From: an uncultured delta proteobacterium
Lineage (GTDB): Bacteria; Desulfobacterota; RBG-13-43-22
NCBI GenBank assembly: GCA_963743305.1
Contig: CAVUPH010000008.1
Coordinates: 32,001 to 96,000 of the forward strand
DNA: 64,000 nucleotides
Direction: 5' to 3'
Under the pieces are notes generated by a model. The model was not told the DNA's origin, did no database searches, and saw nothing but the letters and a program-made list of their open reading frames with translations. Made by a program: the position numbers and the translations under genes. Positions 1 to 64,000 of this stretch are shown piece by piece. Each line of letters starts with the position of its first letter. Positions within the stretch are counted from its first letter, which is position 1.

Positions 1-1310
1 TCAACGTCAACTCCGGCGCCTCCGAGACCTTTACCATCACCCCCAATACGGGCTACCAGATCGCCGGGGTGACGGTGGACGGGATCGCCCAGGGAACCCC
101 GGAAGTTACTCTTTTTCCAACGTGACTGCCGCCCACACGATTCAGGCTACTTTCACGGCCAACCCCACCTATACCCTGACCATTTCCAAGAACGGAACCG
201 GCAGCGGCACCGTGACGCAACGAGATCACCTGCGGCACCGGTGACCAGCCTTTAATGCCGGGACTGTAGTCAGTCTGACCGCAGCGGCCAATGCCAACTC
301 CACCTTCACCGGCTGGACCGGGGCCTGCAGCGGGACCACCAACCCCTGCACGGTCACCATGAACGCCAACGCCAGCGGTGACGGCCGCCTTCGCGATTAA
401 AACCTATGTGATCACCGCCTCGGCCGGGAGCGGCGGTTCCATCTCGCCTTCCGGCGGGATCAACGTCAACTCACGGGGCCGCTCAGACCTTTACCATCAC
501 CCCCAATACGGGCTACCAGATCGCCAGTGTGCTGGTGGACGGGGTTTCCCAGGGAACCCCCGGCAGCTACTCTTTTTCCAACGTGACCGCCGCCCATACG
601 ATTCAGGCTAACTTTCACGGCCGACTCCCTCTTATACCCTGTCCGTTTCCAAAGCGGAAGGGAACCGGCGAGCGGGACGGGGACCAACGCACCCACCGGG
701 ACCGCCTTTAATGCCGGGACCGTGGTCAGCCTGACGGCCGCGGCCAATGCCAACTCCACTTTCACCGGCTGGACCGGGGCCTGCAGCGGAACCACCAACC
801 CCTGCACGGTCACCATGAACGCCAACGCAGCGGTGACCGCCGCTTTCGCCCTTAAAACCTACACCATCACCGCCTCGGCCGGGAGCGGCGGTTCGATCTC
901 GCCCTCCGGCGGGATCAACGTCAACTCCGGCGCCTCCCAGACCTTTACCATCACCCCCAATACGGGCTACCAGATCGCCGGGGTGACGGTGGACGGGGTC
1001 GCCCAGGGAACCCCCGGAAGTTACTCTTTTTCCAACGTGACTGCCGCCCACACGATTCAGGCCACTTTCACGGCCAATCCCACCTATACCCTGACCATTT
1101 CCAAGAACGGAACCGGCAGCGGCACGGTGACCAACGCACCCACCGGGACCGATCCTTTAATGCCGGGACCTCAGTCAGTCTGACCGCCGCGGCCGATGCC
1201 AATTCGACTTTTACCGGCTGGACCGGGGCCTGCAGCGGAACCACCAACCCCTGCACGGTCACGATTAGTGCCAACACCTCCATCCAGGCTACCTTTAATC
1301 TGGAAATAAG
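1..1310 (+). repeat. ~457-bp intragenic direct repeat, about 3 near-identical copies
   Basis: tcaacgtcaactc recurs at 1, 460 and 915. ggctggaccggggcctgcagcgg recurs at ~311, ~767 and ~1216. Confidence 0.9.
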
Positions 1311-3000
1311 CAAACCGACATCCTCGATCAGCAGCCCCACCAGTGGCTCCACTTGGCGACATCCGGCGGTAGCCATAAGCGGAGGGGCTACGGATGGTAG
1401 CGGATCCGGAGTTCAAAAGGTCGAGGTTTCAACCGACGGCGGCGCAACTTGGAAGCCGGCCGACGGAACGATCCTCTGGAATTATTCCTGGACTGCGCCT
1501 GGGAATGGGACCTATGTGATCAAATCCAGGGCCACGGACAACGTGGGCAATGTGGAAAACCCCGGTGTCGGGGTGACGGTAACCGTGACATCCTACCAGC
1601 CCACACCCGTCAACGTAAGCGGAAAACAACTCCTGGTCAACGGCGCTCCTTTTACGGTCAAAGGGGTGGTTTATTCCCCGGTACCCATTGGCGAAGACCC
1701 TAATGCTGCTCCTTACGGGGATTACTTTACGGCACCCTATAGTGCTATTTATAATCGAGACCTGCCGGTCCTGAAAGCCATGGGGGCCAATGTCGTCCGT
1801 CTCTACAACTGGGAAAAATCGGCCGACCATTTCGACTTTCTTGACCAGGCTTACAACGACGGATCGGACCCGATTTATGTCATTGCGGGTTACTGGATCA
1901 ACGATGGTATGGACATCGATCCGGCTTCACCGGCCAATGTTCGGGACCAGATCAAAGCCGATTTTCAGGAAATGGTGGCCGCCCATAAAGACCACCCGGC
2001 AATCTTGATGTGGTCGGTGGGTCAAAATTTGAACCTCCCCCAGGCTTACGGAAATAGCCTTCCCCAGCTTTTCAGCCTGATCAACGAACTGGCGGAAGTG
2101 GCCCATCTGGAAGAAGGGACTAAGGCCCATCCGGTAACCACGGCTTTGGCCGATCAAAACCTGGCTGCCACCCTGGCCGGTTTTGAGGAGGCCGTTCCAG
2201 CCCTGGATATCTGGGGAGCCAACGTCTATCGGGGCAATTCTTTCGGGACCTTGTTCGCCGACAGTAGTCCGGCAACTACTAAGCCGGTCCTGATCCTGGA
2301 ATACGGGATCGATGCCTTTGATAACACTCGGGGCAATGAATATGAAAAGTCAGGAAAAACGACACAGGCGGATATTACCGAAGGATTGTGGAAAGAAATA
2401 GCCGCCAATAGCCAAACCTGCGTCGGGGGAACGATCATGTCCTACTCGGACGAATGGTGGAAAGGGCGTTACAGTGAGGATACCTCCTGCCCGGCGGACC
2501 CGGACCCGGCCCTGCACGGCCGCTGCGGCTTTGCCACTACCACCCAACCCGATGGCTATGCCAATGAAGAATGGTGGGGCATCGTTCGGGTCTTGGATAA
2601 TGGGACCGGCCCCGACACGGTAGAGCCTCGATCGGTCTATTCCCGGCTCCAATATTTGTGGGGTGCCAATACCTTGGCCCTGACCTCACCCAATGGAGGA
2701 GAAACCTGGCAGGCTGGCAAACCGCAGACCATCGATTGGAATTATGCCGGCAACCCGAGCACTTCCGTGAAAATTGACTTGCTGAAAAATGGATCGGTAA
2801 TTAGAAACATCGCCCGATCGGCTAAAATAGGCGCCAATGGCAGCGGTTCCTACACCTGGACCCCGCCCTTGAAGCTGAAACCCGGTTCGGATTATCAAAT
2901 TCGGATAACCAGCATCAGTAATAATGGGATCAACGACACCAGCGACGCCAATTTTAATATCAATTCCTATCACTTCGTGACAAGACTGGAAAAGAGATAG
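1..3000 (+). CDS. Large surface/secreted protein, 5'-truncated: tandem InlB-B/Flg_new-like repeats, Ig-like domain, clan GH-A (GH2-like) TIM barrel, C-terminal Ser/Thr-rich Ig-like domain; several indels in the repeat part
   Basis: Repeated motifs ITASAGSGGSISPSG and FTGWTGACSGTTNPCTVT in ORFs 378, 529 and 722. The frame from ~1157 runs into ORF 1516-3000 (VEVSTDGGATW...SRATDNVGN; KGVVYSPVPIG, MGANVVRLY, HPAILMWSVG, ILEYG; LTSPNGGETW). Confidence 0.8.
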
Positions 3001-3071
3001 TTAGCTGGCAGTGTGCCGGGCGGACCCCCGGCTCTTGAAGGCCCCCGGCAACACACTGCCGGGGGCCTTGA

Positions 3072-4127
3072 TTGATAGTACTTATCAACCTTCTTATGCT
3101 CGACAAACTTTCCAGCAGGTCTCTATTCAGAATTTCCAGCGGATGGTGGGCGGTAATCTTTTGGGGGCTCGCCTCGCTGTCGGGAGTGATATCCGGGAGG
3201 GCTGAGGAAAAAATATTCCTGCCGGCCATCATTCGAGCCGGCAGCGGCCCTGTCCTGAGTGGATGTCCGGTTTTTCCGGCCGATCATATTTGGAACACTC
3301 CCATCGATCATTTGCCGACGGATCCTCTTTCCCGCCAGTTCGTTAGCACCATCGGCTTAACCAAGGGGGCGCATGCCGATTTTGGATCCGGGACCTGGGA
3401 AGGAGGGCCGATTGGAATCCCCTTCATCGTCGTACCGGGAAGCCAGAGCAAGGTAGCGGTTACCTTTGATTACCAGGAGGAAAGTGACCCGGGGCCCTAC
3501 CCCATTCCGCTGAATCCACCCATCGAGGGAGGGGCCGCCAGCGAAGGTGACCGCCACCTGTTAATTCTGGATCGCGATCACTGCCGTTTGTACGAACTCT
3601 ATAACGCCTGGCCTCAGCCTGACGGATCCTGGCAGGCCGGATCCGGCGCCCAATTCGATCTGAATTCCTATGATCTACGGCCGGAAACCTGGACTTCGGC
3701 CGATGCCGCCGGGTTGCCGATCCTGCCGGGTCTGGTCCGCTATGAAGAAGTGTCTGCCGGAGAAATCCGCCATGCCCTCCGTTTTACGGCGCCGGCTACT
3801 CGGAGGGAATATATTTGGCCCGCCCGACATTACGCCTCTTGGCACACGGAACCCCAGTATCCTCCCCTGGGCCAGCGTTTTCGTCTCAAGGCCGATTTTG
3901 ATCTCTCCGGCTTTTCACCCGAGGTGCAGGTGATTCTGCGCGCCCTGAAGAAATTTGGAATGATCCTGGCCGACAATGGCTCTTCCTGGTATATTAGCGG
4001 GGCCCCGGATGAACGCTGGGACAACGATCATCTGCATGAATTACAACAAGTCCCGGGTTCGGCTTTCGAGGCGGTCACTGTCTCATCCCTGATCATGGAC
4101 CCCCAATCCGGTCAAACCAAGAAATAA
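3072..4127 (+). CDS. Conserved exported hypothetical protein
   Basis: 351-aa ORF with a hydrophobic N-terminus and motifs GCPVFPADHIWNTPI, GDRHLLILD, SADAAGLPILPGL, GMILADNG. Confidence 0.75.
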   Translation: MIVLINLLMLDKLSSRSLFRISSGWWAVIFWGLASLSGVISGRAEEKIFLPAIIRAGSGPVLSGCPVFPADHIWNTPIDHLPTDPLSRQFVSTIGLTKGAHADFGSGTWEGGPIGIPFIVVPGSQSKVAVTFDYQEESDPGPYPIPLNPPIEGGAASEGDRHLLILDRDHCRLYELYNAWPQPDGSWQAGSGAQFDLNSYDLRPETWTSADAAGLPILPGLVRYEEVSAGEIRHALRFTAPATRREYIWPARHYASWHTEPQYPPLGQRFRLKADFDLSGFSPEVQVILRALKKFGMILADNGSSWYISGAPDERWDNDHLHELQQVPGSAFEAVTVSSLIMDPQSGQTKK

Positions 4128-4360
4128 GTCTCTTTTCCCCCTCTCTTGACGGTTCCTGACGAGTCACTTTACTTGCCCATAAAATGGGAAGGTCTGGTTT
4201 CAGCTCATCCCGATTATCCGGCCTGACAGTTCTTCTTTCCGGACACCCCTTGACTATTCGCCTACCGGATGCGTTAACCTGATTGAATAAGCGGTAAATC
4301 TCAACAAACGGTCAAGCTGGCTGAGGCTCTTTTCCGCTGTTCACCGCTAAACTCGAACCC

Positions 4361-5810
4361 ATGCGACTAAATATCCTGACACGTCTGATCGCCGGATACT
4401 TGATCATCCTGCTGGGGTCCAGCTTGATCAGCGGATATGTTATTTTTGCGCTGCGGGATTTCAGCGTTGAAACCAATGAGATCCTGATCCAGGAAAACCG
4501 AATCCAGGAATACACCCGGAAGATGACCGACGCCTTGTTGTCCCAAAGCCGCTATGAAAAAAAATATTCTATTCTTAAGGACCCGGCGATATATAATCAA
4601 TATCTTCAGGCCCAGGAGGATTTTCGACAGCAATTAGCGGAAGTCCGGACCATACCGGGAGGGGAACGGGAAAAGGGCTTATTAGCCCGGATCGCCCAGG
4701 GTGAGCAGGTTTATAGCGCCTGGATAGCGGAGACCTTGACCACTACCCGCTTAAAAAAACGGGTGCTCGGGAAAGAACAGGATCAGGCGAAAGAGGAAGT
4801 GCTCAACACCGTGATCAACCAGTTGGAAGAGTTAAGGATCTCGGCCCAGCAAAACAACCTGGCCAGGATACGGAAATTGGGAGATGCCCAGGAGACTTCT
4901 CTGCGCATTATTATTTTTCATCGGGGGGGTGACTCTGGGCCTGATTATCGTTATGTCCGTTTTCATTACCCGCAGCATTACCCGACCGATTGCCCTCCTG
5001 GTGGAAAAAACCAAAGAGATGGCCGCAGGGGACTACCAGGGGGACTTAAGGATCCAGTCTCCCCCGGAAGTAGCCAGGCTCACCCGGGCCTTTAATGCCA
5101 TGTGTGCGCAATTGAATAAGATCGATAAAATGAAATCCGATTTTTTTTCCGTCATGTCCCACGAATTAAGAACCCCCTTGACCTCGATCCGGGAAGGGAC
5201 CAGCCTCCTGCTGGAAGGGGTGGGGGGCACCCTTAACGAAAAACAGCAGAAACTCATGGGAATCGTCTCCGAGGAGAGCAACCGTTTGATTGAGCTGGTG
5301 AATTCCCTTTTGGACCTCTCCAAGATGGAAGCCGGGATGATGCATTTCCACTTCTCCCGGATCAATCCCCTCCCCTTGTTTACCATTGCCGCGCAACTGC
5401 TGGAGCCCCTGCTGGTCAATAAAAAAATCGCCCTCCGGCTGGACCTTCCCGAGTCGTTGCCGGCCGTCCCGCTGGATAATGACCGGCTATTACAGGTACT
5501 GAAAAATCTGCTGGGTAACGCCATAAAATATACACCCGAAGGCGGGACCATCACGGTCGCCGCCGGGGTCCGATCGGGGGTTATCCAGGTATCGGTCAAG
5601 GACAATGGACCGGGCATCTCCGAGGACCAGTTGCAGTTTATTTTTGAGAAATTTCGGCAAGTCCCCACACCGGGGGCGCCGCTGGTAAAAGGGACCGGAC
5701 TGGGGTTGGCGATCGTCAAAAAAATTATTACCGCGCATGGAGGAAAAGTGTGGGCCGAAAGCAAACCGGGAAGCGGAAGTACCTTCTATTTTACGTTGCC
5801 CTTATCGTAA
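4361..5810 (+). CDS. HAMP-domain sensor histidine kinase (GlrK/QseE-like); frameshift near 4915
   Basis: ORF 4361 has TM and periplasmic parts. ORF 4884 has TM, HAMP, SHELRTPLT, NAIKY, DNGPGI and GTGLGL. Confidence 0.9.
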
Positions 5811-6583
5811 CCCTATTTTTTTCCGGCTGCACCTTTTTCCAGGAGATCAGGGAAGGGGAACAGGTTCAGGATAAAATGGTCCAGGGGCAAAAATTCCGCG
5901 GCGAAGGGGAATTCGACCGGTCCTTCCGAGTCTTTCAGGAAATCCTGTCGGCCTACCCTCAGAAACCTCCGGGGGACCAGGCCTTGAGAGAACTGGCCCT
6001 CACTTTAAGCCACCCGGGAAATCCCCGAAAAAATTTCCCGGAAGCCCTGTCCTTCTGGTGGAAACTTCAGAAGGATTTCCCCCAGAGTCCCTATGCCGAG
6101 GAAGCCCGGGCCTGGATCGGGTTAAATACGGCTTATGCGGATGCGCTGCAAAAGGGAGAAAAAACCAAGAGCCAGCTTCAGCAGGCTAGATCCCAGATGG
6201 AGACCTGCAAGACGCAACTGGAAGAGGTCAAGTCGGATCCCCGGTGGTTAATGACCGATTTATTGGCCCGTAATCAGAAGCTTTGGGCTCAAAATGAATT
6301 TGACCGGGCACTGGAGGAAAATCAGGCTGTTCTGACCAAGTACGGGCACAAACCTCCAGCCGATGAAGCCCTCTATGCCCTGGGTTTCATCTATGCCCAG
6401 GCCAATTATCCCAAGAAGGATTACCATAAGGCCATCTTTTATTTCAAGAAACTGCTCAAGGAATTCCCCCAGAGCCTGCGGGTCGAAGAGGCCCGGGCCT
6501 GGGTGCAGATCATGGAGCTTTGGGAGCGGTCCAAACAAATCGACTTGGAGATTGAAAAGAAACGGAAGCAATTCGGAAAGTAG
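5750..6583 (+). CDS. TPR/BamD-like lipoprotein (QseG/YfhG position between kinase and regulator)
   Basis: Lipobox FFSGC and two repeats ending FPQS..EEARAW. Synteny matches glrK-qseG-glrR. Confidence 0.7.
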   Translation: MGRKQTGKRKYLLFYVALIVTLFFSGCTFFQEIREGEQVQDKMVQGQKFRGEGEFDRSFRVFQEILSAYPQKPPGDQALRELALTLSHPGNPRKNFPEALSFWWKLQKDFPQSPYAEEARAWIGLNTAYADALQKGEKTKSQLQQARSQMETCKTQLEEVKSDPRWLMTDLLARNQKLWAQNEFDRALEENQAVLTKYGHKPPADEALYALGFIYAQANYPKKDYHKAIFYFKKLLKEFPQSLRVEEARAWVQIMELWERSKQIDLEIEKKRKQFGK

Positions 6584-6592
6584 GAAAAGCGA

Positions 6593-7983
6593 ATGTCTTT
6601 GGGAAAAATATTGGTCGTGGATGATGATAAAAATCTGCTGGAACTCCTCCGGATGCGGTTGGAGGCGGCGGATTATCAGGTTTCCACCTCCTTGACTGAA
6701 GAAGGGGCCGAGGAGCTGGTCCGGGAAGAGATCTTCGACCTGGCGGTGATTGACCTGCAGCTTCAAAAGATGGACGGCATCGCGCTCATGAGGCAGCTTC
6801 ATTTGATTCACCCGGATCTGTCCGTGATCATTCTCACCGCCTTCGGGAGCATCGAGACCGCCGTTGAAGCCGTTAAAAGCGGGGCCTTCACCTATCTCAC
6901 CAAGCCTTTTGACCCCCGGGCCCTTTTGATCGACATTGAAAAGGCCCTGGAAAACAAAAAACTGACCCAGGAAATCAAACGCCTGAAAGGGATGCTCTCG
7001 GAGCGTTTTGACATACCCAATATCATTGCCAAGAGTGAAAAAATGCGGGAAATCATCACCATGGTTTCCCGGGCCGCGGAGACCGATTCCACGGTCTATA
7101 TCCAGGGGGAAAGCGGGACGGGCAAGGAGATCATCGCCAAGGCCATTCATCTGGCCAGCGCCCGGAAAGACCAGCCCTTTGTGGCCCTCAATTGCGCGGC
7201 CATCCCGGTAACGCTACTGGAGAGCGAGCTGTTCGGTTATGAAAAAGGGGCCTTTACCGGAGCGATTCGCACGATGAAAGGCCAGTTGGCCCAGGCGGAT
7301 AAAGGGACTTTCTTCCTGGACGAGATCGGGGATATGCCTTTGTCCATCCAGGCCAAACTGCTGCGGGTGCTGCAGGAGCGGCAATTCTATCCCTTAGGAG
7401 GAAAGAAATCGATCTCGGTCGACATTCGGGTGGTGGTGGCCACCAACAAAAATCTGGAAGAGGAAATGCAAAAGGGGAACTTCCGGGAAGATTTATTCTA
7501 CCGGATTTACGTTATTCCTATCATCATACCGCCCTTGAGGGAGCGCAAGGAGGATATCCCGGCTCTGGTCGATTTTTTTCTAAAAAAGCTGGCCCGGCAG
7601 ATGAAGAAAGGGGTCACGGCGGTTGACCCCCATGGCCATGCAAAAATTGATGATCCATGATTGGCCGGGTAATGTCCGGGAATTGGAAAACACTATTGGA
7701 GTTCGCTGTGGCCATGTCCCCTTACGAACTGATCACCGAGGACTTGATCTTACGGGGCCGGGAGGTTCCGGAGGAACCGCTGGTCTCCTTAAAAGAGGCC
7801 CGGGAAGATTTTGAACGCCGTTATATTATCCGCCTTCTGGAAATGACCCAGGGGAACGTCAGCAAGGCCTCGGGTTTGGCCGGTCGTTATCGGGCCGATT
7901 TCTATCACTTATTGAAAAAATACAATCTTGATCCGGATATCTTTAAAAAGGACAAACCGGCCCGAACCCGGGGAGAGGATTAA
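6593..7983 (+). CDS. Sigma54-dependent response regulator (GlrR/NtrC family); indels near 7625-7700
   Basis: REC domain, [28 protein letters not shown] in a shifted frame, and a C-terminal HTH. Confidence 0.92.
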
Positions 7984-9248
7984 AAAAGTCTTAACTGGCG
8001 GTCGACCGGAGGGGATTGGGCTTGGTTTGACCTGGGGTTTTCAGAAAAAAGGTTAACCCGACCATATACCCCGTCGTAACCGGGGACCACACTGACCAAC
8101 CCCTGACGAACCCCGAGGATCCCTTCGACCAGGCGGGAATCCATAAAGGAGGCCAACTCCTCGGCCGATTTATCCAACAGAATTTCCAGTTCCGCGCCTC
8201 CCCGTTCAAGAAGGTTCAGGTATTCTCGGCGAACACGCTTCGATCCCACCCCCAGACCGTATCTTGCGGCGATGATCTCTTCCAGAGGGACCAAATGGAT
8301 GGCCGAAATCGCCCCTGGGGGACGAAAACCGGTCGGCCGATCGGCCAGTTCTTCCACCCGGTGCATTACCCCGATCACGATTTTCTTGCCGCAAACCGGG
8401 CAGCAATCATTGTTTTCCCGACTTTGCCCGGGCGAAAAGCAGACCCGGCAGTTGCGGTGGCCGTCAAAGTGATATTTTCCTTCTTCCGGAAAGAATTCAA
8501 TGGTGGCCGGAAAGCGGGCCGGGTCTTTTTGCTTAATGGCCTCGATGATGGCCGGGTAGGAAAGCTCGGTTTCAAAAATGTTGGCCTCGCGTCCGATTTT
8601 GGCGGGAGAGTGGGCATCGGAATTGGAAATTAAGGTCAGGTTATCCAAAGCCGACCAGCGCCAGTTCATGGCCGGGTCCGAGGACAGGCCGGTTTCAATG
8701 GCGAAGATATGGGCCGTTTCTTCTTCGAAGCATTCCTCCAGGGAACCAAAACCGGACTGGGAACCGAAGACCGAAAACCAGGGGGTCCAGACATGAGCCG
8801 GCACCAGCAGACAGGCGGGTTCGATATCCAGGACCACTTTGACCAGATCCTTGGCCGAAAAACCAAAAATAGGACGGCCGTCGGATTTCACGTTGCCCAA
8901 GGCCCCCAGCCGGAGATTGATCTTTTCAGCGGCGGCCAGCCCCGGGGCAAAAATCATCATGTGGATCCGCCGGCCTTTTCCGCTCTGGGTATAGATATGG
9001 CTGGTTTCGGCGGTCAAGAGAAAAAGTGGGTCGTCGGCTTTTCCACCCCTAAGTCGCAACAGCCCCTCTCCAGTTTCCTCCAACTGGGTCCGAATCTCCT
9101 GAAAATAAGCCGGATGGGTAAAGTCGCCGGTGCCCAGGAGGGACAGTCCCTTTAAACGACCCCAGCGGGCGATCTCCGGCAGGTGCATATCCCGGCTCGT
9201 CGCCCGACTAAAGGCCGAATGAAGATGAAAGTCGGCGATGATTCTCAA
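7980..9248 (-). CDS. Endonuclease Q family (TIGR00375-like PHP-domain protein)
   Basis: ADFHLHS, GTGDFTHP, PAHVWTPWFS, ETGLSSD, NSDAHSP, GKYH and a Cys zinc motif. Confidence 0.88.
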   Translation of the reverse strand: MRIIADFHLHSAFSRATSRDMHLPEIARWGRLKGLSLLGTGDFTHPAYFQEIRTQLEETGEGLLRLRGGKADDPLFLLTAETSHIYTQSGKGRRIHMMIFAPGLAAAEKINLRLGALGNVKSDGRPIFGFSAKDLVKVVLDIEPACLLVPAHVWTPWFSVFGSQSGFGSLEECFEEETAHIFAIETGLSSDPAMNWRWSALDNLTLISNSDAHSPAKIGREANIFETELSYPAIIEAIKQKDPARFPATIEFFPEEGKYHFDGHRNCRVCFSPGQSRENNDCCPVCGKKIVIGVMHRVEELADRPTGFRPPGAISAIHLVPLEEIIAARYGLGVGSKRVRREYLNLLERGGAELEILLDKSAEELASFMDSRLVEGILGVRQGLVSVVPGYDGVYGRVNLFSENPRSNQAQSPPVDRQLRLF

Positions 9249-11035
9249 GGCCAGACCGTATGGATTTTTTTGTCTTTTTCCTGGATCTCGGCCTCCAGGC
9301 GCTGTTTGAAGGCCTTCAGCGCCTCGGCAATTTGGGGATTAAAAAGAGCCAGGATCTGGGCCGCCAGAACGGCTGCGTTTTTGGCCCCGGCGATCCCAAT
9401 GGCCATAGTGGCTACCGGGACCCCGGACGGCATCTGAACCATGGCCAGCAGGGAGTCCAGGCCTTTCAAGGGCGAGGAGTCAATCGGGACCCCGATCACC
9501 GGCAGGGTAGTCTCCGCCGCCAAAACACCGGCCAGGTGCGCGGCAGCCCCGGCCCCGGCGATCAGGACTTTGAACCCCCGATCTTCGGCCCGTCGGGCAA
9601 ACTCCACGGTTTTTTTCGGAGAGCGATGGGCCGAGGAAACCAGCAGTTCAAAGGGAATTTTAAATTGTTTCAGGGTGCGGGCAGCGACTTCCAGGACCGG
9701 CAAATCCGAATCACTGCCCATCATCAACCCCACCAGCGGTTTGGGTTTAAGCCCTTTCTCCTTAAGGTGCTTAGAGGCTTTTTGGCCGATATCGGTCCGA
9801 TAGTAGGCCGTCTTCCACTGGATTTTACCGACCGCCTGATAGGCCTTTTTAATCGCCCGGGGGATGTCTTCCCCCAAGGCGGTTACCCCCAGGACCCGGC
9901 CGCCGTTGGTCACCACGGCCTTATCCTTGAAGGTGGTGCCGGCGTGAAAAACAACCACGTCCTTCAGGCGTTTAGCTGCCTCCAGGCCCTGAATGGTCTG
10001 CCCTTTCTGATAGGTGCCGGGATAACCTTGGGCGGCCATAACCACGCAAACCGACGGGCGGACGTCCCAGACGGCTTTCACCTGATCCAGTTTACCGACC
10101 GTTACCGCTGTCAGGATTTCCACCAGGTCGCTCTTCAGCCGCACTAATAATGGCTGGGCCTCCGGATCGCCGAAACGGACATTGTATTCCAGAACCTTGA
10201 TCTTTCCCTGGTTGATCATCAACCCTGCATAAAGCACCCCTTTATAAGGCCGTCCTTCTTTGGCCATGGCCCGGACCGTGGGGATCATGACCCGATTCAT
10301 GACCTCCTGAAACAGGGCTTCATCCACCACCGGGGCCGGTGAATAGGCCCCCATCCCCCCCGTATTGGGGCCCTGGTCATTGTCGTAAATCGGCTTGTGA
10401 TCCTGGGAGGTAGGCATGGGCAGAACCGTTTTCCCATCGCTGAAGGCCAGAAAGGAGGCCTCCTCGCCGGTCAGATATTCCTCCAAAATGATCTTGTTCC
10501 CGGCGTCTCCGAAGGCTCGGTCCAGCATGATCAACTCGATCGCCGCCTTGGCCTCAGCCAGGGTTTGGCAAACCATGACTCCTTTGCCGGCGGCCAATCC
10601 ATCGGCTTTGACCACAACCGGCGCCCCGAGCTTGTCCAGGTAGGCCATGGCCTGTTTCGGATCGGTGAACGAACGATAGGCCGCCGTGGGGATTTGGTAT
10701 TTGGTCATCAGCCGTTTGGCGAAATCCTTGCTGGCTTCTAGGAGGGCCGCCTTCTTGCTCACGCCAAAGGCCTTCAACCCTTTTTTTTCAAAGGCATCCA
10801 CCAGGCCTAAGGTCAAGGGGGATTCCGGCCCCACTACGGTCAGATCAATCTTCTCCTTGAGGGCCAAGTCCAGGAGGGCGCCGGTATCTTCCCCTTTCAG
10901 GGGCAGGCAAGTGGCCATTTCCGCGATACCGGCGTTACCCGGCGCACAAAATATTTGTTTCACCAGGGGACTCTGAGCGATTTTCCACACCAGGGCATGT
11001 TCCCGTCCTCCGCCGCCGACTACCAGAATCTTCAT
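9245..11035 (-). CDS. purD: Fused phosphoribosylamine-glycine ligase and N5-CAIR mutase (PurD-PurE)
   Basis: GGGGREHAL, KADGLAAGKGV and GPNTGGMGAYSP, then MGSDSD, SAHR, AAHLAG and QMPSGVPVAT, all in one 596-aa frame. Confidence 0.95.
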   Translation of the reverse strand: MKILVVGGGGREHALVWKIAQSPLVKQIFCAPGNAGIAEMATCLPLKGEDTGALLDLALKEKIDLTVVGPESPLTLGLVDAFEKKGLKAFGVSKKAALLEASKDFAKRLMTKYQIPTAAYRSFTDPKQAMAYLDKLGAPVVVKADGLAAGKGVMVCQTLAEAKAAIELIMLDRAFGDAGNKIILEEYLTGEEASFLAFSDGKTVLPMPTSQDHKPIYDNDQGPNTGGMGAYSPAPVVDEALFQEVMNRVMIPTVRAMAKEGRPYKGVLYAGLMINQGKIKVLEYNVRFGDPEAQPLLVRLKSDLVEILTAVTVGKLDQVKAVWDVRPSVCVVMAAQGYPGTYQKGQTIQGLEAAKRLKDVVVFHAGTTFKDKAVVTNGGRVLGVTALGEDIPRAIKKAYQAVGKIQWKTAYYRTDIGQKASKHLKEKGLKPKPLVGLMMGSDSDLPVLEVAARTLKQFKIPFELLVSSAHRSPKKTVEFARRAEDRGFKVLIAGAGAAAHLAGVLAAETTLPVIGVPIDSSPLKGLDSLLAMVQMPSGVPVATMAIGIAGAKNAAVLAAQILALFNPQIAEALKAFKQRLEAEIQEKDKKIHTVWP

Positions 11036-11065
11036 AAATTTCCTCCTCTCAAAAACACCCCGGCC

Positions 11066-11668
11066 TTAATCGGCGTGGGCCAATAGAATTTCCCCTAGTT
11101 CCTGCCAGTTCGCTACCTTGGGGAAAGGATGGGGCTCCTGATTCCAGGGTTGCTCGAAAACGATGGGCAGGATGGCGTGTTGGAATAATAAATGACAGGT
11201 GTCCAAATGATCATCAATGTAATAGGTGAAGCCCAATTCTTGGAGTATTTTAGGTTTCAAGTAGTGCTGCCCGGCGGCGATGACTCGAATGCGGAGGGGA
11301 TCGACGTCCGGCAACTGGCCGAGGACCCAGTCGGTGATGGGTTCCGCCTTATGACGGGCGGTGACAAAAGTCAGAGGATAGCGCTGGCCATAAGCGCTCA
11401 AAACGGGCACCGACTGTTCGAAAGGATTCATTTTCAGGGCATCCGGGTAATCGACAATCTTCTCGATCAACCGGTCGATGATCCCGGCATCCAGGTCCAG
11501 GCAGTCATATAGATAATATCGGGTAATATCTCCATAGTGAATGGAATCTATCTGGTAAAGCTCATTGGCCAGGCGGATAAATAGTTCCATGACATTGCCG
11601 AAAACCCCGTCGATGTCAAAGGCGACCCGGCCGGGTACCCGGGAAAGAGGCCGCGGACGGTTATTCAT
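11066..11668 (-). CDS. HAD-superfamily 5'(3')-nucleotidase-like protein
   Basis: AFDIDGV, VTAR, YIDDH and QPWN. The ATG at 11668 overlaps the purH stop. Confidence 0.8.
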
Positions 11669-12263
11669 GGGGATCCACAAAAGTATTGAGGTAGTGGCTG
11701 ATGGCCCCATCGTAGCGTTGGGTTAAGTGGAAGACCTTCTTCGCCAGGTAAAATCGGGTGGCGGGAGAAGTCCGGCCGTTGGTTTTTAGTTCCTGAAGCA
11801 CCTGCGGGTAATCGTTCGGATCGGTGAGGACCGTCACCTCCGGATAATTTTTGGCCGCCGCCCGAAGCAGGGCGGGGCCGCCGATATCAATATTTTCGAT
11901 GGCCTCTTCCAAAGAACATCCCGGTTTGGCCACGGTCTTTTCGAAGGCATATAAATTGACCACCAGCAGGTCGATGGGTTCTATATCCAGGGCCCGCATT
12001 TGTTCCCGGTGCCGGGGATCCTGGCGGCGTCCCAATAGACCGCCGTGGATCTTGGGCTGTAGAGTCTTGACGCGCCCGTCCAGGATTTCCGGGAATCCGG
12101 TATAGGCGGAGACCTCTGTTACCGGCAGCTCGGCGGCCTGAAGGGCCTTGGCCGTCCCGCCGGTGGACAGGATCTCAAAATCCAATTGAATCAATTCCCG
12201 GGCGAATTCCACAATCCCGGACTTGTCGGTCACGCTGATCAGCGCTTTGGGGGCAGACGCCAT
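11661..12263 (-). CDS. purH: IMP cyclohydrolase (N-terminal MGS domain of PurH only)
   Basis: [22 protein letters not shown] and ENIDIGGP. Only 200 aa, with no transformylase domain. Confidence 0.9.
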
Positions 12264-12385
12264 GGTTTTTCCTCTTTAATCCCCACCCGGCAAAACCGGG
12301 GGAATGGTATAGTTCAGCCTGAAAGTTACCGTATCCTATCAAGGATGGGAAACGAGGTCAAGGATAACCGCTGGCAAGAACTCTT

Positions 12386-13156
12386 GTGAAGATGGGGCAA
12401 AAAAAGTATACTTTCCGCATGAAAGAGACAGTCTGGTTGAACCTGGGACTTGTTCCTTATCAGGCCGCCTGGGATCTCCAAAAATTTCTGGTAAACCAAA
12501 AAAAAGCCGACCCCCTTTCCCCGGACTTCTTGATCCTCCTGGAACACCCGCCGGTGTTGACCTTGGGGAGATGGGGGAAATTGGGCAACGTTTTGGTCGA
12601 TCCCCAACGGTTGCAGGCGCTCCACATCGACCTCATCCGCTGCGAGCGGGGAGGCCAGGTAACCTATCACGGCCCCGGGCAGTTGGTCGGCTATCCTGTA
12701 TTCAACTTGAAATCCCTTCGATTAGGAATCCGGGATTACGTTTTTTTACTGGAAGAGGTGCTCATTGGCGCCCTGGCGGATTACGATCTCCAGGCCGGCC
12801 GAAAGGCAGGGTACCCCGGCGTTTGGGTGAAAGGGGAAAAAATTGCCTCTTTGGGTCTGGCAGTGCAAGCGGGTATCGTCTATCACGGCTTTGCCTTGAA
12901 TTACGGCGTTGATCTGGGTCCTTTCCATTGGATTGTCCCCTGCGGGTTGTCCGGGGTTCGAATGACCTCCCTGGAATTGTTGAAGGACGGAAAGATAGAA
13001 GCGCAGGATCTGCGCCGGCGTTTGGCCGGCCATTTTGAAAAAGTTTTCAATGTAAAACTGGTCTCCAGAGAACAGGCCGATGAAAACTTGAAAAAATTGC
13101 TTGAAAATTGTAATAAAAGGCCGATAAGCATTTCAGATGGACCCCATCATCACTGA
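12386..13156 (+). CDS. lipB: Lipoyl(octanoyl) transferase
   Basis: LEHPPVLTLG, RGGQVTYHGPGQLVGYP, KIASLG, HGFALN and VPCG. Confidence 0.95.
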   Translation: MKMGQKKYTFRMKETVWLNLGLVPYQAAWDLQKFLVNQKKADPLSPDFLILLEHPPVLTLGRWGKLGNVLVDPQRLQALHIDLIRCERGGQVTYHGPGQLVGYPVFNLKSLRLGIRDYVFLLEEVLIGALADYDLQAGRKAGYPGVWVKGEKIASLGLAVQAGIVYHGFALNYGVDLGPFHWIVPCGLSGVRMTSLELLKDGKIEAQDLRRRLAGHFEKVFNVKLVSREQADENLKKLLENCNKRPISISDGPHHH

Positions 13157-14105
13157 CGTCCAGACGGGACAGGCGGATCCGACTTCAAGAAGGCGTACTC
13201 CTTTTCAGCCCAAGCCGGCCTGGCTAAAAAAAAGGATGGCCGCCGGGCCGAATATCTTGCGGATAAAAGGGCTTATTCAGCAAGACGGCCTGCATACCGT
13301 TTGCCAGGAAGCACGATGTCCCAACCAGGGCGAATGTTTTTCACAGGGGACCGCCACCTTTCTGCTGATGGGCGACCGCTGTACCCGAAATTGTGCTTTT
13401 TGCGCTGTTTCGCCCGGTCCCCCTAAACCCCTGGAGGCCGATGAACCGGATAGAGTCGCGGCGGCCATCCAAAAGATGGGGATCCAATACGCGGTCTTAA
13501 CCTCGGTCACCCGGGACGACCTTCCGGATGGCGGGGCGGAGCACTTCGGACGGACAGTCCTGGCCATCAGGGAACAGGTCCCCGGGACCACGGTGGAGTG
13601 CCTGATACCCGACTTCCAGGGGCGGGTAGAATCGTTTCAGGGGGTGGCTGAAAGCCGCCCCGCCGTTATTAATCATAATATGGAGACGGTCCCGCGCCTG
13701 TATCCCTTAGTCCGTCCCGGGGCGGATTATCAGCGGTCTCTGTCTCTTTTTAACTTTTTGAGAAATCAGTTCCCCGAGGTATTGACCAAATCCGGGCTGA
13801 TGGTGGGATTAGGAGAGAAGGAGGCTGAAGTCTTGGCCGTCCTCCAGGAACTTAAAAATCAAGGGTGCAACCTGCTGACTATCGGCCAATACCTCCAGCC
13901 CACCCCCGCGCATCTCCCGGTCCGACGTTATGTGCGACCCGCGGAATTTGCCGCCTGGGAGGATAAGGCCCGGAAAATGGGGTTTGAAGGGGTAGCCTCG
14001 GGACCCTTGGTCCGCAGTTCCTACCGGGCCGCCAGCCTTTATTGCCAGGCCCTGTCGGTAAGGGATGATTTGCTCGGCAATAAAAGACCGGGCCTTGAGG
14101 CCTAA
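13137..14105 (+). CDS. lipA: Lipoyl synthase
   Basis: CQEARCPNQGEC, CTRNCAFC and RSSY. Confidence 0.97.
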   Translation: MDPIITDVQTGQADPTSRRRTPFQPKPAWLKKRMAAGPNILRIKGLIQQDGLHTVCQEARCPNQGECFSQGTATFLLMGDRCTRNCAFCAVSPGPPKPLEADEPDRVAAAIQKMGIQYAVLTSVTRDDLPDGGAEHFGRTVLAIREQVPGTTVECLIPDFQGRVESFQGVAESRPAVINHNMETVPRLYPLVRPGADYQRSLSLFNFLRNQFPEVLTKSGLMVGLGEKEAEVLAVLQELKNQGCNLLTIGQYLQPTPAHLPVRRYVRPAEFAAWEDKARKMGFEGVASGPLVRSSYRAASLYCQALSVRDDLLGNKRPGLEA

Positions 14106-14167
14106 GGTCACAATTTGTTGATCCTGCCCTTGGATGACGCTTTTATGTAGTTGAAAAAAGAGAAATT

Positions 14168-14770
14168 ATGGTATCATTACTTCCAGCCAAGGCCTCAGGG
14201 CCTCCAGGCAAACAAATCTTATCCAAACATAGGGAGGAAAATGGAATGGTCCCGGAAAAGATGAAGGCGGTTTTGAAACAAGCGTTTACCAATGGAAAAC
14301 TTGGTTGGCGCCAAGGAGCCCGTCGACCGGCCACCGTGATGACCCTGGGATTGTTTTTTATATTAATGTCCGCGGGACTACTGGCCTGCAGTTCCGGAGC
14401 CGGCAGCAACACCAGCACCGGAGCCACCGGCACAGGCGGATCAGGGGTAGGCTGGTCGGTTAATGTCAAACTCTTTTCCAGCACCCTTTCCCTGGGCAGG
14501 GCGGAATCAACTTCCGTGGTGGTTACGGTCAGGGACGCGGCCGGCTCGCCGGCCCTCAAGGGAACACGTATTTGCCTGTCTACTACCCACGGATTGATTT
14601 TTGTCGATGAATTAGGTAAGGATACGCCGGTGGTTACCGGTTGCGTCAGCACTTCCAATGATATCGGTCAACTACTTGGAACCTACGTTCCACAACAAAC
14701 CGGGACCGACCAGGTGCAGGCCTCCTCCATGGGTGGTTTCGGTTCAGCCACGGTCCAGATTACTTCCTAA
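14168..14770 (+). CDS. Lipoprotein with an Ig-like (Big_1-like) domain; true start probably downstream
   Basis: Lipobox LLAC, a Gly/Ser/Thr linker and VVVTVRDAAGSP. Confidence 0.6.
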   Translation: MVSLLPAKASGPPGKQILSKHREENGMVPEKMKAVLKQAFTNGKLGWRQGARRPATVMTLGLFFILMSAGLLACSSGAGSNTSTGATGTGGSGVGWSVNVKLFSSTLSLGRAESTSVVVTVRDAAGSPALKGTRICLSTTHGLIFVDELGKDTPVVTGCVSTSNDIGQLLGTYVPQQTGTDQVQASSMGGFGSATVQITS

Positions 14771-14799
14771 CCAAATTTCAAAATTGAAGAGGAACTCTT

Positions 14800-14924
14800 G
14801 ATAGATTCTTACATCCATCCTGTTTTGCGAATTTGTCTCTAACAATGGATGTAAGAATCTATCTTTAATTCTGTTGCAATGGTTTTTATTCTAGCCAAAA
14901 ATAGTTGAAATATTTTTGGCTAGA
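14800..14924. repeat. Two AT-rich perfect inverted repeats (19-bp and 14-bp arms)
   Basis: gatagattcttacatccat (14800-14818) pairs with atggatgtaagaatctatc (14845-14863). tctagccaaaaata (14890-14903) pairs with tatttttggctaga (14911-14924). Confidence 0.9.
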
Positions 14925-15091
14925 CTTGAGAGGTCCTCCGTCCCCTTTTTTTAGGCCCCACCCGCCAAACGATTTCCTTGATCTCCTTTCAGACTGAGCC
15001 CCTTCTCCCCGTCGCCCCTAAAATCGTTGGACATTTAAGCAAAATGTTGGGATAATCGGTTTAATTCTTCTACATCATCAGGAGGTGCGCA

Positions 15092-16378
15092 ATGGTAAAA
15101 AGGGGACTGGTAAGTTTATTGATTCTATGGTCCTTTTGGCTGCCGGGGACCGGACCCCCGGTTTCAGCCCAAACCACCGCCGGTCCGGCGATAAACTCTC
15201 CTTCTTCCGGGGCGCCGGGTAAAGAATCCGCGGTCAAGGAAATCTCCCCACCCCCCCCGGGTGGAACAGTCACCATCCAGATCGATAAGACCCAATTGAA
15301 CAACGGGGGAACCCTGAAAGTTTCCGGTACGGCTCCGGCGGGCAAGCCGGTTTACTTGGAGATCTATGCCGAGAAGATGGTCCGGGCCAATTTTTTTGAC
15401 AAGAAACGGGACAAAGATACGGGTCAGGTCCCCTACATCCTTTATCTAACCGATGAGATGCCGGGTTATTATAAAATCATCGTTCCCAGAGACCTCCAGG
15501 GAAGAATCGAGGAGATCAAAAAGGAAGGGAAAAACTGGTCCTTCTCCACGGCTTTAAAGAACCTGGACGCCGATATCGCTTATTCCGCACCGGGTAAAAT
15601 AAAAATCGACAAATATCAGGCCTCCATCCTCTCCAGTATCATCGGCTCACGGGGCGATTTGCTTCCGCCCATGAACGAGAAGGAAAATAAAAAACGCTCC
15701 ATGCAGTTGGCCAAATCCCGGTTTCGAAGTGTGGATAAATTGTTGGCCGCCGCAGTGGAGGTGAATCCCGACGGCACTTACCGCGCCGAGGTTAAAATTC
15801 GGGCCGGCCTCCCCGACGGCGCTTACCGGGTGGTGGCCGTGGCAGGCAAGGACCTGAAAAGCAACCCGGTGGTTTTTGAAAACAAGATCGGCTTTCCCCT
15901 GCTTTATTTAAGCAACGCCGGGACCAGCATCAACCTTTTCTGGCCCTTTTTGCTAACGCTGGCCATTTCCATCTTCGGGGTCTTGATGGGCGCCGGGGGC
16001 GGATTTATCCTTACTCCCCTGTTGCTCCTGATCTGGCCTCTGCCGCATAATGTAGTGGCCGGGACCGTAATGCCGACCGTTTTGTTTTCCCAAGCCTCGG
16101 GAATTTACAACTATTCCAAGATCAAATTCATCAACTGGAAGATAGGTATCATCGTCGGCCTTTCCATGCTGGCCGGCGGCTTCATCGGCCCGAAATTGAC
16201 CGAACTGGTCACCCTGGATCAGTTCAAGTTTGTGTTCGGCTGGATCCTGTTGGTGCTGGCGTCCTTATTGATCTGGCAGACCACCCCGGGATATATGTCC
16301 AAGAATAAAAAGGAGCAGGCCATCCTGCAGGAATTCAAAAAACGGGCGACAGAGGCCGCCAAGGCCAAAAAGGGATAG
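15092..16378 (+). CDS. Exported soluble domain fused to the N-terminal half of a TSUP (TauE/SafE) transporter
   Basis: Signal-like N-terminus and a ~250-aa soluble domain, then GVLMGAGGGFILTP and ~4 TM helices. Confidence 0.8.
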   Translation: MVKRGLVSLLILWSFWLPGTGPPVSAQTTAGPAINSPSSGAPGKESAVKEISPPPPGGTVTIQIDKTQLNNGGTLKVSGTAPAGKPVYLEIYAEKMVRANFFDKKRDKDTGQVPYILYLTDEMPGYYKIIVPRDLQGRIEEIKKEGKNWSFSTALKNLDADIAYSAPGKIKIDKYQASILSSIIGSRGDLLPPMNEKENKKRSMQLAKSRFRSVDKLLAAAVEVNPDGTYRAEVKIRAGLPDGAYRVVAVAGKDLKSNPVVFENKIGFPLLYLSNAGTSINLFWPFLLTLAISIFGVLMGAGGGFILTPLLLLIWPLPHNVVAGTVMPTVLFSQASGIYNYSKIKFINWKIGIIVGLSMLAGGFIGPKLTELVTLDQFKFVFGWILLVLASLLIWQTTPGYMSKNKKEQAILQEFKKRATEAAKAKKG

Positions 16379-16394
16379 AAAGGAGGACCGTTAA

Positions 16395-16787
16395 ATGGAG
16401 GTGGAATTCTGGGGACAAAAATTTAAAATCAATATGGCGATCGGCTGCATCGGTGGTTTCTTGATTGCCATCGTGTCTTCCATGTTCGGGTTCGGCGGCG
16501 GTCCTTTCATGATGCCTCTGATGGCCCTGGGCATGGGGCTGCCTATGTACGTAGTGGTGGGGAGTTCGCTCCTGGCCATCTTTTTCAATACCCTTATGGG
16601 GACCATGCAGCATTTCCGATTCGGCAATTTTGATGGCCTGTTTTTTCTGATCATGTTCCCGGCGGCTATCCTGGGCGGCTATATCGCCCCCCAGATCGCC
16701 AAACGGGTCAGCCCCTTGTGGGTGAAGCGGATTGCCTCTTTGGGGTTGATAGTTCTCGGTTTGACCTTGTTGGGGGTGCTTTTTTAA
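16395..16787 (+). CDS. C-terminal half of a TSUP (TauE/SafE) transporter
   Basis: SMFGFGGGPFMMP, VVGSSL, ~4 TM helices and its own RBS (aaggagg). Confidence 0.85.
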   Translation: MEVEFWGQKFKINMAIGCIGGFLIAIVSSMFGFGGGPFMMPLMALGMGLPMYVVVGSSLLAIFFNTLMGTMQHFRFGNFDGLFFLIMFPAAILGGYIAPQIAKRVSPLWVKRIASLGLIVLGLTLLGVLF

Positions 16788-16880
16788 GCCGCTTTTTAAA
16801 CCAGGGTATCGGGTTCTTTCAGGGCCATAGCCGTCAGAACCCCGGCGTCCGGTCCGGTAAAGGGTAAAGGAAGAATTCGT

Positions 16881-16965
16881 CTTCGCTTTCAGAACCCGCA
16901 ACCGGTTGACCTGGGTAGAGAGCAACAGCTCGCCGATATCATCCAGCAGAACGAAACCGTTTCGC
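16881..16965 (-). pseudogene. Relic fragment of a sigma54 activator AAA+ domain
   Basis: The minus strand reads LLDDIGELLLSTQVNRLRVLKAK, compared with the consensus [22 protein letters not shown]. Confidence 0.6.
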
Positions 16966-17147
16966 TCTAGTCCGGGTTAGGCCAATTTATGCTTGACAAT
17001 CCCCTTTGTTATGCTATTCAGATAGCAAAATATTGCTAGTTCGAAGAGAAATGTTCATCAGAAAGGATTCTCCCGGCAAAGAGGATCATTTCGGTTCGGG
17101 AGGACCACTAACCTTACCTAACCGGTATTTAAGGGGAAAGAGCGCCT

Positions 17148-18020
17148 ATGAGTTTTCAGAAACGATTATCATCAGGAGAGTTTGTGGTATTGGCCGAGAT
17201 GCACACCCCCAAGGGGGTCAACATCTCCCGGCTGGTGATGGACGCCCGTCGGATCAAGGGCAGGGTCGACGCCATCGTCGTCCCGGATATGGATAACGGG
17301 ATCATGCGGATGAGCGCCCTGGCCGGAGGGGTCTTGATGCAGCAGCAGGGCCTCGAAGCGATTATCCATGTCTACTGCCGGGACCGCAACCGTATGGCCC
17401 TCCAGGGCGATATCCTGGCGGCCCATGTGCTCGGCATTCAGAACCTCATCGTGGTCCACAGCGTGGATATCAGCCACAGCGACCACCGGGAGACGAAACC
17501 GGTCGATGACCTGGATGAAATCGGTCTGCTTGGGGCGATCCGGTCTCTCCAGGACGGAAAGGACCTGGCCGGGTTTGATCTCGACGGCAGCCCCAGTTTT
17601 ACCGCCGGAGGCACCATCGCCCTATTCGATGACTCTCAGGCCCTGGAAGAGGAACTGAAGACCGCCCGCAAGAAGATTGAAGCCGGCGCCCGCTTTCTCA
17701 TCACCCCCCCGGTATTCGATCTGGATCGCTTCAGCGATTTCATGTCCAAGGCCCAAACCCTCAAGGTGCCGATCATTCCCACCGTCTTTCTTTTAAAATC
17801 CGTCGCCGTGGCCCGGTACATCGCCAACAGTGAACCGGGCGCCCATATTTCCGAAGAGCTCATACGCCGTATCCGCAAATCGGCGGATCGGGAAAACGAG
17901 GGAATCCGAATTGCCGGAGAGACCATCGCCGCGCTGAAGGGTTTGGCCCAGGGGGTGTTGATCCAGACCCTGGGATGGGAACACCGACTGCCGGCCATTC
18001 TGGACGCGGCCGGTCTCTAA
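17148..18020 (+). CDS. Divergent methylenetetrahydrofolate reductase paralogue (MetF-like)
   Basis: AEMHTPKG, CRDRNRMALQGD and KKIEAGARFLIT. The GD and TQ motifs are altered. Confidence 0.85.
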   Translation: MSFQKRLSSGEFVVLAEMHTPKGVNISRLVMDARRIKGRVDAIVVPDMDNGIMRMSALAGGVLMQQQGLEAIIHVYCRDRNRMALQGDILAAHVLGIQNLIVVHSVDISHSDHRETKPVDDLDEIGLLGAIRSLQDGKDLAGFDLDGSPSFTAGGTIALFDDSQALEEELKTARKKIEAGARFLITPPVFDLDRFSDFMSKAQTLKVPIIPTVFLLKSVAVARYIANSEPGAHISEELIRRIRKSADRENEGIRIAGETIAALKGLAQGVLIQTLGWEHRLPAILDAAGL

Positions 18021-18122
18021 AGGGTTGGCGTTGAACCGGGGGAGCCGGATGGCTCCCTGGCTTCCAAGTTAACTTCTCACCCGGCCCCATGGTGTCCGGG
18101 ACAAAACAAAATAAAGGGTACT

Positions 18123-21100
18123 ATGCAGAATCAAGAAAAATGGCAATCAAACAATAAGGTACTGGTCGTCGGTGGAGGTCTCGGCGGAATACGAACCGCC
18201 CTGGATCTGGCCGAGTCCGGCCGGGATGTGGTTTTGGTCGACAAGGCCTATTCCATCGGCGGTCTGATGACCCAACTCGACCGTACGTTTCCCACCAATA
18301 ATTGCGACCTCTGCACGCTTTCACCTCACCTGTCCGAAAGCGGTCGCCAGCTTCATATCGAACTGCTGACCATGAGTCAGGTGGAAAAAGTGGAAGGTGA
18401 GGCGGGAAATTTCAGCGTAACCCTGACCACCGCCCCCCGCTATATCGATTTAGACAAATGCACGGCCTGTGGGGACTGTTTCAAAAAGTATCCGGAATGT
18501 GTCCGTTTTACCCCGGGACTGGACCATCGGGCGCCTACCTGTATGCGCTACCCCCAGGCCACGCCCCAGGCCTTTTCCATCGATTTGGAGAAATGCCCGG
18601 ATGTGGAGGGCTTGGTTCAGGTCTGTCCGGCCGGGGCCATCGTCATCGACGACACCGAAAAAACCAGCCAAATCGCCTGCGGTTCCATCGTGCTGGCCCC
18701 CGGGGCGGCCCTTTTCGACCCCAGCGGACTGGATAATATCGGCTACACGGATGAGCCGGATGTGGTGACCAGTCTGGAGTATGAACGGATCCTGTCGGCC
18801 TCCGGACCGACCCTGGGTCAACTCGTCAGACCTTCGGACGGCCGGCAGCCTCAAAAAATCGCCTGGATTCAATGCGTCGGATCCCGGGGACTGCAAAACG
18901 GGGCGGCCTCCTACTGTTCCAGCGCCTGCTGCATGTTCGCCCTGAAGGAAGCCATCGTGACCAAGGAACGCTTCCGGGAAAGTATCGAGACCACCATCTT
19001 CTATCATGGACATGCGGACCTCCGGGAAAGACTATGAACGCTACCTGGACCGGGCGAAAAACGAATACGGCGTCCGTCTCGTCCGCTGCCGGCCACACAG
19101 CGTAGTCCGCCATGCCGGGGCCGAAACTCTGTCCGTCTCCTACGTCCTCCAGGACAGCGACCTGCCGCAAGAGGAGGATTTCGACCTGGTGGTGCTTTCC
19201 ACCGGGTTCAAGGTGGCCGAAGATGTCCACGAGCTGGCCCGTCGACCTGGGCCTCGAACTGAACGAGCACCATTTCGCCAAAACCGGAAGCTTCAATCCC
19301 GTGGCCACCTCCAGGCCGGGTATTTACGTCTGCGGTCTTTTCGAAAGCCCGAAAGACATACCGGAAACCATGGTTCAGGCCAGCGCCGCCGCCTGTATGG
19401 CCTCGGCCAATCTACCGGCGGTCACGGCCCCGGCCGATCAGGAAGACCCGTTGCCTCCGGAGCGGGACGTCACCGGCGAAGAAGCCCGGATCGGGGTCTT
19501 CATCTGCGATTGCGGCTACAATATCGGCGGCGTGATCGATGTCCAGACCCTCGCCGAGGAGGCCCGGATCTCTGCCGCAGGTGGCGGTTTCCGAGGTCGT
19601 GGGCCATGGCTGCAGCCGGGAGTCCCTGGAACATATGCAACAAGTCATAGAAACCGAAGGTCTCAACCGGGTGGTGATCGGCGGCTGTTCCCCCCGGACC
19701 CATGAAACCAAGTTTCAAGACACGATCCGCAAGGCCGGGCTCAACCGTTACCTCCTGGAAATCGCCAATATCCGGGATCAGGCCACCTGGGTCCATGCCG
19801 ATCGACCGGGATCGGCCTCCGAAAAGGCCGACCACCTGATCCGGATGGCCGTAAGCAGTGTCCGCCAGGCCCACCCCCTGGTCGATCACCTTTTACCCAT
19901 GAACAAGACGATTCTGGTGGTTGGGGGGGGGGTCACCGGTATGACCGCGGCCCTGAATCTGGCCGAACGGGGGTTTAAGGTGGTCCTGGCCGAGCGGTCG
20001 GCCGGCCTGGGCGGCTTGGCCCAAAACATCCGCCGGACTCTGGAAGGAGAGGATGTCGCCACCTTCATCCGGGAATTGATTGGAAAGGTCGAAGGGCACG
20101 AAAATATCCAGGTCGTCACCCGGGCCATTATCGTGGATCACACCGGGATGCCCGGCATGTTCAAAACCGGCATGCAGGTCGGGCCGCAGATGTTTTACCG
20201 CCAAATAGAACACGGCGTCACCATCCTGGCCACCGGGGCCCTGCCGAACCGGCCCCCGGAATTCCTGCTGGATCAACACCCGGCGGTTCGGACCCAACTG
20301 GAGATTGACGCCCTGATCGAGGATCAGCCGGAAAAGGTCAGGAATTGGGAAAATGTGGTGATGATCCAGTGCGTGGGCTCCCGCTGTCCGGACAACCCCA
20401 ATTGCTCCCGCCTCTGTTGCCAGAGTGCGGTCAAAAATGCCCTGCGGATCCTCGACCTCAATCCGGAAACGCAAATTTTTGTCCTCTATCGCGACATGCG
20501 CACCTATGGATTTCAGGAGGATTATTATCGGCAGGCCCGGGAGCGGGGCGTGATCTTTCGTCCGTTATGAAAGAGAAGAACCGCCCCAGGTGGCGGCCGC
20601 GGGCGACCGGCTTGAGGTCACCTTTCGCGATCCGATCCTGGACCGGACGTTGACCGTCACGGCGGACAGCCTTTGCCTGAGCACCGGATTGGTGGCCGAC
20701 GAGGAAGCCACGGAAGATCTGGCCCTGATTTTTAAGCTGCCGCGGACCGACGACGGCTATTTCCTGGAAGACCACGTCAAGCTCCGGCCGGTCGATCTCC
20801 CGGTCCCCGGCTTTTTCGTGGCCGGTACGGCCCACAGTCCCAAGACCATCCGGGAAAGTGTGACCCAGGCCCAGGCGGTCGCCTCCCGGGCGCAGACCCT
20901 GCTGGCCCGGGAGGTGATTAATCTGGGCGCGGCCGTGGCCCGGGTGGACGGCACCAAATGTGCCGCCTGCCTGATTTGCGTTCGGGCTTGCCCGTTTGAG
21001 ATTCCGTTCATCAACGCCGACGGGTATTCGGAAATCGATCCGGCCACGTGCCACGGCTGCGGCCTTTGTGCGGCCGAATGCCCGGCCAAGGCGATACAAC

Positions 21101-21168
21101 TCCTGCAGTTTGAGGATGACCAGATCCTGGCCAAACTGGAAGGACTCTTGGAAAGGTTGGTGGCTTAA
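18123..21168 (+). CDS. hdrA: Large tandem HdrA-like flavoprotein (~1010 aa); about 4 indels
   Basis: VVGGGLGG, LDRTFPTNNC, CVGSR..CSSACC, IGVFICDCG, a second VGGGVTG, CVGSR..CSRLCC, and a C-terminal 2x[4Fe-4S], spread across ORFs 18123, 19006, 19112, 19539 and 20590. Confidence 0.9.
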
Positions 21169-21608
21169 TGGAAAACTTTGAACCGGTCATCGTGGCCTTC
21201 TGCTGCCACTACTGCGCCTACACGGCGGCGGATATGGCGGGAAGCCAGCGACTCTGTTATCCGGCCAACGTCAAAATTATTCGGGTCCCCTGCTCCGGCA
21301 AGGTGGACGCCATCCATATCGTCAAGGCCTTTGAAAAGGGCGCCGACGGCGTCTACGTGGCCGGCTGTCTGGAAGGAGACTGTCATTTTAAAACCGGGAA
21401 CACCCGGGCGGCGCGCCGGGTGGCGTAGGTCCAAAAACTTCTGGATGAAATCGGAATCGGGGGAGAACGCCTCGAAATGGTCCTGATGTCCGCCGGCATG
21501 GGCGACCGCTTTGCCGAAACGGCCAAGAATATAACGGAAAAAATTCGCCAGTTGGGTCCCAGCCCCATTCATTCCGCTCTCCTCGAGGAGCGGAAGATTG
21601 CCTGTTGA
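21168..21608 (+). CDS. mvhD: MvhD [2Fe-2S] subunit, with an in-frame TAG at 21426-21428
   Basis: FCCHYCAY, RVPCSGKV and GCLEGDCHF. After the TAG the frame continues VQKLLDEIGIGGERLEM...LGPSP to TGA at 21606. Confidence 0.9.
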
Positions 21609-21638
21609 GGCAGCCCAAACGAAGGAGAGTGGAAAACT

Positions 21639-22307
21639 ATGATCACTGCTAACCGAAAACCTTTAGACGAACTGACGGAATACCTCCGGCCCTTCGGGCG
21701 CATTCTTCTCGTCGGCTGCAATGAATGCGTGACGGTCTGCGCGGCCGGCGGACGGAAGGAAGTGGGTCTGTTGGCCTCGGCCCTGCATATGTCCTTCTTA
21801 AAAAGCGGTAAAAACATCGAAATCCGGGAGCATACGCTGGAGCGGCAGTGCGATCCGGAGTACGTGGAGGAACTGGTCCCCCTGATCGACGGGGTGGAGG
21901 CCGTCATGTCCATGGCCTGCGGCTGCGGCGTTCAGGAAGTGGCCCGGCGCTTCAAGGATAAACCGGTTTTCCCCGCCGTCAACACCACCTTCATGGGCGC
22001 CTCGGAACGCCCGGGCGTCTGGGCCGAGCGATGCCAGGGCTGCGGGGATTGTCTCCTCGGGTTGACCGGGGGGATCTGCCCCATTGCCCGGTGTTCCAAA
22101 CGGTTGATGAACGGCCCCTGCGGCGGATCGACCCGGGGGAAATGTGAAATCAGCTCGGAGGTGGACTGCGCCTGGCAGTTGATCTGGGACCGGCTTAAGG
22201 CCTTGGGACTGGAAGACCGATACGAAGATTTTACGCCGGCCAAGGACTGGCGAACAGCCGGTGGCGGTGGTCCGCGAAAGATCATCAGAGAGGATTTGGC
22301 AGAATGA
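21639..22307 (+). CDS. metV: Methylene-THF reductase small Fe-S/Zn subunit
   Basis: GCNECVTVC, ERQCD, ACGCGVQ, CQGCGDC, CPIARCSK..NGPCGG and CAW. Confidence 0.92.
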   Translation: MITANRKPLDELTEYLRPFGRILLVGCNECVTVCAAGGRKEVGLLASALHMSFLKSGKNIEIREHTLERQCDPEYVEELVPLIDGVEAVMSMACGCGVQEVARRFKDKPVFPAVNTTFMGASERPGVWAERCQGCGDCLLGLTGGICPIARCSKRLMNGPCGGSTRGKCEISSEVDCAWQLIWDRLKALGLEDRYEDFTPAKDWRTAGGGGPRKIIREDLAE

Positions 22308-23227
22308 AAACCGAAAGCGCACTGGAAAAAGTTTTAGCCGCGGGCAACCTGGCGGTCACTTCCGAATGCGGTCCCCCGCGGGGAGCCGTCCCGGAAAAAG
22401 TCAAGGAAAAGGGCGAATTGCTCCGGGGAGTGGTTGATGCGGTCAATGTCACGGACAACCAGACGGCCATGGTCCGTATGTCGAGCTTTGCCGCCTCGGT
22501 CTTCCTGAAACAGATGGGGCTGAACCCCGTCCTGCAGATGGTCACCCGGGATCGAAACCGGCTGGCCATGCAGGCGGATATTCTCGGGGCCTATTCGCAC
22601 GGTATCGACACCATGCTCTGTCTGTCCGGCGATCATCCCCATTTCGGGGATCATCCCATGGCCGCCAGCGTCCACGATATCGATTCCATCCAGTTCATCC
22701 GGATGGTGAAAGACATGCGGGATGAAGGCAAGTTCCAGGGAGGTGCGGAGATCGAGAATCCGCCCAAGATGTTCATCGGGGCAGCTGCCAATCCCTTTGC
22801 CGATCCGTTCGAACTGCGGGTGGCCCGACTGGCCAAAAAAGTCGCCGCCGGGGTCGATTTCATCCAGACCCAGTGCATCTATAACCTGGATAAATTCGAA
22901 AAATGGATGGAAGGGGTTCGGGACCGGGGGCTTCATCGAAAATGCTATATTCTGGCCGGAATCACCCCCATGAAATCGGTCGGTATGGCCCGTTACATGA
23001 AGAACAAGGTGCCGGGCATGGACGTACCGGACGAAGTGGTCAAGCGAATGGCCGGGGTGCCCAAAGAAAAGCAGGCCGAGGAAGGCATCAAGATCTGCGT
23101 CGAAACCATTCAGCGCCTGAAAGAAGTGGAAGGCGTGGCCGGATTCCACATCATGGCCATCGAGTGGGAAGAGAAGGTTCCGGAGATCGTGGAAAGAGCC
23201 GGACTCCTTCCACGGCCCGCGGTTTAA
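22304..23227 (+). CDS. metF: Methylenetetrahydrofolate reductase
   Basis: SECGPP, NVTDN, RDRNR, LSGDHP and FIQTQ. Confidence 0.95.
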   Translation: MKTESALEKVLAAGNLAVTSECGPPRGAVPEKVKEKGELLRGVVDAVNVTDNQTAMVRMSSFAASVFLKQMGLNPVLQMVTRDRNRLAMQADILGAYSHGIDTMLCLSGDHPHFGDHPMAASVHDIDSIQFIRMVKDMRDEGKFQGGAEIENPPKMFIGAAANPFADPFELRVARLAKKVAAGVDFIQTQCIYNLDKFEKWMEGVRDRGLHRKCYILAGITPMKSVGMARYMKNKVPGMDVPDEVVKRMAGVPKEKQAEEGIKICVETIQRLKEVEGVAGFHIMAIEWEEKVPEIVERAGLLPRPAV

Positions 23228-23276
23228 TCGAATACCGGCAGTGTCCATAAACAACAATCGAGAAGGAGAAGAACGA

Positions 23277-23664
23277 ATGACTGACAAAAAACTGATCATG
23301 GTCGTGGACGACGATCCGGATCTGGTGGAATCGGTGGCCATGAAATTGGAGAGCAAGCAACTTCCGGGTGACCAAGGCCTACGACGGGGTCGAGGCCTGG
23401 AAAAGATCAAGGCGGAACGTCCGGCCTTGGTTATCCTGGATGTCATGATGCCGCGCAAGGACGGTTATACCGTCTGTGATGAGCTGAAAAAATCCGAGGA
23501 AACCAAGGATATCAGTCGTCGTGCTGCTCACCGCCGTCGCTGATGCGGTCAGCTCGACCAATTACACCCACATGGGCGGCAAAACCACCCTGGCGGACGA
23601 CTATATTCCGAAACCGATCGATCTGGACAAACTCATGGAAATCGTCAAGGACAATCTGGAGTAA
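23277..23664 (+). CDS. Stand-alone response regulator; indels
   Basis: MVVDDD, LDVMMP and, in a shifted frame, ADDYIPKPID. Confidence 0.85.
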
Positions 23665-23792
23665 ACTGTTCATGACCCGGTTAAAAGCAACCGGGGGCCC
23701 GGGCGGTTTCAGGCGAAGGGGAACTCCGCAACCTGAGGTGCACCGGACCTTCCCCGGGCCGGCGGTGATCCGGTCTCGATAAATTCTTTTTT

Positions 23793-24320
23793 ATGACGGC
23801 TCCCTTCCCAAACGCCGGAGGTCGGATCCGATTGGGCGGCATTAAACTGAGCCTGGAAATGGTCCAGTTGAATTGTCTTGATCGCCCGGGAGAGAATCTT
23901 CGGGCGGTCCGTCTTTTTCGCCTTTTGGCTGAAAACCGGATCAACCTGCCCTTTGTGGGCCTCAGCAGCACGACCCGAAATACCGTCTGTTCCTGCTGCC
24001 TGGAAACCGAAGATTTTGGCCAGGCTCAAGGGCTGCTGGAGCGGGATCCGGACTTGAGTTCCAGCGTAGAAAGTATAGCGCCGGTAGGGACGTTGACCTT
24101 TTTCCCACATCAATCCAGTCTCCAATTGCTGGGATTGGTTATGGCGGTTTTTGGGAGAACCGGGCTCCCGCTATACGGGACCGGAACTTCCTTATCCGCG
24201 CTGACCGTCAGTACCGACTACCGACTGCTGGACCAGGCACTCAACGCCCTGGAGACGGTACTGGAACTTCCGGCCCATCATACCCCCTTCCGCCCGGAAT
24301 TTCGAATCCGGCAGATATAA
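23793..24320 (+). CDS. ACT-domain protein (aspartokinase regulatory-subunit-like)
   Basis: RLFRLLAENRINL and GTSLSALTV fit tandem ACT patterns. Confidence 0.65.
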   Translation: MTAPFPNAGGRIRLGGIKLSLEMVQLNCLDRPGENLRAVRLFRLLAENRINLPFVGLSSTTRNTVCSCCLETEDFGQAQGLLERDPDLSSSVESIAPVGTLTFFPHQSSLQLLGLVMAVFGRTGLPLYGTGTSLSALTVSTDYRLLDQALNALETVLELPAHHTPFRPEFRIRQI

Positions 24321-24352
24321 TCCCTGGAATCATCCTCCGCGGAGACTGTACC

Positions 24353-24869
24353 TTGGAAACCATCGCCGTGTATTGGGAACCGGTCATCAAGACCTATGGA
24401 TTTATGGAAAAGACCGGCTTGTCCCTGTTCAAATTTTCCTGTCCGGTTGACCGGATGGCCGACTGGGGACACCGCCTGCAGGACTGGGGCACCGCCGGCG
24501 ACGGATTTATCATGGTCGCCGGTTCGAACCTGAACGGCAAAACCCTGCAATTCAATCTGCTGTTTGAGGCGCAGGGGGTAGACCGCTACCAGGCCTTCCT
24601 GGAAAAATGGTTGGAAGAAGAACCCCGGATGTCTCTGCAGGTTGAAAGTCCGGTGGAATTGATTTATTTCCATGGCCCCCATTACGGAGACCGGTATGGG
24701 ATTGCCAGCGCGGCTTTGAACGCCCTCGACCCTCCAGGCCGTATCGGTTCTGGCCATGGCCTGCACCGGCGCATCGGTTTACCTGATTATGCCGGAGGGG
24801 AAAGCCCGCGCAGCCCGGAAGGCCCTGGGGCAGGCCTTTTTAAGTCCCGAAACCGAAAAACAACCTTAG
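24353..24869 (+). CDS. ACT-like protein, artefactually fused to the next gene in the ORF track by an indel near 24735
   Basis: HGPHYGDRYGIA. The shifted frame reads VLAMACTGASVYL...KQP to TAG at 24867. Confidence 0.65.
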
Positions 24870-24874
24870 CTAAA

Positions 24875-26417
24875 ATGAATTCAAATCCGTCTGAAGAAAT
24901 TGATTTTAGACTGCGGGTCTTTGACTCCCTGTCCTTCCCGACCCTGATTCTGAAACCCGACCGCACCATCGTGGCCGCCAATCTGAAGCTGCTGGACACC
25001 TTTGGTCTCACCCGGAAGGATATCGTCGGCATGAGCTGTCAGGAATTTTTTCAGACCATGGCCGGCGACCCGGATCTCCCCTGCACCCAGTGCCCTCTGG
25101 AGCAAACCCTCTCGGAGGGTATTGGGCATTCCATTTTGCGACAAATCCAACACCCGGACGGCAGCAACCACTGGGAGGATCGTGTCTTTTCTCCTATCCT
25201 GGACCAAGATGGACAGGTCATTTATGTAATTGAATCCATCCGGGATGTCACCAGAACAAAAATTCTTGAAAAAAGTTTGCACGGCGTTCGGGAATTACTT
25301 GCCCGAGTCCTTCAAAGCTCCCCCAGCGCTATTGTGGCCGCTGACCGGGACGGCCGAATCCTGCTGATGAACAAGGCGGCCGAGGAACTGTTCGGGTATT
25401 CCTTAAAACCGGGGGAGCAAGTTGACGTCAGTTGTCTTTATCCTCCAGGCGCAGCCCGGGATATTATGAAAAAACTGCGGTCCGACGACTATGGGGGACG
25501 GGGCAAACTCCCGGTTACCCCCGTCAGCATCATCACGGCCCAAAAGGAACAAATCCCGGTGGAAATGACCGCCGCCATCATTTATGAGAACGGCCAGGAA
25601 ACGGCTACCATGGGGATTTATAATGACCTGCGGGAACGCCTGTCCGTAAGAAATAGGTTGGAGGAGGCCCAGGCCCAATTGGTCCAGGCCGAAAAAATGG
25701 CTTCCCTGGGACAGTTGGCGGCCGGAGTGGCCCATGAAATCAATAATCCCCTGACCGGGATTCTCATGTACGGCAACCTGCTGAAGGAAAAACTACGGGA
25801 GAGATCCACTGCTCCAGGACAGCCTGAACTATATTCTGGAGGATGCGGAACGCTGCCGGGACATTGTGAAAAATCTATTGGCCTACAGCCGCCAATCGAG
25901 CACTTCACGCGAACGTTTTTCACTGAATACCCTGATGGATGAGAGCTTTACACTGATTCGGGATCAGAAACTGTTTATCAACGTGACCATCCGCAAATTT
26001 CTTTCCGAAGACAGCTTGCTGGTGAAGGCGGACCGCAAAAAAATGAGCCAGGTCGTTATCAACCTGATTATGAATGCTCTAGATGTCATGGAAAAAAAGG
26101 GAATCCTGACCGTGAGAACCTATCGAGGATGATGAAAACAAACTGGCCTGTTTGGAGATATCCGATACCGGAAGCGGAATCCCGAAAGAAAATCTGAACC
26201 GGATATTTGATCCGTTTTTTACCACCAAGGAACCGGGAAAGGGAACCGGTCTGGGTTTGAGCACCGCCTATGGCATCGTTAAAGACAATCAGGGGAAATT
26301 TTCGTCAAAGAAACCGGACCGGAGGGAACCACCTTTCTGGTGAGGCTTCCGCAGGACCTCGATTCCCCGGACTCTTGGCTCCGGATTCGATTGGCTAGCC
26401 GAGCGGACTCTGGATAA
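24875..26417 (+). CDS. Cytoplasmic dual-PAS histidine kinase; indels, end approximate
   Basis: Two PAS domains, [33 protein letters not shown] and [15 protein letters not shown]. Confidence 0.88.
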
Positions 26418-26486
26418 CCAACGGAGAGACAAAGAATTCTGGAAAGCACCAGGCTTATTTTCGCCGGGCTGTCAACGAGGAGTGCG

Positions 26487-27965
26487 ATGACTACTGAAAT
26501 AGCGGTTGAAACCAGTCATATCCCCCGGATCCTGGTGGTGGATGATGAGCCACGCATCCGGGAGGCCTGCAAACTGGTGCTGGAAGAGTGCGGATACGAG
26601 GTCAGTCTGGCTTCCACCGGGGCGCAGGCCTTGGAAAAGATCCCGGCCGATCATTTCGACATCGTTCTGCTTGGATCTGATGATGCCGGAGATGTCCGGT
26701 TTCGAAGTCCTGGCCAGGGTAAGGCTACTGGATCCGGACACGGCCGTGATCGTGATCACCGGCTACGCCACGCTGGAGCATTCGGTGGACGCCATGAAGA
26801 AAGGGGGCTTTCGATTTCATCCCCAAGCCCTTCACCCCGGAACATCTCCGGGTCACCGTGTCCAAAGCCATCGATTACACCCGGGCGCTGTGGGACATTG
26901 CGGATACCCGCTCCCGGCTGCGCACCATGGTCAACCACATCTCCGACGGGGTGCATGTGCACCAACCAGCAGAATAAGGTCGCCCTGGCCAATCCGGCCT
27001 TTTTAAGGATGATCGGCTGCCCGGTGCAATCGATGATCGGACGGGGCATCGAAGAATTCATCGTCCTTCCCCGGTTGCTGGAAATGATCTCCCAGGCCCT
27101 GGAGATGCCCGAATCGGAATTCTCGGAATTAACGGAAGAAATGGCCCTGAACGGTTTGGACCGGCCGGAAGAAATCATCCTGAGCATTCGCTGCGCACCT
27201 TTCCGGGACCGCAACGGCCGAAACCTGGGGGTCATCACCGTGGTACACGACATTACCGCCCTAAAGTTGATGGATCGCAAGAAATCTCAATTTGTTTCTA
27301 CGGTGAGCCACGAAATCCAAAGCCCGATGAACTCGGTCCTGATGCAGCTCAAGGTAATCCTGGACGGATTGGCCGGGGAGGTGACGGAAAAACAGCGTTC
27401 CATTTTGATGCGGGCTTCAGAAAAGATCAATAATCTTTCCAGCCTGGCTGCTGAACTGCTCAACCTGGCGCGGATTGAATCCGGCTTGATCTCGTTGGAA
27501 CGGGAGCCGGTAGATATGGCCGCCGTCATCCGGGAACAGGTCGCCTTTCTCCTGCCCCGGGCGGAATCGGAATCCATCCGCTTGGAGATCGATGTCCCGG
27601 AAATCCTGCCCCTCATCTTGGCCAATCGCCAAAACATGGACGAGGTTATGTCCAACTTGATCACCAACGCCATCAAATACAGTCCGGGGGGCGGTCGGGT
27701 TACGGTCTCGGCCTCCGCCGAGAATGAATATCTCTGCATCCGGGTCCAGGATACCGGATTAGGGATCCGTCCGGAAGATTTGAATTTGATATTTCAACAA
27801 TTCTATCGCGTGAAAGACGAAAAAACCCGCTATATCAACGGCACGGGTCTGGGTCTGGCCATCGTCCAAAGTATCCTGGAATCCCACCAGGGCCAAATCA
27901 AGGTGGAGAGCCAACCCGGAAAGGGCAGCACTTTTTCCGTCTTCCTGCCGGTGCTTTCGGCCTGA
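26487..27965 (+). CDS. Hybrid REC-PAS-histidine kinase; indels
   Basis: ILVVDDE, LDLMMP (shifted frame), PAS, SHEIQSP, NAIKY and GTGLGL. Confidence 0.88.
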   Translation: MTTEIAVETSHIPRILVVDDEPRIREACKLVLEECGYEVSLASTGAQALEKIPADHFDIVLLGSDDAGDVRFRSPGQGKATGSGHGRDRDHRLRHAGAFGGRHEERGLSISSPSPSPRNISGSPCPKPSITPGRCGTLRIPAPGCAPWSTTSPTGCMCTNQQNKVALANPAFLRMIGCPVQSMIGRGIEEFIVLPRLLEMISQALEMPESEFSELTEEMALNGLDRPEEIILSIRCAPFRDRNGRNLGVITVVHDITALKLMDRKKSQFVSTVSHEIQSPMNSVLMQLKVILDGLAGEVTEKQRSILMRASEKINNLSSLAAELLNLARIESGLISLEREPVDMAAVIREQVAFLLPRAESESIRLEIDVPEILPLILANRQNMDEVMSNLITNAIKYSPGGGRVTVSASAENEYLCIRVQDTGLGIRPEDLNLIFQQFYRVKDEKTRYINGTGLGLAIVQSILESHQGQIKVESQPGKGSTFSVFLPVLSA

Positions 27966-28087
27966 TCGCCATCCCCTGGTCTCCTATCCGCATTTCTTCC
28001 TCTTCCCTCGTCCCGGCATATCTAAAGTGGAAATAGCCGCGGTTTGAAGCTGCCTCCGACTCTGTCCTGAACACTTTCTTTTTTTAG

Positions 28088-28225
28088 TGCAATTTGCATT
28101 GTTTAAACAACTTAACAATTGCATTATGCATTATTTTATTTAGGTGACTAGTCCTCGGTTATTCTTATTAACTTATGATTCTAATAAATATTATATCTAA
28201 ATCCAACTTTGGCATTTTTCTTGAA
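28088..28225 (+). promoter_or_regulatory. Sigma54 promoter with two upstream palindromic activator sites (OrpR-type) and a possible IHF site
   Basis: TTGGCATTTTTCTTGAA at 28209-28225, TGCAATTTGCA at 28088 and TGCATTATGCA at 28120, and AATCATAAGTTA on the minus strand near 28170. Confidence 0.7.
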
Positions 28226-28271
28226 GTCTATGAGCACAAAGACGAATGGATTAGTGAAAGGAGGACGGATA

Positions 28272-28586
28272 ATGAAACCAAGACCGGAGGTCACTCAAAG
28301 CTTGCCCCTGAATAAGGAGGGCTTTATCAAGAATCCTCAGAATTGGGATGCGCATTTCACCGAGAAGTACGCCGAGCAAATGAACGTCCCTTTAGGGCCA
28401 GTCCACTGGAAAATAATCCAATACTTTCGACAGTACTACGATAAGCACGGCCTGGCGCCCATGTTTACTCTGATTCGGAAAGAGCTGGGCTACAGCCGAA
28501 AACAGTTGATCGAGATTTTTAAGGTCGAGAAGGCACGGGACATCTGCAAGCTGGCCGGACTCCCTCGATCGATGGGCATGGTTTAA
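28272..28586 (+). CDS. TusE/DsrC family protein lacking the penultimate cysteine
   Basis: EGFIKNPQNW, HWKIIQYFRQYY and ICKLAGLPRSMGMV. Confidence 0.85.
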   Translation: MKPRPEVTQSLPLNKEGFIKNPQNWDAHFTEKYAEQMNVPLGPVHWKIIQYFRQYYDKHGLAPMFTLIRKELGYSRKQLIEIFKVEKARDICKLAGLPRSMGMV

Positions 28587-28612
28587 GCGCTGAGTAAGAA
28601 AGGGACTGCGTG

Positions 28613-28972
28613 ATGAAATTAGCCGTAAGTGCCCGGGGCCAAACCCTGGACAGCGAACTGGACCCGCGATTCGGGCGGGCAAAATATTTTCTCCTGGTGG
28701 ACCCGGATGGTGGTTCCCTGGAGGTGGTGGAAAATAAGCAAAACCTGCAACTGGCCCAGGGGGCAGGCATTCAGGCGGCTCAGACTGTGGTGGAAAGCGG
28801 GGCGCAGACGGTTCTGACGGGAAACTGCGGGCCCAAGGCCTTTAAGGTTCTGGAGGCCGCCAAGATCCCGGTGGCCGTGGGTCTTTCAGGCACCGTCAGG
28901 GAGGCCCTCCAGCAGTATAAGGAGAATAAGCTATCCTTTGCCCAGGGCCCGAACGTGGAAGGGCATTGGTAA
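28613..28972 (+). CDS. Orange protein-like NifB/NifX family protein
   Basis: DPRFGRAKYF, GAGIQAAQ and TGNCGPKAF. Confidence 0.9.
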   Translation: MKLAVSARGQTLDSELDPRFGRAKYFLLVDPDGGSLEVVENKQNLQLAQGAGIQAAQTVVESGAQTVLTGNCGPKAFKVLEAAKIPVAVGLSGTVREALQQYKENKLSFAQGPNVEGHW

Positions 28973-29004
28973 AAGAACCAACATCAAAGAGAAAGGAGCA
29001 GGTT

Positions 29005-29206
29005 ATGCCAAGAAGAGATGGTACCGGGCCGGCCGGGGCCGGTCAGAGGTAAAGGATTTGGTAGTGGGGGCGGGGGAGGAGCCGGCCTGGGAGCCGGAGG
29101 AAATTGTGTCTGCCCGAAATGCGGTCAAAAAAGCCCCCATACCCGGGGAGTCCCGTGCAACACCCAGAAATGTCCCCAATGCGGGTCCTTGATGGCTCGA
29201 GGATGA
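29005..29206 (+). CDS. Small Gly-rich, Cys-rich protein (DUF5320-like N-terminus); one indel
   Basis: RBS aaggag then MPRRDGTGP, followed by CVCPKCG..PHTRGVPC...CPQCG. Confidence 0.75.
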
Positions 29207-29275
29207 TAAGGTTGTTCGCCCTTTTGTGTAAGCGGCCAGAGAATATGGCAGCTAAGTCTGATATTGGGCCTCCGA

Positions 29276-29486
29276 GGCCGACGGGTCTCGACGAAAGGGT
29301 TCTCCACAATTCTTTATAGGTTCTACCCCGGCCCCCGTTTTTTAAAATCTTCCTTGAGGCAGGGCCACCCTGAAAAACTCTATAAGCCTCTTGGTTTGGG
29401 CCTGCTTCAATTAGAATTAGCAACTTAGGCCCGGATTCGAAGTCCGGAGTAGCTTGGGAAAACCCTTTCGCCGAGACCCGTCGGCC
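29276..29486. repeat. 211-bp foldback element with 30-bp terminal inverted repeats (MITE or structured RNA)
   Basis: GGCCGACGGGTCTCGACGAAAGGGTTCTCC (29276-29305) matches the reverse complement of 29457-29486 with 2 mismatches. An inner stem 29354-29366/29398-29410 shares the same centre. Confidence 0.75.
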
Positions 29487-29558
29487 ATACCAGGTCTGGG
29501 GGATACTCACCCAAAAGTGTGTGACAAAAAATAATATAGATGTAAAGGAGCAGCCGTA

Positions 29559-30812
29559 ATGTCAAACTGTGGCAAGGAAATACCAACCATTAAAAATGAT
29601 GATCCCCACCAGAAGCAAGACGCCCTGATCGCTCGATCCCTTTCCCGGATCGGCCATAAGTTGTTGGTTATGAGCGGCAAGGGCGGGGTAGGAAAGAGCA
29701 GCCTGGCCGTCAATCTGGCCACCGCCTTGTCGCTTAAAGGCTACACGGTCGGTCTGATGGATGTGGATCTCCACGGGCCCAGTATCGCCCGCATGCTGGG
29801 ACTCGACGGGGTGGCGTTCGTCCGTCCGGAAGAAGAGGCCATTTACCCCCTGAAGGTCGACGATCATTTGAAGGTCATCTCCATCGAGGCCCTGATGCCC
29901 GACAAGGATTCGGCGGTTATCTGGAGGGGACCCCTGAAGATCAGCGTCATTCGTCAATTTGTTTCGGACGTCGTCTGGGGAGACTTGGATTTTCTGGTGA
30001 TCGACTCCCCGCCGGGGACCGGGGATGAGCCCTTGACCGTGGCGCAGACGATTCCCGATGCCCTGGCCGTTATTGTGACTACGCCTCAGAATATCTCCCT
30101 GGCCGACGTCCGGAAATCCATTAATTTCTGCCGCCAGGTGAATATGAACATCCTGGGACTGGTGGAAAATATGAGCGGCTATACCTGTCCCCACTGCGGC
30201 CAGGAAACCGCGTTATTCAAGAAAGGGGGCGGAGAAAAAACGGCCCGACAGATGAACGTGCCCTTTCTGGGAAGTTTGCCCATAGATATTCGTTTAATGG
30301 AAGCGGAGGATGAGGGCCGGGCCTATCTGACCCATCAACCGGAAGCCCCTTTTAAGGATTCCCTGGATGGAATCGTCCATAAGATCCTTCAGTCTATAGG
30401 GCCGATTCCAGAAACCAAGACGATTGAAACCAAAGAAAAGGAGCTCACCATGCCTGAAAACCCGATTACGCTGACCGACCTGAAAATCGCCATTCCTTTG
30501 GCCGAGGGGATGCTTTGCAACCATTTCGGCCATTGCGAGCAGTTTGCCCTGATCGACCTTAAAGGCCGGGAAATCACCCAGAAGGAACTGATCACCCCGC
30601 CCCCCCATGAACCCGGGCTCCTTCCCCGGTGGCTGGGCGAGAAAGGGGTCAACCTGATTATTGCCGGGGGCATGGGTCAGCGGGCCATTACGCTTTTTAC
30701 GGAAAGGGGAATCAAGGTCCTCACCGGCGCCCCGCAACTCCCTCCCGAAGAATTGATTGGCCATTATCTTAGCCAGACCCTGATCACCGGTGCGAATGTC
30801 TGTGATCATTAA
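29559..30812 (+). CDS. Mrp/NBP35 Fe-S carrier ATPase fused to a NifB/NifX domain (MrpORP-like)
   Basis: SGKGGVGKS, DVDLHGPS, DSPPGTGDE and ENMSGYTCPHC, then HFGHCEQF, PPHEPG and AGGMG. Confidence 0.92.
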   Translation: MSNCGKEIPTIKNDDPHQKQDALIARSLSRIGHKLLVMSGKGGVGKSSLAVNLATALSLKGYTVGLMDVDLHGPSIARMLGLDGVAFVRPEEEAIYPLKVDDHLKVISIEALMPDKDSAVIWRGPLKISVIRQFVSDVVWGDLDFLVIDSPPGTGDEPLTVAQTIPDALAVIVTTPQNISLADVRKSINFCRQVNMNILGLVENMSGYTCPHCGQETALFKKGGGEKTARQMNVPFLGSLPIDIRLMEAEDEGRAYLTHQPEAPFKDSLDGIVHKILQSIGPIPETKTIETKEKELTMPENPITLTDLKIAIPLAEGMLCNHFGHCEQFALIDLKGREITQKELITPPPHEPGLLPRWLGEKGVNLIIAGGMGQRAITLFTERGIKVLTGAPQLPPEELIGHYLSQTLITGANVCDH

Positions 30813-30822
30813 TTAAAAACTC

Positions 30823-31689
30823 ATGATTATTTCAGTAGCCAGCGGCAAGGGAGGAACGGGCAAGACCAGCGTGGCGGTGGCCTTGGCCCAGTCCCTGGAT
30901 GGACCGGTAAATCTGCTCGATTGTGATGTGGAAGCGCCGAACGCCCATCTATTTCTAAATATTCCCTGGGGGCCGAAGGAAACCCTTTATCTGGAAATCC
31001 CCCAGGTGGATGAAACCAAGTGCACCCATTGCCGGGCCTGTTCCCAGATCTGTCAGTTCAAGGCCATTCTGGTCTTGGGGGAAACGATCCTGATCTTCCC
31101 GGAGATGTGCCATGCCTGCGGGGGTTGTTTCCGGGTTTGCGAACCCCGGGCCCTCTTGCCCGGGAAGAAAGAGCTGGGGGTTATTGCCCAGGTGGAGGCC
31201 GGCGGGATACACCTGGTTCAGGGAGAGTTGAAGATCGGAGAACCCCTGTCCCCTCCTTTGATTCGGGAAGTAAAAAAAAGGGGCCTCCCCCAGCGGCCGA
31301 CCCTGATTGACGCCCCTCCGGGGACTTCCTGTCCAGTCATTCAGGCGGTGAAGGATTCGGATTTTTGCCTGCTGGTGACCGAGCCCACCCCCTTCGGCCT
31401 TTACGATCTCCGACTGGCCGTGGAAGCCTTGAAGATCCTGCGGATTCCCTGCGGGGTGGTTTTAAATCGGGCGGATATGGGCGATGACCAGGTAGAGCAC
31501 TACCTGAAGAAGGAGGGGATCCCGCTGCTTTTCAAAATCCCTTTTGATCGTCGGATCGCCGAAGGCTACGCCCGGGGCCAATCCCTACTGGAGGTGAAAC
31601 CTGAAATGAAACCCGACTTCCAGGAACTCCTCCGGAAAATTACCACGCTGGTGCCACCGGAGCGAAGGAGGGACGATGTCCTCCACTAA
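30823..31689 (+). CDS. MinD-like P-loop ATPase with an inserted ferredoxin (Orp-complex ATPase)
   Basis: SGKGGTGKT, DCDVEAPN, 2x[4Fe-4S], DAPPGTSCP and TEPTPFG. Confidence 0.92.
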   Translation: MIISVASGKGGTGKTSVAVALAQSLDGPVNLLDCDVEAPNAHLFLNIPWGPKETLYLEIPQVDETKCTHCRACSQICQFKAILVLGETILIFPEMCHACGGCFRVCEPRALLPGKKELGVIAQVEAGGIHLVQGELKIGEPLSPPLIREVKKRGLPQRPTLIDAPPGTSCPVIQAVKDSDFCLLVTEPTPFGLYDLRLAVEALKILRIPCGVVLNRADMGDDQVEHYLKKEGIPLLFKIPFDRRIAEGYARGQSLLEVKPEMKPDFQELLRKITTLVPPERRRDDVLH

Positions 31690-32581
31690 AATTAAAGAAA
31701 TCGTGGTCTTGAGTGGCAAGGGCGGAACGGGAAAAACCAGCCTGGTAGGGGCCTTGGCGGCCATCATTCCGGATAAGATCCTGGTTGATTGCGATGTGGA
31801 TGCCCCGGACCTGCACCTCCTGCTCGATCCGCAAAAACGAAAAACCGAACGTTTTTTGGGAGGGCGGAAGGCCGTCATCCGGGCGGAAAGCTGCACCGCC
31901 TGTGGTTTGTGTCGGGAGGTTTGCAACTTTCAGGCTATTAGTGAAGACTACCGGGTAGACCCTTTTTCTTGCGAGGGCTGCGGGGTCTGCGTGCATTTCT
32001 GCCCGGTCCAGGCGATCGATTTTCCCCTGGTCGAATGTGGCCAGTGGTTTGTCTCCGCTACCCGTTTTGGTCCTCTGGTGCATGCCCAGTTGGGGGTGGC
32101 CCAGGAAAATTCAGGCCTGCTGGTGTCCCTTGTCCGACAGCAGGCCCGGGATCTGGCCGAGGAGCAGGGGCGACCGCTGATCCTCATCGACGGACCTCCC
32201 GGCATCGGGTGTCCGGTCATTTCGTCGGTTACCGGAACCGACGCGGTGCTGCTGGTCACTGAACCCACCCTTTCGGGCCTCCATGACTTGAACCGGGTGG
32301 TGGAATTGCTCCGACATTTTAAGGTCCCGGGGATGATCCTGATTAATAAATTCGATCTTCAGCCCGACGTTTCCCGGAAGATCGAGGATTATGCTCGAAA
32401 AAACAACCTGGAGGTTCTGGGAAGGCTCCCCTATGATCCCGTCGTCACCCAGGCCATGGTGGCGGCCCAGACCATCCCTGAATATGCGCCTGACGGGCTG
32501 GGCCGAGAAATAGAGATCCTCTGGGAGCGGACGCTGGACTTCCTGAACCAAATTCCAAATGATGGACATGGAAATGGATAA
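31676..32581 (+). CDS. Second MinD-like P-loop ATPase with an inserted ferredoxin
   Basis: SGKGGTGKT, DCDVDAPD, CEGCGVC, DGPPGIGCP and TEPTLSG. Confidence 0.92.
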   Translation: MSSTKIKEIVVLSGKGGTGKTSLVGALAAIIPDKILVDCDVDAPDLHLLLDPQKRKTERFLGGRKAVIRAESCTACGLCREVCNFQAISEDYRVDPFSCEGCGVCVHFCPVQAIDFPLVECGQWFVSATRFGPLVHAQLGVAQENSGLLVSLVRQQARDLAEEQGRPLILIDGPPGIGCPVISSVTGTDAVLLVTEPTLSGLHDLNRVVELLRHFKVPGMILINKFDLQPDVSRKIEDYARKNNLEVLGRLPYDPVVTQAMVAAQTIPEYAPDGLGREIEILWERTLDFLNQIPNDGHGNG

Positions 32582-33020
32582 TAACAACCGATCGGTGAAC
32601 CGGGAGACGATCCCGAATAGTCCGGTTGGAACCGGACAGGGACAACCCTATCTGCAAAACTGGCTGGGCCCATACAATGAAGGCCAGTTGCCCGAGGCCA
32701 ATGGGATCGGTAAAATCACCGGACCCTGCGGGGATACCATGACGATGTACCTGCGCATCGGGAAGGAAAGCATCGACGAAGTTCGGTTTCAAGTCGATGG
32801 GTGCGCTTTCAGCCGGACCTGTGCTTCCATAGCCGCCTCTTTGGCCAAGGGAAAAAGCCTGGAGGAGGCCTGGGATATTGACGAACAGCAGATACTCCGC
32901 TGCCTTTCGGCCATCCCTCCGGAAGAAAAACATTGTGCGGTGCTGGCCCGAGACACGTTGCGGCAGGCCATTGAAAATTATTTTAAGTCCGCTCCTCAGG
33001 GTAAGGGCAGTGCCGGTTAG
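32559..33020 (+). CDS. IscU/NifU N-terminal-type Fe-S scaffold
   Basis: GPCGDTM, DGCAFS and KHCAVLA. Confidence 0.88.
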   Translation: MMDMEMDNNNRSVNRETIPNSPVGTGQGQPYLQNWLGPYNEGQLPEANGIGKITGPCGDTMTMYLRIGKESIDEVRFQVDGCAFSRTCASIAASLAKGKSLEEAWDIDEQQILRCLSAIPPEEKHCAVLARDTLRQAIENYFKSAPQGKGSAG

Positions 33021-33095
33021 CAGAGAAGACTAACCAAAAATATTTGGACTTTGGAGTATCGTGCTTGTTGCGTGTTTCGAATTTACAGATTCTCT

Positions 33096-33380
33096 ACTTT
33101 TGTCTGACCGACCGAACTGGCGGCAGTTGCCGCCCGTTATCAGGAATTTAAGACGCGGTACGTTGAAGTGTTGGCCATGAGTACCGATAGTCGTTTTGTC
33201 CACAAAATTTGGCAGGAGCAGGAGTTGTCGAAAATGGTAAACGGCGGGGTCCCCTTTCCGATGCTCTCCGACGCAGGAGGAAAAATCGGCACGATTTACG
33301 GGGTGTATGACGAAGCGGCCGGGGTGGATATTCGAGGTCGTTTCATTCCGGAAGCCCTGATCCGTTGGCCGAATAAGTAG
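33096..33380 (+). pseudogene. Truncated selenocysteine peroxiredoxin (PrxU-like) relic
   Basis: TFV-TGA(33105)-PTELAAVAARY...STDSRFVHKIW...FPMLSD...RGRFI. The N- and C-terminal parts are missing. A hairpin ggcggc-agtt-gccgcc follows the TGA. Confidence 0.75.
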
Positions 33381-33433
33381 AAATTTGAAAGCCCGGGTGA
33401 AGGGCTTATAAAGGGGCGAGAGTTTTTTACCTC

Positions 33434-34201
33434 ATGGGCATCATCCAGAAAAAGATCATACAAGCTCTGCAAGAAAGCGGCAGGGAAGATCGGGTTAAAG
33501 ATGTGCGTATCGGTTTGGGATACACTGCTGTGCAGCTCGAATCCGGCCGGACCGGGGTGGCCTTTACTTTTCGGCAGGATTTACCCGGAGGATGTTCCGT
33601 ATTTCCTGGCCTACGCCCCTTGGCCGGCAGGAAAGTAGGGGATCTTTTGCCCTGTTTTGATTCAACTGAAAAAATAGAGGCGGCGGTGGGATTGGCAACG
33701 GTCAATGCCTTGTCCAACTATCAACCCCGTGGGGCTCAGGAAGGGGATATCCTGGAATTCCTCAACCTAACATCTGAAGATACGGTGGGAATGGTGGGAT
33801 ATTTTGGTCCTCTGGTTCTTGAACTAAAAAAAAAGAGCAGACGGCTGCATATTTTTGAAAAGGTGGAACAGCCTGGAGAAATACTTCCTGAAGAGGTGGC
33901 CTTAAAGCTTCTTCCTCGATGCCAAGTTGCCCTGATTACTTCAACCACTTTGCTTAATAATACATTGGATGCCATCTTGGAAGCCTCCCGATCCTGTCGT
34001 GAGGTTGTCCTGTTAGGGGCCTCCACCCCTTTCTTGCCGGAGGTCTTTCGGGACACTCCGGTAACGGTTCTTTCCGGTATCGAGGTTCTGGACAACAAAG
34101 GCATTCTACAGATCGTCAGCGAAGGCGGTGGAATGCAGTTTTTTAAAAAGAATGTAAAAAAAATTAATCTTTCCGTAGCTAAAAAGCGCCCCTTTAAATG
34201 A
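33434..34201 (+). CDS. DUF364 (Rossmann-like, putative metal-chelation) protein
   Basis: RIGLGYTAV, GLATVNA, VGMVGYFGP, TTLLNNT and LLGASTP. Confidence 0.85.
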   Translation: MGIIQKKIIQALQESGREDRVKDVRIGLGYTAVQLESGRTGVAFTFRQDLPGGCSVFPGLRPLAGRKVGDLLPCFDSTEKIEAAVGLATVNALSNYQPRGAQEGDILEFLNLTSEDTVGMVGYFGPLVLELKKKSRRLHIFEKVEQPGEILPEEVALKLLPRCQVALITSTTLLNNTLDAILEASRSCREVVLLGASTPFLPEVFRDTPVTVLSGIEVLDNKGILQIVSEGGGMQFFKKNVKKINLSVAKKRPFK

Positions 34202-34222
34202 GCGTGCGGACAGGAGGTCATC

Positions 34223-34448
34223 ATGCCCTTTATGTTCGGGGGCGGCGGGCGACAACGGGAAAGTAAAGGACAGAGGGTTCGGAAGCGGAAGAGGCCCTGG
34301 AGCCATCGGGCCGGGAGGGCCTTCTACGAATTGTATCTGTCCCCAATGCCGTCTTGTGGTTCCCCATAAGCCAGGTATCCCTTGTTTCCAAAGCCATTGC
34401 CCTCAGTGCGGATCAATTATGACCCGCCAATTTTTAATGGGTGAATAG
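34223..34448 (+). CDS. Second small Gly/Cys-rich protein, absent from the ORF track; one indel
   Basis: RBS aggagg and MPFMFGG. The shifted frame reads GFGSGRGPG..CICPQC..PHKPGIPC...CPQCG, paralogous to the 29005 gene. Confidence 0.7.
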
Positions 34449-35770
34449 CCTGGTTTCGGCCGAAAAAATGGATGCCGGAAACCACCCTACCGATAGGCTT
34501 AAACAGGGCCAGCAGGTCGCCTTAATCGCAACTTGTTTGACGGTACTTTTGGCGGCCGGAAAGTTTGTCATAGGCCACCTGGCGGATTCCAGAATCCTCA
34601 TCGCCGACTCCTTCCACAGCGGCGTTGATGTGGTAGCCATCTTTGCCTCCTGGTTGGGGCTCTGGCTGGCCTCCCGAAAAAAAAGTAAACGATTCCCTTA
34701 TGGATTATATAGAGCCGAGACGTTCGTAACCCTGGTCATTGGAATATTGATTATCCTGGCCGGGTTGGAAAACCTGTACGAAGGGTATCAGAAGCTTTTC
34801 CTGATACCCGCTCCGCAAAACTTCCCGATTTTACCGCTCTCCGTCAGTATGTTCTCCCTGGCCGCGGCTTATTTTCATTGCCAAAATGGAAAAAAAAGCA
34901 GGCGAGGCCATCAAGTCCAGGGCCCTGTTAGCCAATGCCTCTGAATCTTTTATGGATATCGGCACCTCCCTGGTTGTTCTGACTGGTCTTTTGTTGGCCT
35001 ATGCCAGGGTCCCTTACGCGGAGGGTGCAGTGGTCATGTTGATTGCCCTGCTTATTATTCATCTCGGCCTGAAGAATATCTGGACACCCATCCTGATTTT
35101 GATGGACGCCAACCTTGATCCGGAGCTGCAGCAAGAGATCGAAGACCAACTATTTAAAATGAAGGGCGTCAAGGGGGTGGAGTGGGTAAAAATACGGCAG
35201 TTCGGGCCATTCAAAATGGTGGAATGTATCATCGCAACCAGCCCTTCGTTAACGGTATTTAAGGCCCATGAACTGGCCGATAAGCTGGAAGAAGAGGTCA
35301 TAAAAAACCATGACGGGATCGAATCGGTTTTCGTGCACATAGAACCGTCTAAACAAACAGAGAGGTCGATCATAATCCCGGTAGGAGACATCAACGGATT
35401 GGATTCAAGGGTCTATGGGCATTTCGGCCGGGCCCCTTATTTCATTATTCTCGAAGTGGACCGGGACGTCTTGGAGATCGAGGACTTTTATTACAATGGA
35501 TTTATCAAGGAAAAAGAACGGATCCATGTGGGAGTCAAAGTCATCAAGGCCGTCCTCAAGCACCGACTGGATATTGTTTTCACCCCTAAAATTGGAGAAA
35601 TTTCATTTTACATGTTGAAAGACTATTTTGTAGACATCTACCGAGCCGAAGAGGGCGCAACGGTGCGCGAAGTCATCGACAAATTCAGGAATAACCAGTC
35701 CGAACCGCTTACCGCACCGCACCCGGCAGAGGAGTCCGAGATAGGAAGGCAAAACGCGGATCATTTATGA
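34441..35770 (+). CDS. Cation diffusion facilitator fused to a NifB/NifX domain; indel near 34875
   Basis: ADSFHSGVD, FPYGLYRAE, AHELAD and VHIEP, then HFGRAPYF. Confidence 0.88.
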
Positions 35771-35800
35771 GTCTCTGAGTCCCGGGTCAGGAGGGAAAAT

Positions 35801-35944
35801 ATGAGTGATTTTGCCGAAGATCTCCGCGATCTGGATATGATGCAGATCGCCACGCATCCCCTGCTCACTTCGGCGCCCACGGTGCATCCTTTAATCAATG
35901 CTGCGCACCAGGCTCTGGCAAAACTGAGGACGGTTACGAAGTGA
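35801..35944 (+). pseudogene. Relic: C-terminal tail of a pyridine nucleotide-disulfide oxidoreductase (NADH oxidase-like)
   Basis: 47-codon ORF with a strong RBS, reading MQIATHPLLTSAPTVHPLINAAHQALAKL. Confidence 0.5.
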
Positions 35945-35966
35945 TCTTCCGGATCGGAGCTGAACT

Positions 35967-36965
35967 ATTCAAACTTCAATAACCCGCTTACTTAAAATCC
36001 ATTATCCTCTTCTCCAGGGGGCCATGGCCTGGATTACCGGAGCGGATATGGCCGCCGCGGTCTGTGAGGCTGGAGGGTTGGGAACCATCGCGGCGGCCAC
36101 TTTTCAGCCTGAAGAGTTACGGAAGGAAATTAGCCGGCTTCGCCAGATAACCGCAAAGCCCTTTGCGGTCAACATCCCCCTCCGTCTGGCCTCCGCCAAG
36201 GAAGCCATCGAGGTGGTTTTCGAGGAAGAGGTGCCCGTTATCGTTTTCTCTGCCGGGGATCCACTTCCCTGGGTCCAGCGATTCAAAAAGGCCGGACGGA
36301 TCATTTTGCAGGTCGTCTTCAACCGGGAGATGGCCGAAAGGGCGGATCAGGCCGGGGTGGATGCCTTGATCGCCATGGGGGCCGAAGCCGGCGGTAATCT
36401 CTGTCCCGATGAAATAAGCACCCTGGTTTTGATACCGCTGGTGCAAGATAGTACCGATTTGCCGATAATAGCGGCCGGAGGAATCGCCGATGGCCGTGGT
36501 CTGGCCGCGGCCTTGGCCCTGGGGGCGGAGGCGGTTCAGTTAGGTACCCGGCTATTGGCTACCCGGGAAGCCACACTTCATCCTCATTATAAGCAGGCGG
36601 TTTTATCGGCCGGGGATACGGATACTACGGTCATCGGTCGTTTTACAGGACTGGAGTTTCGAGTTTTCAGGAATCAGCGGGTCCGGGAAATCCTGGCCTT
36701 AGAACGACAGGGGGTAGATAAGAAAAAGATCGACGACCTGACCATAGCCGCCCTTCGACTGGCCGTGGCCGAGGGAGACCTGGAAAAAGGGGCGCTGATG
36801 ATGGGACAGGGGGTGGCCCTCATCCACAAAGAAATGACCCTAGCCGATCTTTTCAGCCGGATTACGAAAGACGCGGAGAAACGTCTTCAGACATTGGCTT
36901 CGTTGACGGGAAAAGGAACCAGGAAAAAATCTTCATTCACCAGGGGGACCATTCCTTCCCCTTAA
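35967..36965 (+). CDS. Nitronate monooxygenase / FabK-like FMN enzyme
   Basis: ITRLLKIHYPLLQGAMAW, GGLGTI, PFAVNI, GAEAGG, IAAGGIADGRG and QLGTR. Confidence 0.88.
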   Translation: MQTSITRLLKIHYPLLQGAMAWITGADMAAAVCEAGGLGTIAAATFQPEELRKEISRLRQITAKPFAVNIPLRLASAKEAIEVVFEEEVPVIVFSAGDPLPWVQRFKKAGRIILQVVFNREMAERADQAGVDALIAMGAEAGGNLCPDEISTLVLIPLVQDSTDLPIIAAGGIADGRGLAAALALGAEAVQLGTRLLATREATLHPHYKQAVLSAGDTDTTVIGRFTGLEFRVFRNQRVREILALERQGVDKKKIDDLTIAALRLAVAEGDLEKGALMMGQGVALIHKEMTLADLFSRITKDAEKRLQTLASLTGKGTRKKSSFTRGTIPSP

Positions 36966-36986
36966 AAAGTAAAGGAGGAGAAAGTG

Positions 36987-37337
36987 ATGGCTAATTTTTT
37001 GTTTGTCTTGAGCAAGGATGAGGTGGAAAAGGCGACCCGTTGTTTCCAGTTTGGGAAAATAGCGCATTCCAAGGGACATCAGGTGAATATTTTTCTTATC
37101 GACGACGGCGTCAAATGGGCCGATTCCGGGCGGGACCTGACCATTAAAACGGTTACCGGCGATTGTCCCCAGGACTATCTACCCTATTTGGTAGAGCATG
37201 AAATCCCGATCGGGGTCTGAATCCCCTGTGCCCAGGCCCGTCAGGTGGACGAGGCCAAGTTTTTCTCCAACATGGTTTTGGATGGGGGACCCCATTTAAT
37301 CGACCTGGCTGCAGAGGCCAAGGTCTTTAATTTTTAA
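36987..37337 (+). CDS. DsrE-family selenoprotein (UxxC), Sec at TGA 37218-37220
   Basis: IFLIDDGV...GV-TGA-IPCAQARQV...LIDLAAEAKVFNF to TAA at 37335. A SECIS-like hairpin follows the TGA. Confidence 0.85.
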
Positions 37338-37395
37338 ACAAGCCGATGGTTGGTCCCCTAAAAGATCAGCCCGTTCGCCAGCAGGAAGAAAAATA

Positions 37396-38521
37396 ATGCC
37401 GCCAACAGATGCGCCCAAAAGTCACCCGGTTGGAATGAATCCTGTTTTTTCGATCCCGCAGCTTTACGAGGCCATTCTCAGAAACCTGCCGGTCGGTTTT
37501 TCCCTGGTCGACCAGGAAGGAATTATCCTGGAGTTTAATCCGGCCGCGGAGGAGCTCACGGGATATTCGCGAGATGAAATTTTGGGGAAATCCCACCTCC
37601 AGATCTTCCACGGCTCATCCGATCCCCATTCCTGTCCTTTATTTTCACAGGCCTTTGAACAGCGCACCTCTTCGATCGCCACGGAAGGAATTCTTTATAA
37701 AAAGACCGGGGAAGCGCATTACCTTATCTTTGACGATCTTTCCACTCTTTGACGACGCGGGAAATTTTCTCGGCGGGGTCGAATTGTTCCGGGACATCAC
37801 TGAAATAAAGCAGAAGGAAAGGGAACGAAAAAACTTTCTCTCCATGCTGGTCCACGACATGAAAAATCCGATCGTCATCGGCGAAGGTTTTTTGAACAGG
37901 CTGCTCGCCGAAAAGGCCGGTCCGCTCACGGAAAAACAGAAGGATTACCTGTCCATCATCAGGGATGAAACCGCCAAATTACAGCGAATAGTAGCGGACT
38001 TTCTCGACTTTTCCAAATTTGAGAGAAATCAATATCAACCGGCCCCGGCCCCCTATAATCTGGAAGAAGCCCTCGGCCATCGACTCGAAGCTATGCGGGT
38101 AATGGCCGAGAAAAAAAACCTGCAATTATCTTTCGAATATGACCAGGAAAGCCTGCCCATTATTTACGCGGATGCGGCCATGATCGACCGGGTGATCTCG
38201 AATCTTCTGGACAATGCCGTCAAATATACCGAGGTGGGGGGAGCGATAACCGTGCGGCTGGTAAACCGAACTGAGGACGTTCTGGTGGAGGTCTCGGATA
38301 CCGGGATAGGCCTTCGTCCGGAAGACTTGCCCTGCGTTTTCGATGCCTTCTGCCGGATCGATAAAAAGGCCGAAGGCTCCGGCCTCGGGCTATCCATCGC
38401 CAAAGCCATTGTGACCGCCCATGGGGGAACGATCTCGGTAGAAAGTACTTTTGGAAAGGGCAGTATCTTTCGCTTCACCCTGCCGAAAAACGGCAGGGCC
38501 TATACGGGGTTTTCCAGCTGA
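37396..38521 (+). CDS. PAS histidine kinase; indel near 37710
   Basis: FNPAAEELTGY, HDMKNP, NAVKY, DTGIG and GSGLGL. Confidence 0.88.
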
Positions 38522-38568
38522 AAAAATACCGTTATCGCTCAAGGAAGAATATTCATATTGAAAGCTTG

Positions 38569-38609
38569 AACCCCAGTCCCGTCTCCTAAAACAGGACGGG
38601 GCTGGGGTT
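38569..38609. terminator. GC-rich hairpin between convergent genes
   Basis: aaccccagtcccgtc...gacggggctggggtt. Confidence 0.6.
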
Positions 38610-38661
38610 CACCAGATAAAGCAGGGAAACGGGCTGTTCGGCTACATTGTCAATACCGGAC

Positions 38662-39478
38662 TTAAAGCACCTTGCCGGGCCATCCCTGTTCCAGGTTGTA
38701 TTTTTGGACCTCTTCGATGCTGGACAGGGCTTCAATCGCCGCCTTATGGTCCCAGGAGGCCTGGTAGTTCCGGTATACCCATCCGGTCATGGCCGCCTGA
38801 AACACCAGGAGTACCTTTCGGTCCATGACGATATTCCGGTTGTCCGCCGAGCGCCAGCCAAACCCCTCCGGTAATTTGGAGTCTGAGGCCGCCAACATGG
38901 CGGTTGTAGCGGCCAGGGCGTTTCGACTCCGCTCGCTGCTGTCGAACAGAACTCCTTTGAATTGTACTCCCCCCGAAAGCTTCCGGTCCCGTAACGCATT
39001 GACATCTTGTTGCCGGGCTTCTTTGACCTCTTCCAGGGTGACCAGCAATTTCCTGATGATGGCCATCAGCCGATCCGGCTCAACCGGCTTTTCCAGAAAT
39101 CCGTCCGGCTCGCGAGGCAATGAAGCGCCCCAGCACCTCCTCCGAGGTCTTATCGTCCAAAACCGGGCCGTCCTCGCGAAACTGACGTAATTCCGCCAGG
39201 TGCTTCAGGAAACCGCCTTCTCCGGTGAGGATGATGATCGGGATGTCCTTGAGGCGCTCATTTCCTCTGAGGTCGTTAAAAACCATAATGCCGTTTTTCT
39301 TGGGCATGCGCAGGTCGAGGAGGATCAGCCCGGGCTTGACCGTCTCCACCTTCTCCAACCCTTCCACTCCGTCAAAGGCCGCCTGGATGTCCGTAAAGCC
39401 GTTCTCCTCCAGGATGGTGGTCAAATAACGGACATTGCTCTGGTCATCATCAATAATCAATACATTCACAGGTTTCAT
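38662..39478 (-). CDS. Response regulator receiver fused to a DUF4376 (phage tail-fibre-assembly-like) domain; one indel near 39110
   Basis: LIIDDD, LDLRMP, IILTG, then PDGFLEKPVEP...LEEVKEARQQDVNALRD...FKGVLFDS...WRSADN...KAAIEALSSIEEV...GWP. Confidence 0.8.
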
Positions 39479-39594
39479 GGTCTTCTCCTTTGAGGGCCTT
39501 GTTATCGACTAGTAGTATATAGATTAACCGCCTCAAAAAAACAAGGGTGTTTTCGCAGTCGAAGCCTCGTATCCTCCGCTTGGAGCCCACAGAT

Positions 39595-41494
39595 CTACTC
39601 GTTCGATCGTTGGAGTTGGGAAGGGATCGACACGCTAAACCGGGAGCCCTTTCCGGGCTCGGATTCAACCGAAATCTTGCCGCCGTGCTCCTCAATAATC
39701 TTGGCGGTGGTACTAAGCCCGAGGCCGGTCCCTTTATAGCTCTTGGTGCTGAAAAACCGTTTGAAAAGTTGTTCCCGGACCTCCGGGCCCATCCCGATGC
39801 CGTTATCGCTCACGATAAAGCGGATCTCCCGGTCGACTCGCTCAATCCGAACATCCACCCGGGGGCTTTCCCCCGGGGCGTAGGTTTTTTCTTTGCAGGC
39901 CTCCACGGCGTTGGTTACCAAATTCAGCAGGGCGCGCCCGACGGCATCCGGATCCAGGTGAGCGATCTCATCTTCTCCCCCGCGGCAGGTGAGCGCAATG
40001 CCCTGCTGCTGGGCGGATTTCCGCACCAACTCCACGGCGTCCCGGGCCAGTTGATAAGGGCTGACGGGAACAGGAACGGGTCTTCGCTCCCGGCAATAGC
40101 TCAGCAGGTCCAGGCTGATCTTGCTGATCCGGTCGACGCCTTCCTGCACGGTCTCCCAACCCTCACGGGTTAGTTTGGAGTCATTCCGTTTCAGGCCCAC
40201 CTCCACCATATAGGCGCCGCCCTTCAGTCCGTTCAGGACGTTTTTCATGCAATGGGTAACGCTGGCCACCGTCTGGCCTACGGCGGCCAGCCGCTCCTGC
40301 TCCAGCAGTTGTTTGCGCAGACGGTTTTCCTCGGAGATGTCCTTGCTGATCCCAACGGTGCCCAGGACCTTTCCCTGAACATCCCGCAGTTGGGCGAGGG
40401 AAAGGCCGATTTCCACCACCTGCCCGTTCTTGGCGACCAGAGCGCCCGTCGTGTTATTCACCGCCCCGCTGGCTTCAACCTGTCTCATGATTTCCCGGCG
40501 AATCCCAGGCTCTTTCCAGAATTTTTCCATCGGGACGCCGATCATCTCGTCCCGGGTGTAGCCCAGCATCCGCTCAGCCGCCGGGTTGACGGTCACGATA
40601 CGACCCTCTGTATCGGTGGTGATGATCAAGTCATAGGAGTTGGAGAGAATATTCTCCAGGTATTCCTTGTTCCGGCGCAGCTCTTCCTGAAGGGCCACCT
40701 CTTCCGTCACATCCCTGGAGATAATGGCCAGGGAATCCATCCCACCCTGCTCATTAAAAATCGGGAAGCGCACCGTATTATAGTAGCGGACTTCGCCGGC
40801 TATCTGCATCCGATCTTTGGAGAATCGGGTCTTCCGCTCCCTGACCACCTCCTGATGGTTCTCATACATGGCCCTGGCCTGGGGTTCAGGGAAAAGCTCA
40901 AAATCCGTATGGCCGATGACCTGTTCCCGGGATAAACCCGTGGACCGACTTCCGGCCGGATTGACGTACAGGTACCGACCTTCCAGGTCTTTAATGATAA
41001 TGACGTCGTGGGCCGACTCCAGGAACTGCCGGAGCTTGTTTTCCGACTCCACCTGCAAGGCCTGTTTCTCGATTTCCATCTGAATCAAGTCCCACAGCAG
41101 CCGGGCACCGCGGTGGTCGATGAAACTGACCTCCAGAGGGATGGTCCGAATGACCTGCTCCCGGACCGCCGGGGAGCCGGTCAACTCGATGATCAAATTC
41201 GAGTCCGGGAAGACTGTAGAGTTCAGAGAAATCCTCGGTCGTGAACAATCCCAGCTCTCGGGCGCGGGAAATGCCGGGGGCTTGCGGGTTGGGGTCGGCC
41301 ACGCCCAGGATTTCCATTTTCAGGTGGGTTAGACGTTCGTCGCTGAGCAGGGTGAGCAGGTCCGAACAGGACTTTCCACCGCCGATGATCGCCGCCTTGA
41401 GCGGTACGCGGGATTGGCCCCCCCGCCGGAGGGGATAAACTTTTTCCCGAGAGGCAGCGATACTGGGATTCGTTTCATCGGTGACTTTAGGCAT
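39595..41494 (-). CDS. Cytoplasmic histidine kinase with an N-terminal Rossmann-like domain and two PAS domains; indel near 41200
   Basis: AAIIGGG..ILGVADPNPQAPG, two PAS domains, HCMKNVL, NAVEA and FFSTK..GTGLGL. Confidence 0.88.
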
Positions 41495-41635
41495 AATCCA
41501 TTTTTTGAAGCGACTTTCCGGACTAAGGCAAGCGGGCCGGCCTTTGAAATTGGAAAAATAATAGGTTCAGACACCGCGAGCAATTAGCTCTTGTTCGGAA
41601 TCCTTTCAGAGAATAATTCTTGTCTAAGAATTTCT

Positions 41636-41868
41636 TGCAACCCTCGTACCAACTAGGCGGCTGGTAATCGTCACAGCCGGGATCTGCTCCCAGGGGTTAT
41701 TCACGGATAGGGTGTTTTTTCATATTATCGCCTAGGGGATCGCCTACATGTGTCACACCTGCGAAACAGGAAAAATTAATTATTACTGCTTAAAATATGA
41801 CAGAAATCTATATTTCCTATTAAACCTCCGGGTCCCTAAATGAAACCAAAGAAGCAAAAAAATGAAAC
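41636..41868 (-). promoter_or_regulatory. Sigma54 promoter with upstream GTTTCATTT repeats
   Basis: Minus-strand TTGGTACGAGGGTTGCA at 41652-41636, and aaatgaaac at 41838 and 41860. Confidence 0.7.
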
Positions 41869-41965
41869 TCATAGGTTACACAACCGGGGACGGTATCCAT
41901 TTTGGCGTCTCCGGCAACCGGAGCTTTATGATCCAGAATAACGATAAAGCCGGCCCCGGCCCGTT

Positions 41966-43327
41966 TCACTTTTTTCGGCTGCGGCCGTCCGTTTCCGGCA
42001 CCTCCAACTGCAAGGCCTTTATTTTTCGGTAGAGGGAGCTCACATCAATACCCAGCTCCCGGGCGGCCTGTTTCCGGTTTCCCGAACAACGCCATAAGGT
42101 TTCCAGGATGAGCCGCTTTTCCATGGCCTCCAGGCTCATCGGGCCGAAGGTTTCCCCGGTGGAATCAGCGGGCGGACGCATTTCAGGAGGCAGATGCGTC
42201 ATCTCGATCAACCCGCCGCGGCAGAGCACAAAAGCCTGCTCGATAATGTTTTCCAGTTCCCGGATATTGCCCGGATAATCATACTCCAACAGCCGGGCCA
42301 TGGCCTCCTGGGAAATCCCGGCAATCTGCTTTCCCTGCAGGCGGTTGAACTTGGCCACTAGATGATCCACCAGGAGCGGGATGTCTTCCCGCCGTTCCTT
42401 CAGGGGCGGCAGCTTCAGATGGATAACATGCAGGCGGTAATAGAGGTCCTCGCGAAACCGGCCGGCCTGAATGAGCCCGGTCAGGTCCTGATGGGTGGCG
42501 GCCACGACCCGGACATCCACCGGGACAGGTTCGAGACCCCCTAGAGGCTCAACCTGGCGTTCCTGGAGCACCCGCAGCAGGCGTACCTGCATGGCCGGCG
42601 AGATATCGCCGATTTCATCTAAGAACAGGGTCCCCCCGTTGGCCAGGACAAAGCGGCCCACCTTTTCCCGTTTGGCGTCGGTAAAGGCCCCGGCCTTGTG
42701 CCCAAACAGTTCGCTTTCCAGCAGGGTGTCCGGCAGGGCCGCGCAGTTCAAGGCCAGGAAACGCTTTTTCCGGCGGGGAGACTGGTTGTGAATAGCCTTG
42801 GCGAAAAGTTCTTTCCCGGTGCCGCTGGGGCCCTCAATCAGCACCGTACTGTTGCTTTCGGCAATCTGAGGGACCACCTCGAATAACTGCATCATGGCCG
42901 GACTTCGTCCGATGATGTCCTCAAACGAATGCCGGTTGAGCAATTCTTTTTGCAGCTCCTCGACCTGGCTGAGGTCCTGAAAAGTTTCCACTCCGCCGAT
43001 GACCTCTCCGGCGCTGTTTTCTAGAATGGCGGTGCCGATGCGGATCGGCACCCGTTGTCCCCGGTTGTTGATGATGCCGGCGGTGGCGTTAACGATCGGA
43101 TGGCCGGTGGTGAAGGTTCGCTTGAGGGCACAATCCTTTTCACAGATATCGGCGTGAAACACATCGGAACAGGAGCGGCCGAGGGCCTTCCTTCGGGACA
43201 CGCCGGTTATCCGTTCCGCGGCCCGGTTAAAAGCCGTAATTCGCCAGTCGGGACCAACCGTAAACACCCCTTCGTTGATGGAATCCAGGATAACGTCTCG
43301 TAGACCTATTTCCTCCTCCATTTTCAT
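41966..43327 (-). CDS. orpR: OrpR-like PAS sigma54 activator with a Cx8Cx3C Fe-S motif
   Basis: CSDVFHADICEKDC, GPSGTGKE, GAFTDA and an HTH. Divergent from a NifX-family gene, as in orp loci. Confidence 0.8.
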   Translation of the reverse strand: MKMEEEIGLRDVILDSINEGVFTVGPDWRITAFNRAAERITGVSRRKALGRSCSDVFHADICEKDCALKRTFTTGHPIVNATAGIINNRGQRVPIRIGTAILENSAGEVIGGVETFQDLSQVEELQKELLNRHSFEDIIGRSPAMMQLFEVVPQIAESNSTVLIEGPSGTGKELFAKAIHNQSPRRKKRFLALNCAALPDTLLESELFGHKAGAFTDAKREKVGRFVLANGGTLFLDEIGDISPAMQVRLLRVLQERQVEPLGGLEPVPVDVRVVAATHQDLTGLIQAGRFREDLYYRLHVIHLKLPPLKERREDIPLLVDHLVAKFNRLQGKQIAGISQEAMARLLEYDYPGNIRELENIIEQAFVLCRGGLIEMTHLPPEMRPPADSTGETFGPMSLEAMEKRLILETLWRCSGNRKQAARELGIDVSSLYRKIKALQLEVPETDGRSRKK

Positions 43328-43477
43328 CCCCAGGCCTCCAGTACCTCACTACTATTAATCGTGCAAAATAAAATCTTTTTCTTTCAATAGAATAGTATTT
43401 TGAATGACTATTGTCAACGATACAAGGGAAAGATTTCCCAACCAGCCGCTTTTAAACAACTATTTAATCGCCGGGCC

Positions 43478-43494
43478 TTGGCCCCCGGATTGCA
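43478..43494 (+). promoter_or_regulatory. Sigma54 promoter
   Basis: TTGGCCCCCGGATTGCA just upstream of the ATG at 43508. Confidence 0.75.
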
Positions 43495-43507
43495 TTTTAT
43501 AGGATTC

Positions 43508-43879
43508 ATGAAGGTCGCAGTGGCTCATTGGCAGGGGAGGGTAGCTCCGGTGTTTGACGTATCGGACAACGTCTACCTGATCCAGTGTACGGGAGGGCGG
43601 GAAGTCAAGCGGGAAAAAATAACCCTGAACTGCCATGATCCCTTCCACCGGGCCAAAGAGGTAACCGGCTTAGGGACGCAAACCCTGATCTGCGGAGCGG
43701 TTTCGACCCCTCTGGAGACAGCCCTGGAGGCGGCCGGGGTCCGGGTCATCGGGTTTATCTGCGGCGACCTGGAGGTGGTCCTCCGGGCCTTTTTGTGTGG
43801 GATCGCTGCATCGACCCTGCTTTCGAATGCCCGGCTGGGTTCCCCGGGGCCGGCCAACCCGCTGCCGCAGGCTAATTAA
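43508..43879 (+). CDS. NifB/NifX family protein (3' end may be frameshifted)
   Basis: GRVAPVFDVS, LICGAVS and VIGFICG. Confidence 0.8.
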   Translation: MKVAVAHWQGRVAPVFDVSDNVYLIQCTGGREVKREKITLNCHDPFHRAKEVTGLGTQTLICGAVSTPLETALEAAGVRVIGFICGDLEVVLRAFLCGIAASTLLSNARLGSPGPANPLPQAN

Positions 43880-43930
43880 CTGGAACCCGGAGATGCGGAA
43901 ATGGAAAAAAACGGAAAGGGGGTGATTTGT

Positions 43931-44176
43931 ATGCCTCGTGGTGATAAAACGGGACCGTTGGGCCAAGGCCCCATGACCGGCCGGGGCGCCGGGCCCTGTA
44001 CTACCGGTTCTTCGAAGGGCCTTCTGGGCCGGAAATTAAACGGCGATTTTGGGCAACCGGGTTCTTTTCAACGGAAGGCCGGTAACGGTTTTCTGGGTTG
44101 GTTCGGTCTGGGCTTGGGTCGAGGCCGGGGTAGTCTTTCGGGCCTGGGAAGCCGTCGTCGTTGGTTCAACTGGTAA
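43931..44176 (+). CDS. DUF5320-like Gly/Arg-rich small protein
   Basis: MPRGDKTGPLGQGPMTGRGAGPC. Confidence 0.75.
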   Translation: MPRGDKTGPLGQGPMTGRGAGPCTTGSSKGLLGRKLNGDFGQPGSFQRKAGNGFLGWFGLGLGRGRGSLSGLGSRRRWFNW

Positions 44177-44235
44177 TCAATGTTTTCTAATCTATACTCA
44201 AACAGAAATTCAACCACCGGAAAGGAGGTTCGATC

Positions 44236-44596
44236 ATGCCCAGAGGGGACAGGACAGGGCCCATGGGAATGGGGCCGATGACCGGCCGGGGAGGCGGGTA
44301 TTGCACCGGCTCCGGGAGGCCCGCATTTAATCAGGGAGGCTGGGGTAGCTTTTTCAGCAACGGCCCGGGTCTGGGTTCCGGCTGGGGAGGCGGCGGCCGA
44401 GGGTTATGCCGTTGGTTCTTCGGTGCCGGTCTGCCGGCCTGGAGGCGTTTCGCCGGTGGGGGTGCTTCCGTTCGAAGGATCGGATCCGGATTTGGAAAAA
44501 CGGTCGCTGAAAGGCCAGGCGGAAGCCTTGCAGTCCGAGTTGGACAGGATCAAAAAACGCATTCAGGAAATGGAATCCCGCCCCGCCTCCGAGTAA
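44236..44596 (+). CDS. DUF5320 family protein; indel near 44480
   Basis: MPRGDRTGPMGMGPMTGRGGGYC. The shifted frame gives the coiled coil LKGQAEALQSELDRIKKRIQEME to TAA at 44594. Confidence 0.8.
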
Positions 44597-44606
44597 ACCC
44601 GCTGCA

Positions 44607-44646
44607 AAAGGCGGCCCGTCTCCCGGTAGGGAGGCAGGCCGCCTTT
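44607..44646 (+). terminator. Intrinsic terminator-like hairpin
   Basis: aaaggcggcc-cgtctccc...gggaggca-ggccgccttt after the stop codon. Confidence 0.6.
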
Positions 44647-44793
44647 ATAAATTTTCCCTGGCGCCCGGAACGCCCCGGTTCCCGTCAGGCTGAACCCCTC
44701 AGAGAACCGTCAGCCGGACATTCCCTCGCTGGACGGCGTTTCGATTTGACACCCATGGCCAGGACCTCCGCGGTGTAGGAATTCCCCAGGATA

Positions 44794-45265
44794 TCAGGAC
44801 ACTACCCAGACGGTGCAGTTGCCGGCATGATTTACGATCTTGCTGGAGACACTCCCGAAGAGAAACTGCTCTTTTCTGGAAAGACCCTGCCGGCCCACCA
44901 CGATGGTATCGTACTTTGTCTCCTCTCGTTCAGCGAGAATACACTCGGCCAGGGAGGGGCAGTAACGGAGGGGTAGATCGAACCGATACCTTGGATGGGT
45001 CGAAGCCGGCATCGATAAGGATTTGACGGTACGATTCCAAAAGGCTCCCCATTTTGGCCCGATATTTTTCGAGCCATTGATCCTTCTCGGCCGAACTGGG
45101 GAAATAGTCCTCTTCCGGGTCCTGGATGATATGCAGAATGGTCACCTTGGAGTCGGGTATCCCTCCGAGCAATTGGGCCACGTAAGAAACGGCCCGCTGG
45201 GAATTCTCAGACCCGTCGACGGCGATAAGAAAGTTCTTGTTGAATTTCTTGGTCTCATCAGGCAT
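44794..45265 (-). CDS. Universal stress protein; one indel
   Basis: LIAVDGSENS...TIVVGRQG..FGSVSSKIV..CTVWVV. Confidence 0.88.
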
Positions 45266-46225
45266 GGGATTCCTCCATTTTCTTTCCCTTCCGTCCGGAA
45301 AGGTCCTGAAACTCCGAAAGGTCGTCCAATAGTTGGGAGGTATGGTCATAGAACCATTTAGCGCCGACCGAAAAATGGAGGAGAATCCGGTTCAGGGATT
45401 CGGGTAGGTAAGGATAAACCTTCTTCAAATTGACCACCCGGTTATTGAAGACAATATTCCGGTCCTCCTCCCGCAAATGGCTCACTGCGGGGTGATCGGA
45501 CCTTTTAAGGTCCTGCAACAAAACGTCCCCTTTCCCCACCAAGAAAGCCAGGATATTGCCCAACCCGAAGAGGTCGTAGCCGTAAATATTTTCCCGGTGG
45601 CGGTAGTTGTAGTCAAAATCGATCCAGCGATAGTCTTTCGTGTCCTGGTCGATCAGGATATGATCGCGACGGATGTCCCCGTGCTTCTCTCCATGCTCAT
45701 GGAGAAAACGAATCGCCTCGATACATTCCCGATATTGGAGCAGGATATTTGGAAAATGCTCATAGAAATAGGTCTCATGATCCAGCGGCAGATTTTGGAT
45801 ATGGGCTGAAACCGGATTGCCCACGATGAAATCCAGGATCCGGACGATATTCCCTTTTTCATCTTTCTCGGAAAAGCCCTGCATGAAATTTTTCCGCCCC
45901 ACCACCAAGGCCAGGATGCGGGCCTCTTTCTTGGGGCTTCGAAAGCACTCGAATTGGATGCCTCCGACATTCGAAAAAAAATTTTCATAAAAACCAGCTT
46001 TATGATTTTCTTACTTCCATCCTCCAGGTCGATGGCGTTTTTAACCCAGAATTTGGGCTCATCGTCAAGCCCGAATCGCATTTCCTTGGCGTTGTGCCGA
46101 ATAAGGTACGGGTGTTCTCTCAGAATAACCACATCGCCATATTCCACACGGAAGAAATCCGTGGTATCGGTATGGACTTGAATACGGTGGGGCATCTGCG
46201 CCTGAGGCAGCCAACGGGAGGCCAT
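45258..46225 (-). CDS. Protein-kinase-like (Ser/Thr kinase fold) protein; indel near 45975
   Basis: KIIKLVF, HGDIRRDHI, WIDFD and YDLFGLG. Confidence 0.75.
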
Positions 46226-46483
46226 TTCAAAAAGCCTGTCTTGGGCCGTAGGAGTTACCTAGGGGAGGCCGGGTGTCTTTACCCATCCTAAAGGGTTAAA
46301 GTTTGCGCTAAACTCTTTCCTGCTAAAAAACCGGTTTTACTTTTGAGTCTTTTCCATATTAAAACCATCCCATCCGGATTCGTCAACTTTTTTAGAGCTG
46401 GCTATAATTCTTCCCCTCTTGGAAACAGCTTTCCACTTTGACCTTCCGAAAGATATGAAGTATAAGTATACTACTTACTTATA

Positions 46484-46774
46484 GTGTTATCTCAAATATT
46501 TTATCGTGCAAATCACCTATGGCTGATCGAACCTGTAAACGCTGTTCTATCAATCGGGTCAATACCCTGGTGGCGGCCTATCATCGGGCTTTCACCCGGA
46601 AAGAGGAATCCTTATCGGGAGAAACTCCATAAGGTAGTTCTTTGGGTTAAAACCCAGGGGTTTGAGGCCGGTGAACTTTTGTCTCCCGGCTTGTCCGACC
46701 AGGATTTAAGGGCCCTCTGCTGGAACGTCTCCTCCTTCCTGGAAGATGAAGATATTAAGCGGATATTTGGTTGA
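46484..46774 (+). CDS. Hypothetical protein
   Basis: 96-aa ORF upstream of an activator, with no motif recognised. Confidence 0.3.
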   Translation: MLSQIFYRANHLWLIEPVNAVLSIGSIPWWRPIIGLSPGKRNPYREKLHKVVLWVKTQGFEAGELLSPGLSDQDLRALCWNVSSFLEDEDIKRIFG

Positions 46775-46814
46775 TACGATTTTTAGGGACTAAAATTTTT
46801 TCGGAGAAGAACGA

Positions 46815-48560
46815 TTGGAACGGCAATCCCCTGAGAAGCCGATAAACCCTCCGTTCGCCTTCAGCGGTGAAGCCATACTGGTCTTGGACCGCAACCTGAG
46901 GGTAATGGGTTTCAATGACCTGGCCCAGCGCCTTTTAAGGCCGGACTTCATGCCCGGAGAAGGGATCCATTTGGATCAGGTCTTCGAGGGCCCTTACCTG
47001 GCCAAGGTGTCAGCCGCTATCGACCAATCCTTGGGTAGGGGGGAAGGTTCCCATGGATTGGAGGCCCGAGCCCTGGATACTCAGGGGATGGTCTTTGATT
47101 GTCATTATTCCGTCAATCCCCTGATCGGGATCAATCATCAGGTAATCGGCGTCATCCTGACCATATTGGATGCCGACTACGCCCCCTTAACGGTTCAAAA
47201 CCGCCTGGACCCGTTGGCGGAACTTCCCCGAATGCCCCCCTTGAATTATGAAAGTCTCCTGGAACATTTGGCGGAAGGGATCTTCACTATCAACACCCGC
47301 TGGCGGATCACCTCCTTCAACCAGCCTGCCGAAAAAATCACCGGGTATAAGCGGAATGAAGTCCTGGGGCGGTATTGTTGGGATATCTTTCGCTCGGACG
47401 TCTGTAAGGGAGACTGTCCTTTACGGACGAGCCTGGAAAGCGGGATCACTCGCTTTGACCAGGATGTGCGTATGTTGGATAAGAGCGGGGCCAAACTTCC
47501 GGTTTTAGTCAACACCAACGTGGTTCGAGACCGAAGCGGAGGGGTTATCGGGGCGGTGGAGACCTTTCGCTTGATTACCCATCTGGAAGAATGCGTCAAC
47601 CTATCCCCGGCGCAATATTCTTTTTCAGCCATTATCGGACGAAGCCAGTCCATGCAGCGGTTTTTCCAGATCCTGCCGGATGTGGCGGCCAGCGATGCCA
47701 ATGTCTTGATCCAGGGAGAAAGCGGAACCGGCAAAGAATTGGTGGCTCGGGCTATCCACCACCACTCCCCTTTTCGGGAAGGGCCGTTCGTGGCCGTAAA
47801 TTGTTCGGCCCTGGCGGAGTCGCTGCTGGAATCCGAGCTCTTCGGACACGAAAAAGCGGCCTTTACAGGGGCCATTCGCTCCAAGGTGGGACGCTTTGAA
47901 CTGGCCCGCAGCGGAACCCTGTTCTTAGATGAGATCGGGGAATTGAAACCCGAACTGCAAGTCAAGCTCCTTCGAGTGCTGGAGCAACGGGTTTTTGAAC
48001 GAGTGGGCGGCAACCGACTGATTCCCATGCAGGCCAGGATTATCAGCGCCACCAACCGCGACCTAATCAAGGCCTTAGGGGATGGAAGTTTCCGGGAAGA
48101 CCTCTTCTATCGCCTCCGCACGGTCCCCATCACCCTACCGCCGCTCCGGGAAAGACCGGAAGATATTCCCTTACTGGTGGAGCATTTCCTTTCCCGCCTG
48201 AATAAAAAACATAAAAAAACCGTGCGGGGTCTGGATCCCAAATTGATGAGTCATTTTTTGGACTATTCCTGGCCTGGAAATGTGCGCGAACTGGAGCGGA
48301 TGCTGGAATACGCCTATATCTTTGTCAAAGGGCCGGTCATTTTCCCCAGCAATCTACCGGCCATGGAGGAATTGATGCGTGAACGTCTCCCAGAACCAGG
48401 ACAAGCCGGACACCCCCGGAGGAAAGCTAAAGACCTGGAGAAAGATCTCCTCCGCGAGGCCCTGGAGCGGGCCGGAGGGCGGCGATTGGAAGCGGCCACG
48501 ATCCTAGGAATAAGCCGGACTTCTCTCTGGAGAAAAATGAAATTACTGGATATTAATTGA
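46815..48560 (+). CDS. Dual-PAS sigma54 activator with a Cx8Cx3C motif
   Basis: [36 protein letters not shown] and an HTH. Confidence 0.92.
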
Positions 48561-48770
48561 TGTTTCACATTTGTTTCATTTGTTTCATTTTAGTTTCTTT
48601 TGCTATTTAATAATTATAATATTGATTTAATTAATAATTTTATTAAACTGCCTTAGCAGTATATCCCCCATTGAAACATTTATACTGGCCGCCTTTACTT
48701 AAAAAAATTGCCAAAATATTAATTTATTACATTAAATAAATAAGTTATATTATTAGGCATATCTATTGCA
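48561..48770 (+). promoter_or_regulatory. Sigma54 promoter with upstream TGTTTCA repeats
   Basis: AGGCATATCTATTGCA at 48755-48770, TGTTTCA at 48561, 48572 and 48581, an inverted TGAAACA at 48672, and an AT-rich spacer. Confidence 0.75.
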
Positions 48771-48825
48771 ATCTAAAGAAGACATGAAACTTGGTTGAAA
48801 TAATACGAATTGCAGGAGGTCTAGG

Positions 48826-49290
48826 GTGAGTCGAGAACAAATCACAATTGATGATATCTTAGAGCGGTATCCCGGCCGGCCGGAGTATCTTATTTTTTTA
48901 CTCCAGGATATCCAAAGCGCTTACAACTACGTGTCTCCGGAGGCCCTCAACCTGGTTTGCGACCACGTGGGGGTTCCGTTAACCCAAGCCTATGCCGTCG
49001 CCACCTTTTATAAGTCTTTCAGTCTGGAGCCCAAAGGGGAGCACGAAATCAAGGTCTGTCTGGGAACGGCCTGCCATCTGAAAGGCGGCGAGCGGCTGAT
49101 CGAAGATTGGGAAAGGAAACTGAAGGTCAAGGCGGGAGAAACCACGCCGGACCTTAAATTCACCTTGGATTCCGTCAACTGTTTGGGCTGTTGTGCCCTG
49201 AGTCCGGTGATGGTGGTGGACGAGGAATACCATGCCAAGGCCAGTGCCAGTACCATCAACAAGATCCTCAAGAAATTTGCTAACGAATAA
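48826..49290 (+). CDS. NuoE/HydC-like [2Fe-2S] subunit
   Basis: VATFY, VCLGTACH and CLGCC. Confidence 0.93.
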   Translation: MSREQITIDDILERYPGRPEYLIFLLQDIQSAYNYVSPEALNLVCDHVGVPLTQAYAVATFYKSFSLEPKGEHEIKVCLGTACHLKGGERLIEDWERKLKVKAGETTPDLKFTLDSVNCLGCCALSPVMVVDEEYHAKASASTINKILKKFANE

Positions 49291-49309
49291 CGGAAAGAAG
49301 GAAGAGCCT

Positions 49310-51211
49310 ATGGAACAGGAAAATTTATTGACGGTCTTGGCGGCCCAACGTCTTCCGAATGCCGAAAAACTGAAAGACCTGCGGGTAACTTTTTTATCGG
49401 AAAAAGATCCCCAACAAAGGGAAGTTATTGTCTGTTACGGCACCGGTTGCCTGGCCGCCGGGGCGGCGAAGGTGGAACAGGCCTTTAAGAAGGTCTTAGC
49501 CAAGGGCGGGCTGAATATAAAAGTGAAGCCTTTGATCAAGGCCACCGGCTGCCGGGGATTTTGCTCTCGGGGGCCCCTGGTGGTGATCCAGCCGGAAGGG
49601 ATATTCTACCAAAAGGTAGGCGTTGAAGATGTGGAAGAGGTCATTGAGAAGACCCTGCGGGGAGGGGAAATCATCGAGCGGTTGACCTACCAGGACCCCC
49701 AGAGCGGTGAATTCATCCCGAAGGAAAAAGACATCCCCTTCTATCAACTCCAACATCGTTTGGTCTTGAGCCGCATCGGTTCCGTCGATCCCACCGATAT
49801 CCGGGATACGATTGCGGCCGGGGGCTATCAAGCGTTAGCCCGGGCACTGATGTCCATGACCCCGGAGGACGTGCTCAACCAAGTTGAAAAATCAGGACTG
49901 CGGGGACGGGGCGGGGCCGGCTTTCCCACCGGCCGCAAGTGGCGCAGTGCGCTGCGTGCCAAAGAAAAAAAGAATCAGCCGATTTATGTGGTTTGCAACG
50001 GCGACGAAGGGGACCCCGGGGCCTTTATGGACTGTATGGTCATGGAGGGGGACCCCCATGCCGTATTGGAAGGGATGATCTTAGGGGCCTATGCCCTGGG
50101 CTCCGGCCAAGGGTATATCTATGTCCGGGCCGAGTACCCTATCGCCATCAAACACTTGAACCTGGCTATGGATCAGGCCCGCGCCCTGGGGCTCCTGGGA
50201 GAAAATATCCTGGGCACGGACTTTTCCTTTGATATCCAGATCAACCGCGGTGCCGGGGCCTTTGTCTGCGGGGAATCCACGGCCCTTTTTGCCTCCCTGG
50301 AGGGCAAGGCCGGGGAACCGAAACCCAAGTATATCCGTTCCGTCGAGGAAGGTCTCTGGGGCCGTCCCACGGTTTTAAATAACGTCGAGTCCTGGGCCAA
50401 TATCCCGATGATCATTGCCCAGGGGGGGGACTGGTACGCCGGTCTGGGCGTTCCCCACAGTACGGGGACCAAAGTCTTCTCGCTGGTGGGCAAAGTCAAC
50501 AACGTGGGACTGGTGGAGGTCCCCATGGGGATCTCCCTTTCGAAAATCGTGGAGGAGATCGGGGGCGGGGTCCCCGGTGGAGAGCCCTTTAAGGCGGTTC
50601 AAACCGGCGGCCCTTCCGGAGGATGCATTCCTTATTCCCTGAAGGACGTGGCGGTGGACTACGATTCCCTGACCAAGGCGGGGTCTATGATGGGCTCCGG
50701 GGGGATGATTGTCATGGACCACCGGGATTGCGTGGTGGATATCGCCCGGTATTTTCTCCGGTTTCTGGAAGAAGAATCCTGCGGGAAATGCATGCCCTGC
50801 AGGCTGGGCCTGACCCGGATGCGGGAGATGCTCGATGCCTTTAGCCGGGGCCAGGGAACGGAGCAGGACCTGGAGGATTTGAACAGTCTGGCTCAGGCGA
50901 TCAAAGACGGCTCTCTCTGCGCCTTGGGGGGAAGCGCTCCCAATCCGGTTTTGACCACCATCCGCTATTTCCGGGACGAATACTTAGCCCATATTTTAGA
51001 AAAGCGCTGCCCGGCCGGGGTTTGCAAGGCCCTCATCACCTATGAGATCGACGGGGATAAATGCACCGGCTGTATGGCCTGTGCCCGCAATTGCCCGCAG
51101 GCCTGTATCTCCGGGGAAAAGAAGAAACCCCATGTCATCGATGCGTCTCGCTGCATCCGTTGCGGGGTTTGTCTGGAATCTTGCAAATTTGAAGCCGTAA
51201 AGGTTTTTTAG
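49310..51211 (+). CDS. NuoF/HydB-like NADH/FMN subunit with an N-terminal [2Fe-2S] and C-terminal ferredoxin
   Basis: GLRGRGGAGFPTG, DEGDPGAFMD, GAFVCGE, GGPSGG, ESCGKCMPCR and 2x[4Fe-4S]. Confidence 0.95.
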   Translation: MEQENLLTVLAAQRLPNAEKLKDLRVTFLSEKDPQQREVIVCYGTGCLAAGAAKVEQAFKKVLAKGGLNIKVKPLIKATGCRGFCSRGPLVVIQPEGIFYQKVGVEDVEEVIEKTLRGGEIIERLTYQDPQSGEFIPKEKDIPFYQLQHRLVLSRIGSVDPTDIRDTIAAGGYQALARALMSMTPEDVLNQVEKSGLRGRGGAGFPTGRKWRSALRAKEKKNQPIYVVCNGDEGDPGAFMDCMVMEGDPHAVLEGMILGAYALGSGQGYIYVRAEYPIAIKHLNLAMDQARALGLLGENILGTDFSFDIQINRGAGAFVCGESTALFASLEGKAGEPKPKYIRSVEEGLWGRPTVLNNVESWANIPMIIAQGGDWYAGLGVPHSTGTKVFSLVGKVNNVGLVEVPMGISLSKIVEEIGGGVPGGEPFKAVQTGGPSGGCIPYSLKDVAVDYDSLTKAGSMMGSGGMIVMDHRDCVVDIARYFLRFLEEESCGKCMPCRLGLTRMREMLDAFSRGQGTEQDLEDLNSLAQAIKDGSLCALGGSAPNPVLTTIRYFRDEYLAHILEKRCPAGVCKALITYEIDGDKCTGCMACARNCPQACISGEKKKPHVIDASRCIRCGVCLESCKFEAVKVF

Positions 51212-51229
51212 TTAAAGGAGGTCCGCGCA

Positions 51230-51847
51230 ATGATACCCTTTAAAATAAATGAACAGGATGTGGAGGCCCAGGAAGGCTGGACGATTCTGGAGACGGCCAA
51301 ACAGTACGGCATCCACATTCCGACCCTCTGCTACCACGAGTCCGTCGCCCCCAGCGGGGCCTGTCGCCTGTGTGTAGTGGAAATTCGGGAAGGCGACTGG
51401 TCCAAGATCGTTATTTCCTGCATGTATCCGGTGCAATCCGGGTTAACGGTCTTGACCGATAGTGAACGGGTCCGTAATGTCCGCCGCTGGATTCTGGAAA
51501 TGCTGCTGGCCGAATGCCCGGCCAGCAAGGAACTGCAAAAATTGGCCGCCGAATATGGCGTCACGGAGACCCGCTTTACCATCAAAAACCCGAAGGAGGA
51601 ATGCATGTTGTGCGGTTTGTGCGCTCGAGTCTGCCGGGAGGTAGTCGGGGTCTCGGCCATCACCACTATCGGCCGGGGGGTCCACAAAAAGATCGGCGCG
51701 CCCTACGGGAGACCTTCCGAATCTTGCGTGGCCTGCGGGTCCTGTGTCAGCGTCTGTCCCACTGGAGCGATGCGCACCCGCATAGACAGTATACGCGGCC
51801 TGGGTCAAGCCAAAACCGGCCATTCCCACCAGGCTAAGGAGGTATGA
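51230..51847 (+). CDS. NuoG N-terminal/HoxU-like Fe-S subunit with no catalytic domain
   Basis: IPTLC, GACRLC, SC, CMLCGLC..C and CVACGSCVSVCP. Confidence 0.92.
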   Translation: MIPFKINEQDVEAQEGWTILETAKQYGIHIPTLCYHESVAPSGACRLCVVEIREGDWSKIVISCMYPVQSGLTVLTDSERVRNVRRWILEMLLAECPASKELQKLAAEYGVTETRFTIKNPKEECMLCGLCARVCREVVGVSAITTIGRGVHKKIGAPYGRPSESCVACGSCVSVCPTGAMRTRIDSIRGLGQAKTGHSHQAKEV

Positions 51848-51850
51848 GGT

Positions 51851-54274
51851 ATGGAAAATAGAAAAAAAATCGGCGTTTTTCTCTGTCAGTGTGACGGCCG
51901 GATCGATCCCTGGGTAGACCTATCCTGGCTGAAAAAGGAGTTGGAAGAGGACCCGACCATCGCCCAAATGGAGATTCTTCCTCTGTCCTGCAGCTTACCG
52001 GGTTTAACCCATATCAAAACCCTTATCCAGGAAAATGGCCTGAACCGCATCCTGATCGCCGGTTGTGAGACCCGAATTCTCTTGAAAAAATTCTACCGGG
52101 AATTGGAGGAGGTGGGCATCCTGGAGGGGCAGATCGACATGGTCAACCTGAGAGATCATGTGTCCGCCGTGCATAATCTCCAGCCCCAGGAGATGGCGGC
52201 CAAGGGGGCCAAGCTTATTCGGGCTTCGGTAGCCGGGTTGGCCGCCCTGGAGCCGACGGTTTCCGAAAGAGTGGAATTCGTCGGGCCGGTGATGCTCTTG
52301 GGGGGAGGGATCGCCACTTATTCGGCGGCCCAGGAACTCCTCCGAAAAAATATCGACTGCATCCTGGCGGTCGCGACCGACGAATATGAAGATGAAATCC
52401 GCATGCTCCATGAGCACTATCCCGGCGAACGTCATTATTACGAACGCCTCCGGAAGATCATGGCCGAGGTCGACGAAAGCCCCCTGGTGCGCAGGATCAC
52501 GGTGGGAGAACTCCAGAGTGTCCGAGGAAGGACCGGTCATTACACGGTAACCTTTTCCACCCTGGAGGACGGGCCGCCTAAGGTCCACGAGGTGGGGGCG
52601 ATCATCGCCTGCCTGGATGGACAGATGTTGAACCAGGGGTCCAACTTCGGCCATGACGGCAAGACGGTGATCTGCCATACCGAAACCGAAGAATTGATCT
52701 GGACTCACGGGGTCCCCGGCGGAAAGATCGTTTTCTGGATTAACGATTATGAATCCCGAACGCCCCAGTTTGCCTATCTTTCTTCTCGCTGCGCCTGGTC
52801 CATTGCCCGCTACATGGTGGAGAACCGGAAAGATGTGGAAATTACCTTCATGTACAACAACCAGATGGATATACCCCTTTCCGCCGAGGAACGTCAAATT
52901 GCCCGCAAATATAAGATCAAGTGGATTCCCTATGATGGGGCCCTGCGCCCTACGGTTCAAGCGGGATATATCACCTATTGCGATCCTCGGGATCATGTCG
53001 AGTATGAAATGGCCTGGGACAAGTTGATCCTTTCCCCCCGTCGCTCGGTTGGCATTGAAGCCACCCGGGTTGCCCGGATCCTGGGTCTGGAAGGCGAGGA
53101 AGGCAAGTTCCTGGAAGTCAAAGGAGAGAAAGTCCGCCCGGAACAGGTGGGCCGGGATGAGCTCTTCCTGGCCGGCAGCGCCCGCCTCCCTTGTGATCTC
53201 CATGAGGCCCTACGGCAGGGCCGCCGGGCGGCGGTTAAGACCGCGGAACTGGTGGAAAGGGCCCGGGCCGGGACCCTCTACGCGCCCCGAATGGTCTGTT
53301 CGGTGGACCAGGCCCTCTGCACCGGCTGCGGTCTTTGCAAGGAAATCTGCCATTGCGGAGGGATCGAGCCGGTTGAAGGACTGGGGGGAGGAATTCCCCG
53401 TCATGTGGATCCCATGGTTTGTACCGGGGGTGGGACCTGTGCCGCTGCCTGCCCCACTCATGCCCTGATCCTGCAGAATAATACCACCCTGCAACGGGAA
53501 GCACAGGTGACCGCTCTGGCCAACAGCTTGGTCGAAGGAGAGGTTATGGGCTACGGTTGTGTCTGGGGAGGGCTGGCCGCCGCAGATCACGCCGGCCTCA
53601 AGGGGCTGACCTATGATCCCCGCCTCTACCTGTTACGGGTGGGCTGTATCGGCCAATTGGATCCCGCGGTCATGGCCCGGGCCTTTATGGAGGGGGCCAA
53701 TGGCTTAATTTTGATCGGCTGCCCCCCGGACGACTGCCACCATTCCTATGGTCTGGACCATACCTGGAGCCGGGTTAATTTGATGAAAAAGCTGTTGGAG
53801 TTCTGCGGGCTGGACCGCCGGCGCATCGCCCTTGGTCATGTAGACCTCAATCAGCCGGAGCAGTACGTCATCATGGCCGAGAGCTTCATTAAATTGATTA
53901 ATGAACTGGGCCCCATCGAACGGTCCCCGGAGGTGCAGGAAAGGCTGAGGGGTCTCTATGCCACGGTAAACAATTCCCGGGTTCGCTGGGTTCTGGGAGC
54001 CACGCTTCGGCGACCCTGGGAAGAGGTTTATCCGGGCAACCAGCGCAATGCCTTATCCTTTGACAAGGACCTCCTGGGGATCCTGAAGGAAGAATGGATG
54101 AAGGCCCGAATTTCCAATCTGCTCAGGTCCGATAAACGCTATTTTGATCTGAAGGAGCTCAGTCAAAACCTGAAGGCCAAACAAGAAGATATCATGAGCG
54201 GCCTGCAGGAGATGGTCAAAGAAGGGGTGGTCAGCCGGGTACACAAGGAAGGCGTCGCTCACTATAGCCTTTAA
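51851..54274 (+). CDS. Degenerate HdrA fused to ferredoxin, MvhD and a C-terminal winged helix (BamE/BamF-like fusion)
   Basis: IGVFLCQC, VNLRD, LLGGGIAT, CTGCGLC/CTGGGTC, GCVWGG, RVGCIG, GCPPDDCHH, and a tail LKELSQNL...LQEMVKEGVV. Confidence 0.85.
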   Translation: MENRKKIGVFLCQCDGRIDPWVDLSWLKKELEEDPTIAQMEILPLSCSLPGLTHIKTLIQENGLNRILIAGCETRILLKKFYRELEEVGILEGQIDMVNLRDHVSAVHNLQPQEMAAKGAKLIRASVAGLAALEPTVSERVEFVGPVMLLGGGIATYSAAQELLRKNIDCILAVATDEYEDEIRMLHEHYPGERHYYERLRKIMAEVDESPLVRRITVGELQSVRGRTGHYTVTFSTLEDGPPKVHEVGAIIACLDGQMLNQGSNFGHDGKTVICHTETEELIWTHGVPGGKIVFWINDYESRTPQFAYLSSRCAWSIARYMVENRKDVEITFMYNNQMDIPLSAEERQIARKYKIKWIPYDGALRPTVQAGYITYCDPRDHVEYEMAWDKLILSPRRSVGIEATRVARILGLEGEEGKFLEVKGEKVRPEQVGRDELFLAGSARLPCDLHEALRQGRRAAVKTAELVERARAGTLYAPRMVCSVDQALCTGCGLCKEICHCGGIEPVEGLGGGIPRHVDPMVCTGGGTCAAACPTHALILQNNTTLQREAQVTALANSLVEGEVMGYGCVWGGLAAADHAGLKGLTYDPRLYLLRVGCIGQLDPAVMARAFMEGANGLILIGCPPDDCHHSYGLDHTWSRVNLMKKLLEFCGLDRRRIALGHVDLNQPEQYVIMAESFIKLINELGPIERSPEVQERLRGLYATVNNSRVRWVLGATLRRPWEEVYPGNQRNALSFDKDLLGILKEEWMKARISNLLRSDKRYFDLKELSQNLKAKQEDIMSGLQEMVKEGVVSRVHKEGVAHYSL

Positions 54275-54290
54275 AAAACACCCTACGGAT

Positions 54291-54323
54291 GGGGCCCCCC
54301 CGAAAAATCGGGGGGGGGGCCCC
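54291..54323. terminator. GC hairpin between convergent genes
   Basis: ggggccccccc-gaaaaatc-ggggggggggcccc. Confidence 0.6.
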
Positions 54324-54335
54324 TCGTTTCATCCC

Positions 54336-55187
54336 TTAACCGGCCCAGTCGACGGCGGCGCGCATCTTTTTGTCGATAACCAGGATCACGTGTTGTTCTT
54401 TTCGGTAGGCGGAAAGATAGGCCCGAACCGAAATGCTCATCGTGACCAATCCGGTCAGAATCAGAAGCCCATCCATCACGGTCCAGAGCCCCATTCCAAA
54501 ATAGCGTATTAAGGCCAACCCCAGGGCGATCAGGGCTAAACCGGTGCGCATAAAGGCCAGAAGCGTTCTTTCTTTGGCCAAGATGGTCCGATGGGAGGAC
54601 AGATAGGTACGGAGGTCGGCCAGGGTATTTCTTCCGAAGGCCAGTTCAGTCCTGCGGTTGGACAAATGAGTGCGTTGTTCCGCCAGATTGGTTCGTTGCT
54701 CTGCCAGACCGGTTCGATTATCCGCCAGGTCGGTCCTCCTGGCAGCCAGATCCGTACGCCGGTTGGCCAAGCCGGTCCGCTCTTGGGCGAGTTCGGTGCT
54801 TTTGAATGACAGCCGGGTCTGCTCGCGCATCAGCCCGGTACGGGTATCGGCCATATCCGTACGTTTTTCTGCCGACTGGGTACGCAGATCGGAATTCCGG
54901 ACCAATTGTTTGTTCAACTCGGTGCGCTCTCGGGCCAGTTCGGTTCGGGCCCCCGAGTCTTCCACTAAATGGGTGGTGAGGGTGTTGCGCTTTCGGGCTA
55001 GCGTGGTCCTTTCTTCTTCGAGTTTGTTACCCTTTTCGGCCAACTGCAGAAGTCCATCCAGGACCTCCTTCTCTTCATCGGCAAACCGCAGGAGGCCGTC
55101 CAGGACCTCCTTCTCTTCTCCTAAAATCGCCAGGATCTGTTTTAAGAAGACCGGCCTTTTCCCCTCAATTCCGGGTTCAATGTCCAT
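54336..55187 (-). CDS. DUF202 (YidH-like) membrane protein with a long RTxLAxx heptad array
   Basis: About 20 RT-x-L-A heptads, then LAKERTLLAFMRTG and 2 TM helices. Confidence 0.8.
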   Translation of the reverse strand: MDIEPGIEGKRPVFLKQILAILGEEKEVLDGLLRFADEEKEVLDGLLQLAEKGNKLEEERTTLARKRNTLTTHLVEDSGARTELARERTELNKQLVRNSDLRTQSAEKRTDMADTRTGLMREQTRLSFKSTELAQERTGLANRRTDLAARRTDLADNRTGLAEQRTNLAEQRTHLSNRRTELAFGRNTLADLRTYLSSHRTILAKERTLLAFMRTGLALIALGLALIRYFGMGLWTVMDGLLILTGLVTMSISVRAYLSAYRKEQHVILVIDKKMRAAVDWAG

Positions 55188-55212
55188 CGGATTATCCTCT
55201 CTAGGCTATTGG

Positions 55213-56049
55213 TTATTCCAAGGCTACCGGAATGTCTTCAAGGCCGATCTGGACTTTTTTAACGCCCGGGACCTGTTGCGCCACGACGGTCAGGTCGTTC
55301 TTGATCCGTTTTTTCCCACTGGGGAAAATCCCGCCGGTCTCAAAGCTCCCGCTGATCTTGATAATCCCCTTTTCAGCGAGTACCTCCAATTCCAACCCCT
55401 TGGTATAGTCATGGGCAGCCAGCGCGTGCTTCACCCGGCTGGCCAAGACAAAATCTTCAATGATCGCCGCTGAATCCGGCGACTCGACAAACTCTTTTTG
55501 GTTTAGGGCACACTCGAGAATTCCGCAGGCCCCCTCAATCGTTATGGCATCCAGATTAATGACCAGATCATAGAGCGTCGGGTCCCGCCAGTCTACTTCG
55601 TATAAAAAGCGGGTCCACTTGATCCGGCTCTCGTCCATTTTTTCGATGGTTTTCAGGGCTTCTTCAAAGGTGATTTTTTGCGTCTCGGCCAGTTTCTGGG
55701 CTCTGGGCTTCAGAGGGGCGATCACCCGGACTTTCAGGACTTGGGGCAGTTTTTTTAACAAAAGATGCCCCGCATGTCCATAGTAGATGAACGGACCCTT
55801 TTGAGCCCTTTCAGCCAGGGCCAATTGAATAGCGGTAAGATAACAGCGCCGCTCGGGGGAAGAGCCGTGGACCAATCCTTTGGTTCTTTCCAGTTGCTGC
55901 AGAAGATGAGATTGGGAGATCCCGGATCGTCTGGAAGCCTCCTCGAGGATTTCCTGGCTGACGGCCGGAAACCCCAGTTTTTCGGAAAGACATTTCGCCA
56001 GGGACTCCCCGCCGCTCATAGTGCCCCTGGAAATGGTGATGATGGCCAT
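55213..56049 (-). CDS. Cytidylate-kinase-like protein with a C-terminal BON-like domain
   Basis: IITISRGTMSGG, LKVRVIAP and YDLVIN, then VAQQVPGVKKV. Confidence 0.85.
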   Translation of the reverse strand: MAIITISRGTMSGGESLAKCLSEKLGFPAVSQEILEEASRRSGISQSHLLQQLERTKGLVHGSSPERRCYLTAIQLALAERAQKGPFIYYGHAGHLLLKKLPQVLKVRVIAPLKPRAQKLAETQKITFEEALKTIEKMDESRIKWTRFLYEVDWRDPTLYDLVINLDAITIEGACGILECALNQKEFVESPDSAAIIEDFVLASRVKHALAAHDYTKGLELEVLAEKGIIKISGSFETGGIFPSGKKRIKNDLTVVAQQVPGVKKVQIGLEDIPVALE

Positions 56050-56126
56050 TTTTCCTCCTTTGGTACAAATATAATCCCGGAGACCTTCTTACCCCGAAGT
56101 CCGTTTATTGAACTGGGGACCTCGCC

Positions 56127-56495
56127 TCACCGGTTGAGAGCCTTGACCACCAAATCCCGCAACTGAGAAAGTTTAAAGGGTTTGGCGATAAAGTCATAGG
56201 CCCCTATTTTTAGGGCTTCTTTAGCCTTTTCGACCGTGGCGAAACCCGTAATGATAATCACCTGGGTTTCCGGGGAAACCTGTTTAACCCGTTTCAAGAT
56301 TTCAATGCCGTCCAATTCCTTCATTTTAAGATCGGTGATCAAAACCTGAAATTTCTTTTCGGAAAATCGCCGGAGGGCTTCCAGAGGGTCGGTAAAAGTT
56401 TCGAGATCGAGATTCACCTTCTCCAGGGTGGACCGCAGGCGTTCGCAGACGATCGGTTCGTCATCCAGGATCATAACGCTGGGAATGGGTTCCAT
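56127..56495 (-). CDS. Stand-alone response regulator
   Basis: LDDEP, TDLKM, ITGFA and AKPF. Confidence 0.92.
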   Translation of the reverse strand: MEPIPSVMILDDEPIVCERLRSTLEKVNLDLETFTDPLEALRRFSEKKFQVLITDLKMKELDGIEILKRVKQVSPETQVIIITGFATVEKAKEALKIGAYDFIAKPFKLSQLRDLVVKALNR

Positions 56496-56523
56496 GGGAC
56501 CTCCGCTCCGGAGCCGGCAGGAA

Positions 56524-56895
56524 TTACTTGAATTTTTTAGCCGCCTTCTCCACCAGTTTAACGATCTGCTCCAGCTTAAAAGGTTTGGTGACAAATTGGG
56601 CGTTCAGATATTCGGCTTCCCGGGCGCTTTCAATCGTCGCGTATCCGGTAATGACAATGGCTTCGGTATCCCGTTTCCGGTCTTTGAGAAACCGCAGGAC
56701 ATCAATGCCGGTAGGCCCGCTCATTTTCAGATCGGTTACCAGGACCTGAAAATGCTTCTCCTCCAGCCGGTTGATCGCCTGCCGACTGTCGGTAAAAACT
56801 TCCACCTGAAAGCCCTCCTTTTCCAAGACCGGCCGGAGCCGCTCCCCGACGATCGGTTCATCGTCCAGGACCATGACAGCAATATCACTTTTCAT
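56524..56895 (-). CDS. Stand-alone response regulator
   Basis: LDDEP, TDLKM, ITGYA and TKPF. Confidence 0.92.
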   Translation of the reverse strand: MKSDIAVMVLDDEPIVGERLRPVLEKEGFQVEVFTDSRQAINRLEEKHFQVLVTDLKMSGPTGIDVLRFLKDRKRDTEAIVITGYATIESAREAEYLNAQFVTKPFKLEQIVKLVEKAAKKFK

Positions 56896-56945
56896 TGGAA
56901 CCTCCTTCCCCTTTAAGGACCTTTCCCCAATCGAAAAAACCATCT

Positions 56946-59515
56946 TCAATCGGTCTGGAGATGGGCTTTCGCCTCCCCCTCAAAGAACTGGTTGGTAAAA
57001 AAATCGATATCTTGATCCGTCCGCAATAAGATGTCCAGTTGCCGGGTGTAGCCGATTAATCGTCCCAGCATACGAAATTTGTTTTCCATATTCGGGCGGT
57101 CCATCTTTTTAATACGGCCGATGATCAAGTCCGCTTTGCTTTCCACGGCAAAATCATTTTTTTCCAAAATCTGAGCCAACACCCTGACCCGTCGGCTCCG
57201 GCGGGTGAATTCGGTGACGCCGCCGAAGAATCGAAAATAGAGGTAGTTGCTGTTGCGGTCGTCGGAAAGGTAGCCGTCCACCATATTAAAATGGTACCCC
57301 AGACCTAAATTTAGATTGATATATTCTTTGGAGACAATGGCTAGATTCACATTCGAGCTATCGGCGGCCAGCGCCTGGGTGGAAAGGTTGCTGGTAAAGC
57401 TGGAAATGAAGCCCTTCAGGTCCAAATCCACCGGTTGGGACTGCCAGACCCCCGGCGCGATCAAAGCCCGGAGCAGGATGGACAAAGGTTCGCAGGCGAT
57501 CTCTTCCAGGGAGATTTCGTTGGAAGAAAGGCCCGTTCGGATCCCCCCCCCGATGTCCAGGATGGTCAGGTCCAAGGGGACGGACAACTTCACTTTAGTC
57601 AACGAATGCGTAAAACCCAACTGGCTGGGGTGTATGCCCTGGGCGATCCTCCGGACCGCCATTTCATGGGAAAACCGGATGATGTCGTGAAACGTTTTAC
57701 AGTGGGCCGAATCAAAATCAGTGGATTGGGGATCGGTCACGTTCAGGATGGAAACCTTTTTTAATAAGCGCCGCAGCAATTTGAATTCATAGGTTTCTTC
57801 ATAGGGGAGGCGATCGATCAACTGGGCGGTCAGGAGTTCTTTGACGATCCCCTGATAGATCACATTCTCTTCGGCATCCACCGTCACTTCCATTCCGGAT
57901 TTCAGGACCTCCGTAGCCAAGGCGGTATCCACGATGGTCGGCACCCGGAATTCCCGACAAATGGTGGCCATGTGACCGGTGACGGCCCCGATATCGGTCA
58001 CCACCGCACTGGCGGCGGGAACCAGTTTGGATAGGCGGGGCGAAGTATGTTTCAAGACCAGCACCGCGCCGCGGGGAAAATGTCGGCTGTCCTCTTCGGA
58101 CTGCACTTGGAAAACGGTCCCGGCCCCGATACCCCGGCTGGCGATCACCCCCCGGTCTTTTAGCAATATCGGATATTGCTGGGCGGCGGTAATGAGCCGG
58201 TTTTTATCCAATTTCAATTTCCCGGTAAATTGGAGCGGCCGGGCCTGGAGGTAGGTGACTTGGCCCTGGGTATCGATGGCCCATTCGATGTCCTGGAAGG
58301 ATTTCATGTATTGTTCAATCCGGACGGCCCCGGCCAGAACTTCGCGCATCCGGGATTCATCCAGACAGGGGACCTCCTGCTTTTCCGGAAGGACCGGAAC
58401 CAGGGCGATCCCCCCGGCTTCAGTCCAGCCATATTGTTTACTTTTACGGCCGATGCGCTGCCACAGAACCGGATAAGGTGGATTTTTGGAAACTTTATAT
58501 TGATCCACTTCTCCCTCCCCGTCCACCACCAATTTTCCCAATCCCCAGGCAGCCGCCAGGATCATTTCGTTTCCTTCAAAGCCATTGGGATCTGCGGTGT
58601 AGACCACCCCGCTGACCTGAGGAGAGAGCATGGACAGGCAACCGACGGCCATAGCCATTTCCTGCTGCCGGCTCCCCCGCTGCAGGCGATACTGGATCAC
58701 CGGGGGAGCAAACAGACTGGCCACTACCTGTTTGTAGCCGGCCTCGATTTGCGCCGAGGGAACATTTAAAACCGTGGTATACTGGCCGGCATAGCTGATT
58801 TGGCTGTCTTCCCCGACCGCGCTGCTGCGCACCGCCCAGTGCTTCACCGGGAGGGCTTCCCGGGAAGAAAGTTCTTTCCGGATGGCCTTCCTGATTTCCG
58901 AGGGGACCTTGGCCCGCAGGATCCGTTCCCGCAGTTCCCGGGCCTTTTCCTCCATGACCTCCGGTTGTAACTTTCCTTCTCCCAGGGGGGCCACCAGGGA
59001 TTCCAACTGGTTGGCTTCGATAAATTGCTTGAACGCATAGGTGGAAATCACAAAACCTTCCGGAACCCGCAAACCCAAACGGTTCCGGAGTTCCCCAGGG
59101 AAGCCATTTTTTCCCCGGCAAAATCGGACATTTCTTTGGTCAGTTCCCGCAGCGGATAAACGTAGTCTCCTTTGGGAATGGTGAAGCGGGAGTCCAGCTC
59201 GCCTTGAATTTCTATTTTAGCCTTTTCGAAAACGGTGAACAGCTCCAGGTACTTTTGGGGAGTGATTAAATTGAGATTGTAGACGACTTTATAGACTGCC
59301 TCCTCCAACTCGGCGATCACGGTCTCAATATACTGCTTGTCGAACAGATAATCGCCGCCTAGTTTTTCCCCCATATCGGCCATCAGGTCCAATGCCCGGT
59401 TGTTGTAATCCAACAGTTCCCGGAAGCTTTGGAACAGAAACTGCAGGCTTAGTCCTTCCTGGTTTTTTTTTCGTCGGAAAAAGGATTTGACGGAATCCAG
59501 CATCATGTACGGCAC
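56946..59515 (-). CDS. PEP-synthase-like protein: ATP-grasp domain, swivelling His domain and an unknown C-terminal domain; indel near 59090
   Basis: GEKMASLG, VPEGF, AVRSSAVGED, GLGKLVVDG, QDIEWA, LQARP and TGHMATICREF. No PEP-binding TIM barrel. Confidence 0.85.
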
Positions 59516-59538
59516 TTTTCCGGAGGCTCTGCGGGTTA

Positions 59539-60333
59539 TTAATGGCCCCCTTTGGAAGTGAAAACGATCCCGATGAGCAGTCCGCTTACGGTGGCGATCA
59601 GCACGGCCAGGATACCGTACCCTAGCCCCTGGCGGGCGGCCATATTGGAAACCAGGGCCGGCAACCCCACCAGTCTGACTTCCAGGGTGCTGGAATGAAT
59701 CAGCCGGCCTTGCCCACCCTTAAAAGCAATCATCTCCAGGGAGTACGACCCGGGCTCGATTTTTGCCGGCAAGCTTAACAGCGCATCGACCTGCTCCCAG
59801 TCCTCGGGCTCCAGGGACTTCATCTTAACCGCCCCTTCGAAAATCTGGTAGAGTTGGTCCTCCTCTTTTAATTTGACCAATTCATGCAGCAGCCGGTCTT
59901 CTTCCTCCGGATTGTTCCGGGGCAAGGTCCCGGCCAGCAATGAAGAAAAATCCAATTTCCAGGATCGGCGTTCGGCTTCCGTCCCCAGAGAAGACATCGG
60001 GGTCGAGGTCCAGAGTAGGTAGATTTTTGGTATGTCTTGAAAAGTAACCTGACCCACGTTCATCCACAGCCCCCCCACACGTCCCTTCTTCATCAGTTCC
60101 AGCGGATGACGGGGTCCCAGGATTCGCAAGGCCACTTGATCCCCCGCCGGGACCACCCCGCGCACCGTCACCTGACCTCCGGAAAAAAAGGTCCCGATCC
60201 GTATCGTTTTGGGTTGCACCACATCGATCCCCGGCGGGGAAGTCCGGCCAACAGCCTCGGAAATAAAGAAAGCCCCATTAAGGACAAAAAGGACGATGGC
60301 CCCAATCAAGGTTGTTTGTTTGGACCGCTTCAT
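59539..60333 (-). CDS. TIGR02186-like TSUP partner protein
   Basis: Signal, IGTFFSG, KKGRVGGLWMN and a C-terminal TM helix, directly after a TSUP gene. Confidence 0.8.
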   Translation of the reverse strand: MKRSKQTTLIGAIVLFVLNGAFFISEAVGRTSPPGIDVVQPKTIRIGTFFSGGQVTVRGVVPAGDQVALRILGPRHPLELMKKGRVGGLWMNVGQVTFQDIPKIYLLWTSTPMSSLGTEAERRSWKLDFSSLLAGTLPRNNPEEEDRLLHELVKLKEEDQLYQIFEGAVKMKSLEPEDWEQVDALLSLPAKIEPGSYSLEMIAFKGGQGRLIHSSTLEVRLVGLPALVSNMAARQGLGYGILAVLIATVSGLLIGIVFTSKGGH

Positions 60334-61271
60334 TAGGAGTGGCCTCCTTTATAGGATAAGAGCAAATGGGGGCTAAGGATCAGGCCTAAGAGCATCTGAA
60401 CCATGACCACGATGATGATCACTGCCAGGAGAATTTTGATCTGGTCGCCCTTTAATCGTTTGCTGATCCGGGCCCCGATCTGGGCCCCGCAGGACGAGCC
60501 GATCAGCAGGATGAGGGCCAGGATGAAATCCACGGTATGATTAACATGGGCCTGCATGATGGTCACATTGACGCAAGTAAAAAATATCTGAAAGAGACTG
60601 GTTCCCACAACGACGTGCATGGGCATCCGGAGCAGATACACCATGATCGGCACCATGACAAACCCTCCTCCCACGCCCATGATGGCCGCCAGGATCCCCA
60701 CCAGACTTCCCAACAAGAGGGGAACGATCATGGAGATTTGGATCCCGGATTTGGTGAAATGCATCTTGAAAGGCAAGGCGGTAATCAACCGGGCGTATAA
60801 AGAAGGTTTGCGGCGGGATACCTCCGACGGTTTTTCAGCGGCCGGCGTCTTCTTGAGACTTTGCAGGCTTTCGACGAACATATACCCGCCGATGATCCCC
60901 AACATGGCCACGTAGGTGATCTTGATGACGAAATCGGCATTCCCCATGGCCCGCAGCATGCGGACCAGGTAGACCCCGAGACTTCCGCCCAACACCCCCC
61001 CGACCAAAAGAACCACGCCCATTTTGAAGTCCACATTTCCCAAACGGTAGTGGGCATAGGTCCCGGAAGCCGAAGCCGCCACGATCTGGTTGGAGTCACT
61101 GGCGGCGGCCACGGTGGGGGGGATGCCGAACATAATCAGCAGCGGGGTGAGCAGAAAGCCTCCTCCCACTCCGAAAAGGCCGGAAAGAAAGCCGACCAGG
61201 CCTCCCAGACCCAAGAGGAGAAAGATATTGACGCTGCTGGCGGCTATCGGCAAATAGATAAAAAAAGACAT
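60333..61271 (-). CDS. TSUP (TauE/SafE) family transporter
   Basis: GLFGVGGGFLLTP and IMGVGGGFVMVP. Confidence 0.92.
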   Translation of the reverse strand: MSFFIYLPIAASSVNIFLLLGLGGLVGFLSGLFGVGGGFLLTPLLIMFGIPPTVAAASDSNQIVAASASGTYAHYRLGNVDFKMGVVLLVGGVLGGSLGVYLVRMLRAMGNADFVIKITYVAMLGIIGGYMFVESLQSLKKTPAAEKPSEVSRRKPSLYARLITALPFKMHFTKSGIQISMIVPLLLGSLVGILAAIMGVGGGFVMVPIMVYLLRMPMHVVVGTSLFQIFFTCVNVTIMQAHVNHTVDFILALILLIGSSCGAQIGARISKRLKGDQIKILLAVIIIVVMVQMLLGLILSPHLLLSYKGGHS

Positions 61272-61274
61272 GAC

Positions 61275-62831
61275 TTAGCGCTCCTCGGATTTGGGAATAA
61301 GCACGGTGAAGGCGGACCCCTGGTTAATTTGGCTGTCTATCTGGATCTTACCCCCATGTTTTTTGACGATGCTGTAGGTGGTCGAAAGTCCCAAGCCGGT
61401 CCCTTTTTCTTTGGTGGTAAAAAAAGGGTCGAATATTTGATTGATAATGGACTGGGGGATACCGACGCCGGTATCCTTTACGGTGATCGCGACCAGGTCG
61501 GGGTCATCGTTTTTTACCCCGATGCTCAGGCGGCCCCCCTGGGGCATGGCCTGGATGGCATTGATCACCAGGTTGAGGAAAACTTGCTGCAATTGACTGA
61601 AATCGCCCATCAACCGGGCATCGGCCGACTCAGGGTTGTAATCCAGATGGACGCCGTTTAACTCCATTTCGTTCCGGGCCAGGTTGAGGGTGGAATTCAG
61701 GAGTTCCCGAACCGAAACCGGGACGAAGGTCGGTTGCCCCATCCGGGTGAAGTCCAGGAGGTTGCGAACCGTCCCGCTGGCCCGCTCGGCCTGGGTATAG
61801 ATATCCTGAAGACGTTTTCTTTTTTCCGCCTCGGAAATGGTATCCAGATCATCCATCAGGGATTCGGTGGTAATACAGATGTTATTGAGAGGATTATTCA
61901 ATTCATGGGCGATACCGGAGGTCAGGGTACCGATGGAAGCCATCTTACGGGATTGAATATATTGCTCCTGGTTTTTTTTTAATTGATCCATCATCCAGTT
62001 GATGGCCATGGCCAGCCGGGAAAATTCGTCTTTGTATTTTTTGGCCGGCTTGATGGGAGTAAAATCACCCCGGGCGATGCGTAGGGTATATTCGACAAAA
62101 CGGTTTAGGGGACGGACGATCTGCTGGGCTAAAAAATGGGTCAGGTAGGCCATAACGATCAGCAGAATGGCTAGAAAAAAGAGCGGGACCTGGCGGAATA
62201 ATTGCGTTATGGCCTCCACGTCTTTGCGTTCTTTTTCGACTAAATTGGCGGCCAGAAAAATCATTTCCGCCCCATGCTGCCGGAGTTCTCCCTCGATACT
62301 GGCCGAGGGTGCCGGGGGTTCGGTCGACGGGGTCTGGCCGACCCTCAGGCTGGTCAGCAGGCTTTCATAGCGGTTCAAATGGGCCGTCATCATATCTAAT
62401 TTTTCAGGACCGATCACTTTGGTAATATTCTCTTTTTCCTTCTTGAGGATCTCACGGGCATTCTGAATGTTTTCCAGGGCGTCCGGGAGATTGGTCCGGT
62501 AAAGAAAAAAGTTCTTTTCAAACCGGCGGGCTTGTTGGACCTCGAAGGTATAGGAATTAACGGTTTCCATGACCTTCAATTTCTGATTGATACGGGAACC
62601 CATGATCAGAAAGGTGATGCTGGCCCCGGCACTCAAGATAAACAGCAGGATAAATCCCAGAATGATCTTGGCCCGGATACTCATGGTGGGCCGGGCCGTA
62701 AGGCCCTTCTGCGCTTCGGCGAAACCGCGTTCCTCCGGCATGGGGGAATCGGACGTCCCTTCAAGAAGAGCCCCCTTTTTTTCCAGGAGATCGTCTGAAG
62801 GATCATTGGCTTTAGTGGCCCGTTGAAGCAT
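61275..62831 (-). CDS. Membrane HAMP sensor histidine kinase
   Basis: 2 TM helices, RRFEKNFFLY, AHELNNPL, NAIQA and FFTTKEKGTGLGL. Confidence 0.92.
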   Translation of the reverse strand: MLQRATKANDPSDDLLEKKGALLEGTSDSPMPEERGFAEAQKGLTARPTMSIRAKIILGFILLFILSAGASITFLIMGSRINQKLKVMETVNSYTFEVQQARRFEKNFFLYRTNLPDALENIQNAREILKKEKENITKVIGPEKLDMMTAHLNRYESLLTSLRVGQTPSTEPPAPSASIEGELRQHGAEMIFLAANLVEKERKDVEAITQLFRQVPLFFLAILLIVMAYLTHFLAQQIVRPLNRFVEYTLRIARGDFTPIKPAKKYKDEFSRLAMAINWMMDQLKKNQEQYIQSRKMASIGTLTSGIAHELNNPLNNICITTESLMDDLDTISEAEKRKRLQDIYTQAERASGTVRNLLDFTRMGQPTFVPVSVRELLNSTLNLARNEMELNGVHLDYNPESADARLMGDFSQLQQVFLNLVINAIQAMPQGGRLSIGVKNDDPDLVAITVKDTGVGIPQSIINQIFDPFFTTKEKGTGLGLSTTYSIVKKHGGKIQIDSQINQGSAFTVLIPKSEER

Positions 62832-62870
62832 CGTTCTGTTTCCGCTTAAACAATGTCACGGCCCCTTTTT

Positions 62871-63278
62871 TTATTTAGCGGGGACGACGGGGGTCAGCCC
62901 CTTAAATCCCAAGGCGTTGGCTGCCTTGACGATGACTTCGCGCAGGTCGTTGGGTTTAAAGGGTTTGGCGATAAAATCAAAAGCCCCTTTACCCATGGCC
63001 TCCCGGGCCACTTCCACGGTGGCATAGCCGGTAATCATAATGACCTTGGTGTGGTCGGATTTGGCCTTGACCTTTTCCAGGATTTCGATGCCGTCGATAT
63101 CCTCCATCCGAATATCGGTTACCACAATATCAAAGGTTTTCTCCTCGATACGTTTCAGGGCCTGATGCGGGTCTTCAAAGACCTCCACCTCCCCGCCCAT
63201 TTTAGCCAGGGCCGGTCCCAACCGTTTCCCGACGATCGGTTCATCGTCCAAGATGAGAATTTGAATTTTTTCTTCCAT
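62871..63278 (-). CDS. Stand-alone response regulator
   Basis: LDDEP, TDIRM, ITGYA and AKPF. Confidence 0.92.
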   Translation of the reverse strand: MEEKIQILILDDEPIVGKRLGPALAKMGGEVEVFEDPHQALKRIEEKTFDIVVTDIRMEDIDGIEILEKVKAKSDHTKVIMITGYATVEVAREAMGKGAFDFIAKPFKPNDLREVIVKAANALGFKGLTPVVPAK

Positions 63279-63355
63279 GGTTTTCCCTCCTTAGGGGACG
63301 ATCGAGAGGTTCTCTTCTGCTCCGCAAGCCAACCCGGTGATCGCTGTTCCTTTTT

Positions 63356-64000
63356 TCAGGACCGGGGCCGGCTGAAGGCCAAGGTCATATGAATTTTTTT
63401 CCGGGCGCTATAGGCCCGGATAACACTGGCCAGGATAACGATAACCCCTGCGAGGCCGCTGGCAAAAAGCAGATATTTACTGGCATTGTTGAACCAGGGG
63501 TCCAGACCGGGGTCCAAGGCTACCAATCCCAATTGCCGGAGATACATGGGGATGGAGATGGCCCGGCTGAGAACGCACAGGATGATAATTAGGCAGGTCA
63601 CCATTCGGATATATTTTTCATTGACCACCTTGACACCGTAGGCCCCGACATAGACCCCGATCAAAGAGCCGGACATGAGGAGCATGGTCAGACGGATATC
63701 GACAAAGCCCTCCCAGGCATAATTCAAGGCCCCAAAGGCACCCATCCACATGGCCAGATAGAGCTCCGTCCCCGCCGCCACGGCCGTGGGCACCCCGAAG
63801 ATGTAAATCATGGCCGGGACGCCGACAAAGCCCCCCACCCCGATGGTGCCGGCCAGATAGCCGGTGGCCAGTCCGACGGGGAACAACACCCACAAGGAAA
63901 CTCGGACGTCGGCCGTCTTAAAGGAAATAAAGGGGGGGATATGGAGGTTGGCCAAGTATTCGACGATTTTTCTTGAGGGACCGGCCCCTTCCTCCCCTTT
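63356..64000 (-). CDS. TSUP (TauE/SafE) family transporter, 5' end outside the window
   Basis: GTIGVGGFVGVP, AAGTEL and multiple TM helices. Confidence 0.85.
   Translation of the reverse strand, partial: KGEEGAGPSRKIVEYLANLHIPPFISFKTADVRVSLWVLFPVGLATGYLAGTIGVGGFVGVPAMIYIFGVPTAVAAGTELYLAMWMGAFGALNYAWEGFVDIRLTMLLMSGSLIGVYVGAYGVKVVNEKYIRMVTCLIIILCVLSRAISIPMYLRQLGLVALDPGLDPWFNNASKYLLFASGLAGVIVILASVIRAYSARKKIHMTLAFSRPRS

Follow-up and report, generated by a model that had tools for sequence, protein, structure and literature searches.

The operon described here lies in a window of 64,000 nucleotides (the whole stretch of DNA that was analyzed) and is best read as a portable module that takes in electrons from NADH and ferredoxin and passes them to a lineage-dependent output partner, a reading to which a probability of roughly 0.45 is given. 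The operon would then encode nothing but the input half of a machine resembling benzoyl-CoA reductase, without a reaction center of its own; such a stand-alone adaptor, presumably feeding something encoded elsewhere, is the best reading. The genes form a conserved, self-regulated operon of sulfate-reducer relatives. Together with an adjacent activator gene they constitute a five-gene cassette, of which 33 distinct examples without duplicates were collected (19 in a first set, 13 in a second set and the window). The fusion gene that ends the operon occurs in 33 of the 401 sampled genomes of the phylum.

The operon encodes a NuoE-like subunit, a HydB-type NuoF-like subunit, a 205-aa N-terminal piece of NuoG and an 807-aa fusion protein joining HdrA-like, ferredoxin, MvhD and winged-helix parts (Table 1). 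The open reading frames, all on the forward strand, span 48826-49290, 49232-51211, 51230-51847 and 51851-54274. The likely start of the second is at 49310 (homologue alignments begin at residue 27), and with this start the intergenic gaps are 19, 18, and 3 nt. An earlier note described a four-gene operon closed by a hairpin: the genes stand and a G+C-rich hairpin is present, but it folds only weakly better than shuffled sequences and no T-run was found after it. A convergent gene ends at 54336, and the operon end is marked equally well by this gene and by the hairpin. The gene list of that note was correct for the operon, but the unit also includes the PAS/sigma-54 activator and the promoter region, both of which it overlooked. 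No hydrogenase, formate dehydrogenase, HdrBC/D or AOR (W-enzyme) gene was found among the open reading frames scanned about 5 kb to each side, in agreement with the earlier observation, and a catalytic subunit is absent both inside the operon and directly adjoining it. The claimed lack of a catalytic partner extends beyond the window: among the 27 cassettes with flank data, none of the neighboring genes recurs as a conserved partner.

Table 1. Features of the cassette in the window (positions are those of the window).
Feature	Position	Strand	Basis or remark
Sigma-54 enhancer-binding protein, 581 aa	46815..48560	+	Pfam, NCBIfam
Three direct TGTTTCA repeats (48561-67, 48572-78, 48581-87)	48561..48587	+	
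Inverted copy TGAAACA	48672..48678	+	~77 nt upstream of -24/-12 element
Sigma-54 type -24/-12 promoter-like element, AGGCAT-N5-TTGCA	48755..48770	+	71 nt before start codon
Operon, four tightly spaced genes	48826..54274	+	ORF listing
NuoE/HydC/BamG-like [2Fe-2S] subunit, 154 aa	48826..49290	+	Pfam PF01257 2Fe-2S_thioredx, E 3e-49
NuoF/HydB/BamH-like subunit	49310..51211	+	Pfam, NCBIfam, motifs
NuoG N-terminal/HoxU/BamI-like subunit, 205 aa	51230..51847	+	Pfam Fer2_4 and two Fer4
Fusion protein, HdrA N-terminal domain (residues 1-130)	51851..52240	+	Four invariant Cys (12, 14, 47, 72)
Fusion protein, remodelled thioredoxin-reductase-like (HdrA core) domain (134-480)	52250..53290	+	
Fusion protein, C-terminal ferredoxin domain, 2x[4Fe-4S] (481-550)	53291..53500	+	Pfam Fer4/Fer4_7; invariant Cys
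Fusion protein, MvhD/FlpD [2Fe-2S] domain (565-689)	53543..53917	+	Pfam PF02662
Fusion protein, C-terminal segment	53918..54271	+	AF2 secondary structure, hhalign vs BamF-like, subfamily conservation
G+C-rich hairpin 3′ of stop codon	54291..54323	+	-31.7 kcal/mol, z -1.78

The activator contains two PAS regions, an AAA+ sigma-54 interaction domain and a Fis-type HTH. Its second PAS carries the motif C-W-x-[IV]-F-x4-C-x3-C, kept in the window protein and in 24 of 24 cassette-linked matches, which suggests that a redox or metal signal may be perceived. An orthologue adjoins nuoE at all 11 first-set loci with enough upstream DNA and in all 13 second-set cassettes; overall, the activator stands beside 25 of 25 cassettes with upstream DNA. 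Three or four (T/C)GTTTCA repeats occupy the same place in the 8 intergenic regions inspected (8/8), and those of the window are likely the upstream activator site to which the enhancer-binding protein would bind. The inverted copy is matched in 7 of these 8 regions, the exception being L039. The -24/-12 element of the window has 2 mismatches and alone is not significant within the window; across the family, 24 of 25 cassettes have such an element, defined by a match to 9 or more of the 11 consensus positions, in front of nuoE. Both marks of a sigma-54-dependent operon, an adjacent enhancer-binding protein and a predicted -24/-12 element, are present, and transcription would be driven by sigma-54 via the adjacent PAS activator.

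The NuoE-like subunit also matches the HoxE/NuoE models of NCBIfam, under their cut-off. The NuoF-like protein comprises 2Fe-2S_thioredx (PF01257, residues 56-140), Complex1_51K (PF01512), SLBB, NADH_4Fe-4S (PF10589) and C-terminal Fer4 (605-656) domains, corresponding to an N-terminal Trx-like [2Fe-2S] cluster, an FMN/NAD(H) site, a [4Fe-4S] cluster and a C-terminal 2x[4Fe-4S] set. The motifs DEGDPGAFMD and GGPSGG reported for it are both found in the second open reading frame, and the extra HydB-type Fe-S domains are recovered by Pfam as the N-terminal 2Fe-2S_thioredx and C-terminal 2x[4Fe-4S] domains. The NuoG piece provides one [2Fe-2S] and two [4Fe-4S] clusters, the Cys being invariant in an alignment of 18 homologues. 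Full NuoF-like domain set, NuoE-like [2Fe-2S] subunit and NuoG-like feeder together make up a Bfu/HydBC-type core. As far as the Bfu family is set out in the available text of Schut et al. (2022, PMC9304861), the likeness covers a BfuB-like subunit (N-terminal [2Fe-2S], FMN, [4Fe-4S], C-terminal 2x[4Fe-4S]), a BfuC-like [2Fe-2S] subunit and a short three-cluster BfuA-like subunit, as in the clade of the Bam, Wor and F420 types. The third-substrate modules named in that text are hydrogenase, Fdh, Nfn, Por, Codh, Wor, Bam, F420, Rub, Mbh and Nuo. In contrast, none of these listed modules (PMC9304861) is found in the operon, where the sole added subunit is the degenerate HdrA-MvhD fusion, and no third-substrate module is conserved beside the 27 cassettes. 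In a tree of the NuoF core, a single branch (UFboot 98, SH-aLRT 99) splits the 28 cassette copies from 17 paralogues, of which 16 come from five further cassette-bearing genomes and the last comes from the genome of the window; the cassette copies form one orthologous group, a clade of their own.

The fusion protein matches Fer4 and FlpD (MvhD) in Pfam, with no match to Pyr_redox or another Pfam flavin domain. NCBIfam assigns HdrA (residues 3-235) and HdrA2 (374-690), both far under the cut-off (289 vs 1100 bits). The best PDB matches of the AF2 model (pLDDT 91.8) are HdrA chains (E ~1e-29 to 1e-27), and its fold resembles methanogen HdrA (PDB 5ODC, 7BKB, 8RVY) with a target-normalised TM of 0.69. 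Residues 6-545 are collinear with the second HdrA unit (341-887) of a BamE-like protein of the same genome (E 2e-41). The protein shares the N-terminal Cys domain and the C-terminal ferredoxin domain with HdrA and HdrA2, and MvhD is joined in the same chain as in the HdrA2-type fusion (NCBIfam NF040770). Unlike HdrA and HdrA2, it has no inserted ferredoxin domain (HdrA residues 237-401 are without counterpart in the HMM alignment) and no CxGxRD/CSxxCC cluster: both motifs are absent, without Cys at the positions aligned to HdrA. The TFPTxDCxxC pair of HdrA is absent in the subfamily of the window, and HdrBC does not accompany the protein. The HdrA-like part lacks the inserted ferredoxin domain as well as the CxGxRD/CSxxCC cluster and, with them, both known ways out for electrons; because of this loss no complete reaction is expected by known HdrA routes.

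The HdrA part had been called degenerate, with GGGIAT in place of the usual motif and the cluster motif missing. Both features are there, but they do not reflect random decay: at the last position of the motif the family varies among G, A, S and T, the canonical GGGISG occurs in one subfamily, and GGGIAT is a lineage state. The core domain of the window carries GGGIAT, a conserved (Y/F)PG, A315-W316 and C448-D449; of these, (Y/F)PG, A315-W316 and C448-D449, the last pair lying in the C-terminal flavin motif, are kept in all subfamilies, as is GxGxx(G/A/S/T). The glycine motif, the flavin-motif Asp and the invariant Cys448 may form a functional flavin site with a small-molecule substrate. Asp449 is kept. 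In the alignment to HdrA, other residues stand in place of the strand-2 acidic residue and of the GG doublet. Opposite HdrA K409 (alignment numbering), the flavin-N5 lysine, the HMM alignment places Ser317 (Asn in most members) and the BLAST alignment, shifted by 3 residues, the poorly conserved R320; neither yields a conserved Lys at this position, as present in HdrA. In the subfamily comparison, no Fe-S ligand is lost even at identities as low as 36-38%, and the linker motif and winged helix persist as well. Within the cassette, sequence divergence is greatest in the fusion protein, with identities of 36-94% against 51-96% for NuoF (tblastn).

The MvhD domain scores 105 bits against PF02662 (cut-off 22.3) and its Cys 570, 599, 624, and 629 are invariant. 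Residue 573, beside the [2Fe-2S] cluster, is Gly (invariant in alignment A1, G or S in other subfamilies) in place of the Sec/Cys of BamF; the BamF-like protein of the same genome has selenocysteine there (in-frame TGA). The fusion C-terminus is modelled by AF2 as helix-helix-helix-beta-hairpin, a winged helix, so that the ending in MvhD plus wHTH proposed earlier is borne out by the Pfam match and the predicted fold. The last 245 residues (564-794 aligned) match BamF-like proteins, which have Pfam FlpD and ArsR-type HTH domains, with an hhalign probability of 99.3% over 224 columns that run from the MvhD domain through the linker into the winged helix. By this homology the winged helix is of BamF type, and as such probably a docking element and not a regulatory add-on. 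By analogy, DNA binding is unlikely because the BamF-type element docks onto BamI in class II benzoyl-CoA reductase; the putative recognition helix (helix 3) is among the least conserved parts.

In that enzyme, as described in the available part of a preprint (bioRxiv 10.64898/2026.04.10.717634), BamGH serves as a confurcating input of the HydBC type, electrons pass from BamI to the C-terminal ferredoxin domain of BamE, the winged helix of BamF interfaces with BamI, and the role of the second BamE TrxR domain is mainly structural. Compared with the BamBCDEFGHI complex of Geobacter metallireducens, as far as it is covered there, the window operon repeats the BamG/H/I cofactor pattern in its NuoE, NuoF and NuoG-piece subunits. 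It also has the adaptor, linker and winged helix of BamF and, as in the second half of BamE, an HdrA unit that lacks the inserted ferredoxin and has a C-terminal ferredoxin domain. The likeness to BamE/F/G/H/I proposed earlier is thus supported by collinearity with the second BamE unit, the BamF-type C-terminus and the BamI cofactor set. In contrast to Bam, the operon has no BamB, BamC or BamD and a single HdrA unit, fused to the BamF part and also lacking the flavin-adjacent [4Fe-4S] cluster, whereas in BamE two fused HdrA units form a dimer, one of them bifurcating; the window cassette, moreover, has its own sigma-54 activator.

These homologies point to a soluble, self-regulated input module that packs into four genes the counterparts of BamG, BamH, BamI and BamF and of the second HdrA unit of BamE, the non-bifurcating one. 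NADH and ferredoxin would confurcate at the HydBC-type NuoE/NuoF core (FMN and flanking clusters), or the reverse bifurcation would take place. From there, electrons would travel by way of the NuoG piece and its three clusters to the C-terminal ferredoxin domain of the fusion protein, continue to the MvhD-type [2Fe-2S] cluster and probably finish at a flavin in the HdrA-like domain. The fusion protein would be clamped to the NuoG piece by its BamF-type winged helix, for which no DNA binding is expected. Finally, electrons would be handed to a lineage-dependent output partner outside the cassette.

The main rival, less likely but possible, is a complete Bfu-type oxidoreductase whose third redox site is the remodelled HdrA-like domain, with a flavin and Cys448, laid open by loss of the inserted ferredoxin domain and the neighboring cluster. 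There, a small molecule or protein disulfide would be reduced or oxidised, coupled to NAD(H) and ferredoxin. The motifs kept in all subfamilies fit such a site, and language-model features of residues 135-480 resemble FAD-dependent oxidoreductases (0.92-0.93), which is a lead only. So does the autonomy of the cassette, which has its own regulator, is duplicated in tandem as a whole, regulator included, in L029 and is found in two copies in several genomes. The fast divergence of the fusion protein would suit a substrate-specific catalytic subunit, and no candidate partner is found near 19 of the 27 cassettes; these points of autonomy, divergence and missing neighbors were counted against the adaptor reading, as was the possible flavin site. 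On the other hand, a flavin-domain match in Pfam is lacking, and the strand-2 acidic residue, GG doublet and flavin-N5 lysine are replaced in the subfamily of the window (HMM alignment to HdrA). The polar residues invariant in this subfamily (HEHYPGERHY, LDGQMLNQG..GHDG, C275) are lost in the others, and in one subfamily the cassette is extended in cis by an FrhB-like flavo-Fe-S protein, which would be odd for a finished site. The nearest relative of the domain is, moreover, the BamE unit called structural in the available part of the preprint (bioRxiv 10.64898/2026.04.10.717634). Improbable is a plain NADH:ferredoxin (or NADH:Fe-S) oxidoreductase for redox balancing, with the fusion protein as scaffold and electron buffer and no third substrate. 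The NuoE/NuoF core has every HydB-type NAD(H)/ferredoxin feature, the Cys-motif PAS hints at a redox rather than a substrate signal, and genes for universal stress proteins, kinases and response regulators are a recurrent downstream feature (7 of 13 first-set flanks). However, ferredoxin reduction by NADH needs a coupled exergonic half-reaction, as stated in the available text of PMC9304861, and about seven further Fe-S clusters kept to 36% identity are hard to explain as a buffer.

Neighborhoods with many signalling genes, the C-terminal winged helix and the ever adjacent activator would also suit a redox sensor that reports the NADH/ferredoxin state to the sigma-54 activator or nearby kinases, or binds DNA through the winged helix. 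This is more improbable still: winged helix and linker are homologous to those of BamF, which contacts BamI in a metabolic enzyme (bioRxiv 10.64898/2026.04.10.717634, in its available part), the putative recognition helix is poorly conserved, the downstream kinase genes are missing at the window and many other loci, and more than ten Fe-S clusters would be costly for a sensor. Very unlikely on present data are missing or spare electron-input subunits of the genome's BamBCD, despite the BamE-I-like architecture and a BamB-like gene in 11 of 11 cassette-bearing genomes of the window's own family. BamB, BamC and BamD are absent from the operon and its flanks and occur elsewhere in the genome, in a complete bam-like cluster (contig 33) with its own BamE-, F- (in-frame TGA), G-, H- and I-like genes. 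Furthermore, 14 of the 33 fusion-gene genomes, 12 of them at least 95% complete, have no BamB-like match (E <= 1e-150); one family has the fusion gene in 5 of 12 genomes and BamB-like genes in 0 of 12; 100 of 119 BamB-like genomes are without the fusion gene; and the cassette NuoF copies form their own clade. Because the bam-like cluster has its own E-I genes and 14 of 33 genomes lack a BamB-like gene, a role of the operon as the missing partner of BamBCD, which the earlier note had named among the outcomes that would refute its reading, is not supported.

For a portable input module, the neighborhoods offer several candidate partners: Hdr- or FrhB-type genes lie within ~7 kb of 8 of the 27 flank-examined cassettes. 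An FrhB-like gene is directly downstream in L030, L033, and L035, HdrB/C- or HdrD/E-like CCG proteins are encoded near the cassette in L011, L039, and L040, a BamE-like fused HdrA in L030 and L040, and an HdrA-like protein in L025 and L026. The sole FrhB-like gene in the genome of the window is 25-28% identical to the cassette-linked ones, which was counted against the adaptor reading. Docking onto the MetF-HdrA-MvhD-MetVF complex, as suggested earlier, is not supported: that cluster has its own fused HdrA dimer and MvhD, and co-occurrence is uninformative because MetV is found in 322 of 401 genomes and the fusion gene in 33.

A comparable gene order may exist in Desulfotignum phosphitoxidans. 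The genome paper (PMC4046663), in its available text, lists a transcription unit 'nuoEFGmvhD' and suggests NADH-dependent ferredoxin reduction; the likeness, a NuoEFG module followed by 'mvhD', is one of gene names only, and that text lists the unit without domain analysis, regulator or distribution. Two giant fusion proteins (P0152 and P0150), 24-28% identical to the fusion protein of the window, combine an HdrA unit, ferredoxin, MvhD and an extension with an NAD(P)H-binding input module. Their input is a fused GltD/NfnB-like flavoprotein, in contrast to the NuoEFG set of the window, and their HdrA part keeps recognisable Pyr_redox signatures. They show that MvhD-type adaptors join input modules to HdrA.

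The operon comprises four ORFs on the forward strand (see the table), and the earlier note's description of a four-gene unit without a catalytic subunit is confirmed: no hydrogenase, formate dehydrogenase, HdrBC/D or AOR gene occurs among the ORFs scanned within ~5 kb. The motifs named there (DEGDPGAFMD, GGPSGG and GGGIAT) are all present in the translated ORFs. The likely start of ORF2 is 49310, since homologue alignments begin only at its residue 27, and its extra domains are those characteristic of HydB-type subunits. The NCBIfam matches of ORF4 to HdrA (residues 3-235) and HdrA2 (374-690) both lie far under the curated cut-offs. As to the hairpin said to close the operon, a G+C hairpin does follow the ORF4 stop codon, but it beats shuffles only weakly, has no T-run and is absent from the list of the terminator scan. 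The next gene is convergent and ends at 54336. It belongs to a group whose members are shared with a single other locus (L009, 83-96% identity) and are thus lineage-specific context.

Features of the cassette, its surroundings and related loci (window coordinates unless a contig or locus is named)
Feature	Location	Strand	Description
Operon	48826-54274	+	Four ORFs; intergenic gaps 19, 18 and 3 nt
ORF1		+	154 aa; NuoE/HydC-type thioredoxin-like [2Fe-2S] protein (Pfam)
ORF2		+	NuoF-type (Pfam): N-terminal thioredoxin-like [2Fe-2S] piece (residues 56-140), FMN/NAD(H) domain, SLBB, NuoF [4Fe-4S] region, C-terminal 2x[4Fe-4S]
ORF3		+	205 aa; N-terminal part only of NuoG/HoxU, one [2Fe-2S] and two [4Fe-4S] (Pfam)
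ORF4 (fusion protein)	51851-54274	+	807 aa; Fer4 and FlpD (MvhD) (Pfam)
Activator gene	46815-48560		PAS/sigma-54 activator
Activator paralogue	41966-43327	-	Paralogue of the 46815-48560 activator
Convergent neighbours	54336-59078	-	DUF202 protein, cytidylate-kinase-like protein, response regulator, PEP-utilising (PPDK_N) enzyme
MetF cluster	17148-23227		metF, fused-HdrA, mvhD, metV, metF
HdrA gene of MetF cluster	18123-21168		Permuted double HdrA like BamE, broken into at least 3 frames
NifX/MinD-type set	29559-36965 and 44236-44778		ParA/NUBPL-NifX fusion, two MinD-type ATPases with ferredoxin inserts, NifU_N, DUF364/DUF4213, cation-efflux-NifX fusion, NMO-family protein, DUF5320
Split-looking genes	6593-7660, 11661-12263, 24353-27965		Truncated or split-looking: sigma-54 activator without HTH, 200-aa PurH-like piece, histidine-kinase fragments
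bam-like cluster (L027, same genome)	Contig 33, 58000-77999	-	Complete; outside the window
bam-like gene 1			AOR family, two pieces
bam-like gene 2			183-aa ORF
bam-like gene 3			HdrD-like CCG protein
bam-like gene 4			914-aa permuted fused HdrA (BamE-like)
bam-like gene 5			MvhD+wHTH with C-terminal extension; in-frame TGA (probable selenocysteine)
bam-like gene 6			NuoE-like
bam-like gene 7			NuoF-like, two ORFs
bam-like gene 8			204-aa NuoG piece
bam-like cluster end			Two BcrAD/BadFG-type ATPases after the NuoG piece
Third NuoE/NuoF/NuoG-piece set (L028, same genome)	Contig 8, 104393-112498		~8 kb past the window end; flanked by PhsA-like molybdopterin oxidoreductase (601 bits against a cut-off of 694), Fer4_11 protein and GltD/NfnB-like flavoprotein
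Tandem cassettes	L029 3117-19396		Two complete, each with its own activator
FrhB/FdhB-family genes	L030 7505-8611, L033 6725-7891, L035 8368-9465	same as cassette	Directly downstream; 365-388 aa, N-terminal ferredoxin-like Cys region
HdrC/HdrB-like or NarI-Fer4 and CCG proteins	L011, L039, L040
BamE-like fused HdrA genes	L030 (two), L040
HdrA-like genes	L025, L026		L026 copy by tblastn

The AlphaFold2 model of the fusion protein, built from 140 aligned sequences, is confident (pLDDT 91.8, pTM 0.85). Its best PDB matches are the HdrA chains 5ODC, 8RVY and 7BKD (E ~1e-29 to 1e-27; TM up to 0.69 by target), followed by an HdrA-like protein of a sulfur oxidiser (6TJR) and then by thioredoxin reductases. 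Positions 8-241 of the family profile correspond to HdrA 3-236 and positions 313-546 to HdrA 402-636; HdrA 237-401, which comprises the inserted ferredoxin domain and a segment with the cysteines binding the flavin-adjacent [4Fe-4S] cluster, has no counterpart. The HdrA 'CC' positions are occupied by non-cysteine residues in the family, and no conserved lysine is found at the position of HdrA K409. Invariant in 33 family members are the N-terminal cysteines 12, 14, 47 and 72, the nine cysteines of the ferredoxin domain, Cys 570, 599, 624 and 629 of the MvhD domain and a basic linker motif. Glycine is invariant at the BamF selenocysteine site beside the [2Fe-2S] cluster. In the model, the last 75 residues form three helices and a beta hairpin, i.e., a winged helix.

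The closest parallel to this architecture is class II benzoyl-CoA reductase (Bam). The window genome (4.9 Mb in 43 contigs, 90% complete) carries a bam-like cluster, so named by gene content and order: NCBIfam has no BamB-specific model and the contig 33 AOR matches the generic family only. The split AOR and NuoF genes of this cluster suggest assembly frameshift errors. Residues 6-545 of the fusion protein are collinear with 341-887 of the genome's own BamE-like protein (25% identity, E 2e-41). The second HdrA unit of BamE-like is thus the counterpart of the HdrA part of the fusion and likewise lacks the inserted ferredoxin domain, but it keeps the cluster cysteines that the fusion protein has lost. 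Profile residues 564-794 align with BamF-like proteins, which have FlpD and ArsR-type HTH Pfam domains, over 224 columns spanning MvhD domain, linker and winged helix (probability 99.3%, E 1e-20). In a cryo-EM study of the Geobacter enzyme (preprint 10.64898/2026.04.10.717634), BamGH is described as a confurcating input of the HydBC type that takes NADH and reduced ferredoxin, and BamI as passing electrons to the C-terminal ferredoxin domain of BamE. There, the BamF [2Fe-2S] cluster is a relay to the bifurcating flavin, the BamF winged helix contacts BamI, and BamE's second TrxR domain, which has a non-bifurcating flavin, is mainly structural. The window operon thus corresponds to BamG, BamH and BamI plus a fusion of BamF with BamE's second half: the Bam machine's input half, with the output half missing.

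Close relatives of the fusion protein, ~805-825 aa long, number in the hundreds and come from metagenomes and from MAGs labelled Desulfarculaceae, Desulfobacteraceae or Thermodesulfobacteriota (967 at E <= 0.001 among 7999 scored; 56-88% identity among the 120 matches listed). A library clustered at 50% identity holds only four full-length representatives at 40-55% identity, beyond which come generic HdrA-MvhD fusions at 31% or less; given this sharp drop, the family is a discrete clade. In 33 distinct cassettes without duplicates (19 loci from genome contigs, 13 cassettes in 12 further loci, and the window) the order is always NuoE, NuoF, NuoG piece and fusion protein, even at 36-38% fusion identity. 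The tandem cassettes of L029 encode fusion proteins 37% and 49% identical to that of the window and, as each has its own activator, the whole unit, regulator included, has been duplicated. In a maximum-likelihood tree of the NuoF core (45 rows), 28 cassette copies occupy one side of a branch (UFboot 98, SH-aLRT 99); the other 17 rows are paralogues, 16 from five other cassette-bearing genomes plus the window genome's second copy, and the tree excludes the genome's Bam-type NuoF, split into two ORFs. In distant homologues of greater length, a GltD/NfnB-like NAD(P)H module is attached to the HdrA-ferredoxin-MvhD unit; here again an MvhD-type adaptor connects an input module with an HdrA unit.

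The regulatory elements are conserved along with the cassette. An orthologue of the window's activator adjoins nuoE in all 25 cassettes with upstream sequence (11/11, 13/13, one of them divergently oriented, and the window), and 24 of the 25 have a -24/-12 element (at least 9 of 11 consensus positions) 5' of nuoE. Since the window overall shows no excess of the sigma-54 pattern (18 matches; shuffle mean 23), the promoter call depends on the comparison across cassettes. Past the activator stop codon, 8/8 intergenic regions inspected have (T/C)GTTTCA as a direct repeat in three or four copies, and in seven of them an inverted copy was matched further downstream. The motif C-W-x-[IV]-F-x4-C-x3-C is present in the PAS domain of the window protein and all 24 cassette-linked hits. 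The window also encodes an activator paralogue (see the table). The three-cysteine motif occurs in 8/9 other sigma-54 activators matched in related loci as well, and may be the signature of a broader group of PAS activators in the phylum that sense thiols, metals or Fe-S.

Of 401 genomes sampled from the phylum, 33 have the fusion gene at an E-value of 1e-100 or below. Most of these belong to four families, where it is present in 10/13, 3/4, 5/12 and 9/12 genomes, and several carry it in two copies. With the window genome's own BamB-like gene as reference and E <= 1e-150 as limit, 119 of the 401 have a BamB-like gene. These distributions, with the genome's own complete bam-like cluster, lead to rejection of the proposal that the operon serves as input for BamBCD: a BamB-like gene accompanies the fusion gene in 19 of the 33 genomes and is absent from 14, 12 of which are at least 95% complete, and the fusion gene is missing from 100 of the 119 genomes with a BamB-like gene. 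That the operon merely represents spare Bam subunits is accordingly highly improbable. The earlier note had offered the MetF-HdrA-MvhD-MetVF cluster as a docking partner; here co-occurrence proved uninformative, MetV (PF12225) being present in 322/401 genomes. This cluster also comes with a permuted fused HdrA and an MvhD of its own. Its HdrA gene was analysed in pieces only; reading TGA as selenocysteine did not restore one frame, and the pieces look like frame breaks.

Across the 27 cassettes with examined flanks no conserved gene lies beside the cassette, and in 8 of them an Hdr- or Frh-type redox gene occurs within ~7 kb; the window cassette has none over that distance. The most divergent subfamily, whose fusion proteins keep a canonical GxGxxG and a Cys pair in the 'TFPGC..C' segment, has in three members (L030, L033 and L035) an FrhB-like protein as the sixth gene, after the fusion gene. 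The single FrhB-like gene of the window genome was considered as a partner and set aside as too distant (25-28% identity to the cassette-linked FrhB-like proteins). In two genomes of one genus (L069+L040 and L071+L039) the activator is immediately preceded, on its own strand, by genes for a radical-SAM protein, a NarI-like membrane protein with two fused ferredoxin domains and an HdrB/D-like CCG protein, and in one of them also for a 936-aa BamE-like fused HdrA; this set is possibly a membrane-linked output module.

Taken together, the operon is tentatively assigned, with a probability of about 0.45, to a portable, sigma-54-controlled NADH/ferredoxin input module. Confurcation, or its reverse, would take place at the NuoE/NuoF core, electrons would travel via the NuoG piece into the fusion protein, to its ferredoxin domain and its MvhD [2Fe-2S] cluster, and hand-over would be to an output partner differing between lineages. 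The winged helix would act as a BamF-type clamp on the NuoG piece. The main rival, in which the cassette is a complete enzyme of the HydABC-type bifurcating (Bfu) family with a third site in the remodelled flavin/Cys448 domain, is doubtful; it draws on the autonomy of the cassette, its duplication as a unit in L029 and the fast divergence of the fusion protein. Evidence on the flavin site itself is divided. In favour of a live site, the dinucleotide motif is GGGxx(G/A/S/T) in all subfamilies and a canonical GGGISG in the FrhB-linked one; all subfamilies share D449 (Asp in the C-terminal flavin motif), Cys448 immediately before it and A315-W316, and language-model features of residues 135-480 resemble FAD-dependent oxidoreductases, a lead only. 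Against it, the fusion protein matches no Pfam flavin domain, and in the window's subfamily the strand-2 acidic residue and the GG doublet of HdrA are replaced. In addition, the nearest relative of the domain is the BamE unit described as structural in the preprint. HEHYPGERHY, LDGQMLNQG..GHDG and C275, invariant in the window's subfamily, are not shared by the others and therefore do not constitute a universal active site.

A rather improbable elaboration makes the remodelled HdrA-like domain a new reaction centre, in which loss of both Fe-S exits would have opened a flavin, flanked by the Cys448 invariant throughout the family, to a substrate of its own. Candidate substrates would be two-electron acceptors near -400 mV, among them disulfides and persulfides. 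In that case the cassette would represent a complete and so far undescribed Bfu member with a HydBC-type confurcation site, a BamF-type adaptor and a single-cysteine flavin site, and its Cys-motif PAS activator would sense the cellular redox state. A plain redox-balancing NADH:ferredoxin enzyme is quite unlikely, and a role as a redox sensor even more so.

Parts of the system are already in print. In the literature examined here, two-stage bifurcation from a HydBC-type to an HdrA-type module has so far been shown only in the one-megadalton class II benzoyl-CoA reductase (10.64898/2026.04.10.717634). The available portion of the Bfu family paper (PMC9304861) lists many third-substrate types, Bam included, none of them a degenerate HdrA-MvhD fusion alone. 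The Desulfotignum phosphitoxidans genome paper (PMC4046663) names, in the part available, a 'nuoEFGmvhD' unit without analysis, and a 2026 study of MAGs related to Desulfatiglans speaks of NuoEFG and HdrABC-MvhD complexes, pointing to its supplement. Full-text searches of main article texts found no functional study of the cassette. The cassette presents what would be the input half of a two-stage machine as a free-standing unit with its own regulator, also in genomes without a BamB-like gene. If the input module plugs into different output modules, it would serve sulfate reducers and syntrophs as a general power source for low-potential chemistry, and would explain how 'orphan' Hdr-like complexes are fed with NADH and ferredoxin; if the cassette is a complete enzyme, it adds a new third substrate to the Bfu family. 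Either way, because it has only four subunits and the BamGHI subcomplex is described in the preprint as made in E. coli (10.64898/2026.04.10.717634), it offers a practical route to studying the step from an MvhD-type [2Fe-2S] cluster to an HdrA flavin.

No sequencing run contained half or more of the window's sampled words. In three wetland metatranscriptome libraries, short, near-identical contigs (~110-260 nt, 1-3 differences in several) match the NuoF-like, NuoG-like and fusion genes, three of the four; being contigs, with DNA carry-over possible, they give only a weak hint that close relatives are transcribed, and stretches not covered carry no information. The truncated or split-looking genes elsewhere in the window are consistent with further frame errors in the assembly. 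The third NuoE/NuoF/NuoG-piece set of the genome, beyond the window, looks like a different Bfu-type complex with catalytic parts. Members of the window's NifX/MinD-type/NifU_N set recur near the cassette in six loci (L009, L020, L026, L031, L032 and L036) and may represent shared cofactor maturation.
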